Below are positions 1 through 50,320 of a stretch of DNA of 50,320 nucleotides, piece after piece. Position numbers and translations under genes: made by a program. The DNA comes from Candidatus Parcubacteria bacterium (GTDB lineage Bacteria; Patescibacteriota; Minisyncoccia; Phycocordibacterales; JAACPR01): assembly GCA_009995365.1 (NCBI GenBank), contig JAACPR010000004.1, positions 1 to 50,320 of the forward strand, given 5' to 3'. Positions within the stretch are counted from its first letter, which is position 1; each line of letters opens with the position of its first letter. The notes below the pieces were generated by a model. It was not told the origin of the DNA and did not search any database. It saw only the letters and a program-made list of their open reading frames with translations.

Positions 1-3
1 TTT

Positions 4-34
4 CCAGAGAAAATTAAGATATGATTTTCTCTGG
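4..34. repeat. perfect 11-bp inverted repeat CCAGAGAAAAT / ATTTTCTCTGG with a 9-nt loop
   Basis: Read directly at the window start. No U-tract follows on either strand, so its function (terminator of an upstream gene or a protein site) is open. Confidence 0.5.
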
Positions 35-102
35 AGAAAAAGCATTTACACAAATGTGTTTACACTCCCGATATTGTTTATTCAAACGGGTATATACCAT
101 GT

Positions 103-990
103 ATGAATATTTGTATGATAAAAAAATCGCTAGGGAATTTTAAACATGTTTTTAGCTATCACTCAACCCCAGAAATTGACGTTGGTAAGTTAGTTGGTGT
201 TTGGCCTGGACAGTTGGACCTAGAAAAATCTTTGGCTAATTTTATCTTTGGTCAGAATAATATCGATTACTATTTGGCGTGCAGTTTTAATTATTTAAAC
301 ACTGTTAAAAAATATATTATGCCAAATATTAAAAAATATAAGGTTATATATTATGGAGTTGATTTTAATAAATTCTCATACAAAAAAATAGTTAAAAGAC
401 AAAAATTAAAATTAAAAGACAAAGATATAATTTTGCTTTGTCCAGTTAGAATGATTGAAAGAAAAGGTATTTTAGATATGTTGAATACAGTTAAGATTCT
501 TAAAGATAATCCAAAAATAGGAAATAATATTAAACTTATTATTCCTACAAGTAAACTTTCGGAAAGGAATGAGTTTTATATGGAAGTAAAAACAAGAATT
601 AAAGATTTAAAATTAAATAATAATATTAAAATTATTAGTGATAAGTTCCTGATAAACGATATGCCAACATTATATGCATTATCTGATGTGATGATTTTGC
701 CATCGTATGCTGAAGGATTAGGAATTGTTCTACTTGAATCAATGTCTATGAAAAAACCAGTAATAGCAACTGATATTCCAGGTGTTAATGAAGTTGTCAA
801 ACACGAAAAAACAGGCTTACTTGTTCCAATAAAGTCACCCAAAAGTATTGCATTAGCTGTAGAAAGAATTATTTTTGATGAAAAATTAAGAAATAATATT
901 GTTGAAGGCGGCTATAAATTTGTAAGTAAAAATTTTAATTTAGAGATACAGGTAAAGGAGATAGAAAAGTTGTTTAAATCTATTTTATGA
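103..990 (+). CDS. glycosyltransferase family 1 (GT4-like)
   Basis: The motif EGLGIVLLESMSMKKPVIATDIPGVNEVVKHEKTGLLVP is the canonical GT-B C-terminal donor-binding motif. At 295 aa the protein is short for this family. Confidence 0.75.
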   Translation: MNICMIKKSLGNFKHVFSYHSTPEIDVGKLVGVWPGQLDLEKSLANFIFGQNNIDYYLACSFNYLNTVKKYIMPNIKKYKVIYYGVDFNKFSYKKIVKRQKLKLKDKDIILLCPVRMIERKGILDMLNTVKILKDNPKIGNNIKLIIPTSKLSERNEFYMEVKTRIKDLKLNNNIKIISDKFLINDMPTLYALSDVMILPSYAEGLGIVLLESMSMKKPVIATDIPGVNEVVKHEKTGLLVPIKSPKSIALAVERIIFDEKLRNNIVEGGYKFVSKNFNLEIQVKEIEKLFKSIL

Positions 991-1610
991 ATAAAATAAA
1001 TTCTGAACCAGTCTTTAAGATTAATAATTTTTTTAAAAACCAGAAAAGCCCTTTTGTGATATTGATTTGTGGAGTAAACGGAATAGGCAAAACAACACTC
1101 GCATTTAATTTGTCTAGTATTCTAAATATTAAACAAAGAATCGGACTTGGTGTTATAGTGAAAACTTTAATCGCTAACTCCACAAGGAATAATTATCAAA
1201 AAATGATTAAAATGGATAACGTTTTTTCGATAACAACGAAAGAATTATTAAAACACGAGGTAATAATAAGAAAGACCATTAATCTTATAATTTCTAAATA
1301 TATTAAGGAACAAATGGCTTGTATTATTGAGGGATTGCAACTATTTGAATCATACAATAATAAAAATATAATCCATTTTTACATAAAAATTAGTGATAAA
1401 AATAAATACAAAAACCAACTAGAATCATGCAGCACCAGATCACCTCGAAATCTCACTAAAAAAGATTTTGATAATATAATTTTGATTGACGATTTTATCA
1501 ATAAAAGGATGAGCGAAAGAAATATTTATGTTTTGGATAATACATTATCTGAAACTGAAATGTTAAATCAAGCATTGCAAAATATAGTTGAACACTTTAA
1601 TATAGAGTAA
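987..1610 (+). CDS. P-loop NTPase / small-molecule kinase-like protein
   Basis: Walker A motif ILICGVNGIGKTTLAF. The start overlaps the upstream stop as ATGA. The similarity to 2-phosphoglycerate-kinase-like proteins is only by eye. Confidence 0.55.
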   Translation: MNKINSEPVFKINNFFKNQKSPFVILICGVNGIGKTTLAFNLSSILNIKQRIGLGVIVKTLIANSTRNNYQKMIKMDNVFSITTKELLKHEVIIRKTINLIISKYIKEQMACIIEGLQLFESYNNKNIIHFYIKISDKNKYKNQLESCSTRSPRNLTKKDFDNIILIDDFINKRMSERNIYVLDNTLSETEMLNQALQNIVEHFNIE

Positions 1611-1611
1611 T

Positions 1612-2595
1612 ATGAGTAACAGACTTGAATATTTAATAAAAAAAGAAGAAGAAGAAAAGGAACTATCAAACAAATTAAGAAGAGATTTTTCAAACTCCGA
1701 TCACGATATTGAGGGGAATTTTATAGCAGTTTTGGGACGCCAATTTGATAATGATTATAAATTTAATAAGTGCCTGAAACCGTTATGGGCCGGTTTCTAT
1801 ATTAAATATAATGATTTAGAATTGATGGTTGATCCGGGAGTTAATGTTCTTGAAAGAACCCAAAGGATAGGCGTTAACATTTCAAAGACTAATACTTTAT
1901 TTATCTCACATGCCCACACAGATCATAAAAATGATACTAACGTAGTATCAGAAATGGTTGCATACCAAGAAAGTCCGAAATTAAAGATCTTAATGTCTGA
2001 AAAAAGTCTTGAAGAGGGCGCCATGTCTAATTACCACATTCAATTACATGATAAAGAAAAGGATAACTTAATCATTCTAAAGAATAATGTGGATATTGAC
2101 ATTAATTCTAGTACAAGCATTAAACCGATAGAGGTTAAACACTCAATTGATGGTTCATTTGGCTTTATATTGTCTGTAGGCGATATGAAGATTGGTTATA
2201 CTGCTGATACTGGTTTTTATAAAACTTATAAAACTAAGGACGGGGAATTTGAAACTAGTAAGGTAACTGATAAGAATGAAATAGAAGGCCCAGGCGAGAT
2301 TGATCATAAATTAGTAAAGTTTTTTAGTGATGTTGATATTTTGATATTCAATTTGCACGGAGTTTCATTTAGAAAACATACAGCACATAACCTGTACCAT
2401 ACAACAGTCAAGTCAGCCGTAGATGTTTTAAAGGGTAGTAACGTTAAAACTTGTATTTTTGATCATTTCAATTCCACTGGTTGTCTGGGTAGGGAATTTT
2501 CAGAAGAAGTGAATGACTATATCAAACAAGAAACTGGTAAAGATACAAGAATGGTTGGGTTAGATGGATTAGTAATTAAATTAAATCTAACATGA
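1612..2595 (+). CDS. metallo-beta-lactamase fold hydrolase
   Basis: HxHxDH motif in FISHAHTDHKND, with later His/Asp positions (KHSIDG, YTADTG). There is a 1-nt gap to the upstream gene. Confidence 0.7.
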   Translation: MSNRLEYLIKKEEEEKELSNKLRRDFSNSDHDIEGNFIAVLGRQFDNDYKFNKCLKPLWAGFYIKYNDLELMVDPGVNVLERTQRIGVNISKTNTLFISHAHTDHKNDTNVVSEMVAYQESPKLKILMSEKSLEEGAMSNYHIQLHDKEKDNLIILKNNVDIDINSSTSIKPIEVKHSIDGSFGFILSVGDMKIGYTADTGFYKTYKTKDGEFETSKVTDKNEIEGPGEIDHKLVKFFSDVDILIFNLHGVSFRKHTAHNLYHTTVKSAVDVLKGSNVKTCIFDHFNSTGCLGREFSEEVNDYIKQETGKDTRMVGLDGLVIKLNLT

Positions 2596-3641
2596 AAGAA
2601 AAAATACCAAGTTTTTTTGTTGAGAGTGCTGAAAAGCAAAAAGAAAATGATCCACAACCATATGATGCTATTATTTCAATTGAAGAAGGAAAAGATAAAA
2701 TAGGTCATGTTGCCGACAACTTTGTCTGCAAGGTTTCGGATGAAAATGGGGAGGACACTACTCTTAGAATACCAATTACAATGTCATATTTTAAGAAATC
2801 AGGTAGTGATTTTTGGTACAAAAACCTATATGGTTACAGGGACGGTGTTGATTCAGCAATACAAAATAAAGTAATGAATTATTATGTAGTCTTTGATTCC
2901 ATTTCTAATTTAAGTTTCTTAGCAATGCCAATCGATGAAACCACTGAGGTTATTAATAATGTTGAAAGCCTAGATATGTTTTTAAAAAATGGTAATCCGA
3001 AGGATACAGAGTCACTCCAAGCTTTTTTACAGGAATTTCCAAATACTAAATTCGGCTTAACTGGTTCGAGAACATTCAATAAATTGAATATTGATCATGT
3101 TTCAGATATTGATTTGATTGTCTATGGACCAGATGATTTATCACAAATATTATCTGAAATAGAAGGGAACCCAGACATAAGAGAAAGGGTAGGTATATAC
3201 CCAAACTCCAAGGAAAGAATTACTAGCGACACCGCACATTATATGAAGAAGTTTAATTTATCCGAGTTGGAGGCGTCTATTATTGCAACAAGAAAAAGAA
3301 GATATATTTTCGATTCTGGTATTAAGTTGTCTTTAAATTGTGCATTATCTATGGAAGATTCTTTAAAAGATAATTCACCTATGGCTATTGGTTCCAGAAA
3401 AATTAAGGACATTGCTATAGAAGCAACCGCCTTAGACGTAAAGCTTTCATCGACTCTGCCTAGAAGATTTTCCGTAGATGTCGATGGGCAGGAAATGGAT
3501 GTAGTTAGTTCTATGTGGTCATTAAAAGATCTAATTAGAGCTGGAGATAAAGTTAAGATTGAAGGTGCTGTGAGAGAGAAGGATGGCAATGTCTTTATAT
3601 CCTTAGAAAAAAAGGGTCACATAATTAAACCTCTCGTATAA
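2592..3641 (+). CDS. Pol-beta superfamily nucleotidyltransferase with a beta-rich (OB-like) C-terminus
   Basis: GS...DxD signature in GLTGSRTFNKLNIDHVSDIDLIVYG. The C-terminal stretch GDKVKIEGAVREKDGNVFISLEK looks OB-like. The start overlaps the upstream stop as ATGA. Confidence 0.55.
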   Translation: MKEKIPSFFVESAEKQKENDPQPYDAIISIEEGKDKIGHVADNFVCKVSDENGEDTTLRIPITMSYFKKSGSDFWYKNLYGYRDGVDSAIQNKVMNYYVVFDSISNLSFLAMPIDETTEVINNVESLDMFLKNGNPKDTESLQAFLQEFPNTKFGLTGSRTFNKLNIDHVSDIDLIVYGPDDLSQILSEIEGNPDIRERVGIYPNSKERITSDTAHYMKKFNLSELEASIIATRKRRYIFDSGIKLSLNCALSMEDSLKDNSPMAIGSRKIKDIAIEATALDVKLSSTLPRRFSVDVDGQEMDVVSSMWSLKDLIRAGDKVKIEGAVREKDGNVFISLEKKGHIIKPLV

Positions 3642-3644
3642 TAG

Positions 3645-4511
3645 ATGACAATTAAAAAGATAACTTCAGAAGGAGTTCTAATACAAACAATAAATAACCA
3701 TAAATTTAGTAGTATCGCTCATGTTTATTCATTTAATAATGAGAGATATGTAATAAGAGAAATTGGAAGACAATACTCTTTAAAATCTGCAGATCTTAAA
3801 ATTCTAAAAAAAAATATAAAAAAATATTATAAAATTCTGGCCCAAACAAAAACTTTTAGAGTTCCAAATTTATTTGAATTGGAAATTGATAAAAAAGAGA
3901 ATAAGTTATTACTTCTGACAGAATATTTTGAAAATAATGCTATAAAAAAAGGTTGTGACAACTTGGTTGAGTTTATAAAAATAGCCGAGGTGATTTTTAG
4001 GTTAATTAACAATAAAAATAGTTTTAATCAAAAAGGAAAATTAAATATTTCAGTTGATACTAATCCTGATAACTTTTTTATTGTTGGAAATGATATCGTG
4101 TACAACGATTTTACCCCACCATTGTTTAGACAAACTAATGGTGAGTGGCTTGAGTTTAGAAGATCGGATGAAATGGGACAAATAAAAAAGAATAAGGAAA
4201 TGCGTTATTTTAACCCATCGAATATTCTAATCAATTTCTTAAATAAGGCTAGATTACATTTAACATTCGATGATTACACAAAATTAATTGACTATGTTGT
4301 TAAGGAAAATAGTACACACAAATCTAATAACAGCGTAAAAATTTTGTCTGTCCTATATAGAGAGTTGACAGAAAAAGACTATAATAATGAAAATGAAATT
4401 AATTTCAATAAATATATTACAGAAAGGGATATTTCAAGATTTAAATTGACTTTAAAAAAAGAACTTAAAAACCCAGAACTAACCCAATTATTCAAAATAT
4501 TTAAAAATTAA
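3645..4511 (+). CDS. protein-kinase-like / aminoglycoside-phosphotransferase-like fold protein
   Basis: ISVDTNPDNFFIV resembles the HxDxxxxN catalytic loop. YNDFTPP resembles the DFG/IDF metal loop. LLLLTEYFEN looks like a hinge. All of this is motif-level only. Confidence 0.45.
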   Translation: MTIKKITSEGVLIQTINNHKFSSIAHVYSFNNERYVIREIGRQYSLKSADLKILKKNIKKYYKILAQTKTFRVPNLFELEIDKKENKLLLLTEYFENNAIKKGCDNLVEFIKIAEVIFRLINNKNSFNQKGKLNISVDTNPDNFFIVGNDIVYNDFTPPLFRQTNGEWLEFRRSDEMGQIKKNKEMRYFNPSNILINFLNKARLHLTFDDYTKLIDYVVKENSTHKSNNSVKILSVLYRELTEKDYNNENEINFNKYITERDISRFKLTLKKELKNPELTQLFKIFKN

Positions 4512-4628
4512 ACACTCGGGCATATATTTAATGTAATAATTAAAATAATGTAAATTCTTTAACTTCAGAATCGAAAATTTTACCTTCAGATTTTTACTCG
4601 GCGGTATAATTTTTGATAAGATTTAATA

Positions 4629-5407
4629 ATGCATATATCAGACACGGTTGAAAAACTACAATCTAAAACTGAAGTTGTCTCGGTCTTTATTACCGGTTCT
4701 CAAGGTGAGGATAATAAACCGTATAGTGATATTGATATTGTAGTTATTCTTAATAAGAATAAAAATCAGATTAAATCTTTATATACTTGGATAGATAGTA
4801 AGTTTGCAGATATTTTCTTTTTTGATTTAGACGACTTACAGAGAATTAAAAATAGTGAACAAGTGAGTGCAAATAGCATGGATGCTATTTTTCTTACTTG
4901 GTTAAAAAAGGCTACTATTAAATTTGATAAATCTGGAGAAATCATAAAGTTTAAGGAAAATATTTCTGACTTTGACTCTAAAATCAATATTCCTGATTCA
5001 GAAAAAAACAATATTGGCAAAGAATAAATTATAATTTTGTTGCCAACGGTCGATACTTCACATCCCATAACTCGGCATATCATGAGGCTTTAGAAATTAG
5101 ATTAATGTACAGTATACCTGAACTTATATGTGGATATTTTGAATTCAGAGACATTCCATGGAGAGGCGAAAAGGAAGCATTAAAATATTTTAAAGAGAGT
5201 GATTTAGAATTTTACGATTTATTTATTAACTACATAAAATCCTCAAAAATAAAAGATAAATATAATTATTATTCCAAAATGGTAAACAGGGTGTTTACTG
5301 AAGAATATACTATTTGGACTTCAAATCAAGTTATTATAGAATCAAAAAAATCTGAAACTGTTTCAAAAAATAATACCAAAGATTATTGGATTAGTTTGAT
5401 AAATTAG
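4629..5407 (+). pseudogene. nucleotidyltransferase-domain gene split by a frameshift in an A7 run
   Basis: The N-terminal ORF (4629-5027) carries ITGSQGEDNKPYSDIDIVVIL (GS...DxD). The second frame is open from 4997 and continues into the 5105-5407 ORF. The frames switch at GAAAAAAACA (5001-5010). Confidence 0.55.
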
Positions 5408-5412
5408 AATAA

Positions 5413-5910
5413 ATGTATAAAAAGATTATAATAATAGGAGAATCTGGTCGAGGAAAATCCACCCTCGCTAAAAAACTTTCTCAAAAAACAGGAATAATTC
5501 ATCATCAAACAGATGACTTTTTCTGGAAAGTTAAATATTCAGAATCACACCCAAGAGAAGAAGCTTTAGAAAAAATAAAATATGAATATAAAAAAGATAG
5601 CTGGATTATTGAAGGAACTACCTCATGGCTTATTGAACCGGGTCTTAAAAAAGCAGATTTAATTTTATTCTTACATTTCAAAAGTATTTTTCATCAATGG
5701 TTTTCAATTATTCTGAAATCTCTCAAAGAGAAGAGGGAAAATCTCCGTGAATTATTTGGATTATTAAAACACGTTTTTTATAGAAGATACGGTATTGGTT
5801 ATAGCAAAGGTAAAATCCCTCAAAGTAAGATGATTGAACCCTATAAAGAAAAAGTTATAATTCTAGATTCTTTCAAAAAAATTAACGATTTTCTAGAAAA
5901 ATATAATTAA
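5413..5910 (+). CDS. P-loop kinase, adenylate-kinase / topology-modulation (FlaR)-like
   Basis: KIIIIGESGRGKSTLAKKLSQKTGIIHHQTDDFFW matches the N-terminal pattern of AAA/adenylate-kinase-like FlaR proteins. Confidence 0.65.
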   Translation: MYKKIIIIGESGRGKSTLAKKLSQKTGIIHHQTDDFFWKVKYSESHPREEALEKIKYEYKKDSWIIEGTTSWLIEPGLKKADLILFLHFKSIFHQWFSIILKSLKEKRENLRELFGLLKHVFYRRYGIGYSKGKIPQSKMIEPYKEKVIILDSFKKINDFLEKYN

Positions 5911-5932
5911 TAAAATTTGATATAATCAGCAT

Positions 5933-6916
5933 ATGAAAACTAACCACATCTCATAAGGCATAATCCCAGTTTATAAAAAGGAAAATCAAATCTTTGTCTG
6001 CTGTATTCAAAATATAAAAAGTAATGAATGGGGTTTACCAAAAGGAACTCCGGAAAAAGATGAAACTCCTTTTGAAACAGCTCGTCGTGAATTACAAGAA
6101 GAAACTGGAATTTTAGAATTTGAAATAATAGGTGGAAAAACTTTTTCTGAAAAGTATTCATTTGAAGAAGATGGTGTGATTCATCAAAAACAAAATATTT
6201 ATTACATCGCTGAAGTAAAAGAAATGAAGACCAGTCTAGAAGAAAAGAAAGAAAAAGATCCAGATATTGATTCAAAAGACATGAAGTGGATTAATATAAG
6301 TGAAGTTGATCAATTTTTTAAATTCGACACTACCAAACAAGTTTTGAAAGAAGTTACAGAATATTTAAATAAATTTCCAATGATAACCGAATATCATGGA
6401 CTATCAGGTGAAGATTATCATTTTGAATATTATGAATCAGATTCAATCGAACATTTACCAAAAGAAGGGTTAGCACAAGTATCAATCACTGCTTTTCACA
6501 ATGACAAATTATTAATGGTTAATAATACAACTAAACCAGGAACTTATGGATTAATTTCTGGAAGTATCGAAAAGGGTGAAACCCCTGAAGAATGTCTGCC
6601 TCGAGAATTACAAGAAGAATCAAATATGAGAATTATTGATGAACCGCTTTTAATTGGATATCAAAAATGCAAAAATTTATCTAGACCTGAAAAACCAGAC
6701 GAATATCAAATACGATATTTTGCTCGCGTTGAACCAATTGGTCCTTTTACTCCTGAATGCGATCCAGATGGCGACGTGACAGAGCTTCTTAAAATTGATC
6801 CTGCAGATTACAAAAAATATTTTGATTGGAAAGCGACAGGAGATGCGATTATGGAGCGAGCGTTTAGATTTTATAAAATATGCCAAAAAAATATAATTAC
6901 ACAACCAAACATCTAG
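5933..6916 (+). pseudogene. tandem-Nudix hydrolase with an in-frame TAA at codon 8
   Basis: Nudix box 1 (GLPKGTPEKDETPFETARRELQEETGI, about 6031-6110) lies upstream of the tracked GTG start at 6176 in the same frame. ATG 5933 is followed by TAA at 5954-5956. Nudix box 2 is GSIEKGETPEECLPRELQEESNM. Confidence 0.55.
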
Positions 6917-7068
6917 TTTGCAGAAAAATAGACAACAGAGATGTTGTATTATTTGAATGCAGTACAGAAGAAGGTGCTAAAAAAGAAATTGCTAAATGGA
7001 AAGATAAGGGATATTTTTATAAAGCCAAAAAAGAAAAAGTAAAAAGAATTGACCCAAATGACTTTTAA
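6880..7068 (+). CDS. small hypothetical protein (62 aa), possible partner of the downstream HEPN-like ORF
   Basis: An ORF only. Its end overlaps the next ORF by 20 nt. Confidence 0.3.
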   Translation: MPKKYNYTTKHLVCRKIDNRDVVLFECSTEEGAKKEIAKWKDKGYFYKAKKEKVKRIDPNDF

Positions 7069-7486
7069 TCAAGAAGAATATAATAATAGGACTTGGGAAT
7101 TACTAAGAAAATATGCAGAAGCTAAAAGATCTGGTTTTTTAATTGAAGCACTAGTCCTTTTTAATTACATGTTAAGAAATAATCTTTTACTAATTATTAA
7201 CAATAAATTAATTCAAAATAAGCAGGCTTTTAAGGATTTATATTTAAAACAAGAAACAAATGTTTTGGCTAGTACTGCAAAAAATATTGATGCAATAGAT
7301 GAAGATTTGAGAAAGGATATCGATAAATATTTTAATGAATTCAGAGGTGCTGTAGTCCATGGAATGTTAAACGGAGAAATTAGTTACGAAGAAATTAACT
7401 CTAAAATTAATACTCCTTTAGATTTATTAGAAAGAACACAGGAAAAGATAATAGGAAAGATAACATTAAGTAGTGTTAATGATTAG
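7049..7486 (+). CDS. small alpha-helical protein with an Rx4H (HEPN-like) motif
   Basis: EFRGAVVHG fits the Rx4-6H motif. At 145 aa it looks helical. Confidence 0.4.
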   Translation: MTQMTFNQEEYNNRTWELLRKYAEAKRSGFLIEALVLFNYMLRNNLLLIINNKLIQNKQAFKDLYLKQETNVLASTAKNIDAIDEDLRKDIDKYFNEFRGAVVHGMLNGEISYEEINSKINTPLDLLERTQEKIIGKITLSSVND

Positions 7487-7562
7487 GTAGATAAGTGCTT
7501 AACAAAAGAGTATTTTAGCGATACTATATAATAACAATTAAATATAAGTGTAAGTACCTAAC

Positions 7563-7729
7563 CCTTAAATTTTATTTAAGGTATGGTCAAAAACGCGACG
7601 AACATAAAAACCCCATCATTAGGGCGTTCGTCGCGTTACATCGGGAAACTGGTGTAGAGGTCCGCAAGGGTCTTCCTAGTGGTGGGATTTTTGCGTATTA
7701 CCTCAATTATTAATTAATCGCGACGAACA
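7563..7729 (+). ncRNA. candidate structured cis-regulatory leader RNA, copy 1
   Basis: Elements in order: 5' hairpin 7563-7581; TATGGTC; segment a 7592-7603; segment b 7606-7620; a' 7626-7637; GGGAAAC 7643-7649; a GCAA-capped hairpin 7657-7674; b' 7678-7692; a repeat of segment a at 7719-7728, directly before ATG 7730. The same architecture, with compensatory changes, occurs at 37951-38179. Confidence 0.6.
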
Positions 7730-8284
7730 ATGAATAAAATAAAGAAATTTTTTACAACCAAAGCAGGTAAAATTACACTAGTAATTTTACTACTTGGTTT
7801 AGGTTTTATTTCGGGTATGGAATATAAAGCATATCAAGTAAGATCTGCAATAAGTGGGGCTTTTGAGGATTTTAGTTTTGGAGAAGTATCGGAAACTAAG
7901 CAAGATAATACAAAGACGATTGCATCTAATGATTTAAATAAAAAAGTAAATTTATCAGTCGAGAAGAAAGGATTTATTACACAATCATACGCAGATTACA
8001 ATACTTTTACTTTCAAATTTGAAAATAATACCGATAAAGATATAGAGGGTGTTCAAGGAACTATAAACTTTATGGACTTGTTTGGGAATTCAATCCAACA
8101 GATTAGACTTTCTTATGATAAGGGAATATTGGCAGGGGAGAGTAAATTATATGATGCCACTGTTGATTATAATCCATTTATCGATACTGATATAAAACTA
8201 AAAAATATTGAACTTTCTAAGATGAAATATGAGTGGGATGTAAATACGATTATTTACTCTGATGGTAGTCAGGAATCGAAATAA
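7730..8284 (+). CDS. membrane-anchored hypothetical protein
   Basis: N-terminal TM helix ITLVILLLGLGFISGM followed by a beta-rich domain. Confidence 0.55.
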   Translation: MNKIKKFFTTKAGKITLVILLLGLGFISGMEYKAYQVRSAISGAFEDFSFGEVSETKQDNTKTIASNDLNKKVNLSVEKKGFITQSYADYNTFTFKFENNTDKDIEGVQGTINFMDLFGNSIQQIRLSYDKGILAGESKLYDATVDYNPFIDTDIKLKNIELSKMKYEWDVNTIIYSDGSQESK

Positions 8285-8307
8285 TTATTAACTAAACAAC
8301 TATTAAA

Positions 8308-9090
8308 ATGCCTACAAAAATTCAAACTGAACAAATTTATAAAAAATTGAAAGATTATAAGAAAAGATATCTAAAAAAGAGTTATCTAGAGTTAGATGAG
8401 TCAGCGACAAGATTAATGATTAATAGTTTATTAACAGAAGTATTAGGATATGTCGAGTTGCAAGATATTAAAACCGAGTATCAAATTCGTGGAGAATATG
8501 CAGATTATGTAATTCAACTCAACAAAAAGAAACATTTTGTTGTAGAGGTTAAAGCCGTCCAATTAGATTTATCAGAAAAGCATCTTCGTCAAAGTATTGC
8601 GTATGCAGTCAATGAGGGAATTGATTGGATTTTGTTGACTAATGGTCGCCAGATTGAATTATATAGAGTCTTATTTAAAAAACCGATTGATGTTAAGCAG
8701 ATTTTTTCTTTTGATTTGTATGATTCAAATGAAATAAAAAAAGCATCTGAATACATAGCGTATCTTTCTAAAAAAAGTATTTTAAAAGATGAACTAAATA
8801 ATTTTTGGGCAAGATTTGAAGCGTTGGAGCCTAAAGACTTAAGTAAAAATCTTTATTCAATAGAAGTAATAAGATTTTTGAAGAAATCACTAAAAACAAA
8901 AACAGGAATTACATTTAGTGAAGATGATATTTTAGATTCAGTTCATCAAATTATAACGACAAAATTAGAGTCTGTAAAACCAAAAACTCCCGTTATTATT
9001 AACGTTAAAAAGAAAAGTACTAAATCAAAAGAAATAATCGTCAATGGTGTTGATGATAATATTCACAATACTGAATTAAATGAAAATTAA
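8308..9090 (+). CDS. HsdR-N-terminal-like PD-(D/E)xK nuclease-fold protein
   Basis: ESATRLMINSLLTEVLGY...GEYADYVIQL...FVVEVKAV...QSIAYA...WILLTNG follows the type I restriction HsdR N-terminal domain pattern (D...EVK core). Confidence 0.6.
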   Translation: MPTKIQTEQIYKKLKDYKKRYLKKSYLELDESATRLMINSLLTEVLGYVELQDIKTEYQIRGEYADYVIQLNKKKHFVVEVKAVQLDLSEKHLRQSIAYAVNEGIDWILLTNGRQIELYRVLFKKPIDVKQIFSFDLYDSNEIKKASEYIAYLSKKSILKDELNNFWARFEALEPKDLSKNLYSIEVIRFLKKSLKTKTGITFSEDDILDSVHQIITTKLESVKPKTPVIINVKKKSTKSKEIIVNGVDDNIHNTELNEN

Positions 9091-9108
9091 GAAAATATAA
9101 TACCGATA

Positions 9109-9522
9109 TTAATTTTTATCTTCTTTAAACCAACCAGCTTGCCACTCGAGTATTTTATTTCTTGCTCTCTCAATCTCTAGCTTATTTTTTTCTTGCTCTA
9201 GTTTTTTACGATCACTTCTAATTTTTTCGAAATAATTATTTCTATAAGACGGATGTCTGTGGCCTAACCAATATTTAGTCACACCAATGTCTCCGTTCTT
9301 AATTCCGTTTAGAAGATTATTTTCTGCGTAATCATTTACTCTATCAACACCAAAGAACAAAGCTTTCTCAACTTTATTTTTAAACCGAACGCTTTCTTTT
9401 TGCCATCTATAAATTGAATTTCTAGATATTCCTGCAACATCACAAGCGTGTTCAATAATCGGTGTTTTTTCAAGAGCTTCTAAGAAAGTTTCCTGTATTT
9501 TTTTCTTCCTATCTTTCTTCAT
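9109..9522 (-). CDS. HTH DNA-binding protein (phage small-terminase / transposase-HTH-like)
   Basis: ACDVAGISRNSIYRWQKES is a helix-turn-helix. The gene overlaps the ParB-MTase gene by 14 nt. Confidence 0.5.
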   Translation of the reverse strand: MKKDRKKKIQETFLEALEKTPIIEHACDVAGISRNSIYRWQKESVRFKNKVEKALFFGVDRVNDYAENNLLNGIKNGDIGVTKYWLGHRHPSYRNNYFEKIRSDRKKLEQEKNKLEIERARNKILEWQAGWFKEDKN

Positions 9523-10783
9523 TTGAGTGAATAATTACAGCTTTCTCTCCTGTAAGAGCTTCATACCTCCTTATGATCAAATCACAAAAGATAGGTTCTT
9601 TTTCAATAACATAAGCTCTTCTTTTTAATTCTGTACAGGCAATTAGTGTTGACCCTGATCCTCCAAAAGAATCTAATATGATATCTCCAATTTTAGAACA
9701 CCTCCTGATAGCTTTATGATAAAGATCAACAGGCTTTTGAGTTGCATGATTCATTTGTTTTCCTGAAACTCTTTTTGAAGTCCAAAGATTAATACTGTCT
9801 AATGATTCATTACCATTACCAATATCAGAATTCATAATCTGATTTAAACCATATTCATTTGAAGATAAATAAGGCTTGTTTAATGTACCGTAAATCGCAG
9901 GCTCATAACATTTTGAGAATGCCACACTAGGAGTTTCATTGCTCCCGTTCTTAATCCATAAACAAACACGCCTGTTTCTAATTCCAAACTCACGATAGAG
10001 TGTCTGAAGAATCCAAATCTGTTCTTCTGTATTGAAGTAGAACACATGACAATCTTCATTCGTTACTGTTAAAGCCGTCTTGATATTCTTCCTAAGAAAA
10101 TCAATATATTCTTCTTCAGTTCTGTTGTCCTCAACATTACCTCCAAAATCTCTTTTCCCACCAATACCTTTATTGTAATTTATTTGCAGATTGTAAATTG
10201 GATCTGAAAGAATTAAACTTGTCTTTTCTTTTCCAAACAATCTTTTTAATACTTTAGGATTGTTTGAGTCTTCACAAATCAATTTTGATTTACCAAGTAA
10301 AATTAAATCACCAGTTTTTGTTTTCGGTGTTTTTATTTTCTTGAGTTCAGCTTGTTCGTCGAAATCTGTTTCTTTTAAATCAGGTTCTTTATCAAACAAA
10401 TTTGATAATTCAATTTTGTCGAACCCTGATAGTTCAAGAGTTTCTAATTCGAACCCTTTTAACAAATCGAAATCCCAATCTCCACCAAGCTTGTTAGAAC
10501 CAATCAGATATTGATCTGATTCTTTTTTAGTAAGTTTTCTGTTGGGTACTCGAATATCGATTATTTCTTCTCCTCGTCCCAATAATTTTAAAGCCTTAAT
10601 TCTTTGATGACCTGCTAAAATTCTGCCATCAAAATCTACAGCAGGTATTTCAACTAGATTAAACTTTTTAAGACTTTTTGTAAGATCTGATAATTGCTTA
10701 TCAGAAATTGACCTTGGATTTATTTCTTGGGGAACAAGATCGTTTACCCGTTTTTGAATTGTGCACCAATGTAGTTTTTGCAT
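9509..10783 (-). CDS. ParB-like nuclease domain fused to an N6/N4 DNA methyltransferase
   Basis: ParB-like region RILAGHQRIKAL. MTase motif IV variant ILSDPIYN. Motif I ILDSFGGSGSTLIAC. The ORF is open to 10816, but alignment to the paralog at 33177-34448 favours Met at 10783. Confidence 0.8.
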   Translation of the reverse strand: MQKLHWCTIQKRVNDLVPQEINPRSISDKQLSDLTKSLKKFNLVEIPAVDFDGRILAGHQRIKALKLLGRGEEIIDIRVPNRKLTKKESDQYLIGSNKLGGDWDFDLLKGFELETLELSGFDKIELSNLFDKEPDLKETDFDEQAELKKIKTPKTKTGDLILLGKSKLICEDSNNPKVLKRLFGKEKTSLILSDPIYNLQINYNKGIGGKRDFGGNVEDNRTEEEYIDFLRKNIKTALTVTNEDCHVFYFNTEEQIWILQTLYREFGIRNRRVCLWIKNGSNETPSVAFSKCYEPAIYGTLNKPYLSSNEYGLNQIMNSDIGNGNESLDSINLWTSKRVSGKQMNHATQKPVDLYHKAIRRCSKIGDIILDSFGGSGSTLIACTELKRRAYVIEKEPIFCDLIIRRYEALTGEKAVIIHSNEER

Positions 10784-10869
10784 AATAACAACAATTAATA
10801 TTCCCATAAGGAACATGAATTAATAATTTCATTTTATTTTAGTTGTTACTTATACTCTCTATCTAAGTG

Positions 10870-10900
10870 CACTAATTTCTTAGTGTTAAAATTATTTTAA
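10870..10900. promoter_or_regulatory. two adjacent perfect palindromes (candidate operators)
   Basis: CACTAA-TTTC-TTAGTG (10870-10885) and TTAAAAT-T-ATTTTAA (10886-10900) sit in the divergent region between the ParB-MTase gene and the LexA-like gene. Confidence 0.4.
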
Positions 10901-10939
10901 CAGAATGGTGTAAAATGTAAAATAATTATTGTGGATAAC

Positions 10940-10968
10940 TTGCAAAAGTAAAGTGTAGATGATAGAAT
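10940..10968 (+). promoter_or_regulatory. sigma70-type promoter giving a leaderless or near-leaderless transcript
   Basis: TTGCAA (10940-10945), a 17-nt spacer, then TAGAAT (10963-10968). Only 7 nt separate the -10 box from ATG 10976, and there is no SD. Confidence 0.55.
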
Positions 10969-10975
10969 ATTAGAC

Positions 10976-11617
10976 ATGCATAGAATACAAAAACAACTTT
11001 TAGATCTAATAGCTACACATAAGGACTTTGGTTCTTATAGTCTAAGAAAAATGGCTGAAATAATTGGTGTTGAAGGTAGACCTCAGATTGTTAAATATCA
11101 TCTTCGACAGCTAGAAAAGGATAATCTTATTCAGGTTAATCTAGAAGAAGGAGTAATCAATCTTGTAAAAAGAGGAAGAGCTAAAGCATCAGTCAGCCCT
11201 ATTTATTCTTTGCCCGTTGTTGGATCTGCAAATTGTGGTCCTGCTAACATATTTGCTGAAACAAATATTGAAAAATATTTAAAAATTTCATCTTCACTTT
11301 TACCAAGAAATAAGAAAAGTCTATATGCTTTAATTGCTGATGGTAATTCTATGAATAAAGCTGAAGTCGAAGAAGGTAAAGTAATTGAAAATGGAGATTT
11401 TATTTTAGTAGATAAGGATCTACAAAATTATAAAACTGGAGATATTGTTGTTGCAGTTATTGATGGTATGGCAACTATCAAAAGATTTATAGAAGACAAA
11501 AAACATAATAGAATTATTCTAGAGGCTGATTCAACAGAAAAATACATGCCTATTATTATTAACGAAGGTGATGATTTTCTACTAAGTGGGAAAGTTGTTG
11601 GAATTATTAAAGGTTAA
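10976..11617 (+). CDS. lexA: LexA-like repressor (winged HTH plus S24 self-cleaving peptidase)
   Basis: N-terminal wHTH (MAEIIGVEGRPQIVKYHLRQLEKDNLI). Linker VVGSANCGPA with a Cys-Gly at the cleavage position, as in UmuD. Ser nucleophile in ADGNSMN and Lys in ATIKRF. Confidence 0.8.
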   Translation: MHRIQKQLLDLIATHKDFGSYSLRKMAEIIGVEGRPQIVKYHLRQLEKDNLIQVNLEEGVINLVKRGRAKASVSPIYSLPVVGSANCGPANIFAETNIEKYLKISSSLLPRNKKSLYALIADGNSMNKAEVEEGKVIENGDFILVDKDLQNYKTGDIVVAVIDGMATIKRFIEDKKHNRIILEADSTEKYMPIIINEGDDFLLSGKVVGIIKG

Positions 11618-11629
11618 TTATTTAAAAAT

Positions 11630-11812
11630 ATGAAAAAAGTTAAAGGAGAATTATTCAAAGATAGAAAGGGAGAAATCAGAGGAAGGGTTAGAAGTAATAA
11701 TGGAAATATTATTGCTACTACTGAAGGGTATACAAGAAAAGGATCAGCTGAGAATGCTTTGAAATTATTAGGTGTAAATAAAAAAGATACAAAAGATTTA
11801 AGGAAAAAATAA
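11630..11812 (+). CDS. DUF1508 / YegP-like small protein
   Basis: FKDRKGEIRGRVRSNNGNIIATTEGYTRKGSAENAL matches the YegP repeat pattern. Confidence 0.65.
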   Translation: MKKVKGELFKDRKGEIRGRVRSNNGNIIATTEGYTRKGSAENALKLLGVNKKDTKDLRKK

Positions 11813-11813
11813 C

Positions 11814-12644
11814 ATGACTAAAATACAAGAATATATTAATGAGTTAAAAGAAAAATCTGATAAAAGATTTGATGATTTTGATATTATCGAAATTGATAAC
11901 ATAAATTCCATATTAGATAAAGCTTATATTGATAAACCAACTTGGCTTGGTGGAGATAAAGAATTTGTCTGTCTTTTTATAGATCTTGATAAGTCTTCTA
12001 AAAAGTCTTTTAAGAAACACCCAAAAACAATGGCAAAAATTTATGATTATTTTACACAAAATATAGTAGATGTATTAAATCACCCCACTATTGGTGCAGA
12101 TTATATAGATATAAAAGGTGATGGTGCATTCGGAGTTTTCGGTGGGGACCAAGCTTCATTTAAGGCTTTTTATTGTGCAATAACCTTTAAAACACTTTTT
12201 GAAGAAAAGATTAAAAATAAATTTGGTACTGAGGAGGAATCCTTAGGGTGCAAAATTGGAATACACAAAGATAAGGTACTTGTTAGAAGAATAGGAAAAC
12301 GTGGCGAAGGTAATTATAATGAGGTCTGGGCTGGAAAACTTGTAAATAATGCATCAAAATTAGCGAGTCAAAAAATAGAACCTTCTAACCTAGGAGTTTT
12401 TGATCAAAATCTAATATTTGTCTCTGATAAGGTTTACAAAGATTTTGAAGATAATGAGGAATTCGGTCTATATCGTTGTTGTGATGTTAGTTCTGAAGAA
12501 AGTGTTTCCATTATTAATCAAAAAGTTCCAGTATTTACTAGAGTTGAAGAGCCATCAGAAGAAACATTAGGAGACTGTTTTTATAAGACGGATGTCAGGT
12601 GGTGTAATAAATGTGCTGATAAATATATTGATTTGATTAGATAG
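11814..12644 (+). CDS. class III nucleotidyl cyclase (PycC-like) with a Cys-rich C-terminal tail
   Basis: Metal-binding Asp motifs CLFIDLDKSS and IKGDGAFGVF. Cyclase core KIGIHKDKVLVRRIG...EVWAGKLVNNASKLAS. The tail is RCCD...GDCF...RWCNKC. Confidence 0.75.
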   Translation: MTKIQEYINELKEKSDKRFDDFDIIEIDNINSILDKAYIDKPTWLGGDKEFVCLFIDLDKSSKKSFKKHPKTMAKIYDYFTQNIVDVLNHPTIGADYIDIKGDGAFGVFGGDQASFKAFYCAITFKTLFEEKIKNKFGTEEESLGCKIGIHKDKVLVRRIGKRGEGNYNEVWAGKLVNNASKLASQKIEPSNLGVFDQNLIFVSDKVYKDFEDNEEFGLYRCCDVSSEESVSIINQKVPVFTRVEEPSEETLGDCFYKTDVRWCNKCADKYIDLIR

Positions 12645-12646
12645 AT

Positions 12647-13108
12647 ATGGAAAAACTAATTTTTAAATACAACACAATAACAAATTGGATTAATAATGCT
12701 GACCAAAAAGCCAATATAGCTTTCCCTGTGGAAGTTTTTATTTTGGGTTTTGTTATTAAGGAGCTTCCTGATAAGATTTTGAATGCAAGTTGTGTATATA
12801 CTTATATATTCGTATTTACTCTAATGTTAGGAATCTCGTCTATCTTTTTATTACTTAAAACTATTAGACCTGAGTTAAAAAATAAAGAAGGAAATTCAAA
12901 AATATTTTTTAAAGATATTAATGATAATTATAAAAAAGGAAAAATTGATATATTTGATCTTAATCAAAACGATAAGGATTTTGAAAAAGATTTAGAAAAT
13001 CAAATACTACAGTTATCAGTTGTGTGTACAAAAAAACAAAAAGCTATTTATTGGGTAACTTTATTTATATTCCTACAAATCCTATTGGTCTTTCTTATTT
13101 TTATTTAA
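12647..13108 (+). CDS. small TM protein, candidate Pycsar-type membrane effector
   Basis: The pattern NNADQKANIAF, then TM helices, then LKTIRPEL, then QILQLSVVCTKKQKAIYW and a terminal TM helix resembles the Pycsar-effector / former DUF family layout. This is from memory and is not verified. Confidence 0.5.
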   Translation: MEKLIFKYNTITNWINNADQKANIAFPVEVFILGFVIKELPDKILNASCVYTYIFVFTLMLGISSIFLLLKTIRPELKNKEGNSKIFFKDINDNYKKGKIDIFDLNQNDKDFEKDLENQILQLSVVCTKKQKAIYWVTLFIFLQILLVFLIFI

Positions 13109-13110
13109 TC

Positions 13111-13488
13111 ATGGAAGTATTTAATAATAGAGAATTAGCATCAATTATTTGGGTAATTATTTTATTAATATGGACATTAATAAAATCAAAAGATTTTTGG
13201 AAAAGTCTTTGTGGTTTAGTAATTTCAATAATTAGAGCATGGAAAATATTTTTTTCAATATTTATTTATACATTTTTTAGTATTTTTGTTTTATATAAAA
13301 TTGGGATTTGGAATTTAAGCCTAATTAAAATTACAGCTTTCTGGTTATTTGGATGGGCTATTATTGTCCTAATGAATTCAAGCAATAACTACAAAAAACA
13401 AGGTTATCTAAAAAAGATCTTTAAAGAGATTATTGGTTTGACTGTAATTGTTTCTTTTATTTCCAATCTGCATAGTTTTTCTCTATGA
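13111..13488 (+). CDS. polytopic membrane protein
   Basis: About 4 hydrophobic helices. Met at 13111 lies immediately after the upstream stop. The tracked 13024 start lies inside the previous gene. Confidence 0.5.
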   Translation: MEVFNNRELASIIWVIILLIWTLIKSKDFWKSLCGLVISIIRAWKIFFSIFIYTFFSIFVLYKIGIWNLSLIKITAFWLFGWAIIVLMNSSNNYKKQGYLKKIFKEIIGLTVIVSFISNLHSFSL

Positions 13489-13530
13489 GTCGAATTACTT
13501 CTCTTACCACTTATTATTATCTTTACAGGA

Positions 13531-13809
13531 ATGTCAGTTCTATCTTCTTATAAATCAGAGTATGGGCAGGTTGGTAATTTGTCGAATGTAATTCTGGGTA
13601 TATTCGGATTAATAGTTTTAAGTATAAGTATATATAAAACAATTATTAATTTGCATGATATTGCTAATATAGAGTTGCTTCAAGAGTTTCTAGTTCCCAT
13701 ATTATTATCAATCATGTTTATTCCATTTATTTATGTATTTTTTACATACTGTCGTTGGGAACAAGAAAGAGTGGTCGAACGAATAATAATTAAAAATAAC
13801 AAGGATTAA
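13531..13809 (+). CDS. small membrane protein
   Basis: 2-3 hydrophobic helices. It is in the same reading frame as 13111-13488, separated by a single TGA. Confidence 0.45.
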   Translation: MSVLSSYKSEYGQVGNLSNVILGIFGLIVLSISIYKTIINLHDIANIELLQEFLVPILLSIMFIPFIYVFFTYCRWEQERVVERIIIKNNKD

Positions 13810-13823
13810 AATAATTAGGGAGT

Positions 13824-13841
13824 GTCACTTTTGTCACTTTT
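13824..13841 (+). repeat. tandem 9-mer GTCACTTTT x2 overlapping a TTGACT box
   Basis: Read directly. An analogous tandem GTCGCATTT x2 occurs at 49021-49038, upstream of another copy of the same noncoding element. Confidence 0.6.
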
Positions 13842-13864
13842 TGACTGCTCGAGAAGGGTCAAAT

Positions 13865-13873
13865 TGATATAAT
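13865..13873 (+). promoter_or_regulatory. extended -10 promoter element TGaTATAAT
   Basis: TG at 13865-13866 and TATAAT at 13868-13873. It would start a transcript just upstream of noncoding element copy A. Confidence 0.4.
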
Positions 13874-13889
13874 AAAATTATTAAAAATA

Positions 13890-14019
13890 ACCTTACCGGA
13901 CTTGTCCGACCACGGTTCTAGCACGAGACGGCTCACCGACATGTGAGACAGACCGAGTCTCCTAAATTAGCTATATTTTGCAATGTATTATTGGAACGAG
14001 TCATGGTCTACGACTTTTG
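13890..14019 (+). repeat. dispersed noncoding element, copy A (possible sRNA)
   Basis: Shares with copy B an identical 17-mer TCACCGACATGTGAGAC (13933-13949) and a 24-mer ACGAGTCATGG(T/A)CTACGACTTTTG (13996-14019), at the same 63-nt spacing. It also has a hairpin GAGAC-7nt-GTCTC. Confidence 0.5.
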
Positions 14020-14090
14020 TGATTTGTTTGAACTATAGAAAAGCTATATTTTAAAGCTTTATTTTTGGTTCGATTCCTTCATTGTTTTAA

Positions 14091-14119
14091 TTGACATAAA
14101 AACATTTTTTAGGTAATGT
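14091..14119 (+). promoter_or_regulatory. sigma70-type promoter of the YcaO fusion gene
   Basis: TTGACA (14091-14096), a 17-nt spacer, then TAATGT (14114-14119). The SD AAAGGA sits 8 nt before ATG 14168. Confidence 0.55.
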
Positions 14120-14167
14120 CAAATCAGGAATTTAGTTCTTAAACAACAACACAGAAAGGATAAAATC

Positions 14168-16351
14168 ATGAACAAAAACAGTATTCCTATCCTGTGGGCA
14201 TCTGCTAGTGTTTCTAGCAACAAAACAACTTTCAATACTCTCAGTAAAGAAGTTGTTGTTGATGCTCCAGGTCCAGTAATCAAACAAATCATCAGTCTCT
14301 GCGATGGTAGTAAATACCTAAAAGAAATTGTTGATTTGCTCGCAAAAGATTGGGATCGTGAATCTATTGAAGGACTTATCAGTGTTCTTATTCAGAAGCA
14401 AGTAATTTTGGATGGTAAAACTCTCGATAAAGAATTCTGGACTTCAATTACCAATCCAATACGTTTCCCGACAAATGTAAGCAACGAGCGTGTTGCTGAG
14501 TTGGTTTTGCAAGCTACTCAAAGACATCGTGAAGAAAGTGTCAAAAAAACTTATCGACCAAGTGTGAGCGATTTGTCGGAACTGATGAGTCACCGAAAAT
14601 CTGTGAGGATTTTTTCAGGAGAATCAATAGGCTTTCAAACAGTTGTTGATCTCTTGTGGAGTGCTTACGGAGAATGTCTGACTAAAGACGGAAAATCTCA
14701 TAGATCAATTCCGTCCGCTGGCGCACTTTACCCTCTGATTATTCATGTTGGCTTGTTTGTAAAAACAGGTGAACTTAAATCTGGAGTCTATCGTGTTGTC
14801 TATGGTCAGGACGGATCAGTTGGGTTCAATCTCGTGTCGACAGATATATTGAGGTTTGCCAGAGCTTTCTTGAGTCCTGCTGGTATTCAAGAAGGGATTC
14901 ATGGAGTTATTACAATTAGTGGTTCGTTTTCAGTATCGAATCAAAAATACGGTAACCGTAGCATGTTGTATGTTCCGATTGAAGCTGGGCATTCTGCTCA
15001 GAATATTCTCTTGGAAGCAACACGGCAAAACGTGGCAACTCTCGAGATTGGAGGGTTTGTAGATGAGCTTTTGGCAAAATCTATTGAACTTCCAGAGGAT
15101 TACCATCCTCTCACTCTGGTGGCTTTTGGTAAGGAAAAAGAGCAATCTTATTCTAAACTAGAGCCATCTATCGAGATCGATTGGGCGATTCCAATGGTAC
15201 AAGGTTATAATCCTGGTTTTGCTATTGCGTCAGTTCGTTTATCAAAAGAACGGATCTGGTCACACGGCAGAGATCCGTCTCCTGAGATGGCTTTGAAAAA
15301 AGCAATTTCAGAAACTAAGGAGTGGACATCTTGTGGGTGTGTTCCCGAACTGACATATTCAACATTTGGTGAGTTGGAAAATGCTATCGATCCTCGAGAG
15401 ATTATTCAATTCCATCAAAGTCAGTATCGGATTAAAGGTTTTCCATTTGTGTCGTTTGATGAAAGTGTGAGTTACGGATGGACTAAGGGGTATGATTTAG
15501 CAGGTAAAGAATTTTATATCTGTGCTGATCAGGTTTATTTCCCTTATTTTCCTGACACACCCTGTTTTTGCTACTCGAATTCTTCGGGTTGTGCGGCACA
15601 TCCAGATCGACAGACTGCGATTGAGACAGGAACGCTTGAGTTGGTTGAGCGTGACGCTTTCATCAATTCATATTTCTGCAAACTCGATAGACCTTATGTC
15701 GATACAGATACGCTTCCTGATTCAATTGAGAAGCGAATCCAAGACTTGGAGTCTGCAGGGTTTAAAGTTTGGGTCATTGACCACTCTCTTGATCTAGCAC
15801 CAGTTGTGTTTGTCTTTGCACAAAACGAAGACATTCACTATTCTACTTGTGCTTCGTGTTCGAGTTTCGATATTGAACACGCTGTCAGTCATGCACTTAT
15901 GGAGGTTGAGGCTTCGGTCTTACACCGACTTCAGCACGGAAAGCCTGACGAGATTAAACCAAATGAGGTTATCTGGCCAAACGATCATGGTAAGCTTTAT
16001 GGACAAAAGCAATTTTTCCAGAGGGCTGACTTTTTGGTCGAAAGTTCAAAGAGGATCTCTTTCCGAGAAATCGGTGGTTTCTCAGCTCTGACTTGGTCAG
16101 AACTCCTCGATCGTTTTGAGAATAAGGGTTGGAAGCACCTAGTGGTTCCACTCAAACTCTCTGATGATTATGGTGGCAACGGTGATTCGAATATCGTTCG
16201 TGTAATTGTTCCCGGGACTGTTCAGATGACCTTTGGTTATCGACAAGAACCTGCGGGCATGAAACGACTCTACGACATTTCCGAAAGGTTTGGTAATGGA
16301 AGAAGGCTGTCTTATGGGCAGTTAACTAAATTTCCTCATCCTTTCGAGTGA
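14168..16351 (+). CDS. fused RRE-like / SagB-type FMN dehydrogenase / YcaO cyclodehydratase
   Basis: - N-terminus: PGPVIKQIISLCDGSKYLKEIVDLL is PqqD/RRE-like.
- SagB motifs: RKSVRIFSG, IPSAGALYPL, NQKYGNRSMLY (Lys-Tyr), EAGHSAQNILLEA.
- YcaO motifs: SNSSGCAAHPDRQTAIETGTLELVERDAF and the C-terminal FPHPFE (PxP tail). Confidence 0.85.
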   Translation: MNKNSIPILWASASVSSNKTTFNTLSKEVVVDAPGPVIKQIISLCDGSKYLKEIVDLLAKDWDRESIEGLISVLIQKQVILDGKTLDKEFWTSITNPIRFPTNVSNERVAELVLQATQRHREESVKKTYRPSVSDLSELMSHRKSVRIFSGESIGFQTVVDLLWSAYGECLTKDGKSHRSIPSAGALYPLIIHVGLFVKTGELKSGVYRVVYGQDGSVGFNLVSTDILRFARAFLSPAGIQEGIHGVITISGSFSVSNQKYGNRSMLYVPIEAGHSAQNILLEATRQNVATLEIGGFVDELLAKSIELPEDYHPLTLVAFGKEKEQSYSKLEPSIEIDWAIPMVQGYNPGFAIASVRLSKERIWSHGRDPSPEMALKKAISETKEWTSCGCVPELTYSTFGELENAIDPREIIQFHQSQYRIKGFPFVSFDESVSYGWTKGYDLAGKEFYICADQVYFPYFPDTPCFCYSNSSGCAAHPDRQTAIETGTLELVERDAFINSYFCKLDRPYVDTDTLPDSIEKRIQDLESAGFKVWVIDHSLDLAPVVFVFAQNEDIHYSTCASCSSFDIEHAVSHALMEVEASVLHRLQHGKPDEIKPNEVIWPNDHGKLYGQKQFFQRADFLVESSKRISFREIGGFSALTWSELLDRFENKGWKHLVVPLKLSDDYGGNGDSNIVRVIVPGTVQMTFGYRQEPAGMKRLYDISERFGNGRRLSYGQLTKFPHPFE

Positions 16352-16357
16352 TGTTTT

Positions 16358-16394
16358 GAGGCGGAAAGCTAACAACTTTCCGCCTCTTTTTTTA
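16358..16394 (+). terminator. rho-independent terminator
   Basis: GAGGCGGAAAG-CTAACAA-CTTTCCGCCTC (11-bp stem) followed by TTTTTTT. Confidence 0.85.
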
Positions 16395-16411
16395 TTTGTT
16401 AGTATAAGACT

Positions 16412-17224
16412 ATGAATAAGGATTTATCACAAATTGAATTTTACTTCCCAAAAGGTAGTTTTAATAACAAAGAAGAAATTGTAGATCAGATAATTTCTTT
16501 TATGAAAGAAAAAGGTAGTACAGACTATTCTGGCTATGCAGATTTAGATTTGCTTAAACAAGGCCTATTAGATTATATTGGAAATGGTGATAGTTCAGAC
16601 TATCAATCTATTTCTGAAGATAAACAAAAAGAAATTGAAAATATTATTTCTGACACTGTTGAAAAATGTAATGAAAATTTATCTGTGCCTACTAAAAATT
16701 TTATTTTTGTTCATCCATATTTTCCGACAAAAGATGACGAAGTATTTGATGGGGTAATGGCAGTTGCTGTTTATAGTTGTGTTTTTCATTTATTTATTAA
16801 TCTAGAACAAGCGACAAAAGAATCTATTGAAAATACTGTTGCACATGAATTGAATCATACAACCTACTATTATCATCATTATGATGATTTTAATAATTAC
16901 ACTCTGTTAGATGAGATTTTATTGGAAGGTTTAGCCGAAAATTTTCGAGAACAACATTTTAAACCAGAAATTACTAAATGGGCCGGGGCATTAGAAAAAG
17001 ATGAGGCTTTACAAATATTAAAAGATTTAAATAAAGAGATATTAAATTCAACGGATCAAAAAGTCATTAGAGATTTTCTTTTTGGAAATGAAAAATATAA
17101 AAGATGGACTGGGTACTCAGCAGGTTATTGGTTAGTTAAAGAGTTTATAAATAAAAACTCAGAAATGTCTTGGAAAGAATTAATGAAGATTGATAAAGAA
17201 AAGTTTCTAGAAGTTTTATATTAA
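16412..17224 (+). CDS. HExxH zinc metallopeptidase-like protein (DUF2268-like)
   Basis: VAHELNHTTYY (HExxH) with a downstream EGLAENF that could supply the third ligand. Confidence 0.55.
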   Translation: MNKDLSQIEFYFPKGSFNNKEEIVDQIISFMKEKGSTDYSGYADLDLLKQGLLDYIGNGDSSDYQSISEDKQKEIENIISDTVEKCNENLSVPTKNFIFVHPYFPTKDDEVFDGVMAVAVYSCVFHLFINLEQATKESIENTVAHELNHTTYYYHHYDDFNNYTLLDEILLEGLAENFREQHFKPEITKWAGALEKDEALQILKDLNKEILNSTDQKVIRDFLFGNEKYKRWTGYSAGYWLVKEFINKNSEMSWKELMKIDKEKFLEVLY

Positions 17225-17264
17225 AAAAAGAAGGACGTAATAACATGGAAGTCATTACGTCCTT
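17223..17264 (-). terminator. rho-independent terminator serving the minus-strand small ORF
   Basis: AAGGACGTAAT / ATTACGTCCTT is a perfect 11-bp stem (17231-17241 and 17254-17264). The U-tract is on the minus strand only (plus-strand AAAAAAA at 17223-17229). Confidence 0.8.
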
Positions 17265-17288
17265 ATGAGGGCTGAGGCGAGAGCAATG

Positions 17289-17417
17289 CTATTTACTCCC
17301 ACATTTGCCGTTGCCACTATCTCCAGAAGATCTGCACTGTGCCTGGCACACAACGGTGCCGGGAAGAGGCTTGTCTTTGGAGGTGACATTCCAAGAGAAT
17401 TTTTTGGGATTCTTCAT
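17289..17417 (-). CDS. unannotated 42-aa Cys/Ser/Gly-rich peptide, candidate RiPP precursor
   Basis: My manual reverse-strand translation gives MKNPKKFSWNVTSKDKPLPGTVVCQAQCRSSGDSGNGKCGSK then TAG. The SD AAAGGAGA lies 8 nt upstream of the ATG. The terminator lies 25 nt downstream. The ORF falls below the 60-aa cut-off of the ORF track. Confidence 0.6.
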   Translation of the reverse strand: MKNPKKFSWNVTSKDKPLPGTVVCQAQCRSSGDSGNGKCGSK

Positions 17418-17491
17418 GGTAGTGGTCTCCTTTCTATTTTCGAGGTTAACTTTCGGTTTTCAAGGGAAAAGAACTTCTTTTCCTATCTAAA

Positions 17492-17519
17492 ATACTATTA
17501 TTTATAGAACTTTTGTCAA
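17492..17519 (-). promoter_or_regulatory. candidate promoter of the 42-aa ORF
   Basis: On the minus strand: TTGACA (plus-strand 17514-17519), a 16-nt spacer, then TAGTAT (17492-17497). The 5' UTR contains the hairpin GGAAAAGAAGTTCTTTTCC. Confidence 0.45.
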
Positions 17520-17574
17520 GAGTTCTAAATAAAAACTCAAATTTTTATTAAATAGTTATAAAATTAATACGCAC

Positions 17575-17700
17575 CATTCAAGGGCGACCGAGACGGTTCG
17601 AATCCTGCTGCGGTCACCGACATGTGAGACCTATCGAGACGCCTGAAATCGTCTTTTCTCACCATTTTACTTTCGCACGAGTCATGGACTACGACTTTTG
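17575..17700 (+). repeat. dispersed noncoding element, copy B (possible sRNA)
   Basis: Same conserved blocks as copy A (17614-17630 and 17677-17700, spacing 63 nt). It has an extra minihelix, GACCGAGACGG-TTCGAAT-CCTGCTGCGGTC (17586-17615), with a T-loop-like GGTTCGAATCC. It ends 13 nt before ATG 17714. Confidence 0.5.
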
Positions 17701-17713
17701 CTAGAATTGTTAT

Positions 17714-18727
17714 ATGTATAAAAACATTAAAGAACTAGATTTTTTAGATCTTGAACACAAGGATAACCTTAATAAATTTTATTCTTGGATTCCTGGTCTA
17801 CGTCTATCAGATAAAATTAAAGATCGTAACATAAAATTAGAAGACGGTTTTTTTATTTGCTCACAAGAACAGCATAAAACTTATAGAAAAATTATAGGTG
17901 ATTATGTTAAAGAAAATTTTAATGTAGTAAATATTAGTTCAGTTGTTTTGTATTTTAAATATCCAAAAGATAATAGATATTATTTTGTTGCTCAAGATAA
18001 AGTAAGAAGGTTTTTAACTTCTGTAAAGATTTTCTATAATCAAAATGTCGACAGTATTTTAGAACTCTCTGTTTGTGATAATAAAGATGAGAAATATTTC
18101 AGGATAGATAATCTTTCTGAACATAGTGATAGACAAAGAGAGTTAATTACAGATGTATATTGGAGAAGAAATTTTATAGAAATTGAAAATGAAGAATATC
18201 TAAAAAAGATAAAGAAGATATATAATAACTTAGGAATCGCTGATGTTGAGAATTTTAATAAATATTCTCCTTTACATAATTCTATAAAATTTTATGAACA
18301 TTCTTATCGTGAGAGATGGGCCCTATTAAAAACAATGTTACTTTTCGTTTCGCTAGAGAGTATATTAGGAGAAAAAACAGAAATTACATATAAAATTTCA
18401 TCTAGAGCATCTTATTTGCTTTATCCGAAAAATAGTAAAAAACGTCTAGAAATTTTCAACTTTCTAAAGAAAGTATATGGTATTCGAAGTAGTTTTGCTC
18501 ATGGTGGTAATGTTGAAACAGATATAAGAAAGATTGAAAAACAAATGAAAGAAAATAAGGGTGTTGATTATTATGGTTTTCATGATGACTTTGTGAAAGA
18601 TTTAGAAAGTATAGTGATCGGATGTTTAAAGATTATATTATTAGATAAAAAACTTACTGAATTATTTTCTTCTACTACAAATAGTAAAAAAATATCAAAG
18701 TTTCTAGACGAATTAGTTATTGGATAA
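17714..18727 (+). CDS. hypothetical protein with a C-terminal HEPN-like Rx4H motif
   Basis: YGIRSSFAHGGN (R-x4-H) sits in a helical C-terminal half. The N-terminal half is unrecognised. Confidence 0.4.
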   Translation: MYKNIKELDFLDLEHKDNLNKFYSWIPGLRLSDKIKDRNIKLEDGFFICSQEQHKTYRKIIGDYVKENFNVVNISSVVLYFKYPKDNRYYFVAQDKVRRFLTSVKIFYNQNVDSILELSVCDNKDEKYFRIDNLSEHSDRQRELITDVYWRRNFIEIENEEYLKKIKKIYNNLGIADVENFNKYSPLHNSIKFYEHSYRERWALLKTMLLFVSLESILGEKTEITYKISSRASYLLYPKNSKKRLEIFNFLKKVYGIRSSFAHGGNVETDIRKIEKQMKENKGVDYYGFHDDFVKDLESIVIGCLKIILLDKKLTELFSSTTNSKKISKFLDELVIG

Positions 18728-18729
18728 TT

Positions 18730-20064
18730 TTATTTAATAAATATTTTCTTATCTCTCAACACCAACTCACTTCTCAGATTTTTTAATAATTCTCGCTTCT
18801 CGTATATAGGTCTAGTTCTTAAAATGTGTTTCGCATAATTTCTGATATCGATTTCTTTAATTTTAACTTTTTCGTTAACTTCTTTTCCTAAAACAGATTT
18901 TTGAAATTCATTGTGTGATTGTATTGTTTCTTTGATTTTGTCTTTCATTCCGATTTTATCTAAATCTACGGTATCTAATACCTCTGCAATCTGATCAATC
19001 AAAGCTTCTTCTCGAATATGTTCACATTTGCAATCTTTATCGTGAAATTTTGTACATCTGTAATATACATAACGAGCTTGAGTTCCATCTTTTAATTTTT
19101 TAAATTTCTCATCGGCAGTTATTCCTGATCCACACAATCCGCATTTAATCATTTTAGTGAATGCAAACTCTTTGTTTTGAGTTCGTACTTGTTGATCGGC
19201 TGTAATTTGTTTTTGAACTTGTAAGTATAAGTCTTTGGTGACAATCGGTTCATGTTTTCCTTTATACCAATTATCGCTATTTTTAGGATATTCAAATTCT
19301 CCGTAATAGAAGGTGCTTTTTAAAATTATGTAAATATTGCTCAAGGTTAAAGGTTTTCCTCTTCTGGTTGTGAATCGAATATCATCCCGAAGCCAATAGA
19401 ATACTTTACGTCCAGACCAACCATTGTAGGCTACTTTTTCATATATTTGTTTAATAATGTCATATCTTTGTTCATCCTTGATCACTTCACACTTTTTATT
19501 TCTATCAGGGTTAGGAAGATAACCAGTAGGTGGTACAGATGGCCATAACCCCATCTCACATCTCGCTCTCAGTCCTCTTTTTACATTCACTACTTTATTA
19601 TCATTCTCTAGTTTAGCTTGTGAGCCTAGAATCATTAATAGGAACTTTTCATTTGGATTGTTGGTAAATTTCTGTCCGTAGGTTCGAATTTCAATGAGTA
19701 GCTTTTGATCCATTAAATCTACAACCGAACCAAGGTCTCCTGCGTTTCTAGATAACCTATCTGGTGCCCAAGTTAATATTCCATTAAATTTACCTTCGCG
19801 AACTTCTTGGAGTAGTTCATTATAGACTGGTCGCTTACCAACTTCTTTGGATGAATGTGATTCTCTTTTTATTTCCACAATTTCTAGCCCTTCACGCTCG
19901 GCAAGAGTAGTCATTTCTCGAACCTGAGATTCTATTGATAAAGCTTGCTTATCCTCTTGCTCGGTTGATTTTCGAGCGTAAAGACAGTATTTAATTGGTA
20001 CTTGGTCTTGTAATATTTTCGATTTCTCATCAGAAGTCACTTGTAGCGGGTTTGTTATTTGCAT
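18730..20064 (-). CDS. large serine recombinase
   Basis: Resolvase catalytic region YARKSTEQEDKQALSIESQ...RLSRN, a recombinase domain, and a zinc ribbon CGLCGSG...YYRCTKF. Confidence 0.9.
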   Translation of the reverse strand: MQITNPLQVTSDEKSKILQDQVPIKYCLYARKSTEQEDKQALSIESQVREMTTLAEREGLEIVEIKRESHSSKEVGKRPVYNELLQEVREGKFNGILTWAPDRLSRNAGDLGSVVDLMDQKLLIEIRTYGQKFTNNPNEKFLLMILGSQAKLENDNKVVNVKRGLRARCEMGLWPSVPPTGYLPNPDRNKKCEVIKDEQRYDIIKQIYEKVAYNGWSGRKVFYWLRDDIRFTTRRGKPLTLSNIYIILKSTFYYGEFEYPKNSDNWYKGKHEPIVTKDLYLQVQKQITADQQVRTQNKEFAFTKMIKCGLCGSGITADEKFKKLKDGTQARYVYYRCTKFHDKDCKCEHIREEALIDQIAEVLDTVDLDKIGMKDKIKETIQSHNEFQKSVLGKEVNEKVKIKEIDIRNYAKHILRTRPIYEKRELLKNLRSELVLRDKKIFIK

Positions 20065-20175
20065 ACAAACATTAATGACGCAACTGTATTGAGGAGTCTA
20101 GGGCTATTTTGACTCGTGAAAGTTGGTAACTAATCTTCTTTATTTTAGGCTTATTTCGTGCTATTTTTATAATAA

Positions 20176-23100
20176 ATGGAAAAAATAATAGATAATAAAA
20201 AAACTAGGATAATTGATGTCTTAAAGAGTGGTATTAAAAAAGATTCAAAATTATCTATTATCTCTGCTTACTTCACAATTTATGGTTTTGATAAATTAAA
20301 AGACCAGTTAGAAAATATCGACAGTTTAAAATTTCTATTTATTGAACCAACTTTTATAAAAGAAAAAGAGGAAAAAAGAGAATTTTATATTAATCGTAAA
20401 AATAGAGAGAAACAGATTTCTGGTACAGAATATGAAATTAAATTAAGGAACGAACTTAGACAATCTGAAATTGCAAAAGAATGTGCAGAATGGATTCGTG
20501 AAAAAGTTGAATTTAAGTCTCTCAAAAAAACAGATACTTCGAGTGCTAGAACAATTAATGTTCAGAATTCAGACGGATCAAATTTCGTTATAAATGGTCA
20601 AATGGATTTTACCGCATCAGGTTTAGGAGTGACTCAATCCAAAAAGTATGAAATACACAGCTATTCAGATGAAAAAAATGCAACCACCGAAGCACTAAGT
20701 TGGTTTGATGAAATTTGGGATAACGAAGAATTGGCAGAAGAAGTCAAAGATGAAGTTCTGAAAAATATTGAAACAATTTATAATGAAAATACACCTGAAT
20801 TTATTTACTTTGTAACTCTTTATAATATTTTTAGAGAATATTTAGATGACTTAGCAGAAGAAAACATAATTAAGCCAAAAACAGGATTTGCTGAAACAAA
20901 AGTCTGGAATAAGCTATATCAATTTCAAAAGGATGGAGTTATGGGTGCAATCAGTAAATTAGAAGATCATAATGGTTGTATTATTGCTGACAGTGTTGGA
21001 CTTGGAAAAACTTTCGAGGCCTTGGCGGTTATTAAATATTACGAATTAAGAAATCACCGAGTTTTAGTTTTATCCCCTAAAAAATTGCGGGATAACTGGA
21101 ATATGTACAGGATGAATGATGTAAGAAATATTCTGTCAGAAGATAGATTTGGTTACGATATCCTAAATCATACAGATCTAAGTCGTGAGAAAGGTATGTC
21201 TGGTGATATAAACATTGAAACAGTAAATTGGGGTAATTACGATCTAATTGTAATTGACGAGTCTCACAACTTTAGAAATAACGATCCACGAAAAGGAAAG
21301 AAAACTCGGTATCAAAAATTAATGGAAGATATTATTAAGAGTGGAGTTAAAACGAAGGTTTTGATGCTGTCTGCTACTCCTGTTAATAATAAAATGACCG
21401 ATTTAAAAAATCAGGTCGCCTTTATAACAGAGGGAAATGATAGGGCACTTTCTGAATCTGGAATTCCTAGTATTCAAGAAACTTTAAGGGTTGCTCAATT
21501 AATTTTTAATAAATGGCAAGACAAACCCATAGCAGAAAGAAAACTAGAGGACTTACTAAAGTCATTTAATATTAATTACTTTAAGTTGTTAGACACCCTA
21601 ACCATTGCCAGATCTAGAAAACACATAGAAAAATATTATGATCTAACAGAGATAGGTAAATTTCCAGAAAGATTAAAACCCGAAAATAAAAAATCTGGAG
21701 TCGATCTTAAAAACGAATTTTCTGATTTTAATGAAATAAATAATACAATTAGTAAATTAAAACTTTCTATATATTCTCCACTTCAGTATGTTTTACCTAA
21801 TAAAGTTAAATATTACGAAGAAAAATACGATATGGTTGTTAATGAAGGCCAATCTAGTTTTAAACAATCTGATAGAGAGAAAAACATTGTAAATCTAATG
21901 AGAGTTAATATTCTAAAAAGACTTGAAAGTTCTGTTTATTCATACAATTTAACTCTAAATAAAATTGATTCAAAGATAACCAATGTATTAAATAAAATTG
22001 AAAACATTAATGAAAATGATTTTTTCGAGACAGACTCAGAAGATCAAGAAGAAAGTATTGACGGAGATGACGAACAACTGGAATCAATGATGATTGGCGA
22101 CAAAATTAGAGTCTCATTGAAGGATATGGATTTAGTTAGGTGGAAAGAAGATTTAGAAGATGATCATCAGAAATTTCAGGAACTAATTAATCAGTCAAAA
22201 ACTATTACACCAAAAAGAGATGAAAAATTGGATACATTAAAGAAAATTATTACAGATAAAATTAAAAATCCAATAAATGACGGTAATAATAAAATTTTGA
22301 TTTTTTCTGCCTACGCTGATACTGCAAATTACCTCTACGATAATTTATCTGATTGGATCAAAGAAGAATTTAAAATTCATACTGCTCTCGTTACTGGTGG
22401 AGGTTCGAACAAGGTGACATCAAAATTAATTCCTAATCATTTTGATTCAGTACTAACTAACTTCTCACCAATCTCAAAAGAAAGAGACAAGATTTATCCT
22501 GATCTTAAGGATGAAATTGATATTTTGATTGCTACAGATTGTATTTCAGAAGGTCAAAACTTGCAGGACTGCGATTGTTTAATTAATTACGATATTCACT
22601 GGAACCCAGTTAGGATTATTCAACGGTTCGGTCGAATTGATCGTATTGGTTCTAAAAATGACAGAGTTAAGTTAATTAACTTTTGGCCCGATATGGAACT
22701 CGAATCATATATTAAATTGGAGCAAAGAGTTAGAGGTAGAATGATGCTTCTAAATACCTCTGCTACTGGAGAAGAAGATTTAATTAATGAATCTGAACAA
22801 GAAGTAATGAATGATATTGAGTACCGTAAAAATCAACTAATGAAGCTTCAAGAGGAAATAGTTGACCTAGAAGACGTGTCAGGAAACATTTCGATTACAG
22901 ACTTAACTATGAATGATTTCAGAATGGATTTGGCTTCGTATATGAAAGAACACAAAGACGAGTTAGAAAATGCACCTCTTGGCATGTATGCGGTTGCTGA
23001 TAAAAAATTACTTGGAGAAAATATTGAATCTGGAATAATTTTTGCTCTAAAACAGGCGAATTTTTCGGAATTAGAATCTAAAGAAGTAAATGCTATTCAT

Positions 23101-23433
23101 CCATATTATATGGTTTATATTCAAAATGATGGTCATGTAAAATATGGTTATACTCAAGCGAAATATGTTTTAGATATTTTTAAAAAATTATGTAATGGAG
23201 TTGATGATGTAAATAAAGATTTAACAAAAATATTCAATTCTGAAACAGATGATGCAAGAGATATGAAAGAGCAATCTAGATTATTAGAAAAAGCCGTTCA
23301 AAATATAATTGGTAAAAAACAAGAGACAGGAGCGTCTGAATTATTTAGTCTTGGAAAAACAACAATTGCCCAACAAAGCTTATTAAATGGTCTAGATGAT
23401 TTTGAATTAGTGTCATTCTTAATTATCAAATAA
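20176..23433 (+). CDS. SNF2-family helicase with an N-terminal PLD-like region
   Basis: Motif I DSVGLGKT, motif II VIDESHNFRN, motif III LSATPVNN, motif VI QRFGRIDRIGS. Confidence 0.9.
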   Translation: MEKIIDNKKTRIIDVLKSGIKKDSKLSIISAYFTIYGFDKLKDQLENIDSLKFLFIEPTFIKEKEEKREFYINRKNREKQISGTEYEIKLRNELRQSEIAKECAEWIREKVEFKSLKKTDTSSARTINVQNSDGSNFVINGQMDFTASGLGVTQSKKYEIHSYSDEKNATTEALSWFDEIWDNEELAEEVKDEVLKNIETIYNENTPEFIYFVTLYNIFREYLDDLAEENIIKPKTGFAETKVWNKLYQFQKDGVMGAISKLEDHNGCIIADSVGLGKTFEALAVIKYYELRNHRVLVLSPKKLRDNWNMYRMNDVRNILSEDRFGYDILNHTDLSREKGMSGDINIETVNWGNYDLIVIDESHNFRNNDPRKGKKTRYQKLMEDIIKSGVKTKVLMLSATPVNNKMTDLKNQVAFITEGNDRALSESGIPSIQETLRVAQLIFNKWQDKPIAERKLEDLLKSFNINYFKLLDTLTIARSRKHIEKYYDLTEIGKFPERLKPENKKSGVDLKNEFSDFNEINNTISKLKLSIYSPLQYVLPNKVKYYEEKYDMVVNEGQSSFKQSDREKNIVNLMRVNILKRLESSVYSYNLTLNKIDSKITNVLNKIENINENDFFETDSEDQEESIDGDDEQLESMMIGDKIRVSLKDMDLVRWKEDLEDDHQKFQELINQSKTITPKRDEKLDTLKKIITDKIKNPINDGNNKILIFSAYADTANYLYDNLSDWIKEEFKIHTALVTGGGSNKVTSKLIPNHFDSVLTNFSPISKERDKIYPDLKDEIDILIATDCISEGQNLQDCDCLINYDIHWNPVRIIQRFGRIDRIGSKNDRVKLINFWPDMELESYIKLEQRVRGRMMLLNTSATGEEDLINESEQEVMNDIEYRKNQLMKLQEEIVDLEDVSGNISITDLTMNDFRMDLASYMKEHKDELENAPLGMYAVADKKLLGENIESGIIFALKQANFSELESKEVNAIHPYYMVYIQNDGHVKYGYTQAKYVLDIFKKLCNGVDDVNKDLTKIFNSETDDARDMKEQSRLLEKAVQNIIGKKQETGASELFSLGKTTIAQQSLLNGLDDFELVSFLIIK

Positions 23434-23434
23434 A

Positions 23435-24175
23435 ATGGAAGATAAAATCATAAAAATATTTAATTTAGAAAAAGAGGTAGTTCAAAATAGAAAAATCAAA
23501 AGTATTTTTTATGAACACGAAAAATTTAATGCAGAAAAGAAAAGATTATTTGATGATGCAGTAGAAAATATAAAATTAGTGGGGCTATTTAATGACGACA
23601 CAATTAACATTCCAAAATATAAAGACGAAGAGTTTTTATATGAAGAGATATATTTAATCCATATAGAGTTAAAAGATAAAAAGCAATATACTCGAGTTGT
23701 GAGTGTAATACATGAATTTATAGAAAATCCTGTAATTTTAGTTTTAAGTTATGAAAAAGAGATTCAGTTATCTGGTTCCATAACTAGAATTAATAAAAAA
23801 ACCCAAGAAAAAGGAATAACAGAAGATCTATTTCAAACACCGTGGATCAGTATCGATGATGAATCAGTAAAATATTTAGATACCAAGAAATATTCATACG
23901 AATCATTAAAAAAGTTTTATGAAGAATATCTGCGTGTAATGTTATGTTTTAATTTAGTTGAAATTATTGGAGAGTTTAAATATGTACCAAAATACGCTAT
24001 ACTAGACCTAAGAGTAATTATTGAAAAATACGCTTTATTAAAGGCTCAGATTGACTCTCTGAAGCAAAACCAGAAGCAATCAGTAGGTTTTGGAGATAAA
24101 GTAGAAATTCAAGAAAAAATTATTAAATTACAGAAGGAATTAGAAATCATTAAACAACAAGTAAAAGAATTATGA
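23435..24175 (+). CDS. DUF4391-like protein
   Basis: The position between the SNF2 helicase and the methylase, plus size and composition, fit DUF4391. The assignment is from memory of that gene neighbourhood, not from a motif. Confidence 0.4.
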   Translation: MEDKIIKIFNLEKEVVQNRKIKSIFYEHEKFNAEKKRLFDDAVENIKLVGLFNDDTINIPKYKDEEFLYEEIYLIHIELKDKKQYTRVVSVIHEFIENPVILVLSYEKEIQLSGSITRINKKTQEKGITEDLFQTPWISIDDESVKYLDTKKYSYESLKKFYEEYLRVMLCFNLVEIIGEFKYVPKYAILDLRVIIEKYALLKAQIDSLKQNQKQSVGFGDKVEIQEKIIKLQKELEIIKQQVKEL

Positions 24176-26067
24176 AAAAACTAGACGGCAAATCAAAAGA
24201 TATCTTAGATGATAATGTTTCAAAAATAAGAGAAATGTTTCCAGAAGTATTCGAAGAGGGGAAAATAGATTTTGAATATCTTAGAAAAATACTTGGGGAT
24301 GCGGTTGATTCTAACAATGAAAAATATTCTTTTACTTGGAATGGAAAATCCGATGCTATCAAAACTGCTCTAAAACCTACCACTGCAACATTGCGGCCTG
24401 ATAAAGAATCTAGTAAAAACTGGGATACTACAGAAAACTTATTTATAGAAGGGGACAATTTAGAAGTATTAAAGGTTCTTCAAGATTCTTATAGGAATAA
24501 AGTAAAGATGATTTATATTGATCCTCCGTATAACACTGGTCACGACTTTGTTTATAATGACAAGTTTAATGATACTGTAGAGGATTATAAAGAGAGAACA
24601 GAGCAGGCAATGATGTCTAATGCAGATTCAAGTGGTAGATATCATACTAATTGGTTGAATATGATGTACCCAAGACTTCGCTTGGCTAGAAATCTGTTAA
24701 AAGATGATGGGGCTATTTTTATTTCCATTGATGACAATGAGGTTGCCAACTTAAGAAAAATTTGTGATGAGATTTTTGGTGAAAATAATTTTGTCAACGC
24801 TATAGCTGTTAAAATGAGTGAAACTTCTGGGGTTAAAATGAGCCATTCAGATAATAGATTACCTAAAATAAAAGAATATGTATTAATTTATTCTAAAAAT
24901 TATAAAAAAATTAATTTTAATTCAGTTAAATTACATAAAAGTGATGAACCTAAAAAAATAGAAAAATATCTTAAATATTATTCCAAAATTATAGAAAACC
25001 TAAATGACGATCCATCTAAATGGTCTATTATTGACATAAAAAAATATATTGAAAAAAATAGTATAGAAATAAAAGATGATAGTGAGTTAAATGAATTTAA
25101 ATTTAAGAATGCTAATAGGATTGTTTATAGAACAAATAATAAGGCTTTTGAAGGTTTAAAATTTGATAATCCTATTAATAAAGTTATTTCTTCTACGGGG
25201 ATTGAGTATATATGGTGGGAAGGTAAACAAATGCTTTTTCTTTCTGATTATTTAGAAGAAGGTTTGTGTGATCTATGGACACATATTTCAACTATTAATA
25301 TAAACAAAGAAAGTCATGGGATACCTACTTACATCAATGGACAAAAACCCAGGGAATTAATAGAGTTATGTGCAAGTTTAGTCTTAGATCAAGATGACCT
25401 AGCGCTTGATTTTTTTGCCGGATCAGGTACAACGGCAGATGCTATTTTGAAATTCAATACGGATAATGATAGAAAAAATAAATTTATAATGGTTCAAATA
25501 CCAGAAAAGATCGAAACAACATCTGGAATGAATTCTAAGACAAAAAACACAACAAAACAGTTAATGAGTTTTCTAGATGAAATTAATAGGCCACATTTCT
25601 TAACAGAGATTGGTAAAGAAAGAATTAAAAGATCTAATAATAAATTTAAACAACCATTTGAAGAATGTAGAGGTTTTAAAGTTTTTAAATTAGATTCAAC
25701 AAATCTAACTCAATGGGATTCACAAACAGAAGATTTAGGAAAAACTCTTGAAGAATCAATTAATTCTGCAAAATCAGATAGAACACAGGAAGATGTCCTG
25801 TATGAAGTATTATTGAAATATGGAATAAACCTAACGACTCCTATATTAGAAGAAGAAATAAATGATAAAAAAATATTTTCTATCGCGGGAGGGTTTTTAC
25901 TAGTCTGTTTAGAGAAAGATGTTGATTTAGATACAATTTCAAAAATTGCAGAAAAGAAACCTGAAAGAGTTGTATTTTATGATCACGGATTTAAAGATGA
26001 TATGACGAAACTTAATGCAGAACAGACTCTTAAAAAGGCTGGTGTTGAGGATATAAGAATTATTTAA
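24172..26067 (+). CDS. type III Mod-like N6/N4 DNA methyltransferase
   Basis: Motif IV MIYIDPPYNTG precedes motif I LDFFAGSGTTADA (beta-class order). The start overlaps the upstream stop as ATGA. Confidence 0.85.
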   Translation: MKKLDGKSKDILDDNVSKIREMFPEVFEEGKIDFEYLRKILGDAVDSNNEKYSFTWNGKSDAIKTALKPTTATLRPDKESSKNWDTTENLFIEGDNLEVLKVLQDSYRNKVKMIYIDPPYNTGHDFVYNDKFNDTVEDYKERTEQAMMSNADSSGRYHTNWLNMMYPRLRLARNLLKDDGAIFISIDDNEVANLRKICDEIFGENNFVNAIAVKMSETSGVKMSHSDNRLPKIKEYVLIYSKNYKKINFNSVKLHKSDEPKKIEKYLKYYSKIIENLNDDPSKWSIIDIKKYIEKNSIEIKDDSELNEFKFKNANRIVYRTNNKAFEGLKFDNPINKVISSTGIEYIWWEGKQMLFLSDYLEEGLCDLWTHISTININKESHGIPTYINGQKPRELIELCASLVLDQDDLALDFFAGSGTTADAILKFNTDNDRKNKFIMVQIPEKIETTSGMNSKTKNTTKQLMSFLDEINRPHFLTEIGKERIKRSNNKFKQPFEECRGFKVFKLDSTNLTQWDSQTEDLGKTLEESINSAKSDRTQEDVLYEVLLKYGINLTTPILEEEINDKKIFSIAGGFLLVCLEKDVDLDTISKIAEKKPERVVFYDHGFKDDMTKLNAEQTLKKAGVEDIRII

Positions 26068-26069
26068 TT

Positions 26070-26432
26070 ATGGATAAAGAAATTCAGAAATTTATATTAG
26101 AATCTCTAAAAAAAAGAAATTATTTAGATCTTGAAAAGACTATAGTTGAAGATGTAAGTAAAACAGTATGGAAAGAGAAAAAACCAATACCAGCAGACAA
26201 AATTGTGAAGCATAATGCTAAAATGTTAAATGATAAAGGGTTGATACATTTTGTGGATAACCAAGTAGGACGATACTATCAGATGACATTACAAGGTAAA
26301 AGGACTTTTGATCCTTGGCACAAAAAAGCTTGGTATTGGATTTTATATGATAAAAATAATCTTTATACGATATTGTCTGTTTTAATATCTTTAACTGCAA
26401 TAATTGTGTCGGTAATTGCACTAAATAAATAA
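26070..26432 (+). CDS. small protein with a C-terminal TM anchor
   Basis: The C-terminal helix is LYTILSVLISLTAIIVSVIAL. The N-terminus may be wHTH-like. It lies between the mod-like and res-like genes with 2-nt and 1-nt gaps. Confidence 0.4.
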   Translation: MDKEIQKFILESLKKRNYLDLEKTIVEDVSKTVWKEKKPIPADKIVKHNAKMLNDKGLIHFVDNQVGRYYQMTLQGKRTFDPWHKKAWYWILYDKNNLYTILSVLISLTAIIVSVIALNK

Positions 26433-26433
26433 A

Positions 26434-29424
26434 ATGTTAAAACTTAAATTTGATCCAAATCAAGAATACCAAAAAATAGCAATTGACTCGATTGTGGATA
26501 TTTTTGATGGACAATCTCTAAGAAGATCAAAGTTTACCGCTAGTAAAAACAACCAAGGAATTTTTGGTGAAATAACTGAATTAGGTTACGGAAATAAACT
26601 AGATTTATCTGAATCAGATTTATTAAATAATGTAATTAAGATACAAGACAGAAATAAATTAAAGAGAAGTAAGAAGATAAACGATGAATTGTATGGAGTA
26701 CCAAACTTTGCCATTGAAATGGAAACTGGTACTGGAAAAACATATGTTTATACCAGAACTGTCTTTGAATTAAACAAAAAATATGGTTTTACAAAATTTG
26801 TAATTGTAGTCCCAAGCGTCGCTATTCGTGAAGGTGTTTATAAATCGCTACAAGTAACAGAAGATCATTTTAATAAATTATATCCGGGGCAAGGTTTCAA
26901 TTATTTTATCTATGATTCAAATAATTTAAATCAAGTGCAATCCTTTGCAACTAGTTCTGATATTGAAATAATGATTATTAACGTTGATGCTTTCAGAAAA
27001 AGTTTTGAAGATGAAAATAGTCAAAATAAAGCTAATATCATTCACAAACCAAATGATAAACTAAGTGGCAGAAAGCCCATTGAATTTATTCAACAGACCA
27101 ATCCTTTTATAATAATCGATGAACCTCAATCTGTAGATAATACTGATAAATCAAAAGAAGCGATTAAATCACTTAATCCTTTGGCTATTTTTAGATATTC
27201 TGCAACTCATAGAGATGCATATAATTTAATGTATAGACTGGGGCCTGTTGAAGCTTATGAAAATAAATTAGTTAAAGCAATCGAGGTTGTCGGTATAGAA
27301 AATGAAAATAATCTTAAACTTATCTCAGTTAGAAATAATAATGGTTCATATACAGCCAAAGTTGAATTAAAGAAAATAAATGAAAAAGGTGTCGAAGTTT
27401 CAAAACAAGAAACGGTTAATTCCGGAAGAAAGAATAATCTATTTGAAATTTCAAATCAAAATGCAAAATACGAAGGAATGGTTGTTTCGAATATAAGTGC
27501 GATTCCGGGCAATGAATATATTGAATTTGAAAATGGGGAAATTTTAAAACTTTCAGATGATTCAACTGATTTAGATCACAAAAGATTTCAAATTAGATCA
27601 ACTATTGAGACACACCTAGATAAAGAAATGTATTTATTGAAGAAAAATATCAAAGTCATTTCTTTGTTCTTTTTGGATAAGGTACATAATTATAGGGAAT
27701 ATATTGAAAATGATAATGGTGAAAAGATTGTCGAAAAAGGTCAGTACGCAAAAATCTTTGAGGAAGAATATTTAAAATTAATTAAATCTCCAAAATACAA
27801 AACTCTTTTTGATGATCAGAATCTAAGAGATTTCATGTTAAATGAGAACGTTGATGAAATACACGACGGATATTTTTCTCAAGATAAAAAAGGTGTTTTA
27901 AAAGATTCGAAAGAAAAAACCACTAAAGCCGACGAAGATACTTTTGAATTGATTATGAAAGATAAAGAAAGATTATTGAGTTTTGATACTAAATTAAGAT
28001 TTATTTTCTCTCACTCAGCCCTGAAGGAAGGTTGGGACAACCCAAATGTCTTTCAAATCTGTACTTTAATCGAATCACAAGATACGCTAACTAAAAGACA
28101 AAAAATAGGTCGTGGGTTAAGACTACCTGTTGATCAAGAGGGTGAGCGAATACAAGATGAAATTATAAATATTTTGACAGTTTTTGCTAATGAAAGTTAT
28201 GAATCTTTTGCTGAAAACCTTCAGAAGGAAATTGAATCTGAAACTAATACAAAATTCGGCGTTATTGATGAAAGATTATTTGAAAATATTTTGAATAAAA
28301 AAGATGAAAACCATATTGAAGAAATTGGTTATGATACTTCAAAACAAATTCATGATTATTTAGTGGAAAATGGTTATCTTGATCCTAATGAAAAAGCATC
28401 TAACAAATTGAAAGAAGAATTAGTTGAAGAGACATTTAAAATGCCGGAAGAGTTTTCAGATATTGAAAAAGATGTCATTGATCTGATTAAATCTAGAATA
28501 AAAAGGCTACCAATATTTAAAAAATCTGAAGAAAAGAAAACTTTGAATAAAGAAGTATTATTAAGTGAAGACTTTAAACAACTGTGGGATAAAGTTAAAT
28601 ATAAAACTGTGTTTAAATTAGATTTTAATGTCGATGATTTTGTTGATAATGTAGTAAAAGAAATAAAACTTAATTTAGGAAAGATCGAAGTGAGCCCTAT
28701 AATTGCGAAGTATGTAAACTTAAGAATACAACAAGAAGGAGTTACAACTACTGATCCAAATAAAGTTCGAAAATATGCAAAAGAAAACTATAAAGAAAAA
28801 GAATTACCTAATGTAGTGGAGTTTATTGAAAAATATACAAGATTGAAAAAAGAAACTATTGTAAAAATCTTGAAAGATTGTGGTCGTCTAGATGATTTCT
28901 ATGTTAACCCTCAAACTTTCATGACTAGAGTAGTTGATGTTATCAATCAACAAAAAAGATTAATTATGACTCATGGAAAAGGAGTTAAATATGAAAAAAT
29001 TGGAGAACATGAATTTTACTCTCAAGACCTATTTGAAGACGATGAACTAATTGGGTATATAACATCTAATGCAATTCCTGTAGATAAAAGTGTTTATTCC
29101 CATATTATTTATGATTCTGAAGTAGAGAAAACTTTTGCAAATAAAATGAATGAAGATAGAGATGTAAAATTATTCGTTAAGTTACCTAATTGGTTTAAAA
29201 TAGATACTCCTCTCGGGTCATATAACCCTGACTGGGCAGTCGTTTTTGATAAAAACGGAGAAGAAAGACTATATTTTGTTTTAGAAACTAAAGGAAGTAT
29301 TTTGTCTGAAAACTTGAGATTTGTTGAAGATGTAAAAATTGAATGTGGTAGGAAACACTTCGAGGCTATTGATACTGGAATAAAATTTGAAAAAGCTGAT
29401 GATTATGATGAGTGGAAAAATTAA
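26434..29424 (+). CDS. type III restriction Res-like helicase-nuclease
   Basis: Motif I EMETGTGKT, motif II IIIDEPQS, SF2 motif VI QKIGRGLRL, and a C-terminal PD-(D/E)xK core YNPDWAVVF...YFVLETKG. Confidence 0.85.
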   Translation: MLKLKFDPNQEYQKIAIDSIVDIFDGQSLRRSKFTASKNNQGIFGEITELGYGNKLDLSESDLLNNVIKIQDRNKLKRSKKINDELYGVPNFAIEMETGTGKTYVYTRTVFELNKKYGFTKFVIVVPSVAIREGVYKSLQVTEDHFNKLYPGQGFNYFIYDSNNLNQVQSFATSSDIEIMIINVDAFRKSFEDENSQNKANIIHKPNDKLSGRKPIEFIQQTNPFIIIDEPQSVDNTDKSKEAIKSLNPLAIFRYSATHRDAYNLMYRLGPVEAYENKLVKAIEVVGIENENNLKLISVRNNNGSYTAKVELKKINEKGVEVSKQETVNSGRKNNLFEISNQNAKYEGMVVSNISAIPGNEYIEFENGEILKLSDDSTDLDHKRFQIRSTIETHLDKEMYLLKKNIKVISLFFLDKVHNYREYIENDNGEKIVEKGQYAKIFEEEYLKLIKSPKYKTLFDDQNLRDFMLNENVDEIHDGYFSQDKKGVLKDSKEKTTKADEDTFELIMKDKERLLSFDTKLRFIFSHSALKEGWDNPNVFQICTLIESQDTLTKRQKIGRGLRLPVDQEGERIQDEIINILTVFANESYESFAENLQKEIESETNTKFGVIDERLFENILNKKDENHIEEIGYDTSKQIHDYLVENGYLDPNEKASNKLKEELVEETFKMPEEFSDIEKDVIDLIKSRIKRLPIFKKSEEKKTLNKEVLLSEDFKQLWDKVKYKTVFKLDFNVDDFVDNVVKEIKLNLGKIEVSPIIAKYVNLRIQQEGVTTTDPNKVRKYAKENYKEKELPNVVEFIEKYTRLKKETIVKILKDCGRLDDFYVNPQTFMTRVVDVINQQKRLIMTHGKGVKYEKIGEHEFYSQDLFEDDELIGYITSNAIPVDKSVYSHIIYDSEVEKTFANKMNEDRDVKLFVKLPNWFKIDTPLGSYNPDWAVVFDKNGEERLYFVLETKGSILSENLRFVEDVKIECGRKHFEAIDTGIKFEKADDYDEWKN

Positions 29425-29460
29425 TAAACCAATCAATTAAAAAAGAAAAAGTTATAAAAT

Positions 29461-29790
29461 ATGCTTGGTAAATACGGTTTAAAAACAGAAGATTTGGAAA
29501 GAGTAAGACTAAGAGATGAGACTTGTGTTTATTGTCACAAGAAAATGATTTACCCGTATAATCCTAATAATAGACAGGATTCAGCAACTATAGAACATCT
29601 AAATCATTTACCACCATGGGATAATCCAAAAACCATCGCATATTGTTGTGGTAGTTGTAATTCAAGTCGAGGTCCTAAGAAAATAAGAGATTGGTTTAAG
29701 ACCAAATATTGCATGGAAAAAAATATCAACATTAACACTGTGGCCAAGCCAGTGAAGGAATATGTTTTAAATATTGAAGATAAATTATAA
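29461..29790 (+). CDS. HNH endonuclease
   Basis: CVYCHKKM...ATIEHLNH...CCGSCNSSRG (Cys4 plus the HNH His/Asn pattern). Confidence 0.75.
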   Translation: MLGKYGLKTEDLERVRLRDETCVYCHKKMIYPYNPNNRQDSATIEHLNHLPPWDNPKTIAYCCGSCNSSRGPKKIRDWFKTKYCMEKNININTVAKPVKEYVLNIEDKL

Positions 29791-29801
29791 ATCAATAAGC
29801 T

Positions 29802-30413
29802 TTATTCCTCTTCCATTTTTCTTCGTCTCTCATCAAGAGTTTCTCCTTCATAAATCCAGTATAGTGGTCCTTGAACTGGCCATTCTACATCAAGTATTTT
29901 TTGAGCCGCACCAGACAAACTCATTAATTCATTTTCGAACATAACCATTTTGTTATCTGCTACCGTAGATTTTATTTCTGGGTCATGTGCAAAAGATAAT
30001 TCTGCACCTACAGGAACATTAACCATTTTAAAGTTAAAGGCAGATCTTCTTGTTCGGGCTTCATTCAAAGCTTTTTGATCTTCTTGATTTTCTACGAAAT
30101 CTTGCTTAGGAGTTACATTTTCAATTTCAACAAGTTTTATAATGGCAACTGCTTGTTCTGGTGATATTTGAAAAAATTCTCGACTTGATCTAACTCTTTT
30201 ATCAAGGAAAGCTTCAAATATCTGTCTTTCAACAAATTTTGAATCTTGTACAGTCGCTGCATAAAATACTTCAAATGGAAGAGGAACGCTGGTTGTGTCT
30301 AATGATCTAATTCTTTGTTCTAAGTTAGTAGTTATTCCAACTTTGACATATCCGGGCATCGCCTCGTTGATTAATACATATATTATTTCATTCATTATAA
30401 AATAATATAGCAA
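29802..30413 (-). CDS. GIY-YIG-like (T5orf172 / MUG113) domain protein
   Basis: IIYVLINEAMPGYVKVGITTNLEQRIRSL...EFF fits the T5orf172 pattern. The C-terminal W..GPLYW.YEGETL resembles DUF4357. The true start may be Met at 30395. Confidence 0.6.
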   Translation of the reverse strand: MLYYFIMNEIIYVLINEAMPGYVKVGITTNLEQRIRSLDTTSVPLPFEVFYAATVQDSKFVERQIFEAFLDKRVRSSREFFQISPEQAVAIIKLVEIENVTPKQDFVENQEDQKALNEARTRRSAFNFKMVNVPVGAELSFAHDPEIKSTVADNKMVMFENELMSLSGAAQKILDVEWPVQGPLYWIYEGETLDERRRKMEEE

Positions 30414-30425
30414 TAAAATAAGCGT

Positions 30426-31868
30426 TTAACAATCGTCTTTAATCAGTTTATTGTAATCATTAATAATACTAAAGGGACTACTTTTTTGGTGTACATCAAA
30501 ATAAAAAGCATCAGGGTTCATTTCAATTTCATACTGCAATTTTTTATTTATATAAATTTTGTTATATAAACCATCGATAAATCTTGCAAATTTCATATTT
30601 ATTGAGATGACTTGGTTATAATAATCATTTTCATATTCTTCAAATTTTTTATTCACATTAATATCAAAAATATCAGAAATCTTTTTAGATAATTCTCTAA
30701 AACCTTGGAGTGTTTTGTAACACTTAATAGGCATGATGTCGTTTTGTATGAATCTGAATATGCCCGTTATAGGCAGAATATAATTTATCTGTTCTTTATA
30801 ATCTGAAACAAAATCCTCATCTAGTTTTGAGTAATATAAACTTGAACCCGTAATATTATTTCCGTTTTTTATTAAATCACCCGAATCAAATAGTTCATTA
30901 AGTTGTTTTCTGGTTTTTTCAAGATGTTCTAACCAAATAAAGAACAGTTCTTTGTGTTTTCTTTTTGTAGATTTAGACCAAGTTTCATAACTTTCGCTTT
31001 TAAATAGTAATGTATATTCTTCTTTAAAAAGTCCTTTATCTAACCAATCAAAAATAATTTCTCTGACTAATGATTTTACAGAAACCTTTTTGTCTTTTGC
31101 ACACTTCTTTATATCTCTAACTATATTATTCCAGTAACCTTCATCTTCTTTGTTATATTTAATATCAAGATAATCTGCACAATGGCAAACTACGGCTTCA
31201 GTAGTAAATTCAGAAAAGAAACCGTACCTAACGAAAGTTAATTCTCCATTTGTGCCCACTGTTTTAATTCGTTGATATATTTTCTCAAACAGAATGTCTT
31301 TTTGTTTTTCAGATAAGACATCGGAATCTTTATATAATTCATATAATAAAATATGATCGTCTAAATATTGACTGTCATGTTTAATGTACTCATCAAGAAG
31401 TAATAAGTCATCTTGGACTTCTTTTGGTAAGGACAGAAAAGTCTTTTGCTGTAAAATCTTTGAATATGAAAGATAGGTGTTATCTAATAAATAGTTTAAA
31501 TTTTCAGTTCTGTTTTCTTCTGTGCTGTCTAATCCTAATCTAATTAAATCTTTAGATGCTAATTTATTTTCTTTTACATAATCAATTAGACCATGAATAC
31601 GCAAAAGACGGTTTTCTGATTGTAAATAGAACATTTTTGCGTCCAAATTCATAGTCGTTCTCAATTTAGCAATACGAATATATTTATTATATTGATTAAT
31701 CTCAGCACTATGTTTAGGTATCCAGTTTTCAGTTATTGCAATCAAATCAGCATCTGGCAATAAGTTTTTACCAGTTTCTTCGTAATGTATCGTATTTTCA
31801 ATCAAAACCTTTACTCTCTCATAAGGTGTTATTTTCGATCTTCTTAATATGTTTGTTATATCTTTCAT
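30426..31868 (-). CDS. hypothetical protein (480 aa)
   Basis: A long uninterrupted ORF in an operon-like minus-strand block. No motif recognised. Confidence 0.5.
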   Translation of the reverse strand: MKDITNILRRSKITPYERVKVLIENTIHYEETGKNLLPDADLIAITENWIPKHSAEINQYNKYIRIAKLRTTMNLDAKMFYLQSENRLLRIHGLIDYVKENKLASKDLIRLGLDSTEENRTENLNYLLDNTYLSYSKILQQKTFLSLPKEVQDDLLLLDEYIKHDSQYLDDHILLYELYKDSDVLSEKQKDILFEKIYQRIKTVGTNGELTFVRYGFFSEFTTEAVVCHCADYLDIKYNKEDEGYWNNIVRDIKKCAKDKKVSVKSLVREIIFDWLDKGLFKEEYTLLFKSESYETWSKSTKRKHKELFFIWLEHLEKTRKQLNELFDSGDLIKNGNNITGSSLYYSKLDEDFVSDYKEQINYILPITGIFRFIQNDIMPIKCYKTLQGFRELSKKISDIFDINVNKKFEEYENDYYNQVISINMKFARFIDGLYNKIYINKKLQYEIEMNPDAFYFDVHQKSSPFSIINDYNKLIKDDC

Positions 31869-32062
31869 TATCTTTTGTTTAATAAAACTTGTTCGATTAA
31901 TTCAATTCGTTTTTTCAGATCAATATTCACAATATTTTTTGAAAGGGCAGAGGTGATTTTAACAATCATATTGGCTTGTCTGTGAGAAATTTCCTTATCG
32001 ATTACTTTTTGTAAAGTGTCGGAAAGAATTATATTTATTTGATCTATATTTGTTTGCTTCAT
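31868..32062 (-). CDS. small hypothetical protein
   Basis: An ORF with a 1-nt overlap to the next gene. No motif recognised. Confidence 0.35.
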   Translation of the reverse strand: MKQTNIDQINIILSDTLQKVIDKEISHRQANMIVKITSALSKNIVNIDLKKRIELIEQVLLNKR

Positions 32063-32064
32063 AA

Positions 32065-32439
32065 TTAGTCGTGTTCAATTAATTCATACCAAGCTCGTAC
32101 TTCATGAGCTCTACCATTTTTAGTAATGTTTTTATAAAGGGCAAAGACAACATTCGGAGTTAATTTACGAGCCCAACTATTAATACTTTTACTTAATCCA
32201 TCTTTTTGGATCCTTTTATTCCAATCAGTTAATGTTCCGGTGTCGATGTTATATTTTTTGCCAAAATCAGCCTGGGTTTTTATTTCTAATAAATCGAAAA
32301 TAATTTCTTCATCTATACCGAACTTTTCTAAACTAACCCTTGGTTGTCCTTTCAAAAAAGTAGGCAAAGATTTCCAAAGAATATACGTGTCATACGTTTG
32401 GGCTTTATATGGTTCTTTTGAAAAATCATCTACTTTCAT
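32065..32439 (-). CDS. HTH-like small protein (phage-like)
   Basis: TQADFGKKYNIDTGTLTDWNKR looks like an HTH. It occupies the same position relative to the ParB-MTase module as ORF 9109-9522. Confidence 0.4.
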   Translation of the reverse strand: MKVDDFSKEPYKAQTYDTYILWKSLPTFLKGQPRVSLEKFGIDEEIIFDLLEIKTQADFGKKYNIDTGTLTDWNKRIQKDGLSKSINSWARKLTPNVVFALYKNITKNGRAHEVRAWYELIEHD

Positions 32440-32440
32440 T

Positions 32441-33235
32441 TTAAATTTTTATTGCTTTTGAATTAGTAAGTTTCTCTAATCTTTTAACTATTGTTAAAAA
32501 ATATTTTTCATCTATCTCAATCCCAATACACTTTCGACCTAAGTGTTCACAAGCAAGAGCGGTAGAACCACTTCCAAGAAATGGATCATATACAACATCA
32601 CCAATTTTTGTATTGTCAGGAATTATTCGTCTTAATAATCCAATAGGTTTTTGGGTTGGATGAAGTTTAGATCGTTGAGGGCGTGGATAATAGATGACAT
32701 TTTTAGATTTAGACCTTTCCATTTTGTGCTTTCCAAACCAGCCATAAGCAATAAGCTCATATTGTGATAAATAATCTTTTCTACTCATAACTGGTTGATT
32801 TTTTAACCAAATCAGCATTTGTCCATAACGAAAACCAAGTTTTTGCAAACCACTTCGTAGTGATGGAAACATTGAGTCGCCATTAAAAATATAATAGGCG
32901 TTATGTGTTTCAAGATAGGGAATTACAGGCTCAAGATATTTTTGAGTAAATATCTCATATTCTGATTCTGTTTGGATATGGTCATTCAAAATTATCTTAT
33001 CTTCACTTGATGATAATTTAGCAAAATCCTTTTTATTCTCTACGTATGCAACGCCAAAAGGTGGGTCGGATAGAATTATTTTAATTTTTGCTTTACCAAT
33101 TACTTTTGAGACAAATTCTTGATTAAGTGAATCACCGTAACCAACAATATGATGTCCAATTTTATATATTTCTCCTTTATTTATTTTCATATATTTTTTG
33201 TGCTTTAAGTCCAGTAAATTTTTCCCATCGCTCAA
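32441..33235 (-). CDS. N6/N4 DNA methyltransferase
   Basis: Motif IV ILSDPPFGVAY precedes motif I VYDPFLGSGSTALACEHLGRKCIGIEID. The start may instead be Met at 33190. Confidence 0.85.
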   Translation of the reverse strand: MSDGKNLLDLKHKKYMKINKGEIYKIGHHIVGYGDSLNQEFVSKVIGKAKIKIILSDPPFGVAYVENKKDFAKLSSSEDKIILNDHIQTESEYEIFTQKYLEPVIPYLETHNAYYIFNGDSMFPSLRSGLQKLGFRYGQMLIWLKNQPVMSRKDYLSQYELIAYGWFGKHKMERSKSKNVIYYPRPQRSKLHPTQKPIGLLRRIIPDNTKIGDVVYDPFLGSGSTALACEHLGRKCIGIEIDEKYFLTIVKRLEKLTNSKAIKI

Positions 33236-34448
33236 TCACTATAGTTGCGAAAACGGGATCTTTCTCAACTCCTCTCCATACGCGATTCAATTCTTCACAG
33301 GCAATCAGGTCAGAACCACCTCCCGCAAAACCAGAGAAAATAATATGTCCGGGTGCAGAGCATCTTTTGAAGGGCTTTTCATTTAATGAAACTGGCTTTT
33401 GAGTAGGGTGTAGATAGTTTTGTGTGTTGTCTCTTTTGACTAACCACAAATCAATCATGTCTTGGATTTCGTCTAATACTTGATTGCCAGATGTTACTTC
33501 TTGATTAAGAATTTCATTAGCATTTCTAAAATTTTGATTTAAGTATGGCTTATTTAGAGTTCCATAGGTACAGGGATCGTATACACGATTCCATGCGACC
33601 TTTGGAGTACAATTCTGATTCGATTTTACCCAGAAGCAGACACGTCTTTTTTTAATTACGTGCTTGTCGAATAGTGATTGTGTTAATCCTATTGAATTTG
33701 GGTCTGACCAGTAAAAGAAATGCGAATCTGGTTTGGCAAATTTCTTAGCTGTTTCGATACTTTTATCGATGAATTCTTGATATTCTTTTTCACTTTTATT
33801 ATCTTTATATTCGCCACCATATTTTCCTCCATAATTCCACGAAATATTGAACGGCGGATCCTGAAAAATTACATGTGCTAGTTCGTCATTCATCAACGTT
33901 TTGACTTGTTTTTCATCAGTAGAATCTCCGACCAATAACTTATGTTGTCCTAACTGATATATTTCTCCTGATTTCACTTTAGCAACAGGGGTTTCCTTGA
34001 TGGCTTTTCCTAAATCAAAATTATCCTCAGTTAATTCAATGTCATCAAAGAAATTTTGTAATTCTTCATCTCCAAAACCAACATCAAGAAGCATATCCAT
34101 ATCGAACTCTTTAAGTAATTCTTCACTCCACGAACCAACATTTTTATTCAATCTTAAACATAGTCTTTTTTCTTCATCTAGACTTAATTCTCGAGAAGGA
34201 ATCATACAGTCAACTGTTTTAAATCCTTTTCTTTTATAAATGTTGTATCTTTTTTCTCCACCAATTATAGTTTTATCTCTTGATCCAATATTTAGAACGA
34301 TTGGAACAACTGATCCAAATATACTGATTGAATTATCTAAATCCTGGTCATCTTTTTCATACATTTTATTTGGATTGTATTCATTTGGAATTAAATCCTT
34401 AATATTACATTTAACGTGCGTCCATTTAATTTTTTGTTTATTTTTCAT
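33177..34448 (-). CDS. ParB-like nuclease domain fused to a DNA methyltransferase (paralog of 9509-10783)
   Basis: IIGGEKRYNIYK is ParB-like. Motif IV is IFQDPPFNISW and motif I is IFSGFAGGGSDLIAC. It shares YGTLNKPYL and RRVC.W.K with the other copy. Confidence 0.8.
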   Translation of the reverse strand: MKNKQKIKWTHVKCNIKDLIPNEYNPNKMYEKDDQDLDNSISIFGSVVPIVLNIGSRDKTIIGGEKRYNIYKRKGFKTVDCMIPSRELSLDEEKRLCLRLNKNVGSWSEELLKEFDMDMLLDVGFGDEELQNFFDDIELTEDNFDLGKAIKETPVAKVKSGEIYQLGQHKLLVGDSTDEKQVKTLMNDELAHVIFQDPPFNISWNYGGKYGGEYKDNKSEKEYQEFIDKSIETAKKFAKPDSHFFYWSDPNSIGLTQSLFDKHVIKKRRVCFWVKSNQNCTPKVAWNRVYDPCTYGTLNKPYLNQNFRNANEILNQEVTSGNQVLDEIQDMIDLWLVKRDNTQNYLHPTQKPVSLNEKPFKRCSAPGHIIFSGFAGGGSDLIACEELNRVWRGVEKDPVFATIVIERWEKFTGLKAQKIYENK

Positions 34449-34490
34449 ATTTTTTCAGAAGTGGGTCTTATTAAGCACTTCTAACCTTAT

Positions 34491-34623
34491 TAGTCATTGA
34501 ATGACAAAATGACAATTTCCTTTAAATACAAAAATATCAAATGACAATAATACATTGAAAACAAAAGGCTTTTTACAAAATTCTGTAAAAAGCCTTTAAA
34601 ATTGTCATTCTATATCAAATGAC
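34491..34623. repeat. cluster of ATGACAA / TTGTCAT motifs (candidate operator array)
   Basis: ATGACAA occurs at 34501, 34509 and 34541. The inverted TTGTCAT is at 34602-34608. A near-palindrome GTCATTGAATGAC is at 34493-34505. ATGAC occurs again at 34619. Confidence 0.5.
34564..34597 (-). terminator. rho-independent terminator after ORF 34623-35132
   Basis: AAAGGCTTTTTA / TAAAAAGCCTTT is a 12-bp stem with a 10-nt loop. On the minus strand it is followed by TTGTTTT. Confidence 0.65.
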
Positions 34624-35132
34624 TATCCTTCTGGTTTTATGGTAAACAAGGGTCTGTAGCCGTATCTTTTTGTGTAATGGGGGATAGGGGATGTTTTCAT
34701 TCCAAAGAATTTTTTTAATGTCTCATTCAATTCATACTTCACGTTCCTTCCGAACCTTTTATCCCATTTAGCATTAGTCAAAGCCCCTTCACTTCCTGCG
34801 ATTGCTTGGAGTAGTACCCATTTCATATTTGGCCCCCTTGTCTTACCGTTAAAAAACCCCATATCTTTGAAGTCGAACTTTTTTGTTTTCATATTAGGGT
34901 ATTTGACCTTAACAAAGTGACCATCTAAAAATTTAATATATAAAGATTCCCAAGTCGCATTTGGAGGCAGAATGTAGGATGCAGTATTGTATTGAGCTTT
35001 TTTATTGTTAGATGCCTCCTGATTAATGACTTCAACTTTCTGTATTCTATCCTGAGGCTTTATGATAAAATCTCCTATATCTAAATTAGAATTTTTACTC
35101 CTTTGAGTCTTTAATTGATTTATTTCTTCCAT
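34623..35132 (-). CDS. hypothetical protein (169 aa)
   Basis: An ORF followed by a terminator. No motif recognised. Confidence 0.45.
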   Translation of the reverse strand: MEEINQLKTQRSKNSNLDIGDFIIKPQDRIQKVEVINQEASNNKKAQYNTASYILPPNATWESLYIKFLDGHFVKVKYPNMKTKKFDFKDMGFFNGKTRGPNMKWVLLQAIAGSEGALTNAKWDKRFGRNVKYELNETLKKFFGMKTSPIPHYTKRYGYRPLFTIKPEG

Positions 35133-35319
35133 TTTTTTTAAGTTGTGGCCTTATAGAATCAACTGTTGAATTAAATCTTTTAAGAGGTTCCCTATAAGTT
35201 TCAAAAGCTTTTTTATATGTTTCTATGGAATTGTCTATGTTATAAGCAAGCCCTTTCAAAAAATCGGGATTATATCCTTGTTCTATTGCTTGTTTGTATA
35301 CTAATTCTCCAACTGTCAT
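35095..35319 (-). CDS. small hypothetical protein (74 aa)
   Basis: An ORF overlapping the downstream gene by 38 nt. Confidence 0.3.
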   Translation of the reverse strand: MTVGELVYKQAIEQGYNPDFLKGLAYNIDNSIETYKKAFETYREPLKRFNSTVDSIRPQLKKNGRNKSIKDSKE

Positions 35320-35439
35320 ATTTCGTATTATATCAAAAAATTGGCATTTGAAAGGTAGTTTCTATTAAAATTATTATATTGAAATTAATATAACAGAAAA
35401 CTATTGTTATTGTTTAATATCTGTTAAAATTAAGACACC

Positions 35440-35940
35440 ATGAAAATAGAATTATATGCCAAAATAGATAAAATTGTAAGAAATCTTAATTTAGCAATTC
35501 TTACCATTTTTCTAATTATTGTTAATTTAAATATTTGGAATGTAGCTAATAATATGAATAGTTATATTTTTGATGATGTTATAAAGCAAGTTTTTGTTTG
35601 GATTGCCATAACAATAATCCTAATGATTGTTATGGATGTTGTTAGATTTTTATTATTTAATAATTCAGCCCATACAGAAAATAACAGCGATTTCAAAAAT
35701 AATCTAAAGTATTATTTCAATAACATTTTTATTAATAGCTATAAAAATAAAACATCTGCTACGCTAAAATCTATTAATATATTGTTAGTTTTGTGTTTTG
35801 TGTTAGTTAGCGTTTATGCTTTTTCAAATTCAAAAATATATGCATTGGAAAAGCAACATGAAATTGATATTATAAATGCACAGGTAGAAGCGCTTAAATA
35901 TCACAGAGAAGCATATGATTGTGTCCCTAAAATTGATTAA
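35440..35940 (+). CDS. membrane protein
   Basis: At least three hydrophobic helices (for example LAILTIFLIIVNL, VFVWIAITIILMIVM, INILLVLCFVLVSVYAF). Confidence 0.5.
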   Translation: MKIELYAKIDKIVRNLNLAILTIFLIIVNLNIWNVANNMNSYIFDDVIKQVFVWIAITIILMIVMDVVRFLLFNNSAHTENNSDFKNNLKYYFNNIFINSYKNKTSATLKSINILLVLCFVLVSVYAFSNSKIYALEKQHEIDIINAQVEALKYHREAYDCVPKID

Positions 35941-35948
35941 AAATAATT

Positions 35949-36260
35949 ATGAACAAGATCGAATTTAATGAAGAAAATGAATTTTATATAAAAACTCGTA
36001 GACATCTTGGTGAATACGAGAATTCAAAGATGGAGAAAATTTTACTTGATAAAGGGATAGTAAAAAATAGAAGACAAGCCACTTACTTTTTGATTGGGCT
36101 TGTCATTTTTTTAATTGCCGTAAATGCTTATGTGTACCTTTCTTTAATATATACACCAAAAGATGATTACGTCGTTGGTCCTGACGGAGAGAGATATTCT
36201 GTAGAAGAATATATGGAAGAATTAGGAAAGGGTAATAATATTTTAGATCCTGAAATATAA
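35949..36260 (+). CDS. single-pass membrane protein
   Basis: The TM helix is ATYFLIGLVIFLIAVNAYVYLSLIY. Confidence 0.45.
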   Translation: MNKIEFNEENEFYIKTRRHLGEYENSKMEKILLDKGIVKNRRQATYFLIGLVIFLIAVNAYVYLSLIYTPKDDYVVGPDGERYSVEEYMEELGKGNNILDPEI

Positions 36261-36264
36261 AATT

Positions 36265-36843
36265 ATGAAGTTGCCATTAAGACAAAACAATAAAGGTTTT
36301 ACTCTCATAGAGCTTTTGGTTGTTATTTCTATCATTGGATTATTAGCTTCAGTCATCATGGTATCTTTGGGAGATGCTAGGACTGAAGCGAGGAATAGTG
36401 CCCGAAACAGCATGGCGTTGGAATATATAAATGCGTTTGAGTTGTATAGGAGTGATAACATTGGTTATCCTAATTTTAGAAATACTTCTAGTGTTGACGA
36501 AGATGCTGATTTAAATGATACTTATTATTGCTTGGGTGAACCCCAAGGTACTAATGTTTGTCAACATAACATGAATTCATTGAACGACTTAAATACTGCT
36601 ATTTCTGAATTCATCTCCGGTCCTCCAAGAGATGAGAGTAACTTAGACATAAGCGGCACCGACTATAGCGGTATCACCTATGCATGTAATGATGGCGGCC
36701 CCTATAATGATTCCGATGAACCCTGTACAAGCTTTATATTAATTTGGTATTTAGAATCAGACGACGAAGATGATTGCCCGAGAGGATCATTTGGTCAAGA
36801 CTTTATTCCAGGTAATTCAATAAGGTGTACATACCCAGAATAA
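36265..36843 (+). CDS. type IV pilin-like / pseudopilin protein
   Basis: Prepilin N-terminal cleavage/methylation motif KG-FTLIELLVVISIIGLLASV, with Glu at +5. Confidence 0.8.
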   Translation: MKLPLRQNNKGFTLIELLVVISIIGLLASVIMVSLGDARTEARNSARNSMALEYINAFELYRSDNIGYPNFRNTSSVDEDADLNDTYYCLGEPQGTNVCQHNMNSLNDLNTAISEFISGPPRDESNLDISGTDYSGITYACNDGGPYNDSDEPCTSFILIWYLESDDEDDCPRGSFGQDFIPGNSIRCTYPE

Positions 36844-36846
36844 TAA

Positions 36847-36872
36847 AAGCCCGTCAGTTTCCTGACGGGCTT
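36847..36872. terminator. bidirectional terminator hairpin between convergent genes
   Basis: AAGCCCGTCAG-TTTC-CTGACGGGCTT is a perfect 11-bp stem with T-rich flanks on both strands. Confidence 0.75.
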
Positions 36873-36885
36873 GTTGTTTGAAATA

Positions 36886-37602
36886 CTACTTTCTCCTGAG
36901 TGAAACCAGTGCCAAGGCACCAATTCCAAAGAGTAAAGCGTACATGCTCGGTTCTGGAACAGAACTGTTATTAACCGCGAAGACCGTATATGTCCACTCC
37001 TCTTTGGAACGATTGCCAAAAGTATCAATGAATAAGCTACCATCAATCGTGAAATCCGCGATATTATCAGTTTTCTGATCATCGTAGAATTTGAAAGCGG
37101 CAAAGTCGTTAATCGAAGCATCAACGATACTCATATCATTGATGTCATCTCCATCATATTGATGAGAGTTAACGCTGATAGTGTCGCGATCATCTCCGCT
37201 AATAATCCGCAACCCAACCCAAATCTCATTGAATGGATCGGTGATGGCTATTTCGCTACCTAATGTAGTGTTAACACCAGCAGCAGAGACCGATAGATTG
37301 TTGGCAGAGTCTACTGCAACGGTAAACGAGTTGCTTCCTCCATTGACCCATGACACATCTTCTGTGTAATACGGGTCGTTATCAGAGAAAGTTCCTGTGC
37401 TACCACCGAACTCGAATTCGTGAGTATCAGTACCAGTAGTACCGGTACTGCCGGCTTGGAGCTGGGCGTACCAGACACGATCATCGCTATCAAAAGCAGT
37501 TACGAATTCACTGAACGAAATACCAGCGGTCACGACCGGAGCCGAGAAAAGCGCATTCACAAGGAACACGCTGATTAAAATAGCAAAGAATTGCTTTTTC
37601 AT
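36886..37602 (-). CDS. secreted protein with a PEP-CTERM-type sorting signal
   Basis: Signal peptide MKKQFFAILISVFLVNALFSA. The C-terminus VPEPSMYALLFGIGALALVSLRRK has the PEP motif, a TM helix and a basic tail. The gene is visibly GC-richer than its neighbours. Confidence 0.65.
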   Translation of the reverse strand: MKKQFFAILISVFLVNALFSAPVVTAGISFSEFVTAFDSDDRVWYAQLQAGSTGTTGTDTHEFEFGGSTGTFSDNDPYYTEDVSWVNGGSNSFTVAVDSANNLSVSAAGVNTTLGSEIAITDPFNEIWVGLRIISGDDRDTISVNSHQYDGDDINDMSIVDASINDFAAFKFYDDQKTDNIADFTIDGSLFIDTFGNRSKEEWTYTVFAVNNSSVPEPSMYALLFGIGALALVSLRRK

Positions 37603-37685
37603 AATATTATCCTTTATTAAGGGTTTAGTTGCGTGATCCTCGCTCGCACCTTGCGAACAATTATTTAAAAGATCAACTTACCCAT

Positions 37686-37715
37686 ATTATACACATACTT
37701 TATTGAAAATGTCAA
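37686..37715 (-). promoter_or_regulatory. sigma70-type promoter of the PEP-CTERM gene
   Basis: On the minus strand: TTGACA (37710-37715), an 18-nt spacer, then TATAAT (37686-37691). The SD AAAGGA lies before the ATG. Confidence 0.6.
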
Positions 37716-37950
37716 CCCATTGTTTGGTACATTCAACCTTTAACTGCGACACTTTCGTTAAACCCTTCTAAATGGGTTCTCCACTCAAGTCGTTTTCTAT
37801 GACGATTATTTAAAAGAGTATTAACTTTTAGGCTTAGAGTACGTAATACCTACCCTGACAAGCTTCGCAAGGTCCGAATATTAAGCTATAACATAACTAG
37901 AATTTTAGCCTTGATAATGCTAAAATTCACATTGACAATAAAGATCTAAA

Positions 37951-38179
37951 CCTTGTGTAAGGCATGGTCGGAATATGCAAATCCGCTACAGTATAGAAGG
38001 CTCCTCATCGGAGTCACTGTAGCGGTTATGTTAGGGAAACTTAATATAGACACTTTCGGGTGTCGCAACGGTGAGGAGCCTTTTGTCCAAGGCTCATATC
38101 TCACTATTTACTAGTTTACAACTTTTCGATGAATTATTTTTAAAGAAAAGTTAAAGAAAAATAAAACCGCTACAGTACT
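37951..38179 (+). ncRNA. candidate structured cis-regulatory leader RNA, copy 2
   Basis: Elements in order: 5' hairpin CCTT-GTGT-AAGG; CATGGTC; segment a 37983-37992; b 37997-38010; a' 38016-38027; GGGAAAC 38034-38040; a UUCG-capped hairpin 38049-38064; b' 38069-38082; a repeat of segment a at 38165-38176, 3 nt before ATG 38180. Confidence 0.6.
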
Positions 38180-39244
38180 ATGCCAATAATAATTTCAAAA
38201 AACGGCGAAAAAGCCGTTAAAGTTGATAAATCTTCTTTTGATAAAGAGGATCAACTACAACAATATATATACGACAATCCAGGGAGTATTCCTTTGTATG
38301 ATATTAATGAAGATATTAAATTACTAATACTAGCAAGAGAATTTTCAACTAACAGTGGCCCTATTGACGCTATTGGTTTTGATCAAGACGGAAATATTTA
38401 TATTGTAGAAACTAAATTATATAAAAATTCCGATAAACGAATTGTAGTTGCTCAAGCTCTAGATTACGGAGCATCAGTCTGGAAGAATGTAAATAACTTT
38501 GAAGATTTTCTAACTCAATTAAATAAACATACACAAGATAAATATAAGATATCCGCTAGTGAAAAATTGCAGGAATATTTTAGTTTGTCAGACGAAGAAT
38601 TAGAAACATTATTATTTAATATCAAGAATAATTTGAGTGATGGGGTAATTAAGTTTGTAATTCTTATGGATGATTTAGATTCAAGATTAAAAGATTTGAT
38701 CTTATACGTTAATCAAAATAGTCAATTTGATATTTATGCTGTTCAATTAGAATACTACAAACACGAAGACCGTGAAATAGTTATTCCTAGATTATACGGA
38801 GCAGAAGTCAAAAAAGATATTAATGTTTCAAAATCATCTAGCTCAAGGAAAATTTGGACAGAGGAGACTTTTATTGAAAATGCAAAACAAGAAATGACAA
38901 AGGAGGAATATGAGGCAACTATGAAAATATATAATTTCTCTAAACAAAAGGCTGATGAAATTAGATTTGGGACAGGGAAGAATTATGCATCATTTAGTCC
39001 AATCTTTAAATCTATATCAGAAAAATCCCTTTTCACTGTTACAACAGACGGCAGACTAAGTCTTAATTTTGAATGGGTTTATAACGATAGACCAGAATCT
39101 GCAAAATGGTTCAAAGAAGAACTTGAAAAGATTGGTTTTGAAATAGATGAAAATTATATCAATATTCGCCCAAGTGTTATGCCGGATGTGTGGTTGGGTA
39201 AGGTTGAGGGGTTTGTGGGGATGTTTGAAAAAACTATGGACTAA
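38180..39244 (+). CDS. NucS/DUF91-like PD-(D/E)xK nuclease-fold protein with a C-terminal extension
   Basis: EDQLQQYIYDNPGSIP...LLILAREFSTNSGPIDAIGFDQDGNIYIVETKLYK...VVAQALDYG follows the NucS-like endonuclease domain pattern. Confidence 0.55.
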   Translation: MPIIISKNGEKAVKVDKSSFDKEDQLQQYIYDNPGSIPLYDINEDIKLLILAREFSTNSGPIDAIGFDQDGNIYIVETKLYKNSDKRIVVAQALDYGASVWKNVNNFEDFLTQLNKHTQDKYKISASEKLQEYFSLSDEELETLLFNIKNNLSDGVIKFVILMDDLDSRLKDLILYVNQNSQFDIYAVQLEYYKHEDREIVIPRLYGAEVKKDINVSKSSSSRKIWTEETFIENAKQEMTKEEYEATMKIYNFSKQKADEIRFGTGKNYASFSPIFKSISEKSLFTVTTDGRLSLNFEWVYNDRPESAKWFKEELEKIGFEIDENYINIRPSVMPDVWLGKVEGFVGMFEKTMD

Positions 39245-39319
39245 ACTTCATAATTATTTTAGAAGTGGAGATAAATAGCTTAAATAAAGGCTGTATTTTG
39301 ATATAATATACTTAATAAT

Positions 39320-40435
39320 ATGAATAAAGTTAAAGATAATTTAAATATTTCGCAAACTTTAATACTTGCAAGAAACAATTTACTTAATAACTTAGATGAT
39401 CTAAGTATTAAGGGCGTGATTAGTTACATAAGATGTAAATATTATTTTTCTGAATCTTATAATAAAAAAGATTTTGAGAATAAAATTGTTAATTGTGTTG
39501 GTGCTAATATAATTTTATTTGAGTGTATTAAAGAAATTTATCCTGACAGGAATTTTAAATATGTTTCGCCCACATATCAATCGTTAAACGATAGTGGGCA
39601 CCTAACAAAACATATTTGTGTTGCAGAAGTAAGTAAAAATAAATTACGTTTTATTGATGCTACTCCTCTTGCTGGTTTTTTTAATGGAAGAATTTCCGAA
39701 TGGTTAAATATAAATGATTGGCTTGAAGACGAGGGCATTTATTTTCATAAAGATAGTATGTTATTTTCAGATTATGAAAAAAAGTACACACATTCTTTTT
39801 GCTTTTTAGGAAATGAAAACGTCCACAACATATTAAAATATATTTTTTTACAAAAAGATAAAGACGCGTCTAGGTTTAGTATTAAGAATTTACCAAAAGC
39901 TTGGTACGCAGAATTATTAAAAGACGAAGCTCTCCATATTGATTCTGAGCAGGAAAAAATTAATTTACTAAATAAATCTTATAGTATTTCTAAAAATCCT
40001 TTTACTTATTTAAAAATAGATCAAAATAATTATAATTCTTATGTTATCAAAAAATTTATTAAACATAATAAAAAAGTAATTAAAGATATAGATAATTATG
40101 TAAAAGAAAATAATAAAAAGATTCCAAAAAAAATTTTACAAGAATATCTTGCAACAAAATATTGGAAAAAAATTGCTATAAATAAGATAAAAGGTATTTC
40201 GTCAGAACTTCCATATATTAAATATAAAGAGGAAAAACTTTACCTATATAAAATTGGCAGAAGTTATTTTGATGACAAAAAAAATGTATTATTGGTGCAA
40301 GGAGATAGCAGTAAAAAAACTTTTGAAATTGTAGATGAAATAAGTGTCAAAAAAACTAGTTCTAGTAAGATACTAACTGGTGAAGATGCTTACGAAGAGT
40401 TATTATTAACATTATCACCCGAAGTAATAATATGA
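39320..40435 (+). CDS. hypothetical protein, possibly a transglutaminase-like cysteine peptidase fold
   Basis: NCVGANIILFECIK (Cys) and HICVAEV...RFIDATP (His/Asp) resemble the transglutaminase-core triad spacing. The match is weak. Confidence 0.3.
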   Translation: MNKVKDNLNISQTLILARNNLLNNLDDLSIKGVISYIRCKYYFSESYNKKDFENKIVNCVGANIILFECIKEIYPDRNFKYVSPTYQSLNDSGHLTKHICVAEVSKNKLRFIDATPLAGFFNGRISEWLNINDWLEDEGIYFHKDSMLFSDYEKKYTHSFCFLGNENVHNILKYIFLQKDKDASRFSIKNLPKAWYAELLKDEALHIDSEQEKINLLNKSYSISKNPFTYLKIDQNNYNSYVIKKFIKHNKKVIKDIDNYVKENNKKIPKKILQEYLATKYWKKIAINKIKGISSELPYIKYKEEKLYLYKIGRSYFDDKKNVLLVQGDSSKKTFEIVDEISVKKTSSSKILTGEDAYEELLLTLSPEVII

Positions 40436-41136
40436 AAAAATTTATCTTTTTTGATTTAGATGGAACGCTTATATTTGATGATAAAGAATTAAGTAATGAT
40501 ACAAAAGATTGTTTGCGTACTCTTGATATTAAGTACGGCCTATGTACGAACAGACCTTTGTCTGATATCCCCACATTAGATTTTCTATCTAACAATAAGA
40601 ACTATATTTGTGAGGGTGGTGTAGTGTCTTATGATTATAAAAAAAATAAATTAAACTTAAATGAAAAAGCTAAAAATATTAATCATAAGTCTATAAAAAA
40701 AATATCTTTAGAGTTTCTTAAGGAAAAAGGTTTAAGTATTAATTTACGACAAAATATTAATAGAATTTACAGTAGTACATTATATTTTGAACGACCTTTA
40801 GAGTCAGATACAATACTTAGTTTAGGTAGAATGGTAACTGATTTTTTAGGATCTAATTATGAATTTGAAGTTTTAAGTGAAACCAAAATGTTATTTACAA
40901 TAAAAAATATATCGAAAGGGCAGATGATTAAAAATATTATGAAAGAAAATTTTGAATATTATTTAATTTCTGACGATGAAAAGATAGAAAAAGATGAAAA
41001 GATAGAAAACCTTGTATACATCAGTATTGATCCAAATAACTCAGTTTTTAATGAATCTTGTGATTTTGTGTCCAGTAATGATTTTAATAGAAGATTAATA
41101 GATGTTATATTGTATATAAAGAACAAACAAATATGA
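40432..41136 (+). CDS. HAD-superfamily hydrolase (Cof/IIB-like)
   Basis: Motif I FFDLDGTL. The start overlaps the upstream stop as ATGA. Confidence 0.7.
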   Translation: MKKFIFFDLDGTLIFDDKELSNDTKDCLRTLDIKYGLCTNRPLSDIPTLDFLSNNKNYICEGGVVSYDYKKNKLNLNEKAKNINHKSIKKISLEFLKEKGLSINLRQNINRIYSSTLYFERPLESDTILSLGRMVTDFLGSNYEFEVLSETKMLFTIKNISKGQMIKNIMKENFEYYLISDDEKIEKDEKIENLVYISIDPNNSVFNESCDFVSSNDFNRRLIDVILYIKNKQI

Positions 41137-41990
41137 AAAATTTTGAAAAAATGGCGATAGTAAGACACTTAGAAGATATTAACAATCTAAAAGAATTTGG
41201 TTTAGATGGAATTTTAAAACCAAATCAAGAGAGGGAATCAGATAAAATTTCAAAAGAGTTAATTGATTTGGCTGTAGAAGAGGGTGCTGAAGCGATTGAT
41301 ATTTTTTCATCTAATCAAAACAGAGCATCAGAAACCGCTAGAAAATTAGACGAAAGTATTAATAGTATAAAACCAGGTTTCTCTAAATTAAATATAGACA
41401 AAAGAATTCGTGATTTAAATCAGGGTACTCCAAATCTGCCTGGAGATTATTCTGAAGGTCAAGATTTTGAACCACTACGTGATGCCTGGAATATTTTTTG
41501 GGATGAAACTTTTGTTAAAAAAGATTTGCTTTATAGATTTGGTTCGCCTGAATCTTCAGATGGAATAAGAAAGTTTCCTGAATTAGAAGGTGCATTTTCT
41601 GAGTACGGAGAATGTTACGCACAGCTTGCAGAGAGATTGTATGATTTTACATATGAATTATTTACACAAGAAAAACAATCGAAACCTAATAATATGATAG
41701 GTTTAGTAGGGCATTCAATAACGTTTGGTGTTATGCATGAGTTGGCAGTGATTTCAAAAGATTATACTGACAAATTCCCCAACAAACCGATTCCATTAGG
41801 GGAACTTCCTAAAATTACATGGGAATATTTTGATAAATTAAAAAAAGGAGTTTTAAATAAAAATCCTGAGTACGGAGAAATTAATTTTTGTGACATAACT
41901 AAAATGAAAGATGAAATTTTTTTGGAAAACCTATCTGTAGAAAGAGATGTTTTGAGGGGCTTGATGAAACAATCAAATGTACAATATTAA
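41133..41990 (+). CDS. histidine phosphatase (phosphoglycerate-mutase-like) family protein
   Basis: AIVRHLE (RH motif), NRASETA and VGHSITF. Confidence 0.6.
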   Translation: MKNFEKMAIVRHLEDINNLKEFGLDGILKPNQERESDKISKELIDLAVEEGAEAIDIFSSNQNRASETARKLDESINSIKPGFSKLNIDKRIRDLNQGTPNLPGDYSEGQDFEPLRDAWNIFWDETFVKKDLLYRFGSPESSDGIRKFPELEGAFSEYGECYAQLAERLYDFTYELFTQEKQSKPNNMIGLVGHSITFGVMHELAVISKDYTDKFPNKPIPLGELPKITWEYFDKLKKGVLNKNPEYGEINFCDITKMKDEIFLENLSVERDVLRGLMKQSNVQY

Positions 41991-42810
41991 AAATATTATT
42001 TTGGTTTTTTCTCAGAGCAGAAGCGGACACCACGCCATCATAGATTGGTTATATAATCAGTTTGATGATATTAGACTTTTTTTTAATTATAATGACCCTA
42101 AAGCATTTGACCCTTTATTTGAAAATAGAGTTCAGTATTATTTAAATGATAAAAAGTATTACAAAGTAATAAGTAATAGTTGGATTGATGATGGAATTAC
42201 TGATTTGAAGGTAAAGGAATTTTTATTGGAGGCATATGAAAATATAAAAATTATTCAAGTTCTTGATAAGAACTTGCTAATCTTAAATTATGAGAATATT
42301 GAAATTGAAGATGTGTCTAAAATAAGCGATGAGATTACTAAGTATTTTCAAACTTCTAAAGTTTATAAGGTTTTTGTAGTGAGAGACATTCTTAATCTAT
42401 TGGCCAGTAAAATTAAATCAGGTAAAGATTTTACAATAAAAGATCTGAGAAAAAATGATGTAAAAATTAAAAATACTATAGATACATGGTTAAAATACAA
42501 TAAATATTTTATAGATAATAAGGATTACATTACTATTATCTATAATGAATGGTTTAAGGATGCTAATTATCGTTCTAAAATTTTAGATATCTTCAGGATT
42601 AAAGATAAAGACTTATCTTTGCCTAAGCTAGCCACTTTTGGTAAGGGGAGCTCTTTTGATGGTTATAACATAAATAAAGAATCGAATAGTATGGATGTTT
42701 TAGAGAGGTGGAAAAAATATAAAAATGAAAAGAACTTTATTGACATATGCTACAATAAAGATGTCGAATATTATACCAAATCAATATTTGGTAATAATTT
42801 ATATAAATAA
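41977..42810 (+). CDS. sulfotransferase-like protein
   Basis: FSQSRSGHHAI resembles the PAPS 5'-phosphosulfate-binding loop. Motif-level only. Confidence 0.4.
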   Translation: MYNIKNIILVFSQSRSGHHAIIDWLYNQFDDIRLFFNYNDPKAFDPLFENRVQYYLNDKKYYKVISNSWIDDGITDLKVKEFLLEAYENIKIIQVLDKNLLILNYENIEIEDVSKISDEITKYFQTSKVYKVFVVRDILNLLASKIKSGKDFTIKDLRKNDVKIKNTIDTWLKYNKYFIDNKDYITIIYNEWFKDANYRSKILDIFRIKDKDLSLPKLATFGKGSSFDGYNINKESNSMDVLERWKKYKNEKNFIDICYNKDVEYYTKSIFGNNLYK

Positions 42811-42820
42811 TAAATAATTT

Positions 42821-43285
42821 ATGGTACAAGAAAAAATAACATTTGGAGATAAAAATTATAAATTCACTTGGGTAAAAGACGGAAGTATATCTGGAAATAA
42901 CGTGACACAAGTAAGCGGATATATTTTTAATGACGATAAGGAATTATTAATTGTAAAAAATAAAAATTGGACAATTCCTGGTGGTCACCCAGAAGAAGGT
43001 GAAACCCATATCGAAACTTTAAAAAGAGAAACACTGGAAGAATCACAAGTTGAAATTGGTAATATTGAATATCTTGGTTATGTTGAATCTTTAGATATCC
43101 AAACAAATAAAAAAAATTACCAATTAAGGTTTGTAGCTAGAGTAAAAAAAGAAAATAGTTTCAAAGGAGATTTTGAAACTTCAGAAAGAGCTTTCGTTAA
43201 GCCTGGTAAATTGGTCGACTATATACCTTGGGCATCTGGAAAAGTTTTTTCTGCAGAAGTTAAAGACGCTGAATCAAGGTTTTAA
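42821..43285 (+). CDS. Nudix hydrolase
   Basis: Nudix box GGHPEEGETHIETLKRETLEESQV. Confidence 0.85.
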   Translation: MVQEKITFGDKNYKFTWVKDGSISGNNVTQVSGYIFNDDKELLIVKNKNWTIPGGHPEEGETHIETLKRETLEESQVEIGNIEYLGYVESLDIQTNKKNYQLRFVARVKKENSFKGDFETSERAFVKPGKLVDYIPWASGKVFSAEVKDAESRF

Positions 43286-43288
43286 AAC

Positions 43289-44401
43289 ATGAGAATTTTA
43301 ATCTATCAGCCTAGGGTATCATATTATGTAGGAGGCGGAGAGATCGTTCCTATAAATCAAGCAAAATTGTTAATAGAAAAAGGTTTTGACGTTATTTTTG
43401 TAACTAGTTGTGCTGATTGGATCAAGGAATCGGACATTTTTAAAGAATTTAAAAATAAATTTTCTTCAAATATTATTCAAGTTAATATACCAGAGCGTCT
43501 TAAAAAAATATACGAAGTCGAGCCTGGTTTGAACTGGGAAAGATGGGACAAAGAGTCAATTCATTTTGGTCTGCATGTTAAAAAAGTAATAGATGAGATT
43601 GATTATGATGTTGCTTTTTTTCATGCACCTTTGGATTTAATTGCTTTAAATCAAGAAAAGAAAAACATCGGATATCTGCATGGTTATCCAGAAAGTATAA
43701 ATTATGCATGTCTAATTTTGTTAGATAATCAGTCTGAATTTATAGCTGTTTCAGATAAAGTAAAGGAAAAATGGGATGAGCTCTTACCAAATAAAAATAT
43801 AGAAGTTATTTATAATGGTATAGATAACGCATATTTTTGTCCTAGTGGAGAGTCTAACAAAATCATTGATTTACTATTTGTCGGTAGATTAATTGAAAAT
43901 AAAGGTATTATAAATTTACTTCCAATTTTCAAAAAGATAACTAATTTAAATAAAGATATTAGAATTGCTATTGTGGGTGATGGTCCGTTATCAGATCAAA
44001 TATCAAACTATATAGTGGATAACAACTTAGAACAGAATATCCATAAATATGGCTATTTGCCCCATGGTAAATTGTTAGATTTATATAAGACGTCAAGGAT
44101 TGGTATATTCCCATCTATATCAAAAGAAGGTCTGCTGACTACGGTATTAGAAGCAACATCTTGCGGTGTTCCTGCTATATCTTCTAAAGGGTTAGGATTA
44201 GATGTCTATATAAAAAATGGTATTAATGGTTTTCTTATTAATCCTAATGATGAAGATTCCATTGTAAATTTAGTCGTTAAAATAATTAATGACGAACAAA
44301 AACTAAATGAGATGTCTGACAACGCAAGAAAGATATCGCTCGATTGGGGCTGGGATAAAAAGATTGAAAAACTTGAAAAAGTCTTAAAAAGATATGAATA
44401 G
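43289..44401 (+). CDS. glycosyltransferase family 1
   Basis: Full-length GT-B protein. Motifs FVGRLIENKG and EGLLTTVLEATSCGVPAISS...NGINGFLI. Confidence 0.85.
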   Translation: MRILIYQPRVSYYVGGGEIVPINQAKLLIEKGFDVIFVTSCADWIKESDIFKEFKNKFSSNIIQVNIPERLKKIYEVEPGLNWERWDKESIHFGLHVKKVIDEIDYDVAFFHAPLDLIALNQEKKNIGYLHGYPESINYACLILLDNQSEFIAVSDKVKEKWDELLPNKNIEVIYNGIDNAYFCPSGESNKIIDLLFVGRLIENKGIINLLPIFKKITNLNKDIRIAIVGDGPLSDQISNYIVDNNLEQNIHKYGYLPHGKLLDLYKTSRIGIFPSISKEGLLTTVLEATSCGVPAISSKGLGLDVYIKNGINGFLINPNDEDSIVNLVVKIINDEQKLNEMSDNARKISLDWGWDKKIEKLEKVLKRYE

Positions 44402-45263
44402 AATTTTTTTAAATAATTATAATTATATTTGTGAAATTCTTATTGAAGACAATACGTTTTTTGATGAGGTTAAAGAGAGTGAATTCTGGAAGGTATATTG
44501 TCCTGATATTTCCATATCTGATTCGGACAGTAAATTAGAATCTGATATACAAGTTTTGGTAGGCGATAAATTTTCAGAAATGTTTTTTGATATAAGGTCT
44601 AAGATAGAAATTCCTATAATAGAACTTTCTGTTGAAGATTTAATAACTGTCATTGATTATATTTATGAGCCTCAAAGAAACATAAATGGTGTGTACACTA
44701 TTAATTCATCCTCAGTAGTTAATAAAGATAATCAAGGAGTTATATTTTTCGGTGGTGCAACAGGTATGGGAAAAACTAGTTTAGCTAGATATTTTGATTC
44801 AAAAAAATATTTTAATATTTTCTCGGACGATAAAACTTTACTGAATTTGAGAAAATTAAAAATTTTAAATGGCTCAAGTTATTTGTATGTAAATAAGAGT
44901 AATTTAAAAAAAGAATTTAAGTCAAATATAAATTCACACAAGAAATTTAATAATAATACAGAAATCCAAGCAGATCTAGCATTATTTGTTTATGGTTATT
45001 TGCAAAAAAGTTTTAAAGAAAAAGAAGTGTGGCCCGATGATAAGTTTTGCTGGCATTTATACGAATCTTTGACAAAGAGGATACGCGGAGTTTCTAGAAG
45101 AATTATCGGTGGTAAAATACCCTTACCTTCTATAGATTCAAAATATCTATCGGAACAACGTATAAAAGATATAAACTATTTGTGTTCTAACACAAAATGT
45201 CTTTTTATAAAATCAAGTTATAGATATGCTTATAAAAACATAAATAAGATAATAAAAAAATAA
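44394..45263 (+). CDS. P-loop protein (HPr-kinase C-terminal-like)
   Basis: Walker A motif IFFGGATGMGKTSLA. Confidence 0.4.
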   Translation: MNRIFLNNYNYICEILIEDNTFFDEVKESEFWKVYCPDISISDSDSKLESDIQVLVGDKFSEMFFDIRSKIEIPIIELSVEDLITVIDYIYEPQRNINGVYTINSSSVVNKDNQGVIFFGGATGMGKTSLARYFDSKKYFNIFSDDKTLLNLRKLKILNGSSYLYVNKSNLKKEFKSNINSHKKFNNNTEIQADLALFVYGYLQKSFKEKEVWPDDKFCWHLYESLTKRIRGVSRRIIGGKIPLPSIDSKYLSEQRIKDINYLCSNTKCLFIKSSYRYAYKNINKIIKK

Positions 45264-45264
45264 A

Positions 45265-46827
45265 ATGCAAAAAAGATATATTAAATTACAAAAAACAGAA
45301 TGTGAAAAAACTATTAAATATATGGTTGATAACTACGGAATACCTAAATTAATTGATAGGTTAAATTTGTATATATATAATGAAAAAAACAAAGAACTAC
45401 AAATTAAATTTAAAAATAAAAACATTTTTTTCAAAGAAAATAGTTTAAATGATGCTTACGGGTGGGTAGAATTGAAAAATAGATCAATTAAATCTTTTTT
45501 TCAAACACTATATAATCTAGGTTTTAAGGAATTTATTTTTGGTAGATCTGAAACAATAGAATTCGAGATGGGATCTAAATTAGTTGGATCAATTTTTAAA
45601 GAATCTTTGAAGGGGTCTTTTATAGAGTTTGAATATACATCTGAAGATTCTGAAAGAAATATAGAAGAATTATTAAATAAACTAAATATAAATAATAATC
45701 AAATATATAATACAGAATCATTTTCAAAAATAAAAACAAACAAAGAATTAGAAAAAGAAAACCTTTTTGATAATACAAAAAGGTTAAATAAGCATATTCG
45801 AGAATATTGTGTTCAACATGGAGTAGAGATTCGTACAGATAGCTTGACTTTACAAAGCAGATTAGAGGGGGTAAGTAATGATTATTCTTATCTAGAAAAA
45901 TCTTTTAATGATTTAACAGGCATCTCTTTAGTTGATGGAAATTTACCTAGGATAAATAACAATTTTATTGAAGAGGGTATTTCCATAATCATACCTTCTT
46001 ATAATTCACACGATAAATTAGAATATACATTAAGATCTATAAATTCACAAGATTTAAATTCTAAACAATTTAAATCAATTGAGGTTATTGTTGTTGATGA
46101 TTTTTCTGAAATTAATACAGAAGTTATTATTAATAAATTAAAATTAAAATTTAATTGTAAGTCTATTCGCTTAAATCAAAACATGGATGTTGCATTTGCA
46201 CGTAATATAGGAGCTTCTGCCTCATCTTACGAAAAGCTTATATTTTTAGATTCAGATATATTAATATCTAAAAATTACATAAGTAATATGTATTACAGAC
46301 TTTCTGTAATACCCAATGCCGTGTTTACTACTTTTAGAAAAAATATTAAACTAGATGATTTTGTACTTAAAAAAATTAATAAAGGATTAGATAATCCTAA
46401 AGAAATAGACGATTCTCGTATTAGTAATAAAACTAAGCCAGAACAGGTAGGTTGGGAAGAAGATAATAAAGAGGTTAGGCAATTTAATATTTTTGATGAT
46501 ACTGATGGTTTTAAAAATCTAGGTTTTGGAGCAAGTGTCGGGGTTTATGATCTACCAGGAGTTTTGTCTGGTCACAACATTGCTATATCAAAAAATAATT
46601 TTCAAAAAGTGAATGGTTTCTGTACAGAATTTAAAGGTTGGGGGATTGAGGATAAATTTTTTGGATTAAGTTTAGTTACAGAAGGCAATTTCATAATACC
46701 AGTTACTTCGTCTATGGTTTATCATTTGGAATACGGACCACGAGATGGGGACTTAAATAAAAAAATAAAAGAATTAAATAATAATTATGATAAGTATAAA
46801 AAAATGCTGAAGAATATTTGGTGGTAA
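45265..46827 (+). CDS. glycosyltransferase family 2 with an uncharacterised N-terminal domain
   Basis: ISIIIPSYNSHDKLEYTLRSINSQ, VVDDFS and FLDSD are GT-A signatures in the C-terminal half. Confidence 0.75.
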   Translation: MQKRYIKLQKTECEKTIKYMVDNYGIPKLIDRLNLYIYNEKNKELQIKFKNKNIFFKENSLNDAYGWVELKNRSIKSFFQTLYNLGFKEFIFGRSETIEFEMGSKLVGSIFKESLKGSFIEFEYTSEDSERNIEELLNKLNINNNQIYNTESFSKIKTNKELEKENLFDNTKRLNKHIREYCVQHGVEIRTDSLTLQSRLEGVSNDYSYLEKSFNDLTGISLVDGNLPRINNNFIEEGISIIIPSYNSHDKLEYTLRSINSQDLNSKQFKSIEVIVVDDFSEINTEVIINKLKLKFNCKSIRLNQNMDVAFARNIGASASSYEKLIFLDSDILISKNYISNMYYRLSVIPNAVFTTFRKNIKLDDFVLKKINKGLDNPKEIDDSRISNKTKPEQVGWEEDNKEVRQFNIFDDTDGFKNLGFGASVGVYDLPGVLSGHNIAISKNNFQKVNGFCTEFKGWGIEDKFFGLSLVTEGNFIIPVTSSMVYHLEYGPRDGDLNKKIKELNNNYDKYKKMLKNIWW

Positions 46828-47019
46828 ATATTATTTGCATTATTGTAATAAATAATCATGATAAAAAGTATAATTCAAACTCGGAATCAATTAATAGAAA
46901 AAATGAAAATTGTTTACCAAGATAAGTACGCCCCAAACACTGCAAACTCTTTAGATAAGATTAAAAATCGGTTCTAAAATTGGCGGGTATGATATTCTTA
47001 AGATTAAGAAAATTTAATT

Positions 47020-47919
47020 ATGCAAGAAATAAAAAATCTAGAAATAAAAATATTGAAAGGAGAATATCGTAAAGATGAAAAACAACTAAATGAATTATTA
47101 TCAGATGATTTTGTTGAGTTTGGTGGAAAGGGAATTGAATATAATAAACAAGAAATAATCCAAGCTCTACTAAATGAAAATAATATTGAGTGGGATTTCA
47201 GAGACATGAAGCCCAAGAATATAACTGATAATGTTGTGATGATAAATTATATTGCTATTAAAAAAGAAAATGACTCTATCACAGAATCTTTAAGGACTTC
47301 TATTTGGAAAAAGTTCGGTAGTAATTATAAGATGATTTTTCATCAAGGAACTAATATAATTAAAAATATGGAATTAGGTACCAAAAAACAACCATCGTTC
47401 AAAATAGATTTTCCTAAAATAGGTGATGAAGTCGATTTGGCCCCAATGCATATTCAATCTTGGAAGGAGACTTATGTGAATCCAGAATCGGGTTTAACTG
47501 AAGAAATGGTTGATGAGAAACTTGGACATATGTTAACTAATACTGATTTTCGTCGAAATACAATTTCTGAAGCTATAAAAAAACCAGATGAGGTTTTATA
47601 TAGAGTTGTACGAAATAACGGTAATCAAATCGTGGGCTTTATGCATGGATCAAAGCATGAAGAATTTAATGAACTAGATGCAATTTATCTACTCAATGAG
47701 GTAAAAGGATCCGGGGTGTCTGGAAAACTAATGAAGGAATTTCTAGATTGGATAGATAAAAGTAAACCAACACGCCTTGAAGTATTTTCGTGTAATGAAA
47801 GAGCTATTAATTTTTATAAGAAATATGGATTTGTAAAAACAGATAAACCTGTACAGATATGGAAAGATACATTACCTTTTATTGAAATGATTAGACCTGT
47901 CGAAGAGGCTAAGGTGTAA
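47020..47919 (+). CDS. SnoaL/DUF4440-like domain fused to a GNAT acetyltransferase
   Basis: The N-terminus (LNELLSDDFVEFGGKG) is DUF4440-like. The C-terminus carries VKGSGVSGKLMKEF and AINFYKKYGF (GNAT motif A). Confidence 0.6.
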   Translation: MQEIKNLEIKILKGEYRKDEKQLNELLSDDFVEFGGKGIEYNKQEIIQALLNENNIEWDFRDMKPKNITDNVVMINYIAIKKENDSITESLRTSIWKKFGSNYKMIFHQGTNIIKNMELGTKKQPSFKIDFPKIGDEVDLAPMHIQSWKETYVNPESGLTEEMVDEKLGHMLTNTDFRRNTISEAIKKPDEVLYRVVRNNGNQIVGFMHGSKHEEFNELDAIYLLNEVKGSGVSGKLMKEFLDWIDKSKPTRLEVFSCNERAINFYKKYGFVKTDKPVQIWKDTLPFIEMIRPVEEAKV

Positions 47920-48112
47920 ATATACTATTTACAGAAAAGGAATTTCAACTCTTATTAATAAACATAAAAGATAATTTTCTACTCATTAATTTAATTTCTT
48001 TTGAAGAAAAGTTATTATGCTATTTTTGGTGGTGGGCTAGAGGAAAATGAAAGATATCACAGAAAAATAAAGAAATATTCGGTGATTTGAATTAATTTGG
48101 TAAAATAAATTA

Positions 48113-48505
48113 ATGAACAAAACCAACGAATTCTCATTTATATTAAAATCTTCGCAATATGGTGTAGGTGTTTTTGCTACACACGATATAGTTAAAGATA
48201 CGCTACTTAGATTATTTAGTGATGATAACACTTTTGAAAATAAAATTAGAATTATTGATAAAAATAAAGTTGAGAAAGAATTTCTAGATTATTGTATTGA
48301 ATTTAACGATAAGGTTTATGCCCCGAAAGATTTTGGATGTATGGAAATTGGTTGGTATTTAAATCACTCAAAAGACTTTAATGCTTATCATAAAGATTAT
48401 AATTGGTATGCCGATAGAGATATTAAAAAAGGAGAAGAAATTTTAATTGATTATAATTCTCTCGGAGAGCCAGGAGGATTAAAAGAAGAATATTATAAAA
48501 ATTAA
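48113..48505 (+). CDS. SET-domain protein (putative lysine methyltransferase)
   Basis: YGVGVFATHDI, YLNHSKDFNAY (NHS motif) and GEEILIDYN. Confidence 0.7.
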   Translation: MNKTNEFSFILKSSQYGVGVFATHDIVKDTLLRLFSDDNTFENKIRIIDKNKVEKEFLDYCIEFNDKVYAPKDFGCMEIGWYLNHSKDFNAYHKDYNWYADRDIKKGEEILIDYNSLGEPGGLKEEYYKN

Positions 48506-48506
48506 T

Positions 48507-48926
48507 ATGAAACAATTATTATTTGAAACAAAATACTGGGAAGTATATTTGGTTCCTGATCAAAAATATTTAGGTCGCTCTTTGGTTATTTTAAAAAGAG
48601 ATTGTGAACATCTGTCAGAAATTTCTAAAGAAGAGTCAGAAGATTTTTTTGAAATAGTTAAGAAAACAGAAGGACTGTTTAAAGAAAAATTTAATGCAAC
48701 GATGTTTAATTGGACTTGTTTGATGAATAATGCTTATAAAAAAGCAAATTCAGAAAAACCACAAGTACATTGGCATTGTAGGCCAAGGTATGAAGAGAGG
48801 GTTGAATTTGAAGGTAAGACTTTTTTAGATCCAAATTTTGCTCATCATTATTTAAGAGGAAAAGAGAATGAAAAAAATGTCTCTGACGAATTTTTACAAA
48901 AAATGATAGATTTTTTAAATGAATGA
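48507..48926 (+). CDS. HIT-family protein
   Basis: Histidine-triad-like QVHWHCRPRY, with typical upstream beta strands. Confidence 0.6.
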   Translation: MKQLLFETKYWEVYLVPDQKYLGRSLVILKRDCEHLSEISKEESEDFFEIVKKTEGLFKEKFNATMFNWTCLMNNAYKKANSEKPQVHWHCRPRYEERVEFEGKTFLDPNFAHHYLRGKENEKNVSDEFLQKMIDFLNE

Positions 48927-49020
48927 TAATTACTTTATGGTCCGAGAAGAGATTTTTTAGTTAAAGAATTAAAATAGGATAAAGGCGTAAATATTCAAAA
49001 TAACCAGTCTTTTTAGGTGT

Positions 49021-49082
49021 GTCGCATTTGTCGCATTTGCAAAGTACTAAATACTCAAAAAATTGGCATTTGTTGGCATTTG
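49021..49082 (+). repeat. two pairs of tandem short repeats, T(C/G)GCATTTG x4
   Basis: GTCGCATTT x2 (49021-49038) and TTGGCATTTG x2 (49063-49082), read directly. Confidence 0.7.
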
Positions 49083-49089
49083 GGACAGT

Positions 49090-49290
49090 GACCGAGACAG
49101 GTGTTTTGTGTCCCATCTGTTCCATTTATAAAATGACCCTATAGACCGAGACACGTCAGATAAGTAGTAGAAGGGAACCCAAAAGGCTTTGTGGTGTCTT
49201 GTGTATGAAGTTCACGACCTAAGTAGCTCACCAATGATCTGTACCCCAAAAAGTGGACACAGGTAGTCTCAAAAATACTAAATAGCACTT
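49090..49290 (+). repeat. diverged third copy (C) of the dispersed noncoding element
   Basis: GACCGAGAC occurs at 49090 and 49144. GCTCACCAATGATCTG (49226-) parallels GCTCACCGACATGTG of copy A. GTCTC...TAAATAGC (49266-49286) parallels GTCTCCTAAATTAGC of copy A. The alignment is by eye. Confidence 0.3.
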
Positions 49291-49335
49291 TACAAAAATA
49301 GAAAAAATTTTTGTTCCTAAAAAAACGAGATATTT

Positions 49336-49596
49336 TTACCTAAGAACAAATATAGTAAAAGCGATGAAGAAAATAATTGCGGCAACGAGATACAAAATAG
49401 ATCTCTTTCTTTTTAAGGAATAACTATCAGGCATCAATTGATATAACCAAGTTTCTATTTTTCCGGTTTTTATATTTTTTTCTCCAGTTTTGCTTGTGTG
49501 GAGCTCCTCTTCGGCTTCAAAGGTTACATCGTTGCCGCCTAATCTTTCGTCCATTTTTATTTTTTCATTTTGATCCATGCTCATATTATACAACAA
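49336..49596 (-). CDS. small membrane protein
   Basis: C-terminal TM helix ILYLVAAIIFFIAFTIFVL. Confidence 0.45.
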   Translation of the reverse strand: MLYNMSMDQNEKIKMDERLGGNDVTFEAEEELHTSKTGEKNIKTGKIETWLYQLMPDSYSLKRKRSILYLVAAIIFFIAFTIFVLR

Positions 49597-49609
49597 TTAT
49601 AAAAGCTTA

Positions 49610-50320
49610 CTAATTTTGTTTCAACCAGATGTAGATATCTTCTAATGCTTTTACGGCATCTCCGGCCGCGATGTTATTTTGATGGTATTTAACGTTTGTA
49701 ACATCCCCGGCTGCCCATACACCATTTTGGCTAGTTCTCTGCGTCCATGGGTCAATTTTGATTGTTTTATCATCATCTAAGTCAACTATATCAGCAATAA
49801 AAGAGTTTGCAGGAACGGCACCGATTTCAACAAAAATTCCTTCAACACTCATTTCTTTTTCTTCGTCTGATTCTTTGTCCTTATATTTGAAACCTGAAAC
49901 AAATTTATCGCCTAAAATTTCAGTAATATCTACATTTAATAAGAAATTAATTTTAGGATCTTTTTCCAATGCTTGAACAGTCACAGGATCACCACGAAAT
50001 TCATCACGACGATGAACGATAGTTACAGACTTTGCATAAGCAGCCAACTGAGCGGCACTCTCCAATGCAGAATTTCCACCACCGATAACAGCTACATCTT
50101 TATCAGAGAAAAGAGGCCCATCACATGTAGCACAATAGGTAAGTCCTTTGTGTTCAAGCTCGTCCGCTCCTTTGACCGGAAGGCGACGACGATTTGAACC
50201 GGTTGCTACTAGTATTGATTTTGTTTCAAATTTATCACCTTTTTTTGTCTTTATTTTGAAACCGTTGTCTGTTTTCTCGACTTTCTCGACTAGCTGACCT
50301 TTTTTGAGATCGACATATTC
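49610..50320 (-). CDS. trxB: thioredoxin-disulfide reductase, 5'-truncated by the window edge
   Basis: The frame stays open to position 50320. The extended reverse-strand translation, which I did manually, gives LVATGSNRRRLPVKGADELEHKGLTYCATCDGPLF (CATC redox centre), DVAVIGGGNSALE (NADPH site) and GVWAAGDVT. Confidence 0.9.
   Translation of the reverse strand, partial: EYVDLKKGQLVEKVEKTDNGFKIKTKKGDKFETKSILVATGSNRRRLPVKGADELEHKGLTYCATCDGPLFSDKDVAVIGGGNSALESAAQLAAYAKSVTIVHRRDEFRGDPVTVQALEKDPKINFLLNVDITEILGDKFVSGFKYKDKESDEEKEMSVEGIFVEIGAVPANSFIADIVDLDDDKTIKIDPWTQRTSQNGVWAAGDVTNVKYHQNNIAAGDAVKALEDIYIWLKQN

Follow-up and report, generated by a model that had tools for sequence, protein, structure and literature searches.

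Two loci in the window, the whole 50,320-nucleotide stretch of DNA analysed here, are members of the LOOT RNA family (RF03000), and each leads a gene whose start region repeats one strand of a long helix of the RNA. We propose, with a probability of about 0.6, that in these loci LOOT is a cis-acting bistable leader controlling the translation start of accessory cargo.

Family membership is clear from the Rfam scan, in which copy 1 scores 80.5 bits (7555-7675) and copy 2 scores 49.9 bits (37943-38064), each over model positions 1-121 of 121 and against a curated gathering score of 46.4 bits. A permissive scan (E <= 0.5) gave no other Rfam match and no weaker LOOT copy in the 50-kb window. Aligned to the Rfam structure, both copies have the consensus helices: P1 with its internal loop, a long P2, the GAAA hairpin and a capped P4. 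The sequence-only reading had not recognised the element as belonging to any known class, and on this point it is corrected, the scan placing both copies in LOOT with the same core fold. Its account of the parts has stood up well: direct reading of the sequence finds every segment that it listed for copy 1 where it had placed it, and copy 2 (37943-38182) does share the architecture, with its elements in the same order, helices that are all unrelated in sequence, and UUCG as the cap. The Rfam model extends no further than the capped P4 hairpin, and b', the T-run and the start-proximal repeat fall outside it. The parts of copy 1 are the following.

7499-7532, + strand: promoter-like region from the promoter scan (TTAACA, 17 nt, TACTAT), overlapping a TATAAT at 7527-7532
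7535-7545, + strand: conserved 5' motif ACAATTAAATA, just after the TATAAT and outside the Rfam model; the likely transcript start of copy 1
7556-7587, + strand: P1, the 5' hairpin, from the Rfam LOOT alignment
7592-7603, + strand: segment a, AACGCGACGAAC, the 5' strand of helix P2
7606-7620, + strand: segment b, the P2 loop, which pairs with b' or folds locally (Rfam structure)
7626-7637, + strand: segment a', GTTCGTCGCGTT, the switch strand, whose partner is a or the a-repeat
7638-7655, + strand: P3, the GAAA-tetraloop hairpin, with GGGAAAC at 7643-7649
7657-7674, + strand: P4, the GCAA-capped hairpin
7678-7692, + strand: b' with the T-run, partner of b, outside the Rfam model
7719-7728, + strand: a-repeat, CGCGACGAAC (as CGCGACGAACA, 7719-7729), the competitor for a', abutting the start codon
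7730-8284, + strand: cargo open reading frame (ORF) of 184 aa with an N-terminal transmembrane segment

In the order of elements, GGTATGGTC lies between the 5' hairpin and segment a, and the ATG at 7730 follows one base after the CGCGACGAAC repeat. Fourteen of the 15 positions of b and b' pair in copy 1, two of them as G·U, and no b-repeat is evident in this copy. The parts of copy 2 are as follows.

37911-37939, + strand: promoter-like site from the promoter scan (TTGATA, 17 nt, GACAAT)
37943-38064, + strand: LOOT core including P1 (Rfam match)
37983-37992, + strand: segment a, CCGCTACAGT
about 37996-38009, + strand: segment b
38016-38025, + strand: segment a'
38034-38040, + strand: GGGAAAC in P3
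38049-38064, + strand: P4, UUCG-capped
38070-38084, + strand: b', GGTGAGGAGCCTTTT
38089-38104, + strand: b-repeat, AAGGCTC...CTCAC, the partner of b' in a hairpin of the alternative fold
38167-38177, + strand: a-repeat, CCGCTACAGTA, ending 2 nt before the ATG at 38180
38180-39244, + strand: cargo ORF of 354 aa that matches the NucS C-terminal endonuclease domain only weakly, below threshold

LOOT was described as an orphan motif from metagenomes, one of 224 candidate RNAs (Weinberg et al. 2017, PMC5737381). It has since been remarked upon in the CaCoFold work for 28 unusual 'cross-covariations' (PMC7657543) and mentioned in connection with R-scape curation (PMC11701678). In the accessible literature we found the discovery paper, the Rfam papers and the CaCoFold remark, and no functional study of LOOT or RF03000. 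The same literature, the supplement of the 2017 paper aside, yielded no description of b' with its T-run, of the b-repeat, of the start-codon a-repeat, of the upstream motif ACAAYTGAATA or of the Patescibacteria and phage context. The element is a known orphan family with conserved extensions for which we found no description.

Relatives were collected by scanning viral contigs and one genome for each species with a sequence pattern, which gave about 110 loci; the pattern fixed the receptor-like and GGGAAAC motifs, and the family frequencies given below refer to that subset. Eight of these relatives, with nine LOOT matches, were rescored with Rfam and reached 56-82 bits. The hosts are overwhelmingly metagenome-assembled genomes of Patescibacteria (CPR), among them Parcubacteria/Paceibacteria, Saccharibacteria, Microgenomates, Gracilibacteria, Peregrinibacteria, WWE3 and Dojkabacteria, and an organism of this kind is the most likely source of the window. 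Across 105 relatives the consensus helices are paired at 87%, versus 69% in shuffles and 38-50% when slid. All of the approximately 110 LOOTs have an a:a' helix of 9-14 contiguous pairs, with sequences unrelated to one another.

The helix between b and b', which lies partly outside the Rfam model, is genuine, conserved and strongly covarying. When 105 sequences are aligned with MAFFT, blind to structure, the helix comprises 15 pairs, 14 of them changed on both sides, and 90.8% of its cells are paired; cognate b/b' duplexes average -24.6 kcal/mol and non-cognate ones -15.5 kcal/mol (p = 1.6e-19). The interleaving of this pairing with a:a', claimed from the two copies of the window, is thereby upheld. 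Since almost all of the a:a' hairpin loop is taken up by the full b:b' helix, in which an A-run of that loop pairs, with some covariation, with the T-run, the geometry suggests that a full-length b:b' helix (15-19 bp) and a closed a:a' helix are mutually exclusive or only partly compatible in steric terms. The real set of states numbers more than two, the nested energy model ignoring the interleaving.

P3 is paired at 98% in the alignment of relatives, with 5 of its 7 pairs changed on both sides. Its GAAA loop is conserved in the Rfam consensus, and in our alignment it was fixed by the search pattern. The same holds for most of the columns of the P1 internal loop, which are invariant in the alignment of relatives. 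This loop reads CCUAAC/UAUGG in copy 1 and CCUAAA/CAUGG in the family consensus, and resembles the 11-nt GAAA-tetraloop receptor (CCUAAG...UAUGG). We suggest that the P3 GAAA is probably docked into the receptor-like loop of P1 as a putative tertiary clamp. P4 is capped across the family by either GNRA or UUCG loops, which are interchangeable. The strongly conserved positions of the Rfam consensus are mainly CCUAA/GCAUGG, GAAA, an A-rich linker and a GU.

Several observations place LOOT at the 5' end of a message. It almost always lies 50-100 nt 5' of a co-oriented ORF: measured from GGGAAAC in 109 loci, the distance to the start of the next ATG ORF in the same orientation has a median of 79 nt (IQR 68-92) and is within 110 nt in 87% of cases. 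The motif ACAAYTRAATA (<= 2 mismatches) is present 11-35 nt 5' of P1 in 75 of 101 loci, against a background of 0.044 per 45 nt, and an extended -10 element (gtgnTAnaaT) stands about 6 nt 5' of ACAAYTGAATA throughout the family; thus LOOT appears to start its own transcript. We looked for pairing between ACAAYTGAATA and the region after LOOT and saw no signal. Only about 20-40 nt separate the T-run from the ATG, so there is usually no space for a separate cargo promoter.

That last distance bears on the alternative suggested by the Rfam type of LOOT, which is sRNA (trans-acting). LOOT could be a discrete stable sRNA ending at b' and the T-run, with a' as a locked antisense seed directed in trans at the a-repeat of the cargo mRNA; it would then be comparable with a type I antitoxin, or with an addiction module built around small membrane proteins of potential toxicity, and LOOTs without the repeat would have targets elsewhere in the genome. 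Besides the Rfam type, this is consistent with the G-rich b' followed by CTTTTTG that is kept in nearly all members, and with the many cargos that are short, single-pass and hydrophobic, including Imm-like proteins of 61-69 aa. A hypervariable a would also give orthogonality where two LOOTs occur together, as they do in the window and in locus L043. However, a cargo promoter has no space at most loci, the T-run pairs with the A-run of b, and the proposed seed is buried in a perfect helix of 10-12 bp. A simple scan for a G+C-rich hairpin of at least 5 pairs with a loop of 3-8 nt followed by a T-run called no rho-independent terminator on the + strand at 7678-7698 or 38070-38090. The window cargos, at 184 and 354 aa, are not toxin-sized; no cargo in the window is under about 60 aa, and no antisense promoter/terminator pair of the type I toxin-antitoxin kind was identified there. 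Nor are there extra copies of a or of the a-repeat that could serve as trans targets elsewhere in the 50-kb window, for either of its LOOT copies. Taken together, we consider a trans-acting sRNA unlikely, and we infer that LOOT is a promoter-proximal cis-acting 5' leader, with transcription presumably reading through past the T-run.

What distinguishes the two copies of the window from most of their relatives is the start-proximal repeat of a. About 18% of LOOT loci, both window copies included, have it. An exact repeat of at least 9 nt is found downstream in 16 of 112 loci, as compared with 1 of 112 for a reversed-a control (p = 1.6e-4). When the duplex energy of a' with the 36 nt around the start codon is ranked against non-cognate partners, 21 of 109 loci come out at <= 0.02, and once the strong cases are removed from these 109 loci no residual complementarity between a' and the start region is left in the other LOOTs. 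Between the end of the repeat and the ATG there are 0-13 nt, and in locus L153 the two overlap. In the 50-kb window CGCGACGAAC occurs exactly three times (in a, in the complement of a' and in the repeat), where chance predicts a mean of 0.15 matches and none of 100 dinucleotide shuffles reached three. The same threefold occurrence of the a-segment is seen at each of the two loci, the chance expectation being about 0.1. About 20 independent loci, their a sequences wholly different, show this complementarity of a, a' and the a-repeat, which therefore constitutes three-way covariation.

The a-repeat is under selection for pairing with a'. Of the 9 positions at which a:a' has a G·U pair, 7 are changed in the repeat relative to a, as compared with 10 of 177 Watson-Crick positions (Fisher p = 4.6e-7), and at 6 of these 7 differing wobble positions it carries the Watson-Crick partner of a'. 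Beyond the 3' end of the helix the identity between a and the a-repeat falls to 33%, which is the level of chance. The change from wobble to Watson-Crick pairs and the stop of identity at the helix end argue for RNA pairing over duplication. The proposal that a' can pair either with a or with the start-proximal repeat is thus borne out by a triple that is real and recurrent.

Folding agrees with two competing states. Under constraint, the state with a:a' and the state with a':a-repeat lie within about 3 kcal/mol of each other in 13 of 20 loci. The two leaders of the window fold more stably than shuffled sequence (z = -4.9 for copy 1 and -5.7 for copy 2); without constraints, the minimum free energy structure of copy 1 retains a:a', and that of the full leader of copy 2 has a' paired with the a-repeat. 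A second competition concerns b. About 25-30% of loci, irrespective of the a-repeat, possess a b-repeat that follows the T-run and pairs with b'; that of copy 2 ranks at 0.011 versus non-cognate partners.

The logic of a translational switch, as advanced in the sequence-only reading, fits the loci that carry the a-repeat, but it extends to about 18% of the family, in which the repeat is an optional add-on and not the defining mechanism. As about 80% of LOOTs are without it, the general function of the family cannot be start-site sequestration and has to lie elsewhere, for example in attenuation, in stabilisation or in a role as a stable sRNA. The same reading had placed the repeat where a Shine-Dalgarno (SD) sequence would normally lie. 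There is nothing special in this position, SD-like motifs being found at 3 of 31 ORFs of the window and at 8% of ORFs overall in genomes with LOOT; starts without SD are ordinary in these genomes, and we reject the idea of the a-repeat as a special replacement for the SD.

Considering how the family divides, LOOT might instead be mainly a transcription attenuator or 5' stabiliser, with competing helices (an extension of P2, b:b' and a local hairpin of b') deciding between termination at the T-run or decay of the mRNA, and with the a-repeat as a dispensable addition that would have little regulatory weight of its own. Helix b:b' and the T-run are common to all members and the a-repeat is not; b is self-complementary in every member, which creates alternatives of 'two hairpins versus one duplex', and the b-repeat is distributed without regard to the a-repeat. 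Yet the wobble-to-Watson-Crick pattern marks the a-repeat itself as selected for pairing, and the terminator scan called no canonical terminator. A division of labour, in which loci with the a-repeat would have weaker T-runs, was also considered and discarded, the difference in T-run length not being significant (3.8 versus 4.2 in the rest, p = 0.12), and this result counts against attenuation as well. We regard this explanation as quite improbable.

A reading of the repeats as DNA-level features, either an att-like or palindromic site for a serine recombinase or a target-site duplication, is rejected because of the wobble pattern and of motifs peculiar to RNA (GAAA tetraloop, GNRA/UUCG caps and receptor-like loop) and has in our view almost no chance of being right, even though a large serine recombinase lies at 31 of 105 loci, mostly in divergent orientation and directly upstream (at 0.1-0.5 kb from LOOT in about 30% of loci), a-b-a' makes a palindrome of about 45 bp, and loci L029 and L043 have a second element with the same a core 3.2 kb away: the helices are hypervariable yet strictly complementary, with G·U pairs tolerated, which is an RNA signature; identity of the a-repeat stops at the helix end; and no recombinase adjoins the window copies, the nearest being at 18730-20064. 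Moreover, a 2-bp crossover suffices for serine integrases, which are not known to leave duplications of 10-12 bp.

Returning to the bistable leader, we envisage that in state A helices P1, P2 (a:a'), P3 and P4 would be formed, with b engaged locally or with b', so that the a-repeat and the start codon would be single-stranded and the gene translatable. In state B the a-repeat would capture a', and in copy 2 the b-repeat would also capture b'. This would close a multi-branch junction and bury the 10-12 nt before the AUG, thereby blocking initiation. Where a b-repeat is present, state B could be a fully nested junction, with a':a-repeat around P3, P4 and b':b-repeat. We infer control at the level of translation, with state A as the presumed ON state. 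As to what flips it, we guess that co-transcriptional folding into A might be followed by refolding or processing into B, or that some protein or physical signal might drive the change. A metabolite is not favoured. The heterogeneity of the downstream genes and the lack of an evident pocket mean that a metabolite riboswitch, one form of the translational riboswitch suggested for this element, is not supported: nothing points to a ligand, the conserved nucleotides are mainly those of the GAAA and receptor-like motifs, and, in place of the one coherent pathway or transport function typical of riboswitches, the cargo families are unrelated and the copy 2 gene has homologs that lack a LOOT.

LOOT leads genes of many kinds, most of which code for small membrane proteins, with some nuclease-like or immunity-like products. 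Several families of small membrane proteins that are anchored N-terminally or have a zinc ribbon are represented, beside Imm-like proteins (61-69 aa), WWNP proteins that are secreted, nuclease-like proteins and 62 singletons; some relatives lead ORFs of 59-80 aa, and 60 of 109 LOOT-led proteins have an N-terminal hydrophobic stretch. The start codon of the copy 2 cargo is confirmed by a homolog in locus L082, which aligns from residue 1 and which stands behind a LOOT with a different a and without the repeat. Three relatives of this gene came from a single metagenome scan, two of them without LOOT and one with its 5' end absent from the match. As homologs of one gene occur with a different LOOT or with none, the promoter-leader module appears to be portable, with the repeat belonging to the module and not to the gene. 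The triple of a, a' and a-repeat might then act as a locus-specific 'address' within this module.

The surroundings of LOOT are those of mobile elements. In the window, the cargo gene of copy 1 is followed by these genes.

8308-9090: ORF with a match to phrog_17239 (a phage protein family) and an HSDR_N-like domain
9109-9522: terminase small-subunit-like gene
9509-10816: ParB-methylase gene

In the relatives, terminase small-subunit-like, ParB-methylase and terminase large-subunit genes are convergent and downstream of LOOT, the large subunit in 9 of 105 loci, and locus L021 has the order tRNA-integrase-LOOT; there are no tRNA genes in the window. In the window and in relatives alike, phage or integration genes lie nearby and the unit has a promoter-like site of its own, the two features by which morons are recognised. 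The LOOT-led genes look like cargo of the moron or superinfection-exclusion type in CPR prophages or integrative elements.

A bolder extension of this view is possible, although we hold it to be rather unlikely. LOOT would be a phage-borne, modular and 'addressable' riboregulator specific to Patescibacteria, in which the clamped pseudoknot senses a global cue, flips the mimic strands and gates superinfection-exclusion or defence cargo. The cue may be a protein, Mg2+, temperature, infection or the state of episymbiont attachment, and the hypervariable triple may keep co-resident LOOT copies orthogonal. In the literature that could be searched, we found no native riboregulator described in Patescibacteria.

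Should this bolder view be true, Patescibacteria would possess a signal-responsive leader of a new class. The picture of the family is altered in any case, from one among the numerous orphan structured RNAs, typed in Rfam as a trans-acting sRNA, to an RNA better seen as a promoter-proximal leader, spread by phage-like elements over many Patescibacteria lineages and endowed with conserved helices beyond those of Rfam and, for the members of one defined subclass, with a strand that competes at the start codon. All this points to control of accessory, exclusion or defence genes in ultrasmall, SD-poor and hard-to-culture bacteria and their phages. A module so compact, self-contained and apparently portable could also serve as an expression-control part for the genetics of Saccharibacteria.

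Compared with the Rfam description of LOOT (RF03000), the window copies have in common P1, a:a' with an inner extension, the GAAA hairpin and the capped P4. Among known genetic units, close parallels in organisation are prophage morons and the superinfection-exclusion genes that lie beside the integrase (ltp, sie), which like the LOOT unit are self-contained combinations of promoter, leader and gene, situated between the integrase and the remainder of the phage, with small membrane or immunity-like products; to our knowledge, known morons have not been reported to share one structured leader RNA, unlike the LOOT units. In terms of RNA logic, translational riboswitch platforms (thiM TPP and SAM-II-type pseudoknots) also have a 3' helix strand that can instead pair with the initiation region, and like LOOT they are compact and pseudoknotted with a tertiary clamp (putative in LOOT) and vary within the family beyond the core; LOOT differs from them in lacking an apparent ligand pocket, in leading unrelated genes and in sequestering an element that is not an SD. 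The refolding of hok/sok (tac/ucb/dcb/fbi, type I toxin-antitoxin) gates small membrane proteins on mobile elements through successive, exclusive pairings of mimic strands, as we propose for LOOT. LOOT, however, has a compact tertiary fold and not a 5'-3' fold-back, no antisense gene was found for it, and its cargo is often large and non-toxic-looking. Attenuation in the trp leader (1:2 / 2:3 / 3:4) is similar in that one strand picks either an upstream or a downstream look-alike partner, whereas LOOT does so without a leader peptide and places its output helix at the start codon instead of at a terminator.

Identical forms, or alleles, of segment a of the LOOT RNA (Rfam RF03000) reappear across distant CPR lineages with differing cargo, the cargo being the co-oriented ORF behind LOOT. 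In the segment a columns of A1, the alignment of LOOT relatives, the allele CGTAAGCCAC, for example, is common to the relative loci L045, L070, L083, L097 and L150, and CGATCAAGCA to L047 and L077. Such sharing of a alleles between distant lineages with different cargo fits a module that has spread horizontally. In another relative locus, L021, a tRNA gene is followed by a large serine recombinase, LOOT and cargo (10473-12947), an order typical of a tRNA-integrated element, with LOOT-cargo as its first internal module. The window itself contains two distinct genes combining a ParB N-terminal domain with an N6/N4 methylase, at 32441-34448 and 9509-10816. Because both resemble a family that recurs 3' of LOOT cargo in other genomes, their similarity suggests that the window holds two phage-derived segments.

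Two loci, L029 (short form 462-560, full form 3685-3809) and L043 (405-510 and 3618-3738), conserve an arrangement in which a full LOOT is preceded, 3.2 kb upstream, by a shorter LOOT-like RNA with the same a. In its 5' hairpin, GGCATGGTC and a core (CCATCCAAG) the short form matches the full LOOT; its 3' half differs. No ORF lies downstream of the full LOOT in either locus. L043 additionally has a convergent LOOT pair, 3618-3738 (+) and 4295-4412 (-), with approximately 560 nt between them.

Upstream of P1, the 5' hairpin of LOOT, the motif ACAAYTGAATA is found at a distance of 11-35 nt in 75 of 101 loci; it was noted in the window (7535-7545), in L016 and among L043-L117. An extended -10 element (gtgnTAnaaT) stands ahead of the motif, which on this sequence context is therefore likely to be a transcript start or an operator. 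A search for pairing between ACAAYTGAATA and the region 3' of LOOT found none.

Shine-Dalgarno-like motifs are infrequent 5' of ORFs, at about 8% overall across the whole window and L043-L160, and in the window precede 3 of 31 long ORFs. The sequence around the start codon of copy 2, CUAUGCC (38178-38184), is complementary to GGCAUGG (37963-37969), which sits in the 3' strand of P1, and in the minimum-energy fold of the full leader this pairing is predicted to lengthen the helix between a' and the a-repeat. Copy 1 has no counterpart of this start-codon:P1 pairing.

Further genes in the window are as follows.

10976-11617: LexA-like S24 peptidase repressor, adjoining the next pair
11814-13108: adenylate/guanylate-cyclase-domain protein, then a small multi-transmembrane protein
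14168-16351: YcaO cyclodehydratase-nitroreductase domain fusion, then a DUF2268 protease
18730-20064, - strand: large serine recombinase
18730-29424: this recombinase beside a cluster of SNF2-helicase protein, DNA methylase and ResIII/endonuclease protein

The YcaO fusion and protease form a possible RiPP or azoline-forming locus. The cyclase and multi-transmembrane genes look like a candidate Pycsar or CBASS-type defence pair, and the recombinase-associated cluster has the look of a restriction island, either type III or DISARM-like.

What the first reader, a model, noticed from the sequence alone, without database searches (positions are those of the whole stretch)
10870..13809. Pycsar-like cyclase / TM-effector operon placed behind a LexA-like self-cleaving repressor with a leaderless promoter
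Six co-directional genes are separated by gaps of 1-42 nt:
- a LexA-like repressor with wHTH plus S24, carrying Cys-Gly at the cleavage position and the Ser/Lys dyad;
- a DUF1508/YegP-like protein;
- a class III nucleotidyl cyclase with both metal Asp motifs and the IGIH...W.G..VN.AS core;
- a 153-aa TM protein resembling Pycsar membrane effectors;
- two more small polytopic membrane ORFs.

The only good promoter, TTGCAA-17-TAGAAT, ends 7 nt before the lexA-like ATG, which implies a leaderless transcript. Two perfect palindromes lie about 40 nt upstream of its -35 box. This arrangement would put a cyclic-nucleotide abortive-infection module under RecA/DNA-damage-type control. Known Pycsar systems are described as two-gene units, so the LexA-like, DUF1508 and extra TM genes are additions.
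Basis: partly seen in the sequence, partly recalled or inferred. Interest (0 to 1): 0.65.

Follow-up and report, generated by a model that had tools for sequence, protein, structure and literature searches.

The report
Pycsar cargo behind mobile-element repressor
A real two-gene Pycsar anti-phage system sits as exchangeable cargo just downstream of the LexA/CI-type repressor of a small phage-derived mobile element of Patescibacteria; in sister elements the same slot holds CBASS, TIR, Shedu-like or caspase-like systems.

Summary
PycC matches PADLOC PycC at 5e-64 and a solved clade-D uridylate cyclase at 5e-41. PycTM matches at 2.8e-22. The S24 repressor keeps Cys87-Gly88, Ser125 and Lys169.

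The interpretation needs changing. The repressor is not a Pycsar component. It belongs to a compact mobile backbone: serine integrase, LOOT RNA, cargo slot 1, TerL in some copies, TerS, ParB-methylase, then divergently the S24 repressor, a small gene, cargo slot 2 and a conserved ~110-nt terminus.

Repressors 72-93% identical to this one are followed by CBASS (three types), TIR/PDC-M50, Shedu-like, caspase-like or Pycsar cargo. The closest PycC relatives lack the repressor. The swapped cassette is window 11633-13820, and the element ends near 13936.

The leaderless promoter is conserved in 11/11 loci, with a conserved box GGTGTAAAATGTCAAA upstream. The "two small TM ORFs" are one 232-codon gene broken by an in-frame TGA.

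The layout resembles lambda cI-rexAB. Whether DNA damage raises or lowers Pycsar expression is untested.

The parts
7555..7675 (+). LOOT RNA (Rfam RF03000), left part of the element backbone. In related loci it lies between the serine recombinase gene and the first + strand cargo gene.
   Evidence: 80.5 bits against a gathering score of 46.4. Found at the same position in 8 of 10 related loci. Window 7517-7721 is homologous to the rec-to-slot-1 intergenic region of L016, L031, L037, L040 and L044.
7730..9090 (+). Cargo slot 1: a 184-aa ORF (7730-8284) and an HSDR_N_2 protein (8308-9090).
   Evidence: HSDR_N_2 3.2e-7. In other loci this position holds unrelated + strand genes such as SNase, DUF4268, DUF5048 or UPF0547.
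9109..9522 (-). Terminase small-subunit-like HTH protein (137 aa), a backbone gene.
   Evidence: phrog_4044 terminase small subunit 1.4e-8. Orthologues are adjacent to the ParB-methylase in more than 15 loci.
9509..10816 (-). ParB-N-domain / N6_N4 DNA methyltransferase, a backbone gene transcribed divergently from the repressor.
   Evidence: N6_N4_Mtase 1.5e-27. phrog_498 9.3e-76 and ParB-like phrog_620 3.4e-22. Conserved next to the repressor in related loci.
10870..10902 (.). They overlap the -10 and start region of the leftward promoter. They are lineage-specific.
   Evidence: The first palindrome is kept and the second is degraded in L052, which is 86% identical. Both are absent from the other loci.
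10894..10921 (-). Candidate leftward promoter (TTTACA, 16 nt, TAAAAT, with TG) for the methylase/TerS operon.
   Evidence: 10 of 12 matches. In other loci the box read on the - strand gives TTGACA, 17-18 nt, then TAGAAT (direct reading).
10907..10922 (.). Conserved box GGTGTAAAATGTAAAA (consensus GGTGTAAAATGTCAAA). Candidate operator of this repressor subfamily. It overlaps the -35 of the leftward promoter and ends just upstream of the rightward -35.
   Evidence: Nearly invariant in 11 of 11 loci with this repressor subfamily. Absent from 6 backbone loci that carry other S24 repressor subfamilies. A 10/12 near-repeat, GTAAAGTGTAGA, lies in the rightward promoter spacer at about 10948-10959 (direct reading).
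10940..10968 (+). Rightward promoter TTGCAA, 17 nt, (TG)aTAGAAT, ending 7 nt before the repressor ATG. This implies a leaderless mRNA.
   Evidence: An extended -10 TGnTATAAT/TATACT lies 6-7 nt from the ATG in 11 of 11 loci.
10976..11617 (+). LexA/CI-type autocleavable repressor (wHTH plus S24 peptidase): the immunity repressor of the element.
   Evidence: S24 1.8e-20. Full-length alignment to E. coli LexA at 7.4e-8. C87, G88, S125 and K169 are invariant. phrog_4 transcriptional repressor 2.8e-23. 702 homologues, of which the 120 listed are at least 72% identical.
11630..11812 (+). Single-repeat DUF1508 (YegP-like) protein of 60 aa. It occupies a variable small-gene position directly after the repressor and is the first gene of the swapped cassette.
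   Evidence: DUF1508 1.4e-7. The position is taken by DUF2188, a DUF3892-like gene, a 68-aa family, or nothing in other loci, irrespective of cargo.
11814..12644 (+). PycC, the Pycsar pyrimidine cyclase. It is clade-D-like with a C-terminal Cys-rich zinc-finger region. Predicted product: cUMP.
   Evidence: PADLOC PDLC02369 5e-64. The family profile hits PDB 8JSZ 'uridylate cyclase' at 5e-41 and 7R65 at 1.9e-11. D57, K101, D103, F106, C222 and W263-C264 are conserved. 8JSZ is AnPycC, a clade D enzyme whose zinc finger is needed for defence (PMC11224242).
12647..13108 (+). PycTM, the Pycsar transmembrane effector (153 aa).
   Evidence: PADLOC PycTM PDLC02364 2.8e-22 and PDLC02363 1.1e-19, full length. 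Pfam PF18967 2.2e-5, slightly below its cut-off.
13111..13809 (+). One 232-codon gene for a polytopic membrane protein of an uncharacterised family, interrupted by in-frame TGA 13486-13488. It is the last gene of the cassette.
   Evidence: Both halves share one frame, and the read-through translation aligns end to end with P0243-P0256. Three of these have Trp and one has Val at the stop position. TGA is an ordinary stop in this genome, used by 7 of 45 genes. No Pfam or PADLOC model matches. The stop is present in contigs from two further runs, hot-spring and cold-spring, and the truncated 125-aa product is recorded on 30 contigs.
13821..13936 (.). Conserved non-coding right terminus of the element (RF): GTGTCACTTTTGTCACTTTT, two CACGAGA repeats, and a TTGnTATAAT-like motif. 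The element ends at about 13936.
   Evidence: Conserved after the cargo in at least 12 loci. Copies of one element in different genomic contexts lose homology exactly at its end (L026/L027 and L031/L032/L033). No Rfam match and no conserved RNA fold. The 20-mer is unique in the window, with 0.01 expected by chance.
18730..20064 (-). Large serine recombinase, orthologous to the backbone integrase. It lies to the right of the cargo rather than left of LOOT, as the first gene of a second, repressor-less backbone copy.
   Evidence: Resolvase, Recombinase and Zn_ribbon_recom domains. phrog_95 integrase 1.2e-66. E about 1e-124 to 1e-175 to the recombinases of L026-L046.

Best explanation
The row of genes is the right arm of a compact, phage-derived integrative element of Patescibacteria.

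Backbone order: serine integrase, LOOT RNA, variable slot 1, TerL in some copies, TerS, ParB-methylase. Then, divergently: a LexA/CI-type S24 repressor, a small variable gene, variable slot 2, and a conserved ~110-nt terminus.

In this window slot 2 (11633-13820) carries four genes:
- a DUF1508 gene;
- a clade-D-like PycC;
- its PycTM effector;
- a membrane-protein gene broken by a nonsense codon.

Proposed working, all inferred. The repressor mRNA starts at or next to its ATG (leaderless) from a promoter conserved across the family. The cassette, which follows after 12 nt with no predicted terminator, is read from the same transcript, as lambda rexAB is read with cI. Repressor bound at the conserved box overlaps the -35 of the leftward promoter and silences the methylase/terminase operon. 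The box lies upstream of the rightward -35, so Pycsar is made together with the repressor in the resting state.

On phage infection PycC makes a cyclic pyrimidine, most likely cUMP. This opens PycTM and kills or arrests the cell. RecA-stimulated self-cleavage at Cys87-Gly88 would switch on the leftward operon. It would also change the rightward promoter in a direction that is not yet known.

Cargo is exchanged between elements by recombination in the conserved flanks, namely the end of the repressor gene and the right terminus.
For: Shown:
- Pycsar identity.
- S24 repressor with an intact cleavage site and catalytic dyad.
- The same backbone with highly similar repressors and eight different cargoes: Pycsar (window, L016), CBASS with Cap15 (L026, L052), CBASS with HORMA and an AAA ATPase (L029), CBASS with E2 and SAVED-HNH (L037), TIR/PDC-M50 (L031), caspase-like (L040, L042), Shedu-like (L044), and PDC-S54-like (L046).
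- A 93%-identical repressor is followed by DUF2188 plus CBASS. DNA homology to the window runs over 10253-11632, breaks, and resumes at 13821.
- The backbone is phage-derived: integrase 1.2e-66 and TerS 1.4e-8; TerL phrog_38 5.7e-79 in 4 of 6 proteins tested.
- Mobility: 96.6-99.97%-identical elements sit in different contexts, with homology ending exactly at the right terminus.
- The promoter and the 6-7-nt distance to the ATG are conserved in 11 of 11 loci.
- The box is present with this repressor subfamily and absent with others, 11/11 against 0/6.
- No + strand terminator is predicted within 10500-14300.
- The closest PycC relatives lie in other contexts.

Precedent: lambda cI is leaderless and lies in cI-rexA-rexB; paaR2-paaA2-parE2 has a similar layout (PMC8630535). 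Defence hotspots occur in P2 phages and P4 satellites (PMC9122126).
Against: - No transcript data exist. No RNA run holds the region, so the leaderless start, co-transcription and the sign of regulation are all inferred.
- The box is two direct heptamers rather than a palindrome, and it contains the leftward -35. Its conservation could reflect promoter function alone.
- The window's copy has no integrase left of LOOT. The orthologous recombinase lies 4.8 kb to the right, at the head of a second backbone copy, so this copy may be immobile or rearranged.
- No replication, capsid or helper-interference genes were found, so 'satellite' is a label of resemblance only.
- Only about 15 independent loci were sampled.
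- I could not check whether these genomes hold another lexA.
Confidence: 0.65

Rival explanations
1. DNA-damage-inducible Pycsar. The repressor negatively autoregulates the rightward promoter. Pycsar is therefore kept nearly silent until RecA*-ssDNA triggers self-cleavage. The repressor would act like the CapW, CapH/CapP or CapK/CapS controllers of immune operons, whatever the origin of the backbone.
For: - The repressor has an intact LexA-type cleavage site and dyad.
- In the window and L046, a 10/12 near-copy of the box core lies in the spacer of the rightward promoter, where binding would block RNA polymerase.
- S24 repressors of three subfamilies sit next to this PycC clade in 9 of 17 loci.
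- DNA-damage controllers upstream of Pycsar and CBASS are established, and a YegP (DUF1508) gene follows capK-capS in 57 cases (PMC13373217).
Against: - In 9 of 11 loci the only conserved box lies upstream of the -35, not over the core promoter.
- Because the repressor is the first gene of the transcript, full silencing would also stop repressor synthesis.
- There are no expression data.
Confidence: 0.2
2. The gene is simply the host's housekeeping SOS repressor LexA, and defence genes accumulate next to it by chance or because the site is a chromosomal hotspot.
For: - Source annotations name the homologues 'repressor LexA'.
- The best solved-structure matches are LexA.
- Patescibacteria have small genomes, in which one LexA homologue might serve both roles (my own knowledge, not tested).
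Against: - The gene always travels with integrase, TerS, ParB-methylase, LOOT and the right terminus.
- That block sits in different chromosomal neighbourhoods, with a sharp junction at the terminus.
- Three unrelated S24 subfamilies replace each other on the same backbone.
- The N-terminal domain gives no Pfam LexA_DNA_bind hit.
Confidence: 0.08
3. There is no regulatory coupling. Pycsar has its own weak promoter, and its place behind the repressor only reflects where recombination inserts cargo.
For: - Promoter-like hexamers are common in this AT-rich DNA, for example at 11486-11514 and 11531-11559 inside the end of the repressor gene.
- The same PycC-PycTM core works in other contexts without the repressor.
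Against: - The first cassette gene starts 10-13 nt after the repressor stop in ten of eleven loci (1 nt in L044), and the sequence just after the stop is conserved.
- Gaps inside the cassette are 1-2 nt.
- No terminator is predicted between them.
Confidence: 0.07

Closest known systems
Pycsar with PycTM effector, clade D uridylate cyclase type (AnPycC-AnPycTM, PDB 8JSZ; PMC11224242)
   Same: - Class III-fold cyclase with both metal Asp residues (D57, D103).
- F55, K101 and F106 appear to correspond to AnPycC F60, K104 and F109. This is my own residue mapping from the alignment and the residue numbers given in the paper.
- A C-terminal Cys/His zinc-finger region is present.
- A TM effector gene follows immediately.
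   Different: - Only distantly related in sequence.
- Comes from Patescibacteria.
- Embedded in a mobile-element cassette with a DUF1508 gene upstream and a broken membrane-protein gene downstream.
- Many sister loci add a second cyclase paralogue that this window lacks.
- Product and defence phenotype are untested.
Lambda immunity region, PRM-cI-rexA-rexB, and the cryptic-prophage paaR2-paaA2-parE2 operon (PMC8630535)
   Same: - An S24-type autocleavable repressor is the first gene.
- The repressor mRNA is leaderless.
- An abortive-infection or toxin module lies directly downstream on the same strand.
- A back-to-back divergent promoter drives phage functions.
   Different: - The repressor DNA-binding domain is LexA-like wHTH, not a lambda-type HTH.
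- No Cro-like gene was recognised.
- The element has no structural genes.
- The cargo is Pycsar or other modern defence systems.
- Regulation is not demonstrated.
Controllers of adjacent immune pathways: CapW/BrxR, CapH+CapP, CapK+CapS (PMC13373217, PMC9122601)
   Same: A regulator gene lies directly upstream of interchangeable immune operons (CBASS, Pycsar, Thoeris-like). The presumed input is DNA damage. A YegP/DUF1508 gene can follow the regulator.
   Different: - No homology: this is a single-chain LexA-type S24 self-cleaving repressor, not a WYL protein, an HTH plus metallopeptidase pair, or a kinase plus STAS pair.
- It is tied to an integrase/terminase backbone.
- No paper linking S24 repressors with Pycsar or CBASS turned up in the library.
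Defence hotspots of P2-like phages, P4-like satellites and PICIs (PMC9122126, PMC13586616)
   Same: A conserved mobile backbone has defined slots where unrelated defence systems replace each other between conserved flanks.
   Different: - Different host phylum and different backbone (serine integrase, LOOT RNA, ParB-methylase, TerS with or without TerL).
- The slot is immediately downstream of, and probably co-transcribed with, the immunity repressor.
- Helper dependence is unknown.
LOOT RNA motif (Rfam RF03000)
   Same: Matches above the gathering score at 7555-7675 and 37943-38064, and in 8 of 10 related loci.
   Different: I found no description of its genomic context in the paper library. 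Here it has a fixed place between the integrase gene and cargo slot 1 of this element family.

Membership tests
Pycsar | Cyclase of the PycC group (class III nucleotidyl cyclase fold with the two metal-binding Asp residues) | tested here: met
   PADLOC PycC PDLC02369 5e-64 and PDLC00763 6.2e-49, full length. Pfam Guanylate_cyc 26.6 bits against a cut-off of 21.9. D57 is invariant and D103 nearly invariant (at least 90%) in 18 homologues. PDB 8JSZ uridylate cyclase 5e-41.
Pycsar | Adjacent effector gene with TM (PycTM) or TIR domain | tested here: met
   PADLOC PycTM 2.8e-22 and 1.1e-19, full length. The gene starts 2 nt after the pycC stop. Pfam PF18967 scores 25.3 bits, just under its 27.2 cut-off.
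Pycsar | Synthesis of cCMP or cUMP on infection | not testable with these tools
   Only inferred (cUMP) from similarity to clade D AnPycC and the conserved zinc-finger cysteines (PMC11224242).
Pycsar | Protects against phage by abortive infection | not testable with these tools
   Needs a phage challenge in a heterologous host.
LexA/CI/UmuD-type self-cleaving S24 repressors | S24 peptidase domain with Ser-Lys dyad | tested here: met
   Peptidase_S24 1.8e-20 over 80-208. S125 (GNSM) and K169 (TIKR) align to the LexA dyad and are invariant.
LexA/CI/UmuD-type self-cleaving S24 repressors | Ala/Cys-Gly scissile bond in the linker | tested here: met
   C87-G88 aligns to LexA Ala-Gly and is invariant in 15 sequences. 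Cys-Gly is the UmuD site (my own knowledge).
LexA/CI/UmuD-type self-cleaving S24 repressors | N-terminal DNA-binding domain | tested here: inconclusive
   phmmer aligns residues 5-70 to the LexA N-terminal wHTH. No Pfam LexA_DNA_bind or other HTH model matches, even at E up to 10.
LexA/CI/UmuD-type self-cleaving S24 repressors | RecA*-stimulated autocleavage | not testable with these tools
   A biochemical assay is needed.
Host SOS regulator LexA | Single chromosomal gene in a stable housekeeping context that controls recA, uvr and similar genes through SOS boxes | tested here: not met
   The gene is always inside the integrase/TerS/methylase/terminus block, which sits in different neighbourhoods. 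The box occurs once in the 50-kb window. A genome-wide regulon could not be examined.
Cap-type immune-operon controllers (CapW, CapH/CapP, CapK/CapS) | Homology to WYL, HTH plus metallopeptidase, or GHKL kinase plus STAS-wHTH proteins | tested here: not met
   Only Peptidase_S24 is found and there is no PADLOC hit. The resemblance is positional and functional only.
Phage satellite / PICI-like element | Integrase, repressor and packaging gene(s) without structural genes, with sharp ends in varied sites | tested here: met
   This holds for the family. In the window's own copy the integrase is displaced (18730-20064) and TerL is absent.
Phage satellite / PICI-like element | Replication module and helper-phage-dependent induction and packaging | not tested
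   No replication gene was recognised in the loci inspected. No helper phage was identified: only 2 of 19 IMG/VR hits to the terminus motif carry the backbone.
LOOT RNA (RF03000) | Covariance-model score above the Rfam gathering threshold | tested here: met
   80.5 and 49.9 bits against 46.4. Scores of 71-90 bits in 8 related loci.

The most novel reading that the evidence does not exclude
Patescibacteria harbour a previously undescribed family of roughly 8-12-kb satellite-like integrative elements. Their parts are a serine integrase, LOOT RNA, TerS with or without TerL, a ParB-methylase, an S24 repressor and a conserved terminus. Their RecA-sensitive LexA/CI-type repressor would be a fourth, mechanistically distinct class of controller that couples DNA damage or phage infection to whichever abortive-infection cassette sits behind it (Pycsar, CBASS, TIR, Shedu-like, caspase-like). 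The small DUF1508, DUF2188 or DUF3892-like protein would be a co-factor of that switch, and LOOT RNA a functional part of the element.
Probability: 0.4. Interest if true: 0.75.

Novelty: new variant of a known kind. Interest (0 to 1): 0.6.

Why it matters
- It shows how ultra-small, largely uncultured Patescibacteria acquire and swap abortive-infection immunity: on a compact phage-derived element with a repressor-proximal cargo slot.
- It gives the orphan LOOT RNA motif a concrete genomic home.
- It supplies conserved flanks (the end of the repressor gene and the right terminus) that could be used to mine metagenomes for new defence systems. Several cargo genes seen here have no known family.
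- For Pycsar itself the result is modest: a new clade-D-like member, not a new architecture.

Tried and rejected
1. A single-sequence promoter scan is at chance level. The promoter claim rests only on the comparative alignment.
2. The pattern-with-mismatches test was uninformative. A composition-matched test gives P about 0.02.
3. The right terminus as an ncRNA: no Rfam hit and no conserved fold or covariation. Rejected in favour of a DNA-level site.
4. TM2 and TM3 as extra Pycsar effectors: no PADLOC or Pfam match. TM2 alone has no homologue. They are two halves of one gene.
5. UGA recoding: rejected, because TGA ends 7 of 45 genes.
6. An Apyc1 anti-Pycsar label for ORF 1612-2595: only 16.4 bits against a cut-off of 50. 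It is a generic MBL fold.
7. The metagenome scan with the single repressor sequence gave only 4 loci, and the IMG/VR scan gave 2.
8. Exact box hits in IMG/VR (43) lack the repressor gene and are chance matches.
9. No RNA runs hold the region.
10. DNA runs are held as contigs only. They show no variants in the cassette or repressor region (the only differences, in run X21, lie in slot 1 at 8095-8649) and no credible excision joints.
11. The window's 480-aa protein and its L042 relative give no terminase hit; only the other four backbone proteins do.

Full report
**1. What is in the sequence**

The window is about 29% G+C. The nearest relatives of its proteins come from Patescibacteria/CPR metagenome bins: Nomura-, Campbell-, Saccharibacteria and Parcubacteria. 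Runs holding it are aquifer, hot-spring and cold-spring metagenomes.

The six + strand ORFs and their 12-, 1-, 2-, 2- and 42-nt gaps are as described.
- ORF1 (10976-11617): Peptidase_S24, 1.8e-20.
- ORF2 (11630-11812): DUF1508, 1.4e-7.
- ORF3 (11814-12644): Guanylate_cyc, 5.1e-6 in Pfam, and PADLOC PycC 5e-64 over its full length.
- ORF4 (12647-13108): PADLOC PycTM 2.8e-22. Pfam PycTM scores 25.3 bits, just below its cut-off.

A profile of 18 PycC homologues hits PDB 8JSZ 'uridylate cyclase' at 5e-41, and 7R65 at 1.9e-11. 8JSZ is AnPycC, a clade D cUMP synthase. Its Cys3His zinc finger is needed for defence, and its partner is a PycTM (PMC11224242). The window protein keeps the metal aspartates (D57, D103). 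It also keeps F55, K101 and F106, and the C-terminal Cys positions C222 and C264. So this is a genuine Pycsar cyclase/TM-effector pair, most likely making cUMP. The product is an inference.

**2. The repressor**

ORF1 aligns over residues 5-212 with E. coli LexA (7.4e-8). The alignment puts LPVVGSAN-C87-G88-P on LPLVGRVA-A-G-E, S125 on the nucleophile and K169 on the general base. All four residues are invariant in 15 homologues. No Pfam HTH model matches the N-terminus. It is a LexA/CI/UmuD-type self-cleaving repressor by sequence. Cleavage itself is untested.

**3. The repressor is not a Pycsar part**

The repressor has 702 homologue clusters, and the 120 best are 72-93% identical. PycC has only 160, and its nearest is 68-69% identical.

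I looked up the contigs of eight repressor homologues. Every one shows the same left-hand neighbours and a different right-hand cargo.
- CD-NTase plus Cap15 (P0232; also P0121, which is 93% identical to the window protein).
- SMODS cyclase plus HORMA plus AAA ATPase plus DUF6602 (P0216).
- ThsB-like TIR/AGS-C, PADLOC PDC-M50 (P0130).
- Peptidase_C14 caspase-like plus DUF2726 (P0145, P0154).
- SduA_C Shedu-like (P0206).
- PDC-S54-like plus an unknown gene (P0146).
- SAVED-HNH plus cyclase plus E2 (L037).

These come, with PADLOC confirmation.

Conversely, the two closest PycC relatives sit in other contexts without any S24 gene. In genome bins, 9 of 17 close PycC loci have an S24 repressor beside them. 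Those repressors belong to three different subfamilies, some of them divergently oriented.

**4. The backbone**

To the left of the repressor, on the other strand, lie two genes.
- A ParB-N/N6_N4 methylase (phrog_498, 9.3e-76).
- A 137-aa terminase-small-subunit-like protein (phrog_4044, 1.4e-8).

Beyond these, related loci add four further parts.
- A terminase large subunit: phrog_38, best 5.7e-79, in 4 of 6 proteins tested.
- One or more variable + strand genes.
- A LOOT RNA: Rfam RF03000, 71-90 bits, in 8 of 10 loci. In the window it is at 7555-7675, 80.5 bits.
- A large serine recombinase (phrog_95, 1.2e-66).

To the right of the cargo every element ends in a conserved non-coding block of about 110 nt, at window 13821 to about 13936. 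It contains an invariant GTGTCACTTTTGTCACTTTT and two CACGAGA repeats. It has no Rfam match and no conserved fold.

Copies of one element (96.6-99.97% identical) in different genomic surroundings lose homology exactly at the end of this block. This is seen for L026 against L027, and for L031 against L032 and L033. That marks the block as the element's right terminus and shows that the element moves.

**5. The cassette**

The window and L052 (repressor 93% identical) are 85.7% identical from 10253 to 11632. They are then unrelated, and are 86.4% identical again from 13821.

The exchanged unit is therefore 11633-13820: DUF1508, PycC, PycTM and the last ORFs.

The small gene after the repressor is DUF1508 here. 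Elsewhere it is DUF2188, DUF3892-like, a 68-aa family, or absent, in no fixed relation to the cargo. For example, L040 and L042 share caspase cargo but differ in having DUF2188. A YegP/DUF1508 gene also follows capK-capS regulators in 57 cases (PMC13373217).

**6. The 'two small TM ORFs'**

ORF5 and ORF6 share one frame and are separated only by TGA 13486-13488. The read-through 232-aa product aligns end to end with a family of 230-290-aa membrane proteins. In these the stop position is usually Trp.

TGA is a normal stop here, used by 7 of 45 genes. The stop is present in contigs from two further runs, from a hot-spring and a cold-spring sample, and the truncated 125-aa product is on record on 30 contigs. 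ORF5 alone has no homologue. The family has no Pfam or PADLOC model.

It is a single gene carrying a nonsense codon. It is either recently inactivated or dependent on read-through. My rough estimate of the chance of 107 further stop-free codons arising in 29% G+C DNA is about 4e-5.

**7. Regulatory region**

A scan of this sequence alone finds no more promoter-like sites than shuffles do. The alignment of 11 loci with this repressor subfamily is clearer. It shows three conserved features.
- A near-invariant box GGTGTAAAATGTCAAA (window 10907-10922).
- A -35 TTGnnn.
- An extended -10 TGnTATAAT/TATACT, followed by 6-7 nt and the ATG.

The leaderless geometry is thus conserved in 11 of 11 loci.

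Read on the other strand, the box contains TTGACA. It is followed 16-18 nt later by TAGAAT or TAAAAT, which forms the leftward promoter. The box is absent from six backbone loci that carry other S24 subfamilies, as expected for a repressor-specific operator. In the window and L046, a 10/12 copy of the box core lies in the rightward spacer.

They are partly kept only in L052. The 9-nt-arm palindrome is mildly unusual (P about 0.02).

**8. Mechanism (inferred)**

The layout matches the lambda immunity region: a leaderless S24 repressor gene, an abortive-infection module behind it, and a back-to-back promoter for phage functions (PMC8630535).

The most economical reading has three parts.
- Repressor at the box shuts the methylase/terminase operon.
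- The rightward transcript supplies both repressor and Pycsar in the resting state.
- RecA-stimulated cleavage turns on the leftward genes.

The spacer copy of the box in this window keeps the first option open.

Downstream steps follow the established Pycsar model (PMC11224242): PycC makes a cyclic pyrimidine, which acts on PycTM and causes membrane failure.

**9. Peculiarities of this copy**

No integrase lies left of LOOT. The orthologous recombinase (18730-20064, E about 1e-124 to 1e-175 against the backbone recombinases) heads a second, repressor-less backbone copy. That copy carries:
- a SNF2/DUF4391/methylase/Res system in slot 1;
- T5orf172, a 480-aa gene and a 124-aa gene;
- two methylases.

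Between the two copies lies a 40%-G+C YcaO-nitroreductase/DUF2268 module, flanked by 88-nt direct repeats that start at the element's end.

Related Pycsar loci usually add a second cyclase paralogue, which is absent here.

**10. Known or new**

Pycsar itself, S24 repressors, leaderless repressor genes and defence hotspots in phages and satellites (PMC9122126, PMC13586616) are all known.

I found no paper linking S24/LexA-type repressors to Pycsar or CBASS, describing this element family, or giving a context for LOOT RNA.

I rate it a new variant of a known kind, with interest 0.6.

Noticed in passing
window 7555-7675 and 37943-38064; L002, L016, L026, L029, L037, L040, L044, L046: LOOT RNA (Rfam RF03000) scores above its gathering threshold. 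In 8 of 10 related loci it lies between the serine recombinase gene and the first + strand cargo gene. That would give this orphan motif a mobile-element context.
   Followed up: partly
window 18730-35132: A second backbone copy without a repressor. It comprises a serine recombinase, a SNF2 helicase/DUF4391/N6_N4 methylase/Res-endonuclease system (20176-29424) in the slot-1 position, T5orf172, a 480-aa and a 124-aa protein (orthologues in L042), and two methylases. To its right are pilin-like (N_methyl) and PEP-CTERM proteins instead of an S24 gene.
   Followed up: partly
window 13933-14019 and 17614-17700, flanking 14168-17224: 88-nt direct repeats (75% identical) start at about the element's right end. 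They bracket a YcaO-nitroreductase fusion and a DUF2268 Zn-protease gene, whose G+C (0.40) is well above the surrounding 0.29. This looks like a separate insertion at the same site.
   Followed up: no
window 1612-2595: An MBL-fold protein whose precomputed annotation lists Anti-Pycsar_Apyc1. In my scan it reaches only 16.4 bits against a cut-off of 50, covering the HxHxDH region, so the label is not supported. It remains an MBL hydrolase 9 kb from a Pycsar system.
   Followed up: partly
L002 8297-9088, L003, L004, L014, L016, L048, L050 (after PycTM); L010, L011 (before PycC); L017 (between PycC and PycTM): This Pycsar clade often carries a second, divergent cyclase paralogue of about 240-265 aa, making a three-gene unit. 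The window's system lacks it.
   Followed up: partly
window 11630-11812; L026 6653-6880; L040 7653-7895; L002 6774-6995; L031 6656-6862: The gene right after the S24 repressor is always small (60-90 aa). It comes from one of four families (DUF1508, DUF2188, DUF3892-like, a 68-aa family), independent of the cargo. YegP/DUF1508 also follows capK-capS regulators in the literature (PMC13373217). It may be a regulatory partner.
   Followed up: partly
L003 2296-2520; L050 about 805-1183: A terminus-like sequence abuts the 3' end of a serine recombinase gene. In L050 this is in an unrelated Rep-encoding element. The conserved terminus may therefore be, or contain, the recombinase attachment site, and elements may stack in tandem.
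   Followed up: partly
L057, L068, L002, L004, L012: The same integrase/TerL/TerS/methylase backbone and right terminus occur with two other S24 repressor subfamilies. This is immunity-region swapping of the kind seen in mosaic temperate phages.
   Followed up: partly
window 7400-14100 in runs X1, X15, X21, X24: Over the repressor, cassette and right terminus, contigs from aquifer, hot-spring and cold-spring metagenomes are identical to the window where they cover it. Only the cold-spring run X21 differs, by 21 substitutions within slot 1 (8095-8649). The organism, or at least this element, is widespread and clonal.
   Followed up: no

What the first reader, a model, noticed from the sequence alone, without database searches (positions are those of the whole stretch)
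14091..17519. Compact azol(in)e-type RiPP-like island: an all-in-one RRE-SagB-YcaO enzyme, an HExxH peptidase and a hidden Cys/Ser/Gly peptide gene
One 727-aa polypeptide combines three parts:
- a PqqD/RRE-like N-terminus,
- a SagB-type FMN dehydrogenase (RKSVRIF, SAGALYPL, Lys-Tyr in NQKYGNR, EAGHSAQN),
- a YcaO cyclodehydratase (SNSSGCAAHPD...LELVERDAF, C-terminal FPHPFE).

No separate E1-like/ThiF-like C protein and no TfuA is present in the window. The gene has its own TTGACA-17-TAATGT promoter and a strong terminator. Next come an HExxH peptidase gene, which could act as a leader peptidase, and a convergent, unannotated 42-aa ORF rich in Cys/Ser/Thr/Gly. Together these would be a minimal substrate-recognition, cyclodehydration, oxidation and cleavage set. 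The link between the peptide and the enzyme is inference from proximity and composition only.
Basis: partly seen in the sequence, partly recalled or inferred. Interest (0 to 1): 0.85.

Follow-up and report, generated by a model that had tools for sequence, protein, structure and literature searches.

The report
All-in-one azole-peptide gene module
A three-gene cassette in an ultra-small (CPR/Patescibacteria-type) bacterium encodes a single enzyme that should bind, cyclise and oxidise a tiny Cys/Ser-rich peptide, plus a metalloprotease and the previously unannotated peptide gene; it is a compact, little-studied variant of a known class of modified peptides.

Summary

**Enzyme.** ORF 14168-16351 (727 aa) has three parts:
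- an N-terminal RRE-fold domain, shown by an AlphaFold model plus Foldseek (only sub-threshold HMM hits);
- a SagB-type FMN dehydrogenase with an invariant Lys-Tyr;
- a YcaO domain closest to the TOMM/SagD type.

**Neighbours.** A DUF2268 HExxH...E metalloprotease gene follows. A convergent 42-aa gene (17289-17417, minus strand) has its own promoter, a 5' hairpin, a strong Shine-Dalgarno site and a terminator.

**Link between peptide and enzyme.**
- A peptide profile hits 78 of 103 loci that carry the fusion and 0 of 77 control loci.
- Every miss with an enzyme at least 32% identical is cut off by a contig end.
- The peptides share a PKKFSWKV-type leader and a Cys/Ser/Gly-rich C-terminus.
- The pairing survives three different gene arrangements, in CPR bacteria and in Proteobacteria.

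**Partners.** No E1-like, ThiF-like or TfuA protein belongs to the module.

**Mobility.** The 3.5-kb cassette looks horizontally acquired. It sits in a defence island, between Pycsar upstream and a serine recombinase, an HKD/Snf2 helicase and type III R-M downstream.

**Verdict.** This is a linear azol(in)e peptide (LAP/TOMM) module with an unusual RRE-dehydrogenase-YcaO single chain. It is a new variant of a known kind. The chemistry, the peptidase role and the product's function are untested.

The parts
14091..14119 (+). Promoter-like element TTGACA-N17-TAATGT upstream of the enzyme gene
   Evidence: Read directly from the sequence. The -10 is weak (3 of 6) and the scan did not list it. TTGAC[A/T]-N17-TAATGT is conserved in L001, L002, L003, L083-L095 and L145.
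14168..16351 (+). 727-aa RRE-SagB-YcaO fusion enzyme gene
   Evidence: ORF. Pfam and NCBIfam matches. More than 220 homologues of about 726 aa. AlphaFold model and Foldseek matches to LynD/TruD/MusD/McbD and to BmdC/ThcOx/McbC.
14168..14413 (+). RRE (RiPP recognition element) domain, about aa 1-82
   Evidence: Model with pLDDT 85 and a beta-strands-then-three-helices layout. Foldseek matches almost only RRE domains, TMq 0.5-0.65. Only sub-threshold Pfam hits to PaaA_N, PqqD and Lant_dehydr_N.
14570..15142 (+). SagB-type FMN dehydrogenase domain, about aa 135-325
   Evidence: PF00881 at 1e-10 and TIGR03605 at 1.6e-16. R143/S145/R147 and K260-Y261 are invariant in 24 homologues. PDB profile hits to McbC, BmdC and ThcOx.
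15266..16348 (+). YcaO cyclodehydratase domain, about aa 367-727, ending in FPHPFE
   Evidence: PF02624 at 1.7e-41 and TIGR03604 at 2e-45. Invariant E382/E385, S472-S473-G474, E491/E494-R495-D496, E579/E581 and F722-P723-H724-P725.
16358..16396 (+). Intrinsic terminator after the enzyme gene
   Evidence: Stem of 11 pairs (7 G-C) followed by TTTTTTTATT.
16412..17224 (+). DUF2268 HExxH...E metalloprotease gene (candidate leader peptidase)
   Evidence: PF10026 at 1e-30. H145, E146, H149 and E172 are invariant in 23-49 orthologues. It neighbours the fusion gene in most CPR loci.
17231..17264 (-). Terminator hairpin of the peptide gene, lying between the two convergent genes
   Evidence: Stem of 14 pairs followed by CTTTTTTTAA on the minus strand.
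17289..17417 (-). Precursor peptide gene: MKNPKKFSWNVTSKDKPLPGTVVCQAQCRSSGDSGNGKCGSK
   Evidence: ORF. Orthologues in at least 78 loci. Differences by codon position 307/250/726.
17427..17431 (-). Shine-Dalgarno AGGAG, 9 nt upstream of the ATG
   Evidence: Sequence. An AGGAG/GGAGG site 6-9 nt upstream is conserved in nearly all of the 42 distinct loci.
17465..17483 (-). Stem-loop at the 5' end of the peptide mRNA
   Evidence: RNAalifold on 10 orthologues gives 9 pairs, 6 of them with compensatory changes.
17492..17519 (-). Promoter of the peptide gene, TTGACA-16-TAGTAT
   Evidence: The best promoter-like site in the region, 10 of 12 matches. TTGACA is conserved in orthologues.
13885..14045 (.). 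Left flanking repeat that brackets the cassette
   Evidence: 72-75% identical to the right copy. Homology to L002 begins at 14086. Its nature is unexplained.
17566..17713 (.). Right flanking repeat that brackets the cassette
   Evidence: Homology to L002 ends at 17568. Its nature is unexplained.

Best explanation
This is a self-contained biosynthetic module for a small linear azol(in)e-containing peptide (LAP/TOMM-type RiPP).

**Proposed steps**
1. The 42-aa precursor is transcribed from its own strong promoter.
2. Its N-terminal leader carries the conserved recognition sequence P-K-K-F-S-W-x-V-T. The leader binds the RRE domain at the N-terminus of the 727-aa enzyme.
3. The YcaO domain uses ATP to cyclodehydrate Cys24, Cys28 and Cys39, and possibly some Ser, to thiazolines or oxazolines.
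4. The fused FMN-dependent SagB domain oxidises these rings to azoles.
5. The DUF2268 Zn-metalloprotease probably removes the leader.
6. Because the RRE is in the same chain as both catalytic domains, no E1-like or ThiF-like partner would be needed.

**Shown here**
- The domain identities and the conserved catalytic motifs.
- That the peptide gene is real.
- The tight co-occurrence of enzyme and peptide.

**Inferred**
- Leader-RRE binding.
- Which residues are modified.
- Independence from a partner protein.
- The peptidase role.
- Export and biological activity.
For: **Domains**
- YcaO and Nitroreductase by Pfam, and SagD and SagB as best NCBIfam hits.
- Foldseek matches to LynD, TruD, McbD, ThcOx and McbC.
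- The RRE fold.

**Catalytic motifs invariant in 24 homologues at 48-92% identity**
- FMN site RxSxR.
- The SagB Lys-Tyr pair.
- The YcaO acidic motifs.
- The C-terminal PHP motif.

**Peptide**
- 42 distinct sequences carry F-x-W-x-[VI] flanked by conserved P/K/K.
- P at -3 occurs in 33 of 42 and K/R at -2 in 39 of 42. Neither position was imposed by the search pattern.
- The C-terminal parts contain 1-6 Cys.
- A strong Shine-Dalgarno site is present in nearly all of them.
- The HMM hits 78 of 103 fusion loci and 0 of 77 controls.
- There are no counterexamples among loci with enough flanking sequence and an enzyme at least 32% identical.
- Third-codon-position changes dominate.

**Gene arrangements**
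- Enzyme, then DUF2268, then a convergent peptide gene.
- Enzyme, then peptide, then a convergent DUF2268.
- Enzyme, then peptide, with no DUF2268.
- The only constant pair is enzyme plus peptide.

**No partner protein**
- None among 35 scanned window ORFs.
- None in the conserved module.
Against: - There is no biochemical evidence.
- Both NCBIfam TOMM models score below their curated cut-offs, so the enzyme is a divergent member.
- All characterised azoline-forming YcaOs that I know of (from memory: Burkhart 2017; see also PMC4603692) use an E1-like or ThiF-like partner, which also activates the YcaO. A partner encoded elsewhere in the genome cannot be excluded.
- RRE-like domains fused to dehydrogenases have been called possibly vestigial (PMC7470986).
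- Some subfamily precursors have no Cys at all (L137-L143), so the chemistry may differ within the family.
- No transporter or immunity gene is part of the module.
Confidence: 0.75

Rival explanations
1. The peptide is the substrate, but the chemistry is not azole formation. The YcaO domain could instead install a thioamide or amidine, or cleave the backbone as MusD does. The nitroreductase domain could perform another dehydrogenation, for example forming a dehydro-amino acid as PflD does.
For: - YcaOs are chemically versatile; MusD is among the best structural matches.
- Nitroreductase domains in RiPP clusters can perform other dehydrogenations (PMC12636437).
- TOMM models score below their cut-offs.
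- Cys-free, Ser/Gln-rich cores exist in one subfamily.
Against: - The best family match is SagD/TOMM, well ahead of the thioamidation (methan_mark_1, 54 bits) and kinase-type models.
- No TfuA is present.
- The SagB Lys-Tyr pair is invariant.
- Cores are rich in Cys, Ser and Gly, as in LAP substrates.
- A YcaO physically fused to a SagB is what the azoline-to-azole sequence would predict.
Confidence: 0.1
2. DUF2268 is not the leader peptidase. It could be an immunity or self-protection factor, another tailoring enzyme, or an unrelated but linked gene. The leader would then be removed by a housekeeping protease or not removed at all.
For: - DUF2268 is absent from the proteobacterial enzyme-plus-peptide loci.
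- Its orientation relative to the enzyme flips between arrangements.
- A terminator separates it from the enzyme gene.
- It has no solved or characterised relative.
- HExxH proteins in RiPP clusters can be hydroxylases.
Against: - It is linked to the enzyme and peptide in nearly all CPR loci, in two arrangements.
- The gluzincin-type HExxH...E signature is invariant.
- It matches no NCBIfam model at E up to 0.01. I take this to exclude the alpha-KG-HExxH hydroxylase model, which I recall from memory as TIGR04267.
- It has no signal peptide by eye, which fits an intracellular processing role.
Confidence: 0.35
3. The small protein is not the substrate. It could be a regulator or a small metal-binding protein. 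The enzyme would then modify another protein, as E. coli YcaO does with a ribosomal protein.
For: - Housekeeping YcaOs that act on ribosomal proteins or McrA exist (PMC13063428, PMC7550191; listed).
- The peptide has CxxxC-like spacing, which could bind metal.
Against: - The enzyme carries an RRE, a domain specialised for binding leader peptides.
- The peptide has the leader-plus-core layout, with a conserved N-terminal motif and a hypervariable Cys/Ser/Gly C-terminus.
- The pair is the only constant feature across arrangements and phyla.
Confidence: 0.05
4. In this particular genome the cassette is a recently acquired, silent or decaying passenger with no function.
For: - Cassette G+C is 37.5% against 29.4% in the flanks.
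- It lies in a mobile and defence region.
- The core differs from the clade consensus at several positions: QAQC, R29 and D33.
Against: - All three ORFs are intact.
- All family-invariant residues are retained.
- Promoters, the Shine-Dalgarno site, the 5' hairpin and the terminators are intact.
- The cassette is 91% identical to L002 with no frameshifts.
Confidence: 0.05

Closest known systems
Microcin B17 synthetase McbBCD (E. coli)
   Same: Both combine an RRE-mediated leader grip, YcaO cyclodehydration and SagB-type FMN oxidation of a Gly/Ser/Cys-rich core. McbB, McbC and McbD are all structural or profile matches.
   Different: McbBCD is a complex of three separate proteins, and its RRE sits on an E1-like scaffold (McbB). 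Here a single chain carries all three functions and has no E1-like domain. The McbBCD operon also has export and immunity genes, which this module lacks.
Cyanobactin heterocyclases LynD / TruD / PatD
   Same: Each is a single polypeptide with an N-terminal RRE and a C-terminal YcaO. They are the top Foldseek hits for both the whole model and the N-terminal domain.
   Different: Their middle domain is E1-like, not a dehydrogenase. Oxidation is carried out by a separate oxidase (PatG-ox or ThcOx). Sequence identity is about 15%.
ThcOx / CyaGox cyanobactin oxidases, and the NRPS oxidase BmdC
   Same: They have RRE-like domain(s) fused N-terminal to a SagB-type FMN oxidase, the same layout as residues 1-325 here.
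   Different: They have no YcaO domain. Their RREs are regarded as possibly vestigial (PMC7470986). Here a strongly conserved leader motif argues for a working RRE.
LAP clusters reported in CPR genomes (Sharrar et al. 2020, PMC7298704)
   Same: They occur in the same group of organisms and have the same gene set: YcaO, nitroreductase, peptidase and a nearby precursor. 110 clusters were reported in 93 genomes.
   Different: They are described as separate YcaO and nitroreductase genes with an 84-aa precursor, found by antiSMASH only. The fusion, the cis RRE, DUF2268 and the PKKFSWKV precursor family are not described there. Whether the two sets overlap could not be checked.
Partner-independent YcaOs (bottromycin BotC/BotCD)
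   Same: They work with no E1-like or ThiF-like partner gene (PMC4603692).
   Different: They have no RRE and no fused dehydrogenase, and they use follower-peptide substrates. The present enzyme supplies substrate recognition in cis.

Membership tests
LAP / TOMM (azol(in)e RiPP) biosynthetic cluster | YcaO-family cyclodehydratase domain with an intact ATP/Mg site | tested here: met
   PF02624 at E 1.7e-41. Foldseek matches to LynD, TruD and McbD. The acidic motifs and S-S-G are invariant. Assigning these motifs to the ATP/Mg site rests on memory of Dunbar 2014.
LAP / TOMM (azol(in)e RiPP) biosynthetic cluster | Membership of the curated SagD subfamily (TIGR03604) and SagB domain (TIGR03605) at their trusted cut-offs | tested here: not met
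   155 bits against a cut-off of 219, and 60 bits against a cut-off of 78. These are the best-scoring models, but the enzyme is a divergent relative.
LAP / TOMM (azol(in)e RiPP) biosynthetic cluster | E1-like (C) or Ocin-ThiF-like (F) partner, or a C-D fusion; this is how Cox et al. 2015 defined TOMM clusters | tested here: not met
   The conserved module has only three genes. None of the 35 scanned window ORFs is ThiF/E1-like. The peptide-binding part of the partner's role is supplied by the cis RRE.
LAP / TOMM (azol(in)e RiPP) biosynthetic cluster | FMN dehydrogenase of SagB type with the Lys-Tyr motif | tested here: met
   PF00881. K260-Y261 and R143/S145/R147 are invariant. Profile and fold matches to McbC, BmdC and ThcOx. 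The significance of the Lys-Tyr motif is from memory (Melby 2014).
LAP / TOMM (azol(in)e RiPP) biosynthetic cluster | Adjacent precursor with a conserved leader and a Cys/Ser/Thr-rich core | tested here: met
LAP / TOMM (azol(in)e RiPP) biosynthetic cluster | Azol(in)e rings actually installed in the product | not testable with these tools
   Needs mass spectrometry of the co-expressed peptide.
RiPP recognition element (PqqD-like RRE) | Three-stranded beta-sheet followed by three helices (winged helix-turn-helix) at the enzyme's N-terminus | tested here: met
   AlphaFold model with pLDDT 85: E7-9 (short), E12-16, E19-23, E28-32, then H35-44, H51-58 and H64-76. Foldseek hits are almost only RREs.
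RiPP recognition element (PqqD-like RRE) | Match to the PqqD/RRE sequence models at threshold | tested here: not met
   Only sub-threshold hits: PaaA_N in 7 of 18 members, PqqD in 3 of 18, best E 0.001-0.016. No PDB sequence hit.
RiPP recognition element (PqqD-like RRE) | Binds the leader peptide | not testable with these tools
   Inferred from the invariant F-x-W leader motif.
TfuA-associated thioamidating YcaO | Adjacent TfuA gene and a match to the thioamidation YcaO models | tested here: not met
   No TfuA in the module or in the scanned ORFs. methan_mark_1 scores 54 bits against a cut-off of 365.
DUF2268 / gluzincin-type Zn metalloprotease | PF10026 match, with HExxH and a downstream Glu ligand conserved | tested here: met
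   107 bits against a cut-off of 23.6. H145, E146, H149 and E172 are invariant. Proteolytic activity itself is untested.

The most novel reading that the evidence does not exclude
The 727-aa protein would be a natural, partner-independent 'all-in-one' azole synthetase: an RRE, a SagB dehydrogenase and a YcaO in one chain, with no E1-like or ThiF-like domain. It would have its own previously undescribed precursor family (PKKFSWKV leader with a short Cys/Ser/Gly core). The module would spread horizontally as a two- or three-gene cassette through ultra-small CPR genomes and into Proteobacteria. In this window it rides in a defence island, so the product could be a competition, defence or host-interaction factor of an episymbiont.
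Probability: 0.35. Interest if true: 0.65.

Novelty: new variant of a known kind. Interest (0 to 1): 0.55.

Why it matters
**For enzymology**
- If the single chain really performs recognition, cyclodehydration and oxidation alone, it is the smallest known complete azole-installing machinery.
- It would be a natural test of whether azoline-forming YcaOs truly need an E1-like or ThiF-like activator.
- With a recognition tag of about 10 residues (PKKFSWKVT), it would be a convenient one-gene tool for putting thiazoles and oxazoles into peptides.

**For biology**
- It is one of the very few specialised-metabolite modules in the drastically reduced genomes of CPR/Patescibacteria.
- It is widely distributed there: 195 clusters at 50% identity for its RRE domain alone.
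- It appears to be exchanged horizontally.
- Its product may therefore matter for how these episymbionts compete or interact with their hosts.

Tried and rejected
**Is the G+C-rich stretch holding the small ORF a non-coding RNA?**
- No tRNA or tmRNA was found.
- No Rfam family matched at gathering threshold or at E up to 5.
- The coding signature is clear. Rejected.

**The flanking ~130-150-nt repeats**
- As a structured RNA: fold z-scores are about -0.7 and there is no Rfam hit.
- As tRNA remnants: a GGTTCGAATCC T-loop-like string is present, but ARAGORN finds nothing credible even at 80% thresholds.
- As a widespread element: the 17-mer TCACCGACATGTGAGAC gave only chance-level hits in unrelated taxa.
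- They remain unexplained.

**Phage origin**
- Megablast of window 1-25000 against the phage collection gave no match.

**Sequence searches of solved structures**
- The RRE profile found nothing meaningful in the PDB.
- The DUF2268 profile found nothing meaningful either.

**Other checks**
- PADLOC has no defence-system model for the enzyme, the peptidase or ORF 17714-18727.
- Neighbours of the proteobacterial versions (L009, L013, L017) were scanned for conserved transporter, immunity or tailoring genes. None was found.
- Literature searches for a described SagB-YcaO fusion, DUF2268 in RiPPs, or CPR YcaO systems found only generic mentions.

Full report
**1. What is in the sequence**

The window has about 28-29% G+C, but 14000-17000 rises to 35-42%. 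ORF listing confirms three genes:
- a 727-aa ORF at 14168-16351(+);
- a 270-aa ORF at 16412-17224(+);
- a convergent 42-aa ORF at 17289-17417(-), MKNPKKFSWNVTSKDKPLPGTVVCQAQCRSSGDSGNGKCGSK.

The expression signals are as follows.
- TTGACA-N17-TAATGT lies at 14091-14119. Its -10 hexamer matches TATAAT at only 3 of 6 positions, and the consensus scan did not list it.
- The same TTGAC[A/T]-N17-TAATGT element recurs upstream of orthologous genes that are only about 70% identical.
- A strong terminator follows the enzyme gene at 16358-16386 plus a T-run.
- The small gene is a complete transcription unit on the minus strand:
  - the best promoter-like site of the region, TTGACA-16-TAGTAT at 17519-17492;
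  - AGGAG 9 nt before the ATG;
  - a 14-bp hairpin with a T-run at 17264-17231.

**2. The enzyme**

*Profile matches.*
- Pfam gives Nitroreductase (residues 142-322, E 1e-10) and YcaO (367-684, E 1.7e-41).
- NCBIfam ranks TOMM_cyclo_SagD (2e-45) and the SagB peptide dehydrogenase (1.6e-16) first. These are far ahead of the thioamidation and kinase-type YcaO models.
- Both top hits are below their curated cut-offs, so this is a divergent relative, not a member of those curated sets.

*Structure.*
- A profile of 24 homologues finds MusD, TruD, LynD, archaeal YcaOs, McbC, BmdC and ThcOx among solved structures.
- The AlphaFold model (pLDDT 73.5) finds the same proteins by fold.

*Residues invariant across homologues at 48-92% identity.*
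- R143/S145/R147.
- K260-Y261, the Lys-Tyr pair of NQKYGNR.
- E382/E385.
- S472-S473-G474.
- E491/E494-R495-D496.
- E579/E581.
- The C-terminal F722-P723-H724-P725.

Reading these as the FMN site, the SagB catalytic dyad, the YcaO ATP/Mg site and a PxPxP-like C-terminus rests on my recollection of Melby 2014 and Dunbar 2014. It is not a test made here.

*The N-terminus.*
- Sequence models do not recognise it at threshold. There are only weak PaaA_N, PqqD and LanB-N hits and nothing in the PDB by sequence.
- A model of residues 1-100 (pLDDT 85.3; four short strands, then three helices) matches almost exclusively RiPP recognition elements. These are TruD, LynD, the isolated PbtF RRE, ThcOx, TigE, TbiB1, McbB, MccB and a lasso B1 protein.

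**3. The peptidase gene**

- ORF 16412-17224 is DUF2268, a 'predicted Zn-dependent protease' (E 1e-30).
- H145-E146-x-x-H149 and E172 are invariant in 23-49 orthologues, a gluzincin-like signature.
- It has no NCBIfam model and no solved relative by sequence.
- HExxH proteins in RiPP clusters can be alpha-KG-dependent oxygenases rather than proteases (PMC12636437). The leader-peptidase role therefore stays an inference.

**4. Is the small ORF a gene, and is it linked to the enzyme?**

This was the weakest part of the finding and is now the strongest.

*Homologues of the enzyme.*
- There are more than 220, nearly all 720-750 aa. They come from Paceibacterota, Saccharibacteria and other Patescibacteria.
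- I fetched 22 loci from species-representative genomes and 80 from metagenomes.

*Orthologous peptides.*
- The closest locus, L002 (enzyme 92% identical), and a Paceibacterota MAG, L001 (73%), carry the same convergent small ORF. L001 encodes MKNPKKFSWKVISKDKPLPGTIVCQEQCSSGGGGNGKCGTGK.
- A pattern search, followed by an HMM built from 42 distinct peptides, finds a homologue in 78 of 103 fusion loci. It finds none in 77 control loci covering 637 kb.
- Hits include many loci that were not used to build the HMM.
- Every locus without a hit whose enzyme is at least 32% identical ends within 390 nt of the last gene. There is no well-flanked counterexample.

*Shared features of the peptides.*
- F and W were imposed by my search pattern.
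- The neighbouring positions were not imposed, yet they are conserved: P at -3 (33 of 42), K/R at -2 (39 of 42), K at -1, V/I at +4 and K/R at +9.
- The C-terminal 15-30 residues are variable and rich in Cys (1-6 per peptide), Ser and Gly.
- Almost all have an AGGAG/GGAGG site 6-9 nt upstream.
- Among 13 orthologues, differences at codon positions 1, 2 and 3 number 307, 250 and 726.

*Three gene arrangements exist.*
- Enzyme, then DUF2268, then a convergent peptide gene. Most CPR loci and the window have this form.
- Enzyme, then peptide, then a convergent DUF2268. Examples: L009, L133, L136, L147, L152.
- Enzyme, then peptide, with no DUF2268. Proteobacterial examples: L011, L013, L017, L153, L155, L156. 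Their cores are very short, such as ...LPLGCGGCK.

The constant unit is enzyme plus peptide.

**5. No partner protein**

- The conserved module never includes an E1-like, Ocin-ThiF-like or TfuA gene.
- None of the 35 Pfam-scanned window ORFs is of these kinds.
- Neighbours of the proteobacterial loci showed no conserved transporter or tailoring gene.

**6. Family breadth and architecture**

- A profile of the RRE domain alone finds 195 clusters (50% identity) among 1.84 billion representatives.
- Most are 717-773-aa fusions.
- There are also complete RRE-SagB proteins of about 320-340 aa without a YcaO, for example P0212 and P0223.
- One 951-aa protein, P0245, has an extra N-terminal domain that looks GNAT-like by eye; this was not tested.
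- The fusion therefore has split relatives. These may correspond to the separate 'nitroreductase next to YcaO' genes reported in CPR LAP clusters (PMC7298704).

**7. Genomic setting**

- The cassette at window 14086-17568 is 91% identical to L002. The neighbouring NUDIX gene of L002 matches a different place in the window (5932-6631) at only 75%.
- Cassette G+C is 37.5% against 29.4% in the flanks.
- It lies between a Pycsar system upstream (PycC 11814-12644, PycTM 12647-13108) and several genes downstream:
  - an unknown ORF;
  - a large serine recombinase;
  - an HKD+Snf2 helicase;
  - DUF4391;
  - a type III restriction-modification system.
- Two imperfect direct repeats of about 130-150 nt bracket it. 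I could not explain them.
- Together these points indicate a horizontally acquired cassette in a variable defence/mobile region.

**8. Most likely mechanism**

1. The leader binds the cis RRE.
2. The YcaO domain cyclodehydrates Cys, and possibly Ser, in the core at the expense of ATP.
3. The fused SagB domain oxidises azolines to azoles.
4. DUF2268 probably removes the leader.

Nitroreductase-fold enzymes are obligate dimers and YcaOs are commonly dimers (general knowledge). A homodimer with two RREs, two FMN sites and two YcaO sites is therefore the likely assembly; this is inference. Export and biological activity are unknown.

**9. Comparison with what is known**

- The chemistry and logic are those of LAP/TOMM systems such as McbBCD.
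- The single-chain RRE...YcaO layout recalls LynD/TruD, and the RRE-oxidase half recalls ThcOx.
- The difference is that the E1-like scaffold is missing altogether and the dehydrogenase takes its place.
- The 2015 TOMM landscape defined clusters by a C protein or a C-D fusion. It does not describe this architecture (PMC4603692).
- One paper notes in passing that the oxidase domain can be fused to YcaO (PMC10783134).
- CPR LAP clusters with YcaO, nitroreductase and peptidase were reported from antiSMASH output (PMC7298704).
- I found no description of the cis RRE, the DUF2268 link or the PKKFSWKV precursor family. The library searched is limited to open-access papers.

**10. Verdict**

- It is a new variant of a known kind, not a new kind.
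- Interest is 0.55. It is a neat minimal azole synthetase, and one of the few specialised-metabolite modules of CPR bacteria. Its class is known, and its activity is so far only predicted.

Noticed in passing
window 13885-14045 and 17566-17713; L083 7463-7576: Two imperfect direct repeats (72-75% identical) lie right at the edges of the cassette. Their shared blocks are GACGGTTC, TCACCGACATGTGAGAC and ACGAGTCATGG[T/A]CTACGACTTTTG. L083 has an 84%-identical copy of window 13823-13936, including TGTCACTTTTGTCAC, just beyond its own peptide gene. There is no Rfam or tRNA match and no folding signal. They could be att-like remnants, cassette boundaries or regulatory leaders.
   Followed up: partly
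L001 5820-5845 and 9480-9505: In the Paceibacterota MAG, a perfect inverted repeat of about 25 bp (TCTATACAACCACGCTCGAACGTAT) flanks the same three-gene cassette. A tRNA-Ile(tat) gene lies at 5567-5640, just upstream.
   Followed up: no
window 17465-17483 (-): The peptide mRNA has a conserved stem-loop at its predicted 5' end. It has 9 pairs, 6 of them with compensatory changes across 10 orthologues. It may be a 5' stabiliser or a regulatory element.
   Followed up: partly
L137-L143, L148 (e.g. L138 6214-6345); L160, L162: One subfamily of precursors keeps the leader motif (KRFIWSVKSKPR) but has no Cys at all. Its cores are Ser/Gln-rich (MKSSDSSGQSAQSKD). In L160 and L162 the peptide gene lies upstream of the enzyme gene and ends ...PVPAGSGGK. 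This suggests oxazole-only products or different chemistry.
   Followed up: no
P0212, P0223, P0179, P0230, P0241, P0262; P0245: Complete stand-alone RRE-SagB proteins of about 320-340 aa share this RRE, so they are split versions of the enzyme. A 951-aa relative has an extra N-terminal domain that looks GNAT-like by eye.
   Followed up: partly
window 7555-7675 and 37943-38064 (+): There are two copies of the LOOT RNA motif (RF03000; 80.5 and 49.9 bits, both above the gathering score). Each lies upstream of an ORF with no Pfam match (7730-8284 and 38180-39244).
   Followed up: no
window 9509-13108 and 18730-34448: The cassette sits in a dense defence/mobile region. Upstream are a methylase lacking a ParB_N match at E<=0.001 (9509-10816), an S24 LexA-like repressor (10976-11617) and Pycsar PycC+PycTM (11814-13108). 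Downstream are a large serine recombinase (18730-20064), an HKD+Snf2 helicase (20176-23433), DUF4391, a type III MTase and REase (24172-29424), a T5orf172 protein and further methylases, one of them (33177-34448) with a ParB_N domain.
   Followed up: partly
window 17714-18727 (+): A 337-aa ORF lies immediately after the right-hand repeat. It has no Pfam, NCBIfam or PADLOC match.
   Followed up: no
window 36886-37602 (-), with a G+C rise at 36000-38000: A 238-aa protein has a C-terminal PEP-CTERM sorting motif. It lies in a second patch of higher G+C (37-40%), next to the second LOOT RNA. This is unexpected in an apparently CPR-type genome.
   Followed up: no
window 6044-6103, 6560-6619, 42983-43042: A repeated NUDIX-box coding segment marks tandem Nudix domains in ORF 6176-6916 and a third copy at about 43 kb. 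In L002 the orthologous NUDIX gene sits directly beside the RiPP cassette, which shows that the cassette has moved relative to it.
   Followed up: partly

What the first reader, a model, noticed from the sequence alone, without database searches (positions are those of the whole stretch)
17289..17417. Unannotated 42-aa ORF with a strong SD, its own promoter and a dedicated terminator
The reverse-strand translation gives MKNPKKFSWNVTSKDKPLPGTVVCQAQCRSSGDSGNGKCGSK. The ATG is preceded by AAAGGAGA at 8-nt spacing, the best SD I saw in the window. A TTGACA-16-TAGTAT promoter candidate lies about 75 nt upstream. The perfect 11-bp hairpin at 17231-17264 has its U-tract only on the minus strand. The segment is much GC-richer than its surroundings. 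The ORF is below the 60-aa cut-off of the supplied track, which instead lists two plus-strand shadow ORFs here. The layout, a basic N-terminal half followed by C-x3-C...GKCGS, fits a leader-plus-core arrangement.
Basis: seen in the sequence. Interest (0 to 1): 0.8.

Follow-up and report, generated by a model that had tools for sequence, protein, structure and literature searches.

The report
Unannotated azole-peptide precursor gene
The 42-codon reading frame is a real, conserved gene for the small precursor peptide of a three-gene azole-peptide (microcin-B17-like) cassette found in ultra-small Patescibacteria (CPR bacteria); it is a sound catch of a missed gene, but of a kind of cluster already reported in these bacteria.

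Summary
ORF 17289-17417(-), its SD, the TTGACA-16-TAGTAT promoter, the minus-strand terminator and the GC peak are all present.

The ORF is a real gene:
- The same peptide gene lies convergent to, and just after, a DUF2268 protease gene and a nitroreductase-YcaO fusion gene in all 10 distinct related loci examined.
- These loci span 92% to 47% YcaO identity and sit in unrelated genomic contexts.
- Only the proposed frame is open in all 8 close homologues. It has the lowest pN/pS (0.20), and every indel is a multiple of three.
- Promoter, a 5'-UTR hairpin with compensatory changes, SD and terminator are conserved in position.

A profile search found 16 more peptide clusters. The family signature is P-K-x-F-x-W-x-V ... 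Q-x-Q-C-S-S-G-G-G-G-N-G-K-C.

The neighbouring 727-aa enzyme models as RRE + SagB-type dehydrogenase + YcaO, so the peptide is most likely the precursor of a linear azole-containing peptide. No Rfam family matches the region.

LAP clusters in CPR bacteria were reported in 2020, so the kind is known. Three things look undescribed: this precursor family, the single-chain enzyme without an E1/ThiF-like partner, and the DUF2268 protease pairing. Chemistry and function are inferred, not shown.

The parts
17289..17417 (-). Precursor peptide gene (42 aa). Leader about residues 1-23 with the F7-x-W9-x-V11 recognition motif. Core about residues 24-42, CQAQCRSSGDSGNGKCGSK, with family-invariant C28 and C39.
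17426..17433 (-). Shine-Dalgarno AAAGGAGA, 8 nt before the ATG.
   Evidence: AGAAAGGAG or GGAGG sits at the same place in all related loci.
17465..17483 (-). 5'-UTR stem-loop GGAAAAGA-AGT-TCTTTTCC, at or near the predicted 5' end of the transcript. Probably an mRNA-stabilising element (inferred).
   Evidence: 96% of cells paired against 50-68% for slid controls, and 3 of 8 pairs have changes on both sides. Only 7 sequences.
17492..17519 (-). Sigma-70-type promoter TTGACA-16-TAGTAT of the peptide gene.
   Evidence: The -35 is invariant in the alignments. Homology with relatives ends about 50 nt upstream of it.
17222..17264 (-). Intrinsic terminator of the peptide gene: 14-bp stem, 6-nt loop, T-tract.
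   Evidence: Every related locus has a strong hairpin plus T-tract right after the stop, with different stem sequences.
14168..16351 (+). 727-aa single-chain modifying enzyme. N-terminal RRE (about residues 1-82), SagB-type FMN dehydrogenase (about 140-325), YcaO cyclodehydratase (about 335-727), C-terminal FPHPFE.
   Evidence: Pfam YcaO 1.7e-41 and Nitroreductase 1.1e-10. NCBIfam. AF2 model with pLDDT 85. Foldseek. Invariant K260-Y261 and P723.
16412..17224 (+). DUF2268 predicted Zn metalloprotease (HELNH motif). Inferred leader peptidase.
   Evidence: Pfam DUF2268 9.5e-31. HELNH is kept in relatives. Always lies between the YcaO and peptide genes.
14091..14119 (+). Promoter-like TTGACA-17-TAATGT upstream of the YcaO fusion gene.
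   Evidence: Read. Conserved in 8 loci in the alignment.
16358..16386 (+). Terminator-like hairpin between the YcaO and DUF2268 genes. Its role, full stop or attenuation, was not examined.
13890..14020 (+). Left copy of a diverged direct repeat that brackets the cassette. It consists of the decayed 3' part of a tRNA plus about 95 nt of tRNA-downstream sequence.
17570..17700 (+). Right copy of the same repeat. It begins where homology of the cassette to its relatives ends.

Best explanation
ORF 17289-17417(-) is a translated gene. It encodes the precursor peptide of a compact three-gene RiPP cassette of a Patescibacteria (CPR, Paceibacterota-like) genome.

Shown:
- The gene, its frame and its expression signals are conserved.
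- It is strictly linked to an RRE-dehydrogenase-YcaO fusion gene and a DUF2268 gene.

Inferred mechanism:
1. The peptide is transcribed from its own promoter as a short monocistronic mRNA with a 5' stem-loop and an intrinsic terminator.
2. The leader motif P-K-K-F-S-W-x-V pairs as a beta-strand with the N-terminal RRE of the 727-aa enzyme.
3. The YcaO domain uses ATP to cyclodehydrate the invariant Cys28 and Cys39, and possibly the adjacent Ser, to azolines.
4. The fused SagB-type FMN dehydrogenase oxidises the azolines to azoles.
5. The DUF2268 Zn protease removes the leader.
6. The product is a small Gly-rich thiazole/oxazole peptide of the linear azol(in)e-containing (microcin-B17-like) type.

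Its target and biological role are unknown.
For: Coding:
- Peptide homologues at 85-89% identity were found in the protein database.
- The gene is found at the same place and orientation in all 10 distinct loci of the YcaO-fusion family that were inspected. These are L001-L005, L008-L011 and L014, with YcaO identity from 92% down to 47% and unrelated flanking genes.
- pN/pS in the proposed frame is 0.195 with no stops. Every other frame gives 0.29 or more and has stops.
- Indels are 3 nt or multiples of 3.
- A profile search of 1.84 billion representatives gave 16 further small proteins with the same two conserved blocks.

Expression signals:
- The -35 box, SD and terminator are conserved in position.
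- The 5' hairpin shows compensatory changes.

Enzyme:
- Pfam YcaO and Nitroreductase hits.
- The best NCBIfam models are TOMM SagD-type (155 bits) and SagB (60 bits), against 54 bits for the thioamidation type.
- The AF2 model has pLDDT 85.
- Whole-protein Foldseek hits are LynD/TruD, MusD, ThcOx, BmdC and McbC/McbD.
- For the isolated N-terminal 100 aa, 15 of the 16 best PDB hits contain RiPP recognition elements: TruD, LynD, PbtF RRE, TbiB1, ThcOx and McbB, with TM 0.5-0.7. MccB appears further down the list.
- K260-Y261 and the C-terminal PHP motif are conserved in 37 homologues.

Precedent: LAP clusters with YcaO + nitroreductase + peptidase are reported in 93 CPR genomes (PMC7298704).
Against: - There is no transcript, translation or mass-spectrometry evidence.
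- No E1-like or Ocin-ThiF-like partner, which azoline-forming YcaOs normally need, is present in the enzyme or conserved nearby (flanks).
- The NCBIfam SagD and SagB hits fall below the curated cut-offs.
- There is no transporter or immunity gene in the conserved cassette.
- The Cys residues are preceded by Q or K rather than the Gly often favoured by cyclodehydratases (general knowledge).
- The window's core departs from the family consensus (E26A, an extra R29, G33D, G34S), although all invariant positions are kept.
- In two distant loci (L013, L015) a 1-nt indel puts the SD-linked ATG out of frame.
Confidence: 0.8

Rival explanations
1. The segment is a non-coding RNA, or a chance ORF inside one, and the conservation is at the RNA level.
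For: The segment is GC-rich in an AT-rich genome and is flanked by a promoter and a terminator. This is also the look of an sRNA gene. The 5' region does contain a conserved hairpin.
Against: No Rfam family hits the region at gathering threshold, and nothing meaningful appears at E<=10. Third-position bias, pN/pS of 0.20 in one frame only, in-frame indels and an invariant SD-ATG arrangement argue for coding. At 47-55% enzyme identity the protein motifs persist while the nucleotide sequence has diverged.
Confidence: 0.03
2. The peptide is real and translated but is not the YcaO substrate. It could be an unmodified Cys-rich bacteriocin, a metal-binding peptide, or an immunity or regulatory peptide, with the true precursor encoded elsewhere.
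For: No modification has been observed. The enzyme lacks the usual E1/ThiF-like partner. The gene is on the opposite strand with its own promoter.
Against: The peptide gene is linked to the enzyme gene in 10 of 10 distinct loci in unrelated contexts. The enzyme carries an RRE whose only plausible ligand in the cassette is this peptide. The peptide has a leader-like conserved beta-strand motif and a Cys/Ser/Gly core typical of azole peptides. No other conserved small ORF was seen in the cassette's intergenic regions, though this was not searched exhaustively.
Confidence: 0.08
3. The peptide is the substrate, but the YcaO installs a different modification, such as a thioamide, an amidine macrocycle, or azolines left unoxidised, rather than azoles.
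For: YcaO enzymes without E1/ThiF partners are known for thioamides and amidines (general knowledge; PMC7136475). Structural neighbours include the thioamide-forming archaeal YcaOs. The SagD and SagB scores are below the NCBIfam cut-offs.
Against: No TfuA gene is present in the cassette. A SagB/ThcOx-type dehydrogenase with an invariant Lys-Tyr is fused to the YcaO, which only makes sense for azoline oxidation. The SagD-type model scores 155 bits against 54 for the thioamidation model. The invariant residues of the core are two Cys.
Confidence: 0.09

Closest known systems
LAP clusters of CPR bacteria reported by Sharrar et al. 2020 (mBio, PMC7298704)
   Same: Same phylum-level group (Parcubacteria/Paceibacterota). 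Same gene content by function: YcaO, nitroreductase-type dehydrogenase, peptidase and a small precursor.
   Different: That report is an antiSMASH-level survey. Its example, from Microgenomates, has separate YcaO and nitroreductase genes and an 84-aa putative precursor. Here the enzymes are one chain with an RRE, and the precursor is a 42-aa family with its own signature. I found no name for that family in Pfam or NCBIfam. I could not check whether these exact loci are among their 110 clusters.
Microcin B17 system (McbA precursor; McbBCD synthetase), E. coli
   Same: A leader plus a Gly-rich core with Cys/Ser that becomes thiazoles and oxazoles. YcaO (McbD) and FMN dehydrogenase (McbC) are structural neighbours of the two catalytic domains. 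The McbB RRE is a neighbour of the N-terminal domain. A C-S pair in the core could give a fused bis-heterocycle as in MccB17 (inference).
   Different: No detectable sequence homology between the precursors. There is no E1-like McbB equivalent beyond the RRE, and no McbEFG export/immunity genes. The protease here is DUF2268 rather than TldD/E. The core is much shorter, at about 19 aa with 2 invariant Cys.
Cyanobactin heterocyclase LynD/TruD/PatD and oxidase ThcOx
   Same: These are the best structural matches for the YcaO domain and the RRE (LynD/TruD), and for the RRE-plus-nitroreductase half (ThcOx). The leader is recognised by an RRE that is part of the enzyme chain.
   Different: LynD/TruD carry an E1-like domain between the RRE and YcaO, and the oxidase is a separate protein or is fused to PatG. 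Here the dehydrogenase occupies the position between the RRE and YcaO. There are no macrocyclase or PatA/PatG proteases, and the product is presumably linear.
Uncharacterised fused 'YcaO-like family protein' of a Rothia nasimurium plasmid (NZ_CP056081.1, WP_185174892.1)
   Same: A single 708-aa protein aligning over residues 8-632 of the query in one piece. This suggests the same fused layout outside the CPR.
   Different: Only 26% identity. The neighbours are different, with no DUF2268 annotated. No precursor was examined.

Membership tests
Linear azol(in)e-containing peptide (LAP/TOMM) biosynthetic cluster | YcaO-superfamily cyclodehydratase (D protein) | tested here: met
   Pfam YcaO at 1.7e-41, covering 2-324 of 325 profile positions and above the gathering score. 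Foldseek hits to LynD/TruD/McbD. C-terminal FPHPF, a PxPxP-like motif, is conserved.
Linear azol(in)e-containing peptide (LAP/TOMM) biosynthetic cluster | YcaO scores as SagD-type TOMM cyclodehydratase at the curated threshold (TIGR03604) | tested here: not met
   155.2 bits against a cut-off of 219.25. It is still the best-scoring YcaO model, ahead of the thioamidation type at 54 bits.
Linear azol(in)e-containing peptide (LAP/TOMM) biosynthetic cluster | E1-like (C protein) or Ocin-ThiF-like (F protein) partner, fused or adjacent (definition in PMC4603692 and PMC7136475) | tested here: not met
   No such domain appears in the Pfam or NCBIfam scans of the 727-aa protein. The AF2 domain map of RRE 1-82, dehydrogenase 140-325 and YcaO 335-727 leaves no room for one. 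Flanking genes differ between loci. Only the RRE part of such partners is present.
Linear azol(in)e-containing peptide (LAP/TOMM) biosynthetic cluster | Leader-binding RiPP recognition element | tested here: met
   The model of the N-terminal 100 aa (pLDDT 87) has a beta-sheet followed by three helices. Of its 16 best PDB matches, 15 contain RREs: TruD, LynD, PbtF, TbiB1, ThcOx and McbB. Sequence-level support is weak only: PqqD at E=0.038 and PaaA_N at E=0.07.
Linear azol(in)e-containing peptide (LAP/TOMM) biosynthetic cluster | FMN-dependent SagB-type dehydrogenase (B protein) | tested here: inconclusive
   Pfam Nitroreductase at 1.1e-10, above its cut-off. NCBIfam SagB reaches 60.3 bits against a cut-off of 78.4. 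Structural neighbours are BmdC, ThcOx and McbC. The Lys-Tyr pair is invariant in 37 homologues. The role of that motif is taken from memory of the TOMM dehydrogenase literature.
Linear azol(in)e-containing peptide (LAP/TOMM) biosynthetic cluster | Small precursor with a conserved leader and a Cys/Ser/Thr-bearing core encoded in the cluster | tested here: met
   The 42-aa peptide has a conserved P-K-x-F-x-W-x-V block and a Q-x-Q-C-S-S-G-G-G-G-N-G-K-C block. C28 and C39 are invariant in 22 sequences. The gene is present in all 10 distinct loci.
Linear azol(in)e-containing peptide (LAP/TOMM) biosynthetic cluster | Azole/azoline heterocycles in the mature product | not testable with these tools
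   This needs mass spectrometry of the modified peptide.
Microcin B17 precursor family (McbA) | Sequence homology of the precursor to McbA or other named precursor families | tested here: not met
   The peptide and two relatives gave no Pfam hit (window peptide, E<=0.01) and no NCBIfam hit (E<=1). The similarity is in composition only.

The most novel reading that the evidence does not exclude
The cassette is a self-sufficient, minimal azole-peptide factory. One polypeptide (RRE-dehydrogenase-YcaO) recognises the leader, cyclodehydrates and oxidises without any E1-like or ThiF-like partner, and it is paired with a DUF2268 leader protease. This three-gene unit moves between tRNA-adjacent sites in CPR genomes. 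In the window it lies between two decayed tRNA-3' repeats inside a defence island. It makes a conserved Gly-rich bis-thiazole peptide that these episymbionts use against hosts, competitors or phage.
Probability: 0.3. Interest if true: 0.65.

Novelty: new variant of a known kind. Interest (0 to 1): 0.5.

Why it matters
**Missed gene.** Gene callers and a 60-aa cut-off missed the key gene of a biosynthetic cassette. Without it the neighbouring YcaO fusion is routinely mislabelled, for example as 'ribosomal protein S12 methylthiotransferase accessory factor' in JGI records.

**A small testable system.** Natural products of CPR/Patescibacteria are almost unexplored, and I found no report of a characterised CPR RiPP in the papers searched. 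This cassette is small enough to synthesise and test directly: three genes, about 3.4 kb, with a defined 42-aa substrate.

**Possible partner-independent enzyme.** If the single-chain enzyme works without an E1/ThiF-like partner, it would be a compact tool for installing azoles in peptides. It would also add a partner-independent class to azoline-forming YcaOs.

**A search handle.** The family signature (P-K-x-F-x-W-x-V ... Q-x-Q-C-S-S-G-G-G-G-N-G-K-C) gives a way to find the other members.

Tried and rejected
- Rfam at gathering threshold over the whole window, and at E<=10 over 17100-17800. Nothing credible overlaps the ORF, so the known-ncRNA reading was rejected.
- ARAGORN on the window found no tRNA or tmRNA. 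I had suspected a tRNA/tmRNA fragment at 17570-17640. It turned out to be a decayed tRNA 3' remnant, recognisable only by alignment to the intact tRNA-Glu of L009.
- Pfam and NCBIfam scans of the peptide and two relatives gave no family.
- A PDB sequence search with DUF2268 gave no hit. A PDB profile search with the N-terminal domain gave only noise. The fold search was needed to identify the N-terminal domain.
- A tblastn search of phage records with the enzyme found nothing, so there is no sign that the cassette is phage-borne.
- A search for a second precursor copy in the window found none.
- I first read the C-terminal half as a hypervariable core. The wider family alignment shows that the core block is in fact the best-conserved part, so I dropped that reading.
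- I considered recent horizontal import as the reason for the GC peak. I rejected it because the order peptide > YcaO > DUF2268 in GC and GC3 holds in all 10 loci whatever the host GC.
- Papers on the LOOT RNA motif gave nothing useful.
- P0124, a 966-aa repeat protein, matched the peptide profile and was set aside as spurious.

Full report
**1. The observation**

- The minus-strand ORF 17289..17417 translates to MKNPKKFSWNVTSKDKPLPGTVVCQAQCRSSGDSGNGKCGSK.
- AAAGGAGA lies at 17433-17426, 8 nt before the ATG.
- The scan tool reports TTGACA-16-TAGTAT at 17519-17492(-). It also reports a terminator at 17264-17231(-) with 14 pairs (11 perfect, then one G-T, then two more), a 6-nt loop and the tail CTTTTTTTAA.
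- Promoter-like hits are not enriched in this AT-rich region (13 found, 13.1 expected). The promoter gains weight only from its conservation, described below.
- GC is 51-53% in 100-nt windows over the ORF against 24-36% beside it. The CDS ranks in the top 0.65% of 129-nt windows.

**2. It is a coding gene**

- A database search with the peptide found three proteins at 85-89% identity. All three lie convergent to a DUF2268 gene that follows a nitroreductase-YcaO fusion gene.
- Starting from the fusion enzyme instead, I collected loci from 92% down to 47% enzyme identity.
- In every one, a small minus-strand ORF of the same family sits directly after DUF2268. This covers 10 distinct loci: L001-L005, L008-L011 and L014. 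Gene callers had missed it in most of them.
- The flanking genes differ from locus to locus. Examples are IF-2/RbfA, Mur ligase/PBP, DNA ligase and ArgRS. The conserved unit is therefore the three genes.
- On the ungapped first 28 codons of 8 close homologues:
  - The proposed frame has pN/pS 0.195 and no stop codons.
  - The other five frames give 0.29 to 2.4, and each has stops in some sequence.
  - Fifteen of 26 variable columns are third positions (P=0.009).
- Indels are 3 nt in the window and multiples of 3 in L003.
- Rfam finds nothing here.

**3. Expression signals are part of the conserved unit**

- The DNA alignment of the window with L008 and L009 is continuous from the DUF2268 stop, through the terminator, CDS, 5' UTR and promoter, to about 50 nt beyond the -35 box. 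Homology is then lost at about 17565.
- The -35 TTGACA, the SD AGAAAGGAG and the ATG are invariant in the closer loci.
- More distant loci keep a GGAGG and a strong hairpin plus T-tract after the stop, with different stem sequences.
- An 8-bp stem-loop at 17483-17465(-) lies at the predicted transcript start:
  - It is paired in 96% of cells, against 50-68% when the partner columns are slid.
  - Three of its pairs have changes on both sides (only 7 sequences, so modest evidence).
  - I read it as a 5'-terminal stabilising hairpin. This is inference.

**4. What the peptide is for**

*The neighbouring enzyme, 14168-16351*
- It has Pfam Nitroreductase and YcaO domains.
- Its best NCBIfam models are the TOMM SagD-type cyclodehydratase and the SagB dehydrogenase. 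Both score below the curated cut-offs.
- An AlphaFold2 model from 37 homologues (pLDDT 85) shows three domains.
- Whole-chain Foldseek neighbours are LynD/TruD, MusD, thioamide YcaOs, BmdC, ThcOx and McbC/McbD.
- The first 100 residues, modelled alone (pLDDT 87), match RiPP recognition elements almost exclusively:
  - The matches are TruD, LynD, the PbtF RRE, TbiB1, ThcOx and McbB.
  - These account for 15 of the 16 best PDB hits.
  - MccB appears further down the list.
- Lys260-Tyr261 and the C-terminal PHP motif are conserved across the family.
- No E1-like or ThiF-like domain is present.

*The protease*
- DUF2268 carries HELNH.

*The peptide family*
- A profile search of 1.84 billion representatives added 16 peptide clusters.
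- The 22-sequence alignment shows two conserved blocks. These are P-[KR]-x-F-x-W-x-[VI] near the N-terminus and Q-x-Q-C-[SR]-[SC]-G-x-G-G-x-G-x-C.
- C28 and C39 are invariant. The linker and tail are variable, and C24 is not conserved.
- The alternating F-x-W-x-V is what a strand docking on an RRE sheet would look like. This is inference.

*Conclusion*
- The most likely reading is a precursor of a linear azole-containing peptide. The two invariant Cys would become thiazoles. A C-S pair could give a fused bis-heterocycle as in microcin B17; this too is inference.

**5. Comparison with what is known**

- Sharrar et al. 2020 reported LAP clusters (YcaO, nitroreductase, peptidase) in 93 CPR genomes, 51 of them Parcubacteria (PMC7298704). 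The only named genome hit for this enzyme is a Candidatus Paceibacterota MAG. The kind is therefore known.
- By the published definition of TOMM/LAP clusters, the cyclodehydratase consists of a YcaO plus an E1-like or ThiF-like partner (PMC4603692; PMC7136475). That feature is not met here, because only the RRE is present.
- I therefore file this as a variant that works like a LAP system, not as a canonical member.
- A fused homologue at 26% identity exists on a Rothia plasmid and is uncharacterised.
- The precursor family matches no Pfam or NCBIfam model.

**6. Weak points**

- There is no expression or chemistry data.
- The partner protein is missing.
- The cassette has no exporter or immunity gene.
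- The window's core differs from the consensus at four positions, while keeping all invariant residues.
- Two distant loci carry a 1-nt indel after the start codon.

**7. Context noticed**

- The cassette in the window is bracketed by diverged direct repeats at 13890-14020 and 17570-17700 (72% identity ungapped over the 87-nt core; 79% mean column identity over a gapped alignment with flanks).
- Alignment to L009 identifies them as the decayed 3' part of a tRNA plus its downstream sequence.
- Intact tRNA genes lie just upstream of the enzyme gene in five other loci: Glu (two loci), Ile, and Leu (two loci).
- The window around the cassette is a defence island. It holds Pycsar, an HKD-Snf2 helicase, DUF4391, a type III restriction-modification system and a large serine recombinase.

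**Verdict**

It is a well-supported but not surprising member of the CPR LAP clusters. The enzyme architecture and the precursor family appear undescribed.

Noticed in passing
window 13890-14020 and 17570-17700 (+): Diverged direct repeats (72% identity ungapped over the 87-nt core; 79% mean column identity over a gapped alignment that includes flanks) bracket the three-gene cassette exactly. Aligned to L009, they correspond to the 3' part of tRNA-Glu(ctc) plus about 95 nt downstream of it. Neither copy is a recognisable tRNA any more: ARAGORN finds none in the window, and Rfam finds none over copy 2 (copy 1 was covered only by the gathering-threshold scan). This looks like the scar of tRNA-targeted insertion or duplication.
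   Followed up: partly
L009 4699-4772, L010 4644-4716, L004 3567-3640, L001 10757-10839, L005 3723-3808: An intact tRNA gene lies immediately upstream of the YcaO-fusion gene, on the same strand, in five other loci. The tRNAs are Glu-ctc (two loci), Ile-tat, Leu-tag and Leu-taa. This suggests the cassette is a small mobile islet that lands next to tRNA genes. No integrase is conserved within it.
   Followed up: partly
window 11814-13108, 18730-20064, 20176-29424: The cassette sits in a defence island. Upstream are a Pycsar cyclase PycC (5e-64) and PycTM effector. Downstream are a large serine recombinase, an HKD+Snf2 helicase (PADLOC C3a139, 3.7e-143), DUF4391, and a type III methyltransferase and restriction enzyme.
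   Followed up: partly
window 7555-7675 (+) and 37943-38064 (+): Two matches to the Rfam LOOT RNA (RF03000) above the gathering score, at 80.5 and 49.9 bits. Both lie in local GC peaks of the AT-rich window. Their function and neighbouring genes were not examined.
   Followed up: no
L013 and L015 about 8300-8312 (-), compared with L014: In two of three near-identical groundwater contigs, a 1-nt difference in an A4C3/A4C6 run right after the start codon puts the SD-linked ATG out of frame with the conserved peptide. This could be an assembly error, a pseudogene or homopolymer phase variation.
   Followed up: partly
window 16358-16386 (+): A strong terminator-like hairpin (11 bp, 7 G-C, then TTTTTTTATT) lies in the 60-nt gap between the YcaO-fusion and DUF2268 genes. 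The two enzyme genes may therefore not be simply co-transcribed.
   Followed up: no
window 14168-17417 and the same genes in 9 other loci: GC3 of the peptide gene is 54-77% in all loci, while DUF2268 is always the most AT-rich of the three genes (GC3 15-48%), whatever the host GC (30-54%). The cause was not examined; codon selection on a highly expressed short mRNA is one possibility.
   Followed up: partly
window 17714-18727 (+): A 337-aa ORF starts right after the right-hand repeat. It has no Pfam, NCBIfam or PADLOC match and lies between the cassette and the serine recombinase gene.
   Followed up: no
L016 3989-6115 (Rothia nasimurium plasmid NZ_CP056081.1): A 708-aa 'YcaO-like family protein' aligns in one piece to residues 8-632 of the window enzyme at 26% identity. 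The fused dehydrogenase-YcaO layout therefore also occurs in an actinobacterial plasmid. Its precursor was not looked for.
   Followed up: no
protein database entries P0006, P0032, P0039 and others: Several members of this enzyme family are named 'ribosomal protein S12 methylthiotransferase accessory factor' in JGI records. That annotation hides their RiPP context.
   Followed up: no

Follow-up and report, generated by a model that had tools for sequence, protein, structure and literature searches.

Two LOOT RNA copies in a Parcubacteria contig, one proposed as a bistable leader of a candidate phage-defence gene

The thiM TPP riboswitch is an example of a translational platform of the anti-SD / anti-anti-SD type, and in hok/sok, with its tac-fbi-ucb/dcb elements, and in tisB, multi-state leaders silence potentially harmful small membrane proteins by long-range pairing with the start region. 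Type III toxin-antitoxin loci follow another layout, in which ToxI repeats, a terminator and toxN succeed one another. The 11-nt receptor of GAAA tetraloops, with the canonical form CCUAAG/UAUGG, is said to go back to work by Costa and Michel in 1995, and we take the P1 internal loop of the LOOT RNA, the family to which the element reported here belongs, to resemble this receptor.

The LOOT motif was published by Weinberg et al. (2017, NAR 45:10811, PMC5737381) and is kept by Rfam as RF03000 with the type 'Gene; sRNA'. Our literature search found no paper on its function, and the mentions that it returned were confined to the Rfam papers and a CaCoFold note on 28 'cross-covariations'. Filed as an sRNA, the motif has stayed an orphan since 2017, and the comparison presented here points to a role as a promoter-proximal leader in Patescibacteria, where gene regulation is almost unknown and culturing is hard.

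We analysed a stretch of 50,320 nt of a Candidatus Parcubacteria contig (JAACPR010000004.1, assembly GCA_009995365.1), hereafter the window. A preliminary description had proposed that a leader RNA occurs in it in two copies, and both sites indeed match RF03000 above its gathering score of 46.4 bits, copy 2 at 37943–38064 over the full length of the model (49.9 bits, model positions 1–121) and copy 1 at 7555–7675 with 80.5 bits. Our own covariance model, R1, gave 106.7 bits for copy 1 and 85.2 bits for copy 2. The preliminary description carried no family name, and it was the Rfam search that led to LOOT. The window copies have in common with the family a P1 with a CCUAAA/CAUGG-type loop, a long P2, a P3 with GAAA and a P4. 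On this sequence comparison the window element is a further member of the known LOOT family, and newly described are its putatively function-bearing 3' elements. The Rfam model stops at P4; the box ahead of P1, tail b' and its U-run, element c and the start-proximal copy of a all lie outside it and are undescribed in searchable texts. The features of copy 2 and of the gene behind it are as follows:

37918–37926, + strand: candidate extended −10 box of the leader's own promoter, TGCTAAAAT, proposed from the comparison of LOOT loci
37935–37942, + strand: degenerate copy, ACAATAAA, of the conserved box ACAAYTNAATA, ahead of P1 and outside the Rfam model
37943–38064, + strand: LOOT core (RF03000), with P1 at 37943–37969, P2 at 37983–38025, P3 at 38027–38048 and P4 at 38049–38064
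37946–37967, + strand: P1 internal loop UCUAAA / CAUGG, resembling the 11-nt GAAA-tetraloop receptor
37983–37992, + strand: arm a, 5' strand of the lower P2 helix, CCGCTACAGT
37993–38010, + strand: segment b, which pairs with b' and makes up the apical half of P2, namely an A-rich bulge and a short apical hairpin with its loop
38016–38027, + strand: arm a', ACTGTAGCGGTT, forming the 3' strand of P2 and able to pair over 10 bp with a and over 12 bp with the start-proximal copy
38036–38039, + strand: P3 tetraloop GAAA, which is proposed to contact the receptor-like loop of P1
38049–38064, + strand: capped hairpin GACACT-TTCG-GGTGTC (P4)
38069–38086, + strand: tail b' with a short U-run, CGGTGAGGAGCC-TTTTGT, outside the Rfam model
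38089–38095, + strand: element c, AAGGCTC, which repeats the start of b downstream and can pair with b' (38076–38082), placing the U-run in the loop
38120–38152, + strand: extra spacer hairpin AACTTTTC...GAAAAGTT, sub-lineage-specific, present in the minimum-energy fold and kept in locus L213
38165–38176, + strand: start-proximal copy of arm a with an A-rich lead-in, AACCGCTACAGT, at the usual Shine-Dalgarno position, 3 nt before ATG 38180
38180–39244, + strand: the gene proposed to be controlled, whose 354-aa product bears an N-terminal PD-(D/E)xK-like motif and is a candidate for phage defence (PADLOC and NucS profiles)

Those of copy 1 and its cassette are:

7499–7527, + strand: promoter-like site TTAACA-17-TACTAT
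7533–7544, + strand: conserved box, AACAATTAAATA
7555–7675, + strand: LOOT core, with a at 7592–7603, b at 7611–7623 and a' at 7626–7637
7674–7693, + strand: b' and U-run
7719–7729, + strand: start-proximal copy of a, CGCGACGAACA, directly abutting ATG 7730
7730–8284, + strand: 184-aa protein with an N-terminal hydrophobic helix
8308–9090, + strand: 260-aa HSDR_N_2 protein (Pfam 3.2e-7, 30.9 bits, cut-off 25)

The positions given beforehand for a, a', b/b', the start-proximal copy and the capped hairpin of copy 2 all agree with the sequence. The helix described as a perfect 14-bp b/b' does form 14 bp (37997–38010 with 38069–38082) and can be extended to 18 bp (37993–38010 with 38069–38086), but one pair is a U-G wobble, and it is perfect only with wobble allowed. 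Exact matches to CCGCTACAGT number three in the window (two on the + strand, one on the − strand), against an average of 0.26 in dinucleotide shuffles with one mismatch allowed. Folded alone, 37943–38064 adopts a minimum-energy structure that matches the Rfam structure in all helices (−43.2 kcal/mol, z = −5.0); the whole leader reaches z = −6.75, and for both core and whole leader none of 200 shuffles was as stable. Once b' is included, the minimum-energy fold shifts from the LOOT fold (−43.2) to b:b' (−53.1 kcal/mol), and the fold of the full copy 2 leader also contains the b':c pairing. Watson-Crick helices of at least 7 bp between b' and the next 36 nt occur in 15% of LOOTs versus 4.7% of permuted pairs, and by these counts element c is a feature of a LOOT subset.

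As had been noted, a' of copy 2 pairs better with the start-proximal copy (12 bp) than with a (10 bp), and the minimum-energy fold of the full leader chooses the former. The reverse preference ascribed to copy 1 is equally real, its a:a' comprising 12 bp versus a match of 10–11 nt at the start-proximal copy, and its minimum-energy fold retains a:a'. The folds of the two copies predict opposite resting states, in line with the suggestion that the switches may differ in their default state.

Other metagenome copies of the exact copy 2 locus are identical over 302 nt, from 37881 to the ATG, and strain variation therefore provides no covariation. Our comparison set comprises 96 LOOTs, mostly from Patescibacteria. 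A scan of genome contigs with a 15-base P1 pattern gave about 11 real LOOTs among 120 matches, the rest being mostly chance, and adding the GAAA of P3 improved the yield; since a regex/stem parser missed about one quarter of LOOTs, covariance model R1 was used in its place. Loci of the 354-aa gene were collected with an alignment query, which returned 80 loci where a single-protein query returned one. Among the first 100 pattern matches in IMG/VR viral contigs, six were real LOOTs, with no sign of phage association.

Pair counts on an alignment of 41 LOOTs revealed that a:a' is 99.5% paired, with changes on both sides in 10 of 10 pairs, and that b:b' is 90.9% paired, with both-side changes in 15 of 16 pairs, a count that leans towards the helix because its columns were picked on the same alignment. 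P3 (99.4%) and P4 (92.2%) show both-side changes in every pair. None of 500 shuffles reached the observed values, slid controls were 37–48% paired, and RNAalifold on a MAFFT alignment found b:b' de novo, with covariation. Across LOOTs, b:b' is a conserved helix of 14–18 bp that joins the top of P2 to a 3' tail (consensus GGCGGGCUUUUUGU) ending in the U-run. The U-G wobbles that b:b', P3 and P4 contain fix their strand and mark these helices as RNA. The a:a' arms are hypervariable yet near-strictly Watson-Crick, with 848 such pairs, two G-U pairs and one mismatch; the G-U share in P3 and P4 is 17–18%. This near-absence of G-U is unexpected for a simple RNA switch.

The CCUAAA/CAUGG-type P1 loop makes up the invariant columns of the LOOT alignment. 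Among the 96 LOOTs it reads CCUAAA/CAUGG in 56 and CCUAAC/UAUGG in 19, giving a near-canonical receptor motif in 75; copy 1 carries CCUAAC...UAUGG. GAAA is present in P3 of all 96, and the P4 loop varies (GCAA, UUCG, GAAA and others). The CCUAAC/UAUGG form is one change from the canonical 11-nt receptor, and the invariant GAAA in P3 adds to the likeness, whereas position 6 is A or C instead of G and covaries with the first base of the 3' strand. The P3 GAAA may dock into the receptor-like loop of P1. A ribozyme reading was set aside, as conserved nucleotides are seen only in these two loops.

Upstream of P1, the box ACAAYTNAATA is found at a distance of 9–30 nt in 48 of 92 LOOTs, and in 48 LOOT loci a TAnnAT box, often with TG before it, lies 7–12 nt further upstream. 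The homologous locus L217 has an identical AATGCTAAAATTC upstream, and a generic sigma-70 scan of copy 2 returned only a 9/12 site, TTGATA-17-GACAAT (37911–37939). The ACAAYTNAATA-like box at 37935–37942 probably marks the 5' end of the transcript. Downstream, 71 of 89 LOOTs are followed within 60 nt by the start of a same-strand ATG open reading frame of at least 60 aa, compared with 2 of 83 in the divergent-strand control, which bears out the view of a leader RNA placed in front of genes. The median gap from LOOT to ATG, 36–37 nt, is too short for a second promoter, so the gene should be transcribed through LOOT. This arrangement indicates that LOOT is a promoter-proximal cis leader directly before genes. 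A separate promoter or leaderless start in the spacer was likewise rejected, since about 36 nt separate LOOT from the ATG and a −10-like box is missing at the copy.

The genes behind LOOTs are varied. In an unbiased set of 55 LOOTs, 38 (about 69%) precede small proteins with an N-terminal hydrophobic segment, membrane or secreted, and a minority precede restriction-modification genes, nucleases and defence candidates; proteases were also seen. The 48 downstream proteins examined hit 30 unrelated Pfam families, most matching none, and no single pathway or transport theme was found among them. A shared logic for nuclease or defence cassettes had been suggested from the two window copies. Several restriction-modification and defence genes do stand behind LOOTs, but nucleases are few in the unbiased 55, and the link is not general because the downstream genes are varied, with about 69% small membrane or secreted proteins. 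Among the downstream proteins catalogued, no housekeeping genes were found.

Profile searches lend partial backing to the nuclease folds assigned earlier to both cassettes. In the copy 1 cassette, the HSDR_N_2 match at 8308–9090 lies above the Pfam cut-off, and the cassette has no match among the PADLOC profiles. The 354-aa protein at 38180–39244 matches NucS weakly, with NCBIfam NucS at 7.7e-6 (residues 20–82, far below its cut-off) and Pfam NucS_C at 0.009 (below cut-off), and its D...ExK residues are conserved, the D...E-T-K motif being invariant in 89 homologues. PADLOC assigns it to PDC-S11 (1.8e-18, 64.8 bits, residues 7–247), whose 'candidate' status is PADLOC's own grading, and to PDC-S18 (1.5e-10). 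A structure model (mean pLDDT 77.8) gave NucS/EndoMS (2vld, 5gke) as top Foldseek matches with a probability of 0.87–0.91 but E of about 0.04 and TM of 0.2–0.3. Taken together, these values suggest a weakly NucS-like protein. More than 1484 homologues are found, about 60% identical across Patescibacteria.

The preliminary description had proposed two alternative partners for a', namely a and the start-proximal copy, and this three-way relation is kept through sequence change in many genomes. With a criterion of at least 8 nt within 40 nt of the ATG (permuted-pair null 0.5%), 32 of 93 LOOTs have a copy of a, 8–13 nt long and ending 0–11 nt before the ATG, in 20 distinct sequences, a proportion inflated by loci chosen through the 354-aa gene. 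In the unbiased set of 55 LOOTs, collected without regard to the gene, only eight have such a copy, and start-site pairing therefore cannot be a general LOOT mechanism and would apply to a subclass only. Exact-copy statistics were used here, since RNAduplex of whole LOOTs against start regions was uninformative (broad null, and b' overlaps close starts). In 632 kb, 16 extra exact 10-nt direct copies of a were found, and all 16 are at the start-proximal position. Orthologues of the 354-aa gene carry at least nine different triples of a, a' and copy. L213 is a chimera in which a full LOOT is combined with a truncated one; there, a' (GCTGTAGTAG) has changed jointly with the copy (CTACTACAGC) though arm a is absent. 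Only 2 of the 32 copy-bearing genes have a Shine-Dalgarno-like motif, and the copy occupies that motif's place. Target-site duplication was rejected as a source of the repeat, given that the structured core encloses the first a and that a' matches it.

On balance, and with slightly better than even confidence, we read 37918–38182 as the leader of 38180–39244 and as a bistable cis RNA gate on termination and/or translation. The closed (a:a') and open (b:b', a':start-site) predicted folds are nearly equal in energy. Over the 96 LOOTs, a median of 5.2 kcal/mol separates the fold whose tail is free from the one in which a is blocked, and a:a' persists in 46 of the unconstrained minimum-energy folds. 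Of the 32 copy-bearing leaders, 16 have a' bound to a and 14 have it bound to the copy, and freeing the start site costs a median of 2.5 kcal/mol. These are nested-structure energy models, which cannot score a pseudoknot, and a:a' could coexist with a b:b' core of 8–11 bp. With linkers of 0–5 nt joining a, b and a', full b:b' should be sterically incompatible with a:a'.

In the closed fold, P2 would consist of a paired with a', and docking of the P3 GAAA into the receptor-like loop of P1 would probably clamp it. Tail b' would be free, or held by element c, and the copy of a before the AUG single-stranded, which would permit read-through and translation. In the open fold, b' would invade the apical part of P2 to give the 14–18 bp b:b' helix ending in the U-run, similar to an attenuator, and the freed a' would pair with the copy of a at the Shine-Dalgarno position, 3 nt before the AUG, and block initiation. 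In LOOTs without a copy, where the AUG often follows directly on the U-run, gating may be exerted by b:b' itself or by termination. Candidate triggers would be co-transcriptional kinetics, Mg2+ or temperature acting on the tertiary dock, or a protein or RNase. We infer the alternation of folds, the effects on termination and translation and the tetraloop-receptor clamp from sequence and computed energies.

It is unlikely, in our estimate, that LOOT is instead a stand-alone trans-acting sRNA with its own promoter and with b:b' and the U-run as terminator, the gene being a neighbour or reached by low read-through; in a variant, the terminated sRNA would expose a' and repress the downstream mRNA in trans. 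The Rfam type fits this idea, as do the promoter-like box directly upstream, the G+C-rich helix followed by a U-run at the 3' end and the greater stability of the b:b' fold in about half of the cases once b' is included. However, the same-strand start codon within 60 nt in 71 of 89 loci leaves no room for a second promoter, the loci hold no further match to a or a' other than at the adjacent start site, and b:b' is not a canonical terminator. No canonical intrinsic terminator, defined as a compact G+C-rich hairpin with a loop of 3–8 nt and then a U-tract, was found on the + strand at 38069–38088 or 7674–7693; the U-run measures 4 nt in copy 2, against 5 nt in copy 1, and the scan did not call b:b' because the enclosed loop is about 58 nt.

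We give a similarly low likelihood to a single static pseudoknot, made of a:a' and a short b:b' core, that would act as a constitutive 5' element, either stabilising the mRNA against 5'-end-dependent decay or serving as a platform for a protein or the ribosome. Both helices are kept in every LOOT, the 8-nt A-rich strand could, as we infer, span a b:b' core of 8–11 bp, and the tetraloop/receptor-like pair suggests a compact tertiary fold. The covariation, however, runs past such a core into the A-tract:U-tract (column pair 102/238: A-U 24, G-C 12), and a helix of 14–21 bp is incompatible with a:a' given linkers of 0–5 nt. A static fold also leaves the covarying start-site copy of a and the near-equal energies of the two a' pairings unexplained.

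Very unlikely, in turn, is a metabolite or ion riboswitch with P1–P4 as aptamer and b', c and the start-site copy as expression platform. A structured conserved core followed by alternative pairings that overlap the U-run and the start site has this general form, and tetraloop-receptor docking depends on Mg2+. Against it, no metabolic theme unites the downstream genes, whose products range from membrane proteins and proteases to restriction-modification enzymes and defence candidates, and the invariant nucleotides are found only in the receptor-like and GAAA loops, where the presumed tetraloop-receptor pair explains them all, with no obvious ligand pocket or signal evident in LOOT.

Finally, a DNA-level repeat of a, a' and copy (recombination, template switching or cassette exchange), with LOOT units as mobile promoter-leader modules and incidental start-site pairing, would account for the hypervariable, near-strictly Watson-Crick a:a' beside the wobbles of P3 and P4, the chimeric L213, the reappearance of the same a sequences in unrelated genomes and a 354-aa gene about 60% identical across phyla, but we regard it as highly improbable, given that wobble-rich b:b', P3 and P4 fix strand and orientation to the gene, that the first arm lies inside the structured core and not at a boundary, and that the copy always ends 0–11 nt from the ATG, which speaks for selection on the mRNA and is unlike a target-site duplication.

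Under the bistable gate, the conserved 3' elements missing from the Rfam model tie the main stem of LOOT to a tail resembling a terminator and, in one subclass, also to the start codon. The comparison further links the family to small membrane proteins, restriction-modification and defence-candidate genes in Patescibacteria. Few RNA helices would be expected to combine hypervariability with strict Watson-Crick pairing as this stem does, and the combination may hint at a mechanism beyond an ordinary switch. One speculative form, which we rate as a little less likely than the sRNA or the static fold, would be an 'address-coded' gate, in which a private Watson-Crick code of 10–12 nt in a/a' is rewritten at the start site of its own gene. 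The near-absence of G-U would then mean either that a' is also read against DNA (e.g. in an R-loop at the gene start) or that the code is renewed by templated recopying and not by point mutation. If so, individual defence and membrane genes would be licensed by a programmable RNA system present in Patescibacteria and their neighbours.

Compared with type III toxin-antitoxin loci, LOOT shares the order of structured RNA, terminator-like element and defence or toxic gene behind one promoter, but it is a single unit with no repeat array, and the proteins are too varied for one RNA-protein pairing. With type I toxin mRNAs it has in common that about 69% of the linked proteins are small with an N-terminal hydrophobic segment, whereas the LOOT core is conserved and presumably tertiary-structured and also precedes large enzymes; of the type I traits, neither an antisense RNA gene nor a 3' processing element was seen at LOOT loci. 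In contrast to anti-SD platforms, LOOT would hide a locus-specific 'address' of 9–13 nt and not a conserved SD, and its genes have no common pathway. The likeness to these platforms lies in the three-element logic, with a' pairing either the upstream mimic (a) or the ribosome-binding region, and in the ends of the arms, the 5' end of a' (CCUU/CUCU) being anti-SD-like and the 3' end of a (AAGG/AGAG) resembling a weak SD.

Scanning the whole window against Rfam returned two matches, both to LOOT (RF03000; type 'Gene; sRNA') and both across the full model, at 7555-7675 (copy 1; 80.5 bits) and at 37943-38064 (copy 2; 49.9 bits, gathering score 46.4). The 'leader RNA' of the preliminary description thus belongs to a known family, and the element in front of the 354-aa gene (38180-39244), copy 2, is a new LOOT member. 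The original observation is confirmed. Every leader element listed for copy 2 was found in place when checked against the sequence; the 14-bp helix b:b', described as perfect, does pair, although it contains one U-G wobble, and it can be extended to 18 bp. Arms a and a' form the lower helix of P2, one of the four core helices (P1-P4), b is the upper half of P2, b' is the 3' tail beyond P4, and c is a downstream repeat of the start of b.

Elements of the two leaders
7499-7527, +: promoter-like TTAACA-17-TACTAT, copy 1
37918-37926, +: candidate -10-like box TGCTAAAAT, copy 2
37983-37992, +: arm a, copy 2
37997-38010, +: b, copy 2, pairing with b' at 38069-38082
38016-38027, +: arm a', copy 2
38049-38064, +: hairpin GACACT-TTCG-GGTGTC, copy 2
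38089-38095, +: element c, copy 2
38165-38176, +: start-proximal copy of arm a, AACCGCTACAGT, 3 nt 5' of ATG 38180

The window contains exactly three occurrences of the arm a 10-mer (0.26 expected even with one mismatch allowed), and against shuffles the copy 2 leader reached fold z-scores of -5.0 (core) and -6.75 (37943-38200). As the Rfam model stops at P4 (38064), the b' tail, the U-run and the start-proximal copy all fall outside it. LOOT was described in 2017 through comparative genomics (PMC5737381). We found no functional study of the family, which is mentioned in searchable text only in Rfam release papers and one CaCoFold paper, which notes 28 'cross-covariations'.

Relatives were collected by two pattern scans of species-representative genomes, in which most of the LOOTs recovered were patescibacterial (Parcubacteria, Saccharibacteria and others), and by an alignment-based scan with the 354-aa protein, which has more than 1484 homologues at about 60% identity across Patescibacteria lineages and gave 80 loci encoding homologues. 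A covariance model built from 50 sequences including the 3' tail was searched against all collected loci; its scores were bimodal (real hits at least 47 bits, noise at most 30 bits), and 96 distinct full-length LOOTs were kept. About 40 of these come from loci picked via the 354-aa gene, and a gene-unbiased subset (n = 55) is reported apart.

A same-strand ATG ORF of at least 60 aa begins within 60 nt downstream of 71 of 89 LOOTs, compared with 2 of 83 for the identical test on the divergent strand upstream. Between the U-run end and the ATG lie a median of 36 nt (interquartile range 27-45), too few to hold a second promoter. A conserved box, ACAAYTNAATA, lies 9-30 nt 5' of P1 in 48 of 92 LOOTs and probably marks the 5' end of the transcript; 7 nt before it ends a TAnnAT box, frequently TG-extended. 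Taken together, ORF position, short gap and upstream boxes delineate a unit of promoter, short 5' box, LOOT, tail, start site and gene. We regard LOOT, on these sequence grounds, as a leader and not a free-standing gene; the competing reading as a trans-acting sRNA, in keeping with its Rfam type, appears unlikely. In the window, the ACAAYTNAATA box, absent from the Rfam model, is found at 7533-7544 (copy 1) and, in degenerate form, at 37935-37942 (copy 2). One 5-kb contig (L003) carries two convergent LOOTs about 500 nt apart, at 3618-3763 (+) and 4273-4412 (-).

The preliminary description had suggested that the leaders share a regulatory logic for potentially toxic or defence-type cassettes, and had noted nuclease-fold proteins behind both copies. 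As a tendency, the former is reasonable; the nuclease-fold link is not general. Pfam searches of 48 downstream proteins returned 30 unrelated families, most proteins having no match at all; the families include Trypsin_2 (three proteins), tRNA_anti-like (two), N6_N4_Mtase, Eco57I/MmeI, Mrr_cat, Cap15_CD_rec, Imm_superinfect, DUF4352 and NA-iREase1, to which PADLOC added a Type IIG restriction-modification enzyme, a Type III methyltransferase, a 2TM effector and PDC-S36. The 55 proteins of the gene-unbiased set have a median length of 157 aa, and an N-terminal hydrophobic segment is present in 38. In the window, copy 1 is followed by genes for a 184-aa membrane-type protein and a 260-aa HSDR_N_2 protein above the Pfam cut-off (neither matched in PADLOC), and the 354-aa protein behind copy 2 is weakly NucS-like (structure model pLDDT 77.8), with an invariant D...E-T-K motif and PADLOC matches to PDC-S11 (1.8e-18) and PDC-S18. 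At four loci (L240, L268, L270, L285), LOOT lies about 500-770 nt upstream of the 354-aa homologue, before a different small gene directly 5', and the defence candidate would there be second in a LOOT-led operon.

Other 354-aa homologues in Patescibacteria follow at least two different structured leaders ending in terminators, one about 200 nt before the gene (L226, L228, L231, L255, L280, L289, L297) and a second at L241, L242 and L249; neither type matched an Rfam family at gathering score. The first type has an upstream segment, GGGCAC..., able to pair with the terminator 3' strand, which echoes the logic of LOOT b:b'.

The window carries many restriction-modification and helicase genes (9509-10816, -; 20176-29424, +; 33177-34448, -), among them three stand-alone N6_N4 DNA methylases, one fused to ParB_N, a 1085-aa SNF2/ResIII helicase and a Type III-like pair of methylase (631 aa) and Res endonuclease (996 aa). 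A 727-aa fusion of nitroreductase and YcaO cyclodehydratase domains (14168-16351, +) suggests a putative RiPP-type modification enzyme. Upstream of copy 2, an opposite-strand gene (36886-37602, -) encodes a PEP-CTERM protein and adjoins one for an N_methyl (prepilin-type) protein (also L300:1-164), which would be unusual company in a Patescibacterium.

RNAalifold, run on a plain MAFFT alignment, predicted helix b:b' de novo and with covariation (e.g. column pair 88/179: GC 17, CG 14, AU 12, UG 4). In a model-based alignment of 41 LOOTs, a:a' was 99.5% paired, with changes on both sides in 10 of 10 pairs, and b:b', whose columns were selected on that very alignment, was 90.9% paired, with 15 of 16 pairs changed on both sides; the observed values were reached by none of 500 shuffles, and slid controls gave 37-48%. 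A U-run follows b' (consensus GGCGGGCUUUUUGU). Element c pairs with b', placing the U-run in the loop, with a modest enrichment of helices of at least 7 bp (15% vs 4.7%). An extra 8-bp hairpin between tail and start site of copy 2 (AACTTTTC...GAAAAGTT, 38120-38152) is shared with locus L213, while most LOOT leaders are without it.

In 32 of 93 LOOTs (8 of 55 in the gene-unbiased subset), the 40 nt before the ATG contain an exact 8-13 nt repeat of arm a that stops 0-11 nt short of the start codon, usually together with the A-rich lead-in; comparing each arm with the start regions of other loci gave 0.5%. These 32 copies comprise 20 different sequences. All 16 further exact 10-nt direct copies in 632 kb of loci lie at the start-proximal position; the two inverted copies lie elsewhere, at chance level. 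We read the copy as a selected feature of a LOOT subclass. At least nine forms of the triple of a, a' and copy occur in orthologues of the 354-aa gene (e.g. CCGCTACAGT, CCCGCTAGAG, CCATCCAAGG, CCGTTGCAGG, CGCAAGCAAC). In L213, a truncated LOOT without arm a has a' (GCTGTAGTAG) and copy (CTACTACAGC) altered jointly relative to the window, which amounts to direct covariation of a' with the start site. There (L213:1317-1650), a complete LOOT is fused in tandem to a second without P1 and arm a, whose a' still fits the start-site copy; the arrangement suggests recombination between LOOT units. The copy occupies the usual Shine-Dalgarno position, and a Shine-Dalgarno-like motif is present in 2 of 32 genes with it vs 17 of 61 without. 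In many LOOTs without a copy the ATG lies 1-22 nt after the U-run, and b:b' itself would cover the start region. At L227:2149-2180, the start region (AAATCCATCCAAGGAGT-ATG) fits arm a of the L221 LOOT, not its own (CGTTAGGTAC); the leader may have been swapped, or the match may be nothing more than a Shine-Dalgarno region.

In energy predictions, the copy 2 core alone folds as in Rfam (-43.2 kcal/mol), inclusion of b' shifts the minimum-energy fold to b:b' (-53.1 kcal/mol), and in the full leader the partner of a' is the start-site copy and that of b' is c (-80.5 kcal/mol); copy 1 retains a:a'. Across the 96 LOOTs, tail-free and a-blocked folds differ by a median of 5.2 kcal/mol, and the unconstrained optimum retains a:a' in 46. 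Of the 32 copy-bearing leaders, 16 pair a' with a and 14 pair it with the copy; holding the start site open costs a median of 2.5 kcal/mol. On balance, LOOT is most likely a bistable cis-acting leader that would gate read-through and/or translation initiation. The linkers joining a, b and a' measure 0-5 nt, so full b:b' should be sterically incompatible with a:a'; a shorter core holding a:a' with reduced b:b' is possible, and LOOT as a static pseudoknot is a doubtful reading.

Invariant nucleotides of LOOT are confined to the P1 internal loop and the P3 loop, and a ligand-sensing riboswitch seems less likely still. Helix a:a' is hypervariable, with 848 Watson-Crick pairs, 2 G-U pairs and 1 mismatch over the 96 LOOTs (window 37983-38025 and 7592-7637 included), compared with G-U shares of 16.7% and 18.3% in P3 and P4 of the same LOOTs, and regardless of a start-site copy. 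Such strictness is not predicted by a simple hairpin or switch; it may reflect a second partner intolerant of wobble, or turnover via templated copying. Sequences of the a arms group into families that recur in unrelated genomes. The strand is fixed by the many U-G pairs of b:b', P3 and P4, which mark these as RNA helices, and it is very improbable that a, a' and the copy are a DNA-level repeat.

For the bistable leader, P3 docked on P1 would act as a clamp on the base of P2, which would make it a plausible control point. P3 carries GAAA in 96 of 96 LOOTs, the P4 loop being variable, and the P1 internal loop reads CCUAAA/CAUGG in 56 and CCUAAC/UAUGG in 19 of the 96. The classical 11-nt GAAA receptor is CCUAAG/UAUGG, from which these P1 loops differ by one or two changes.
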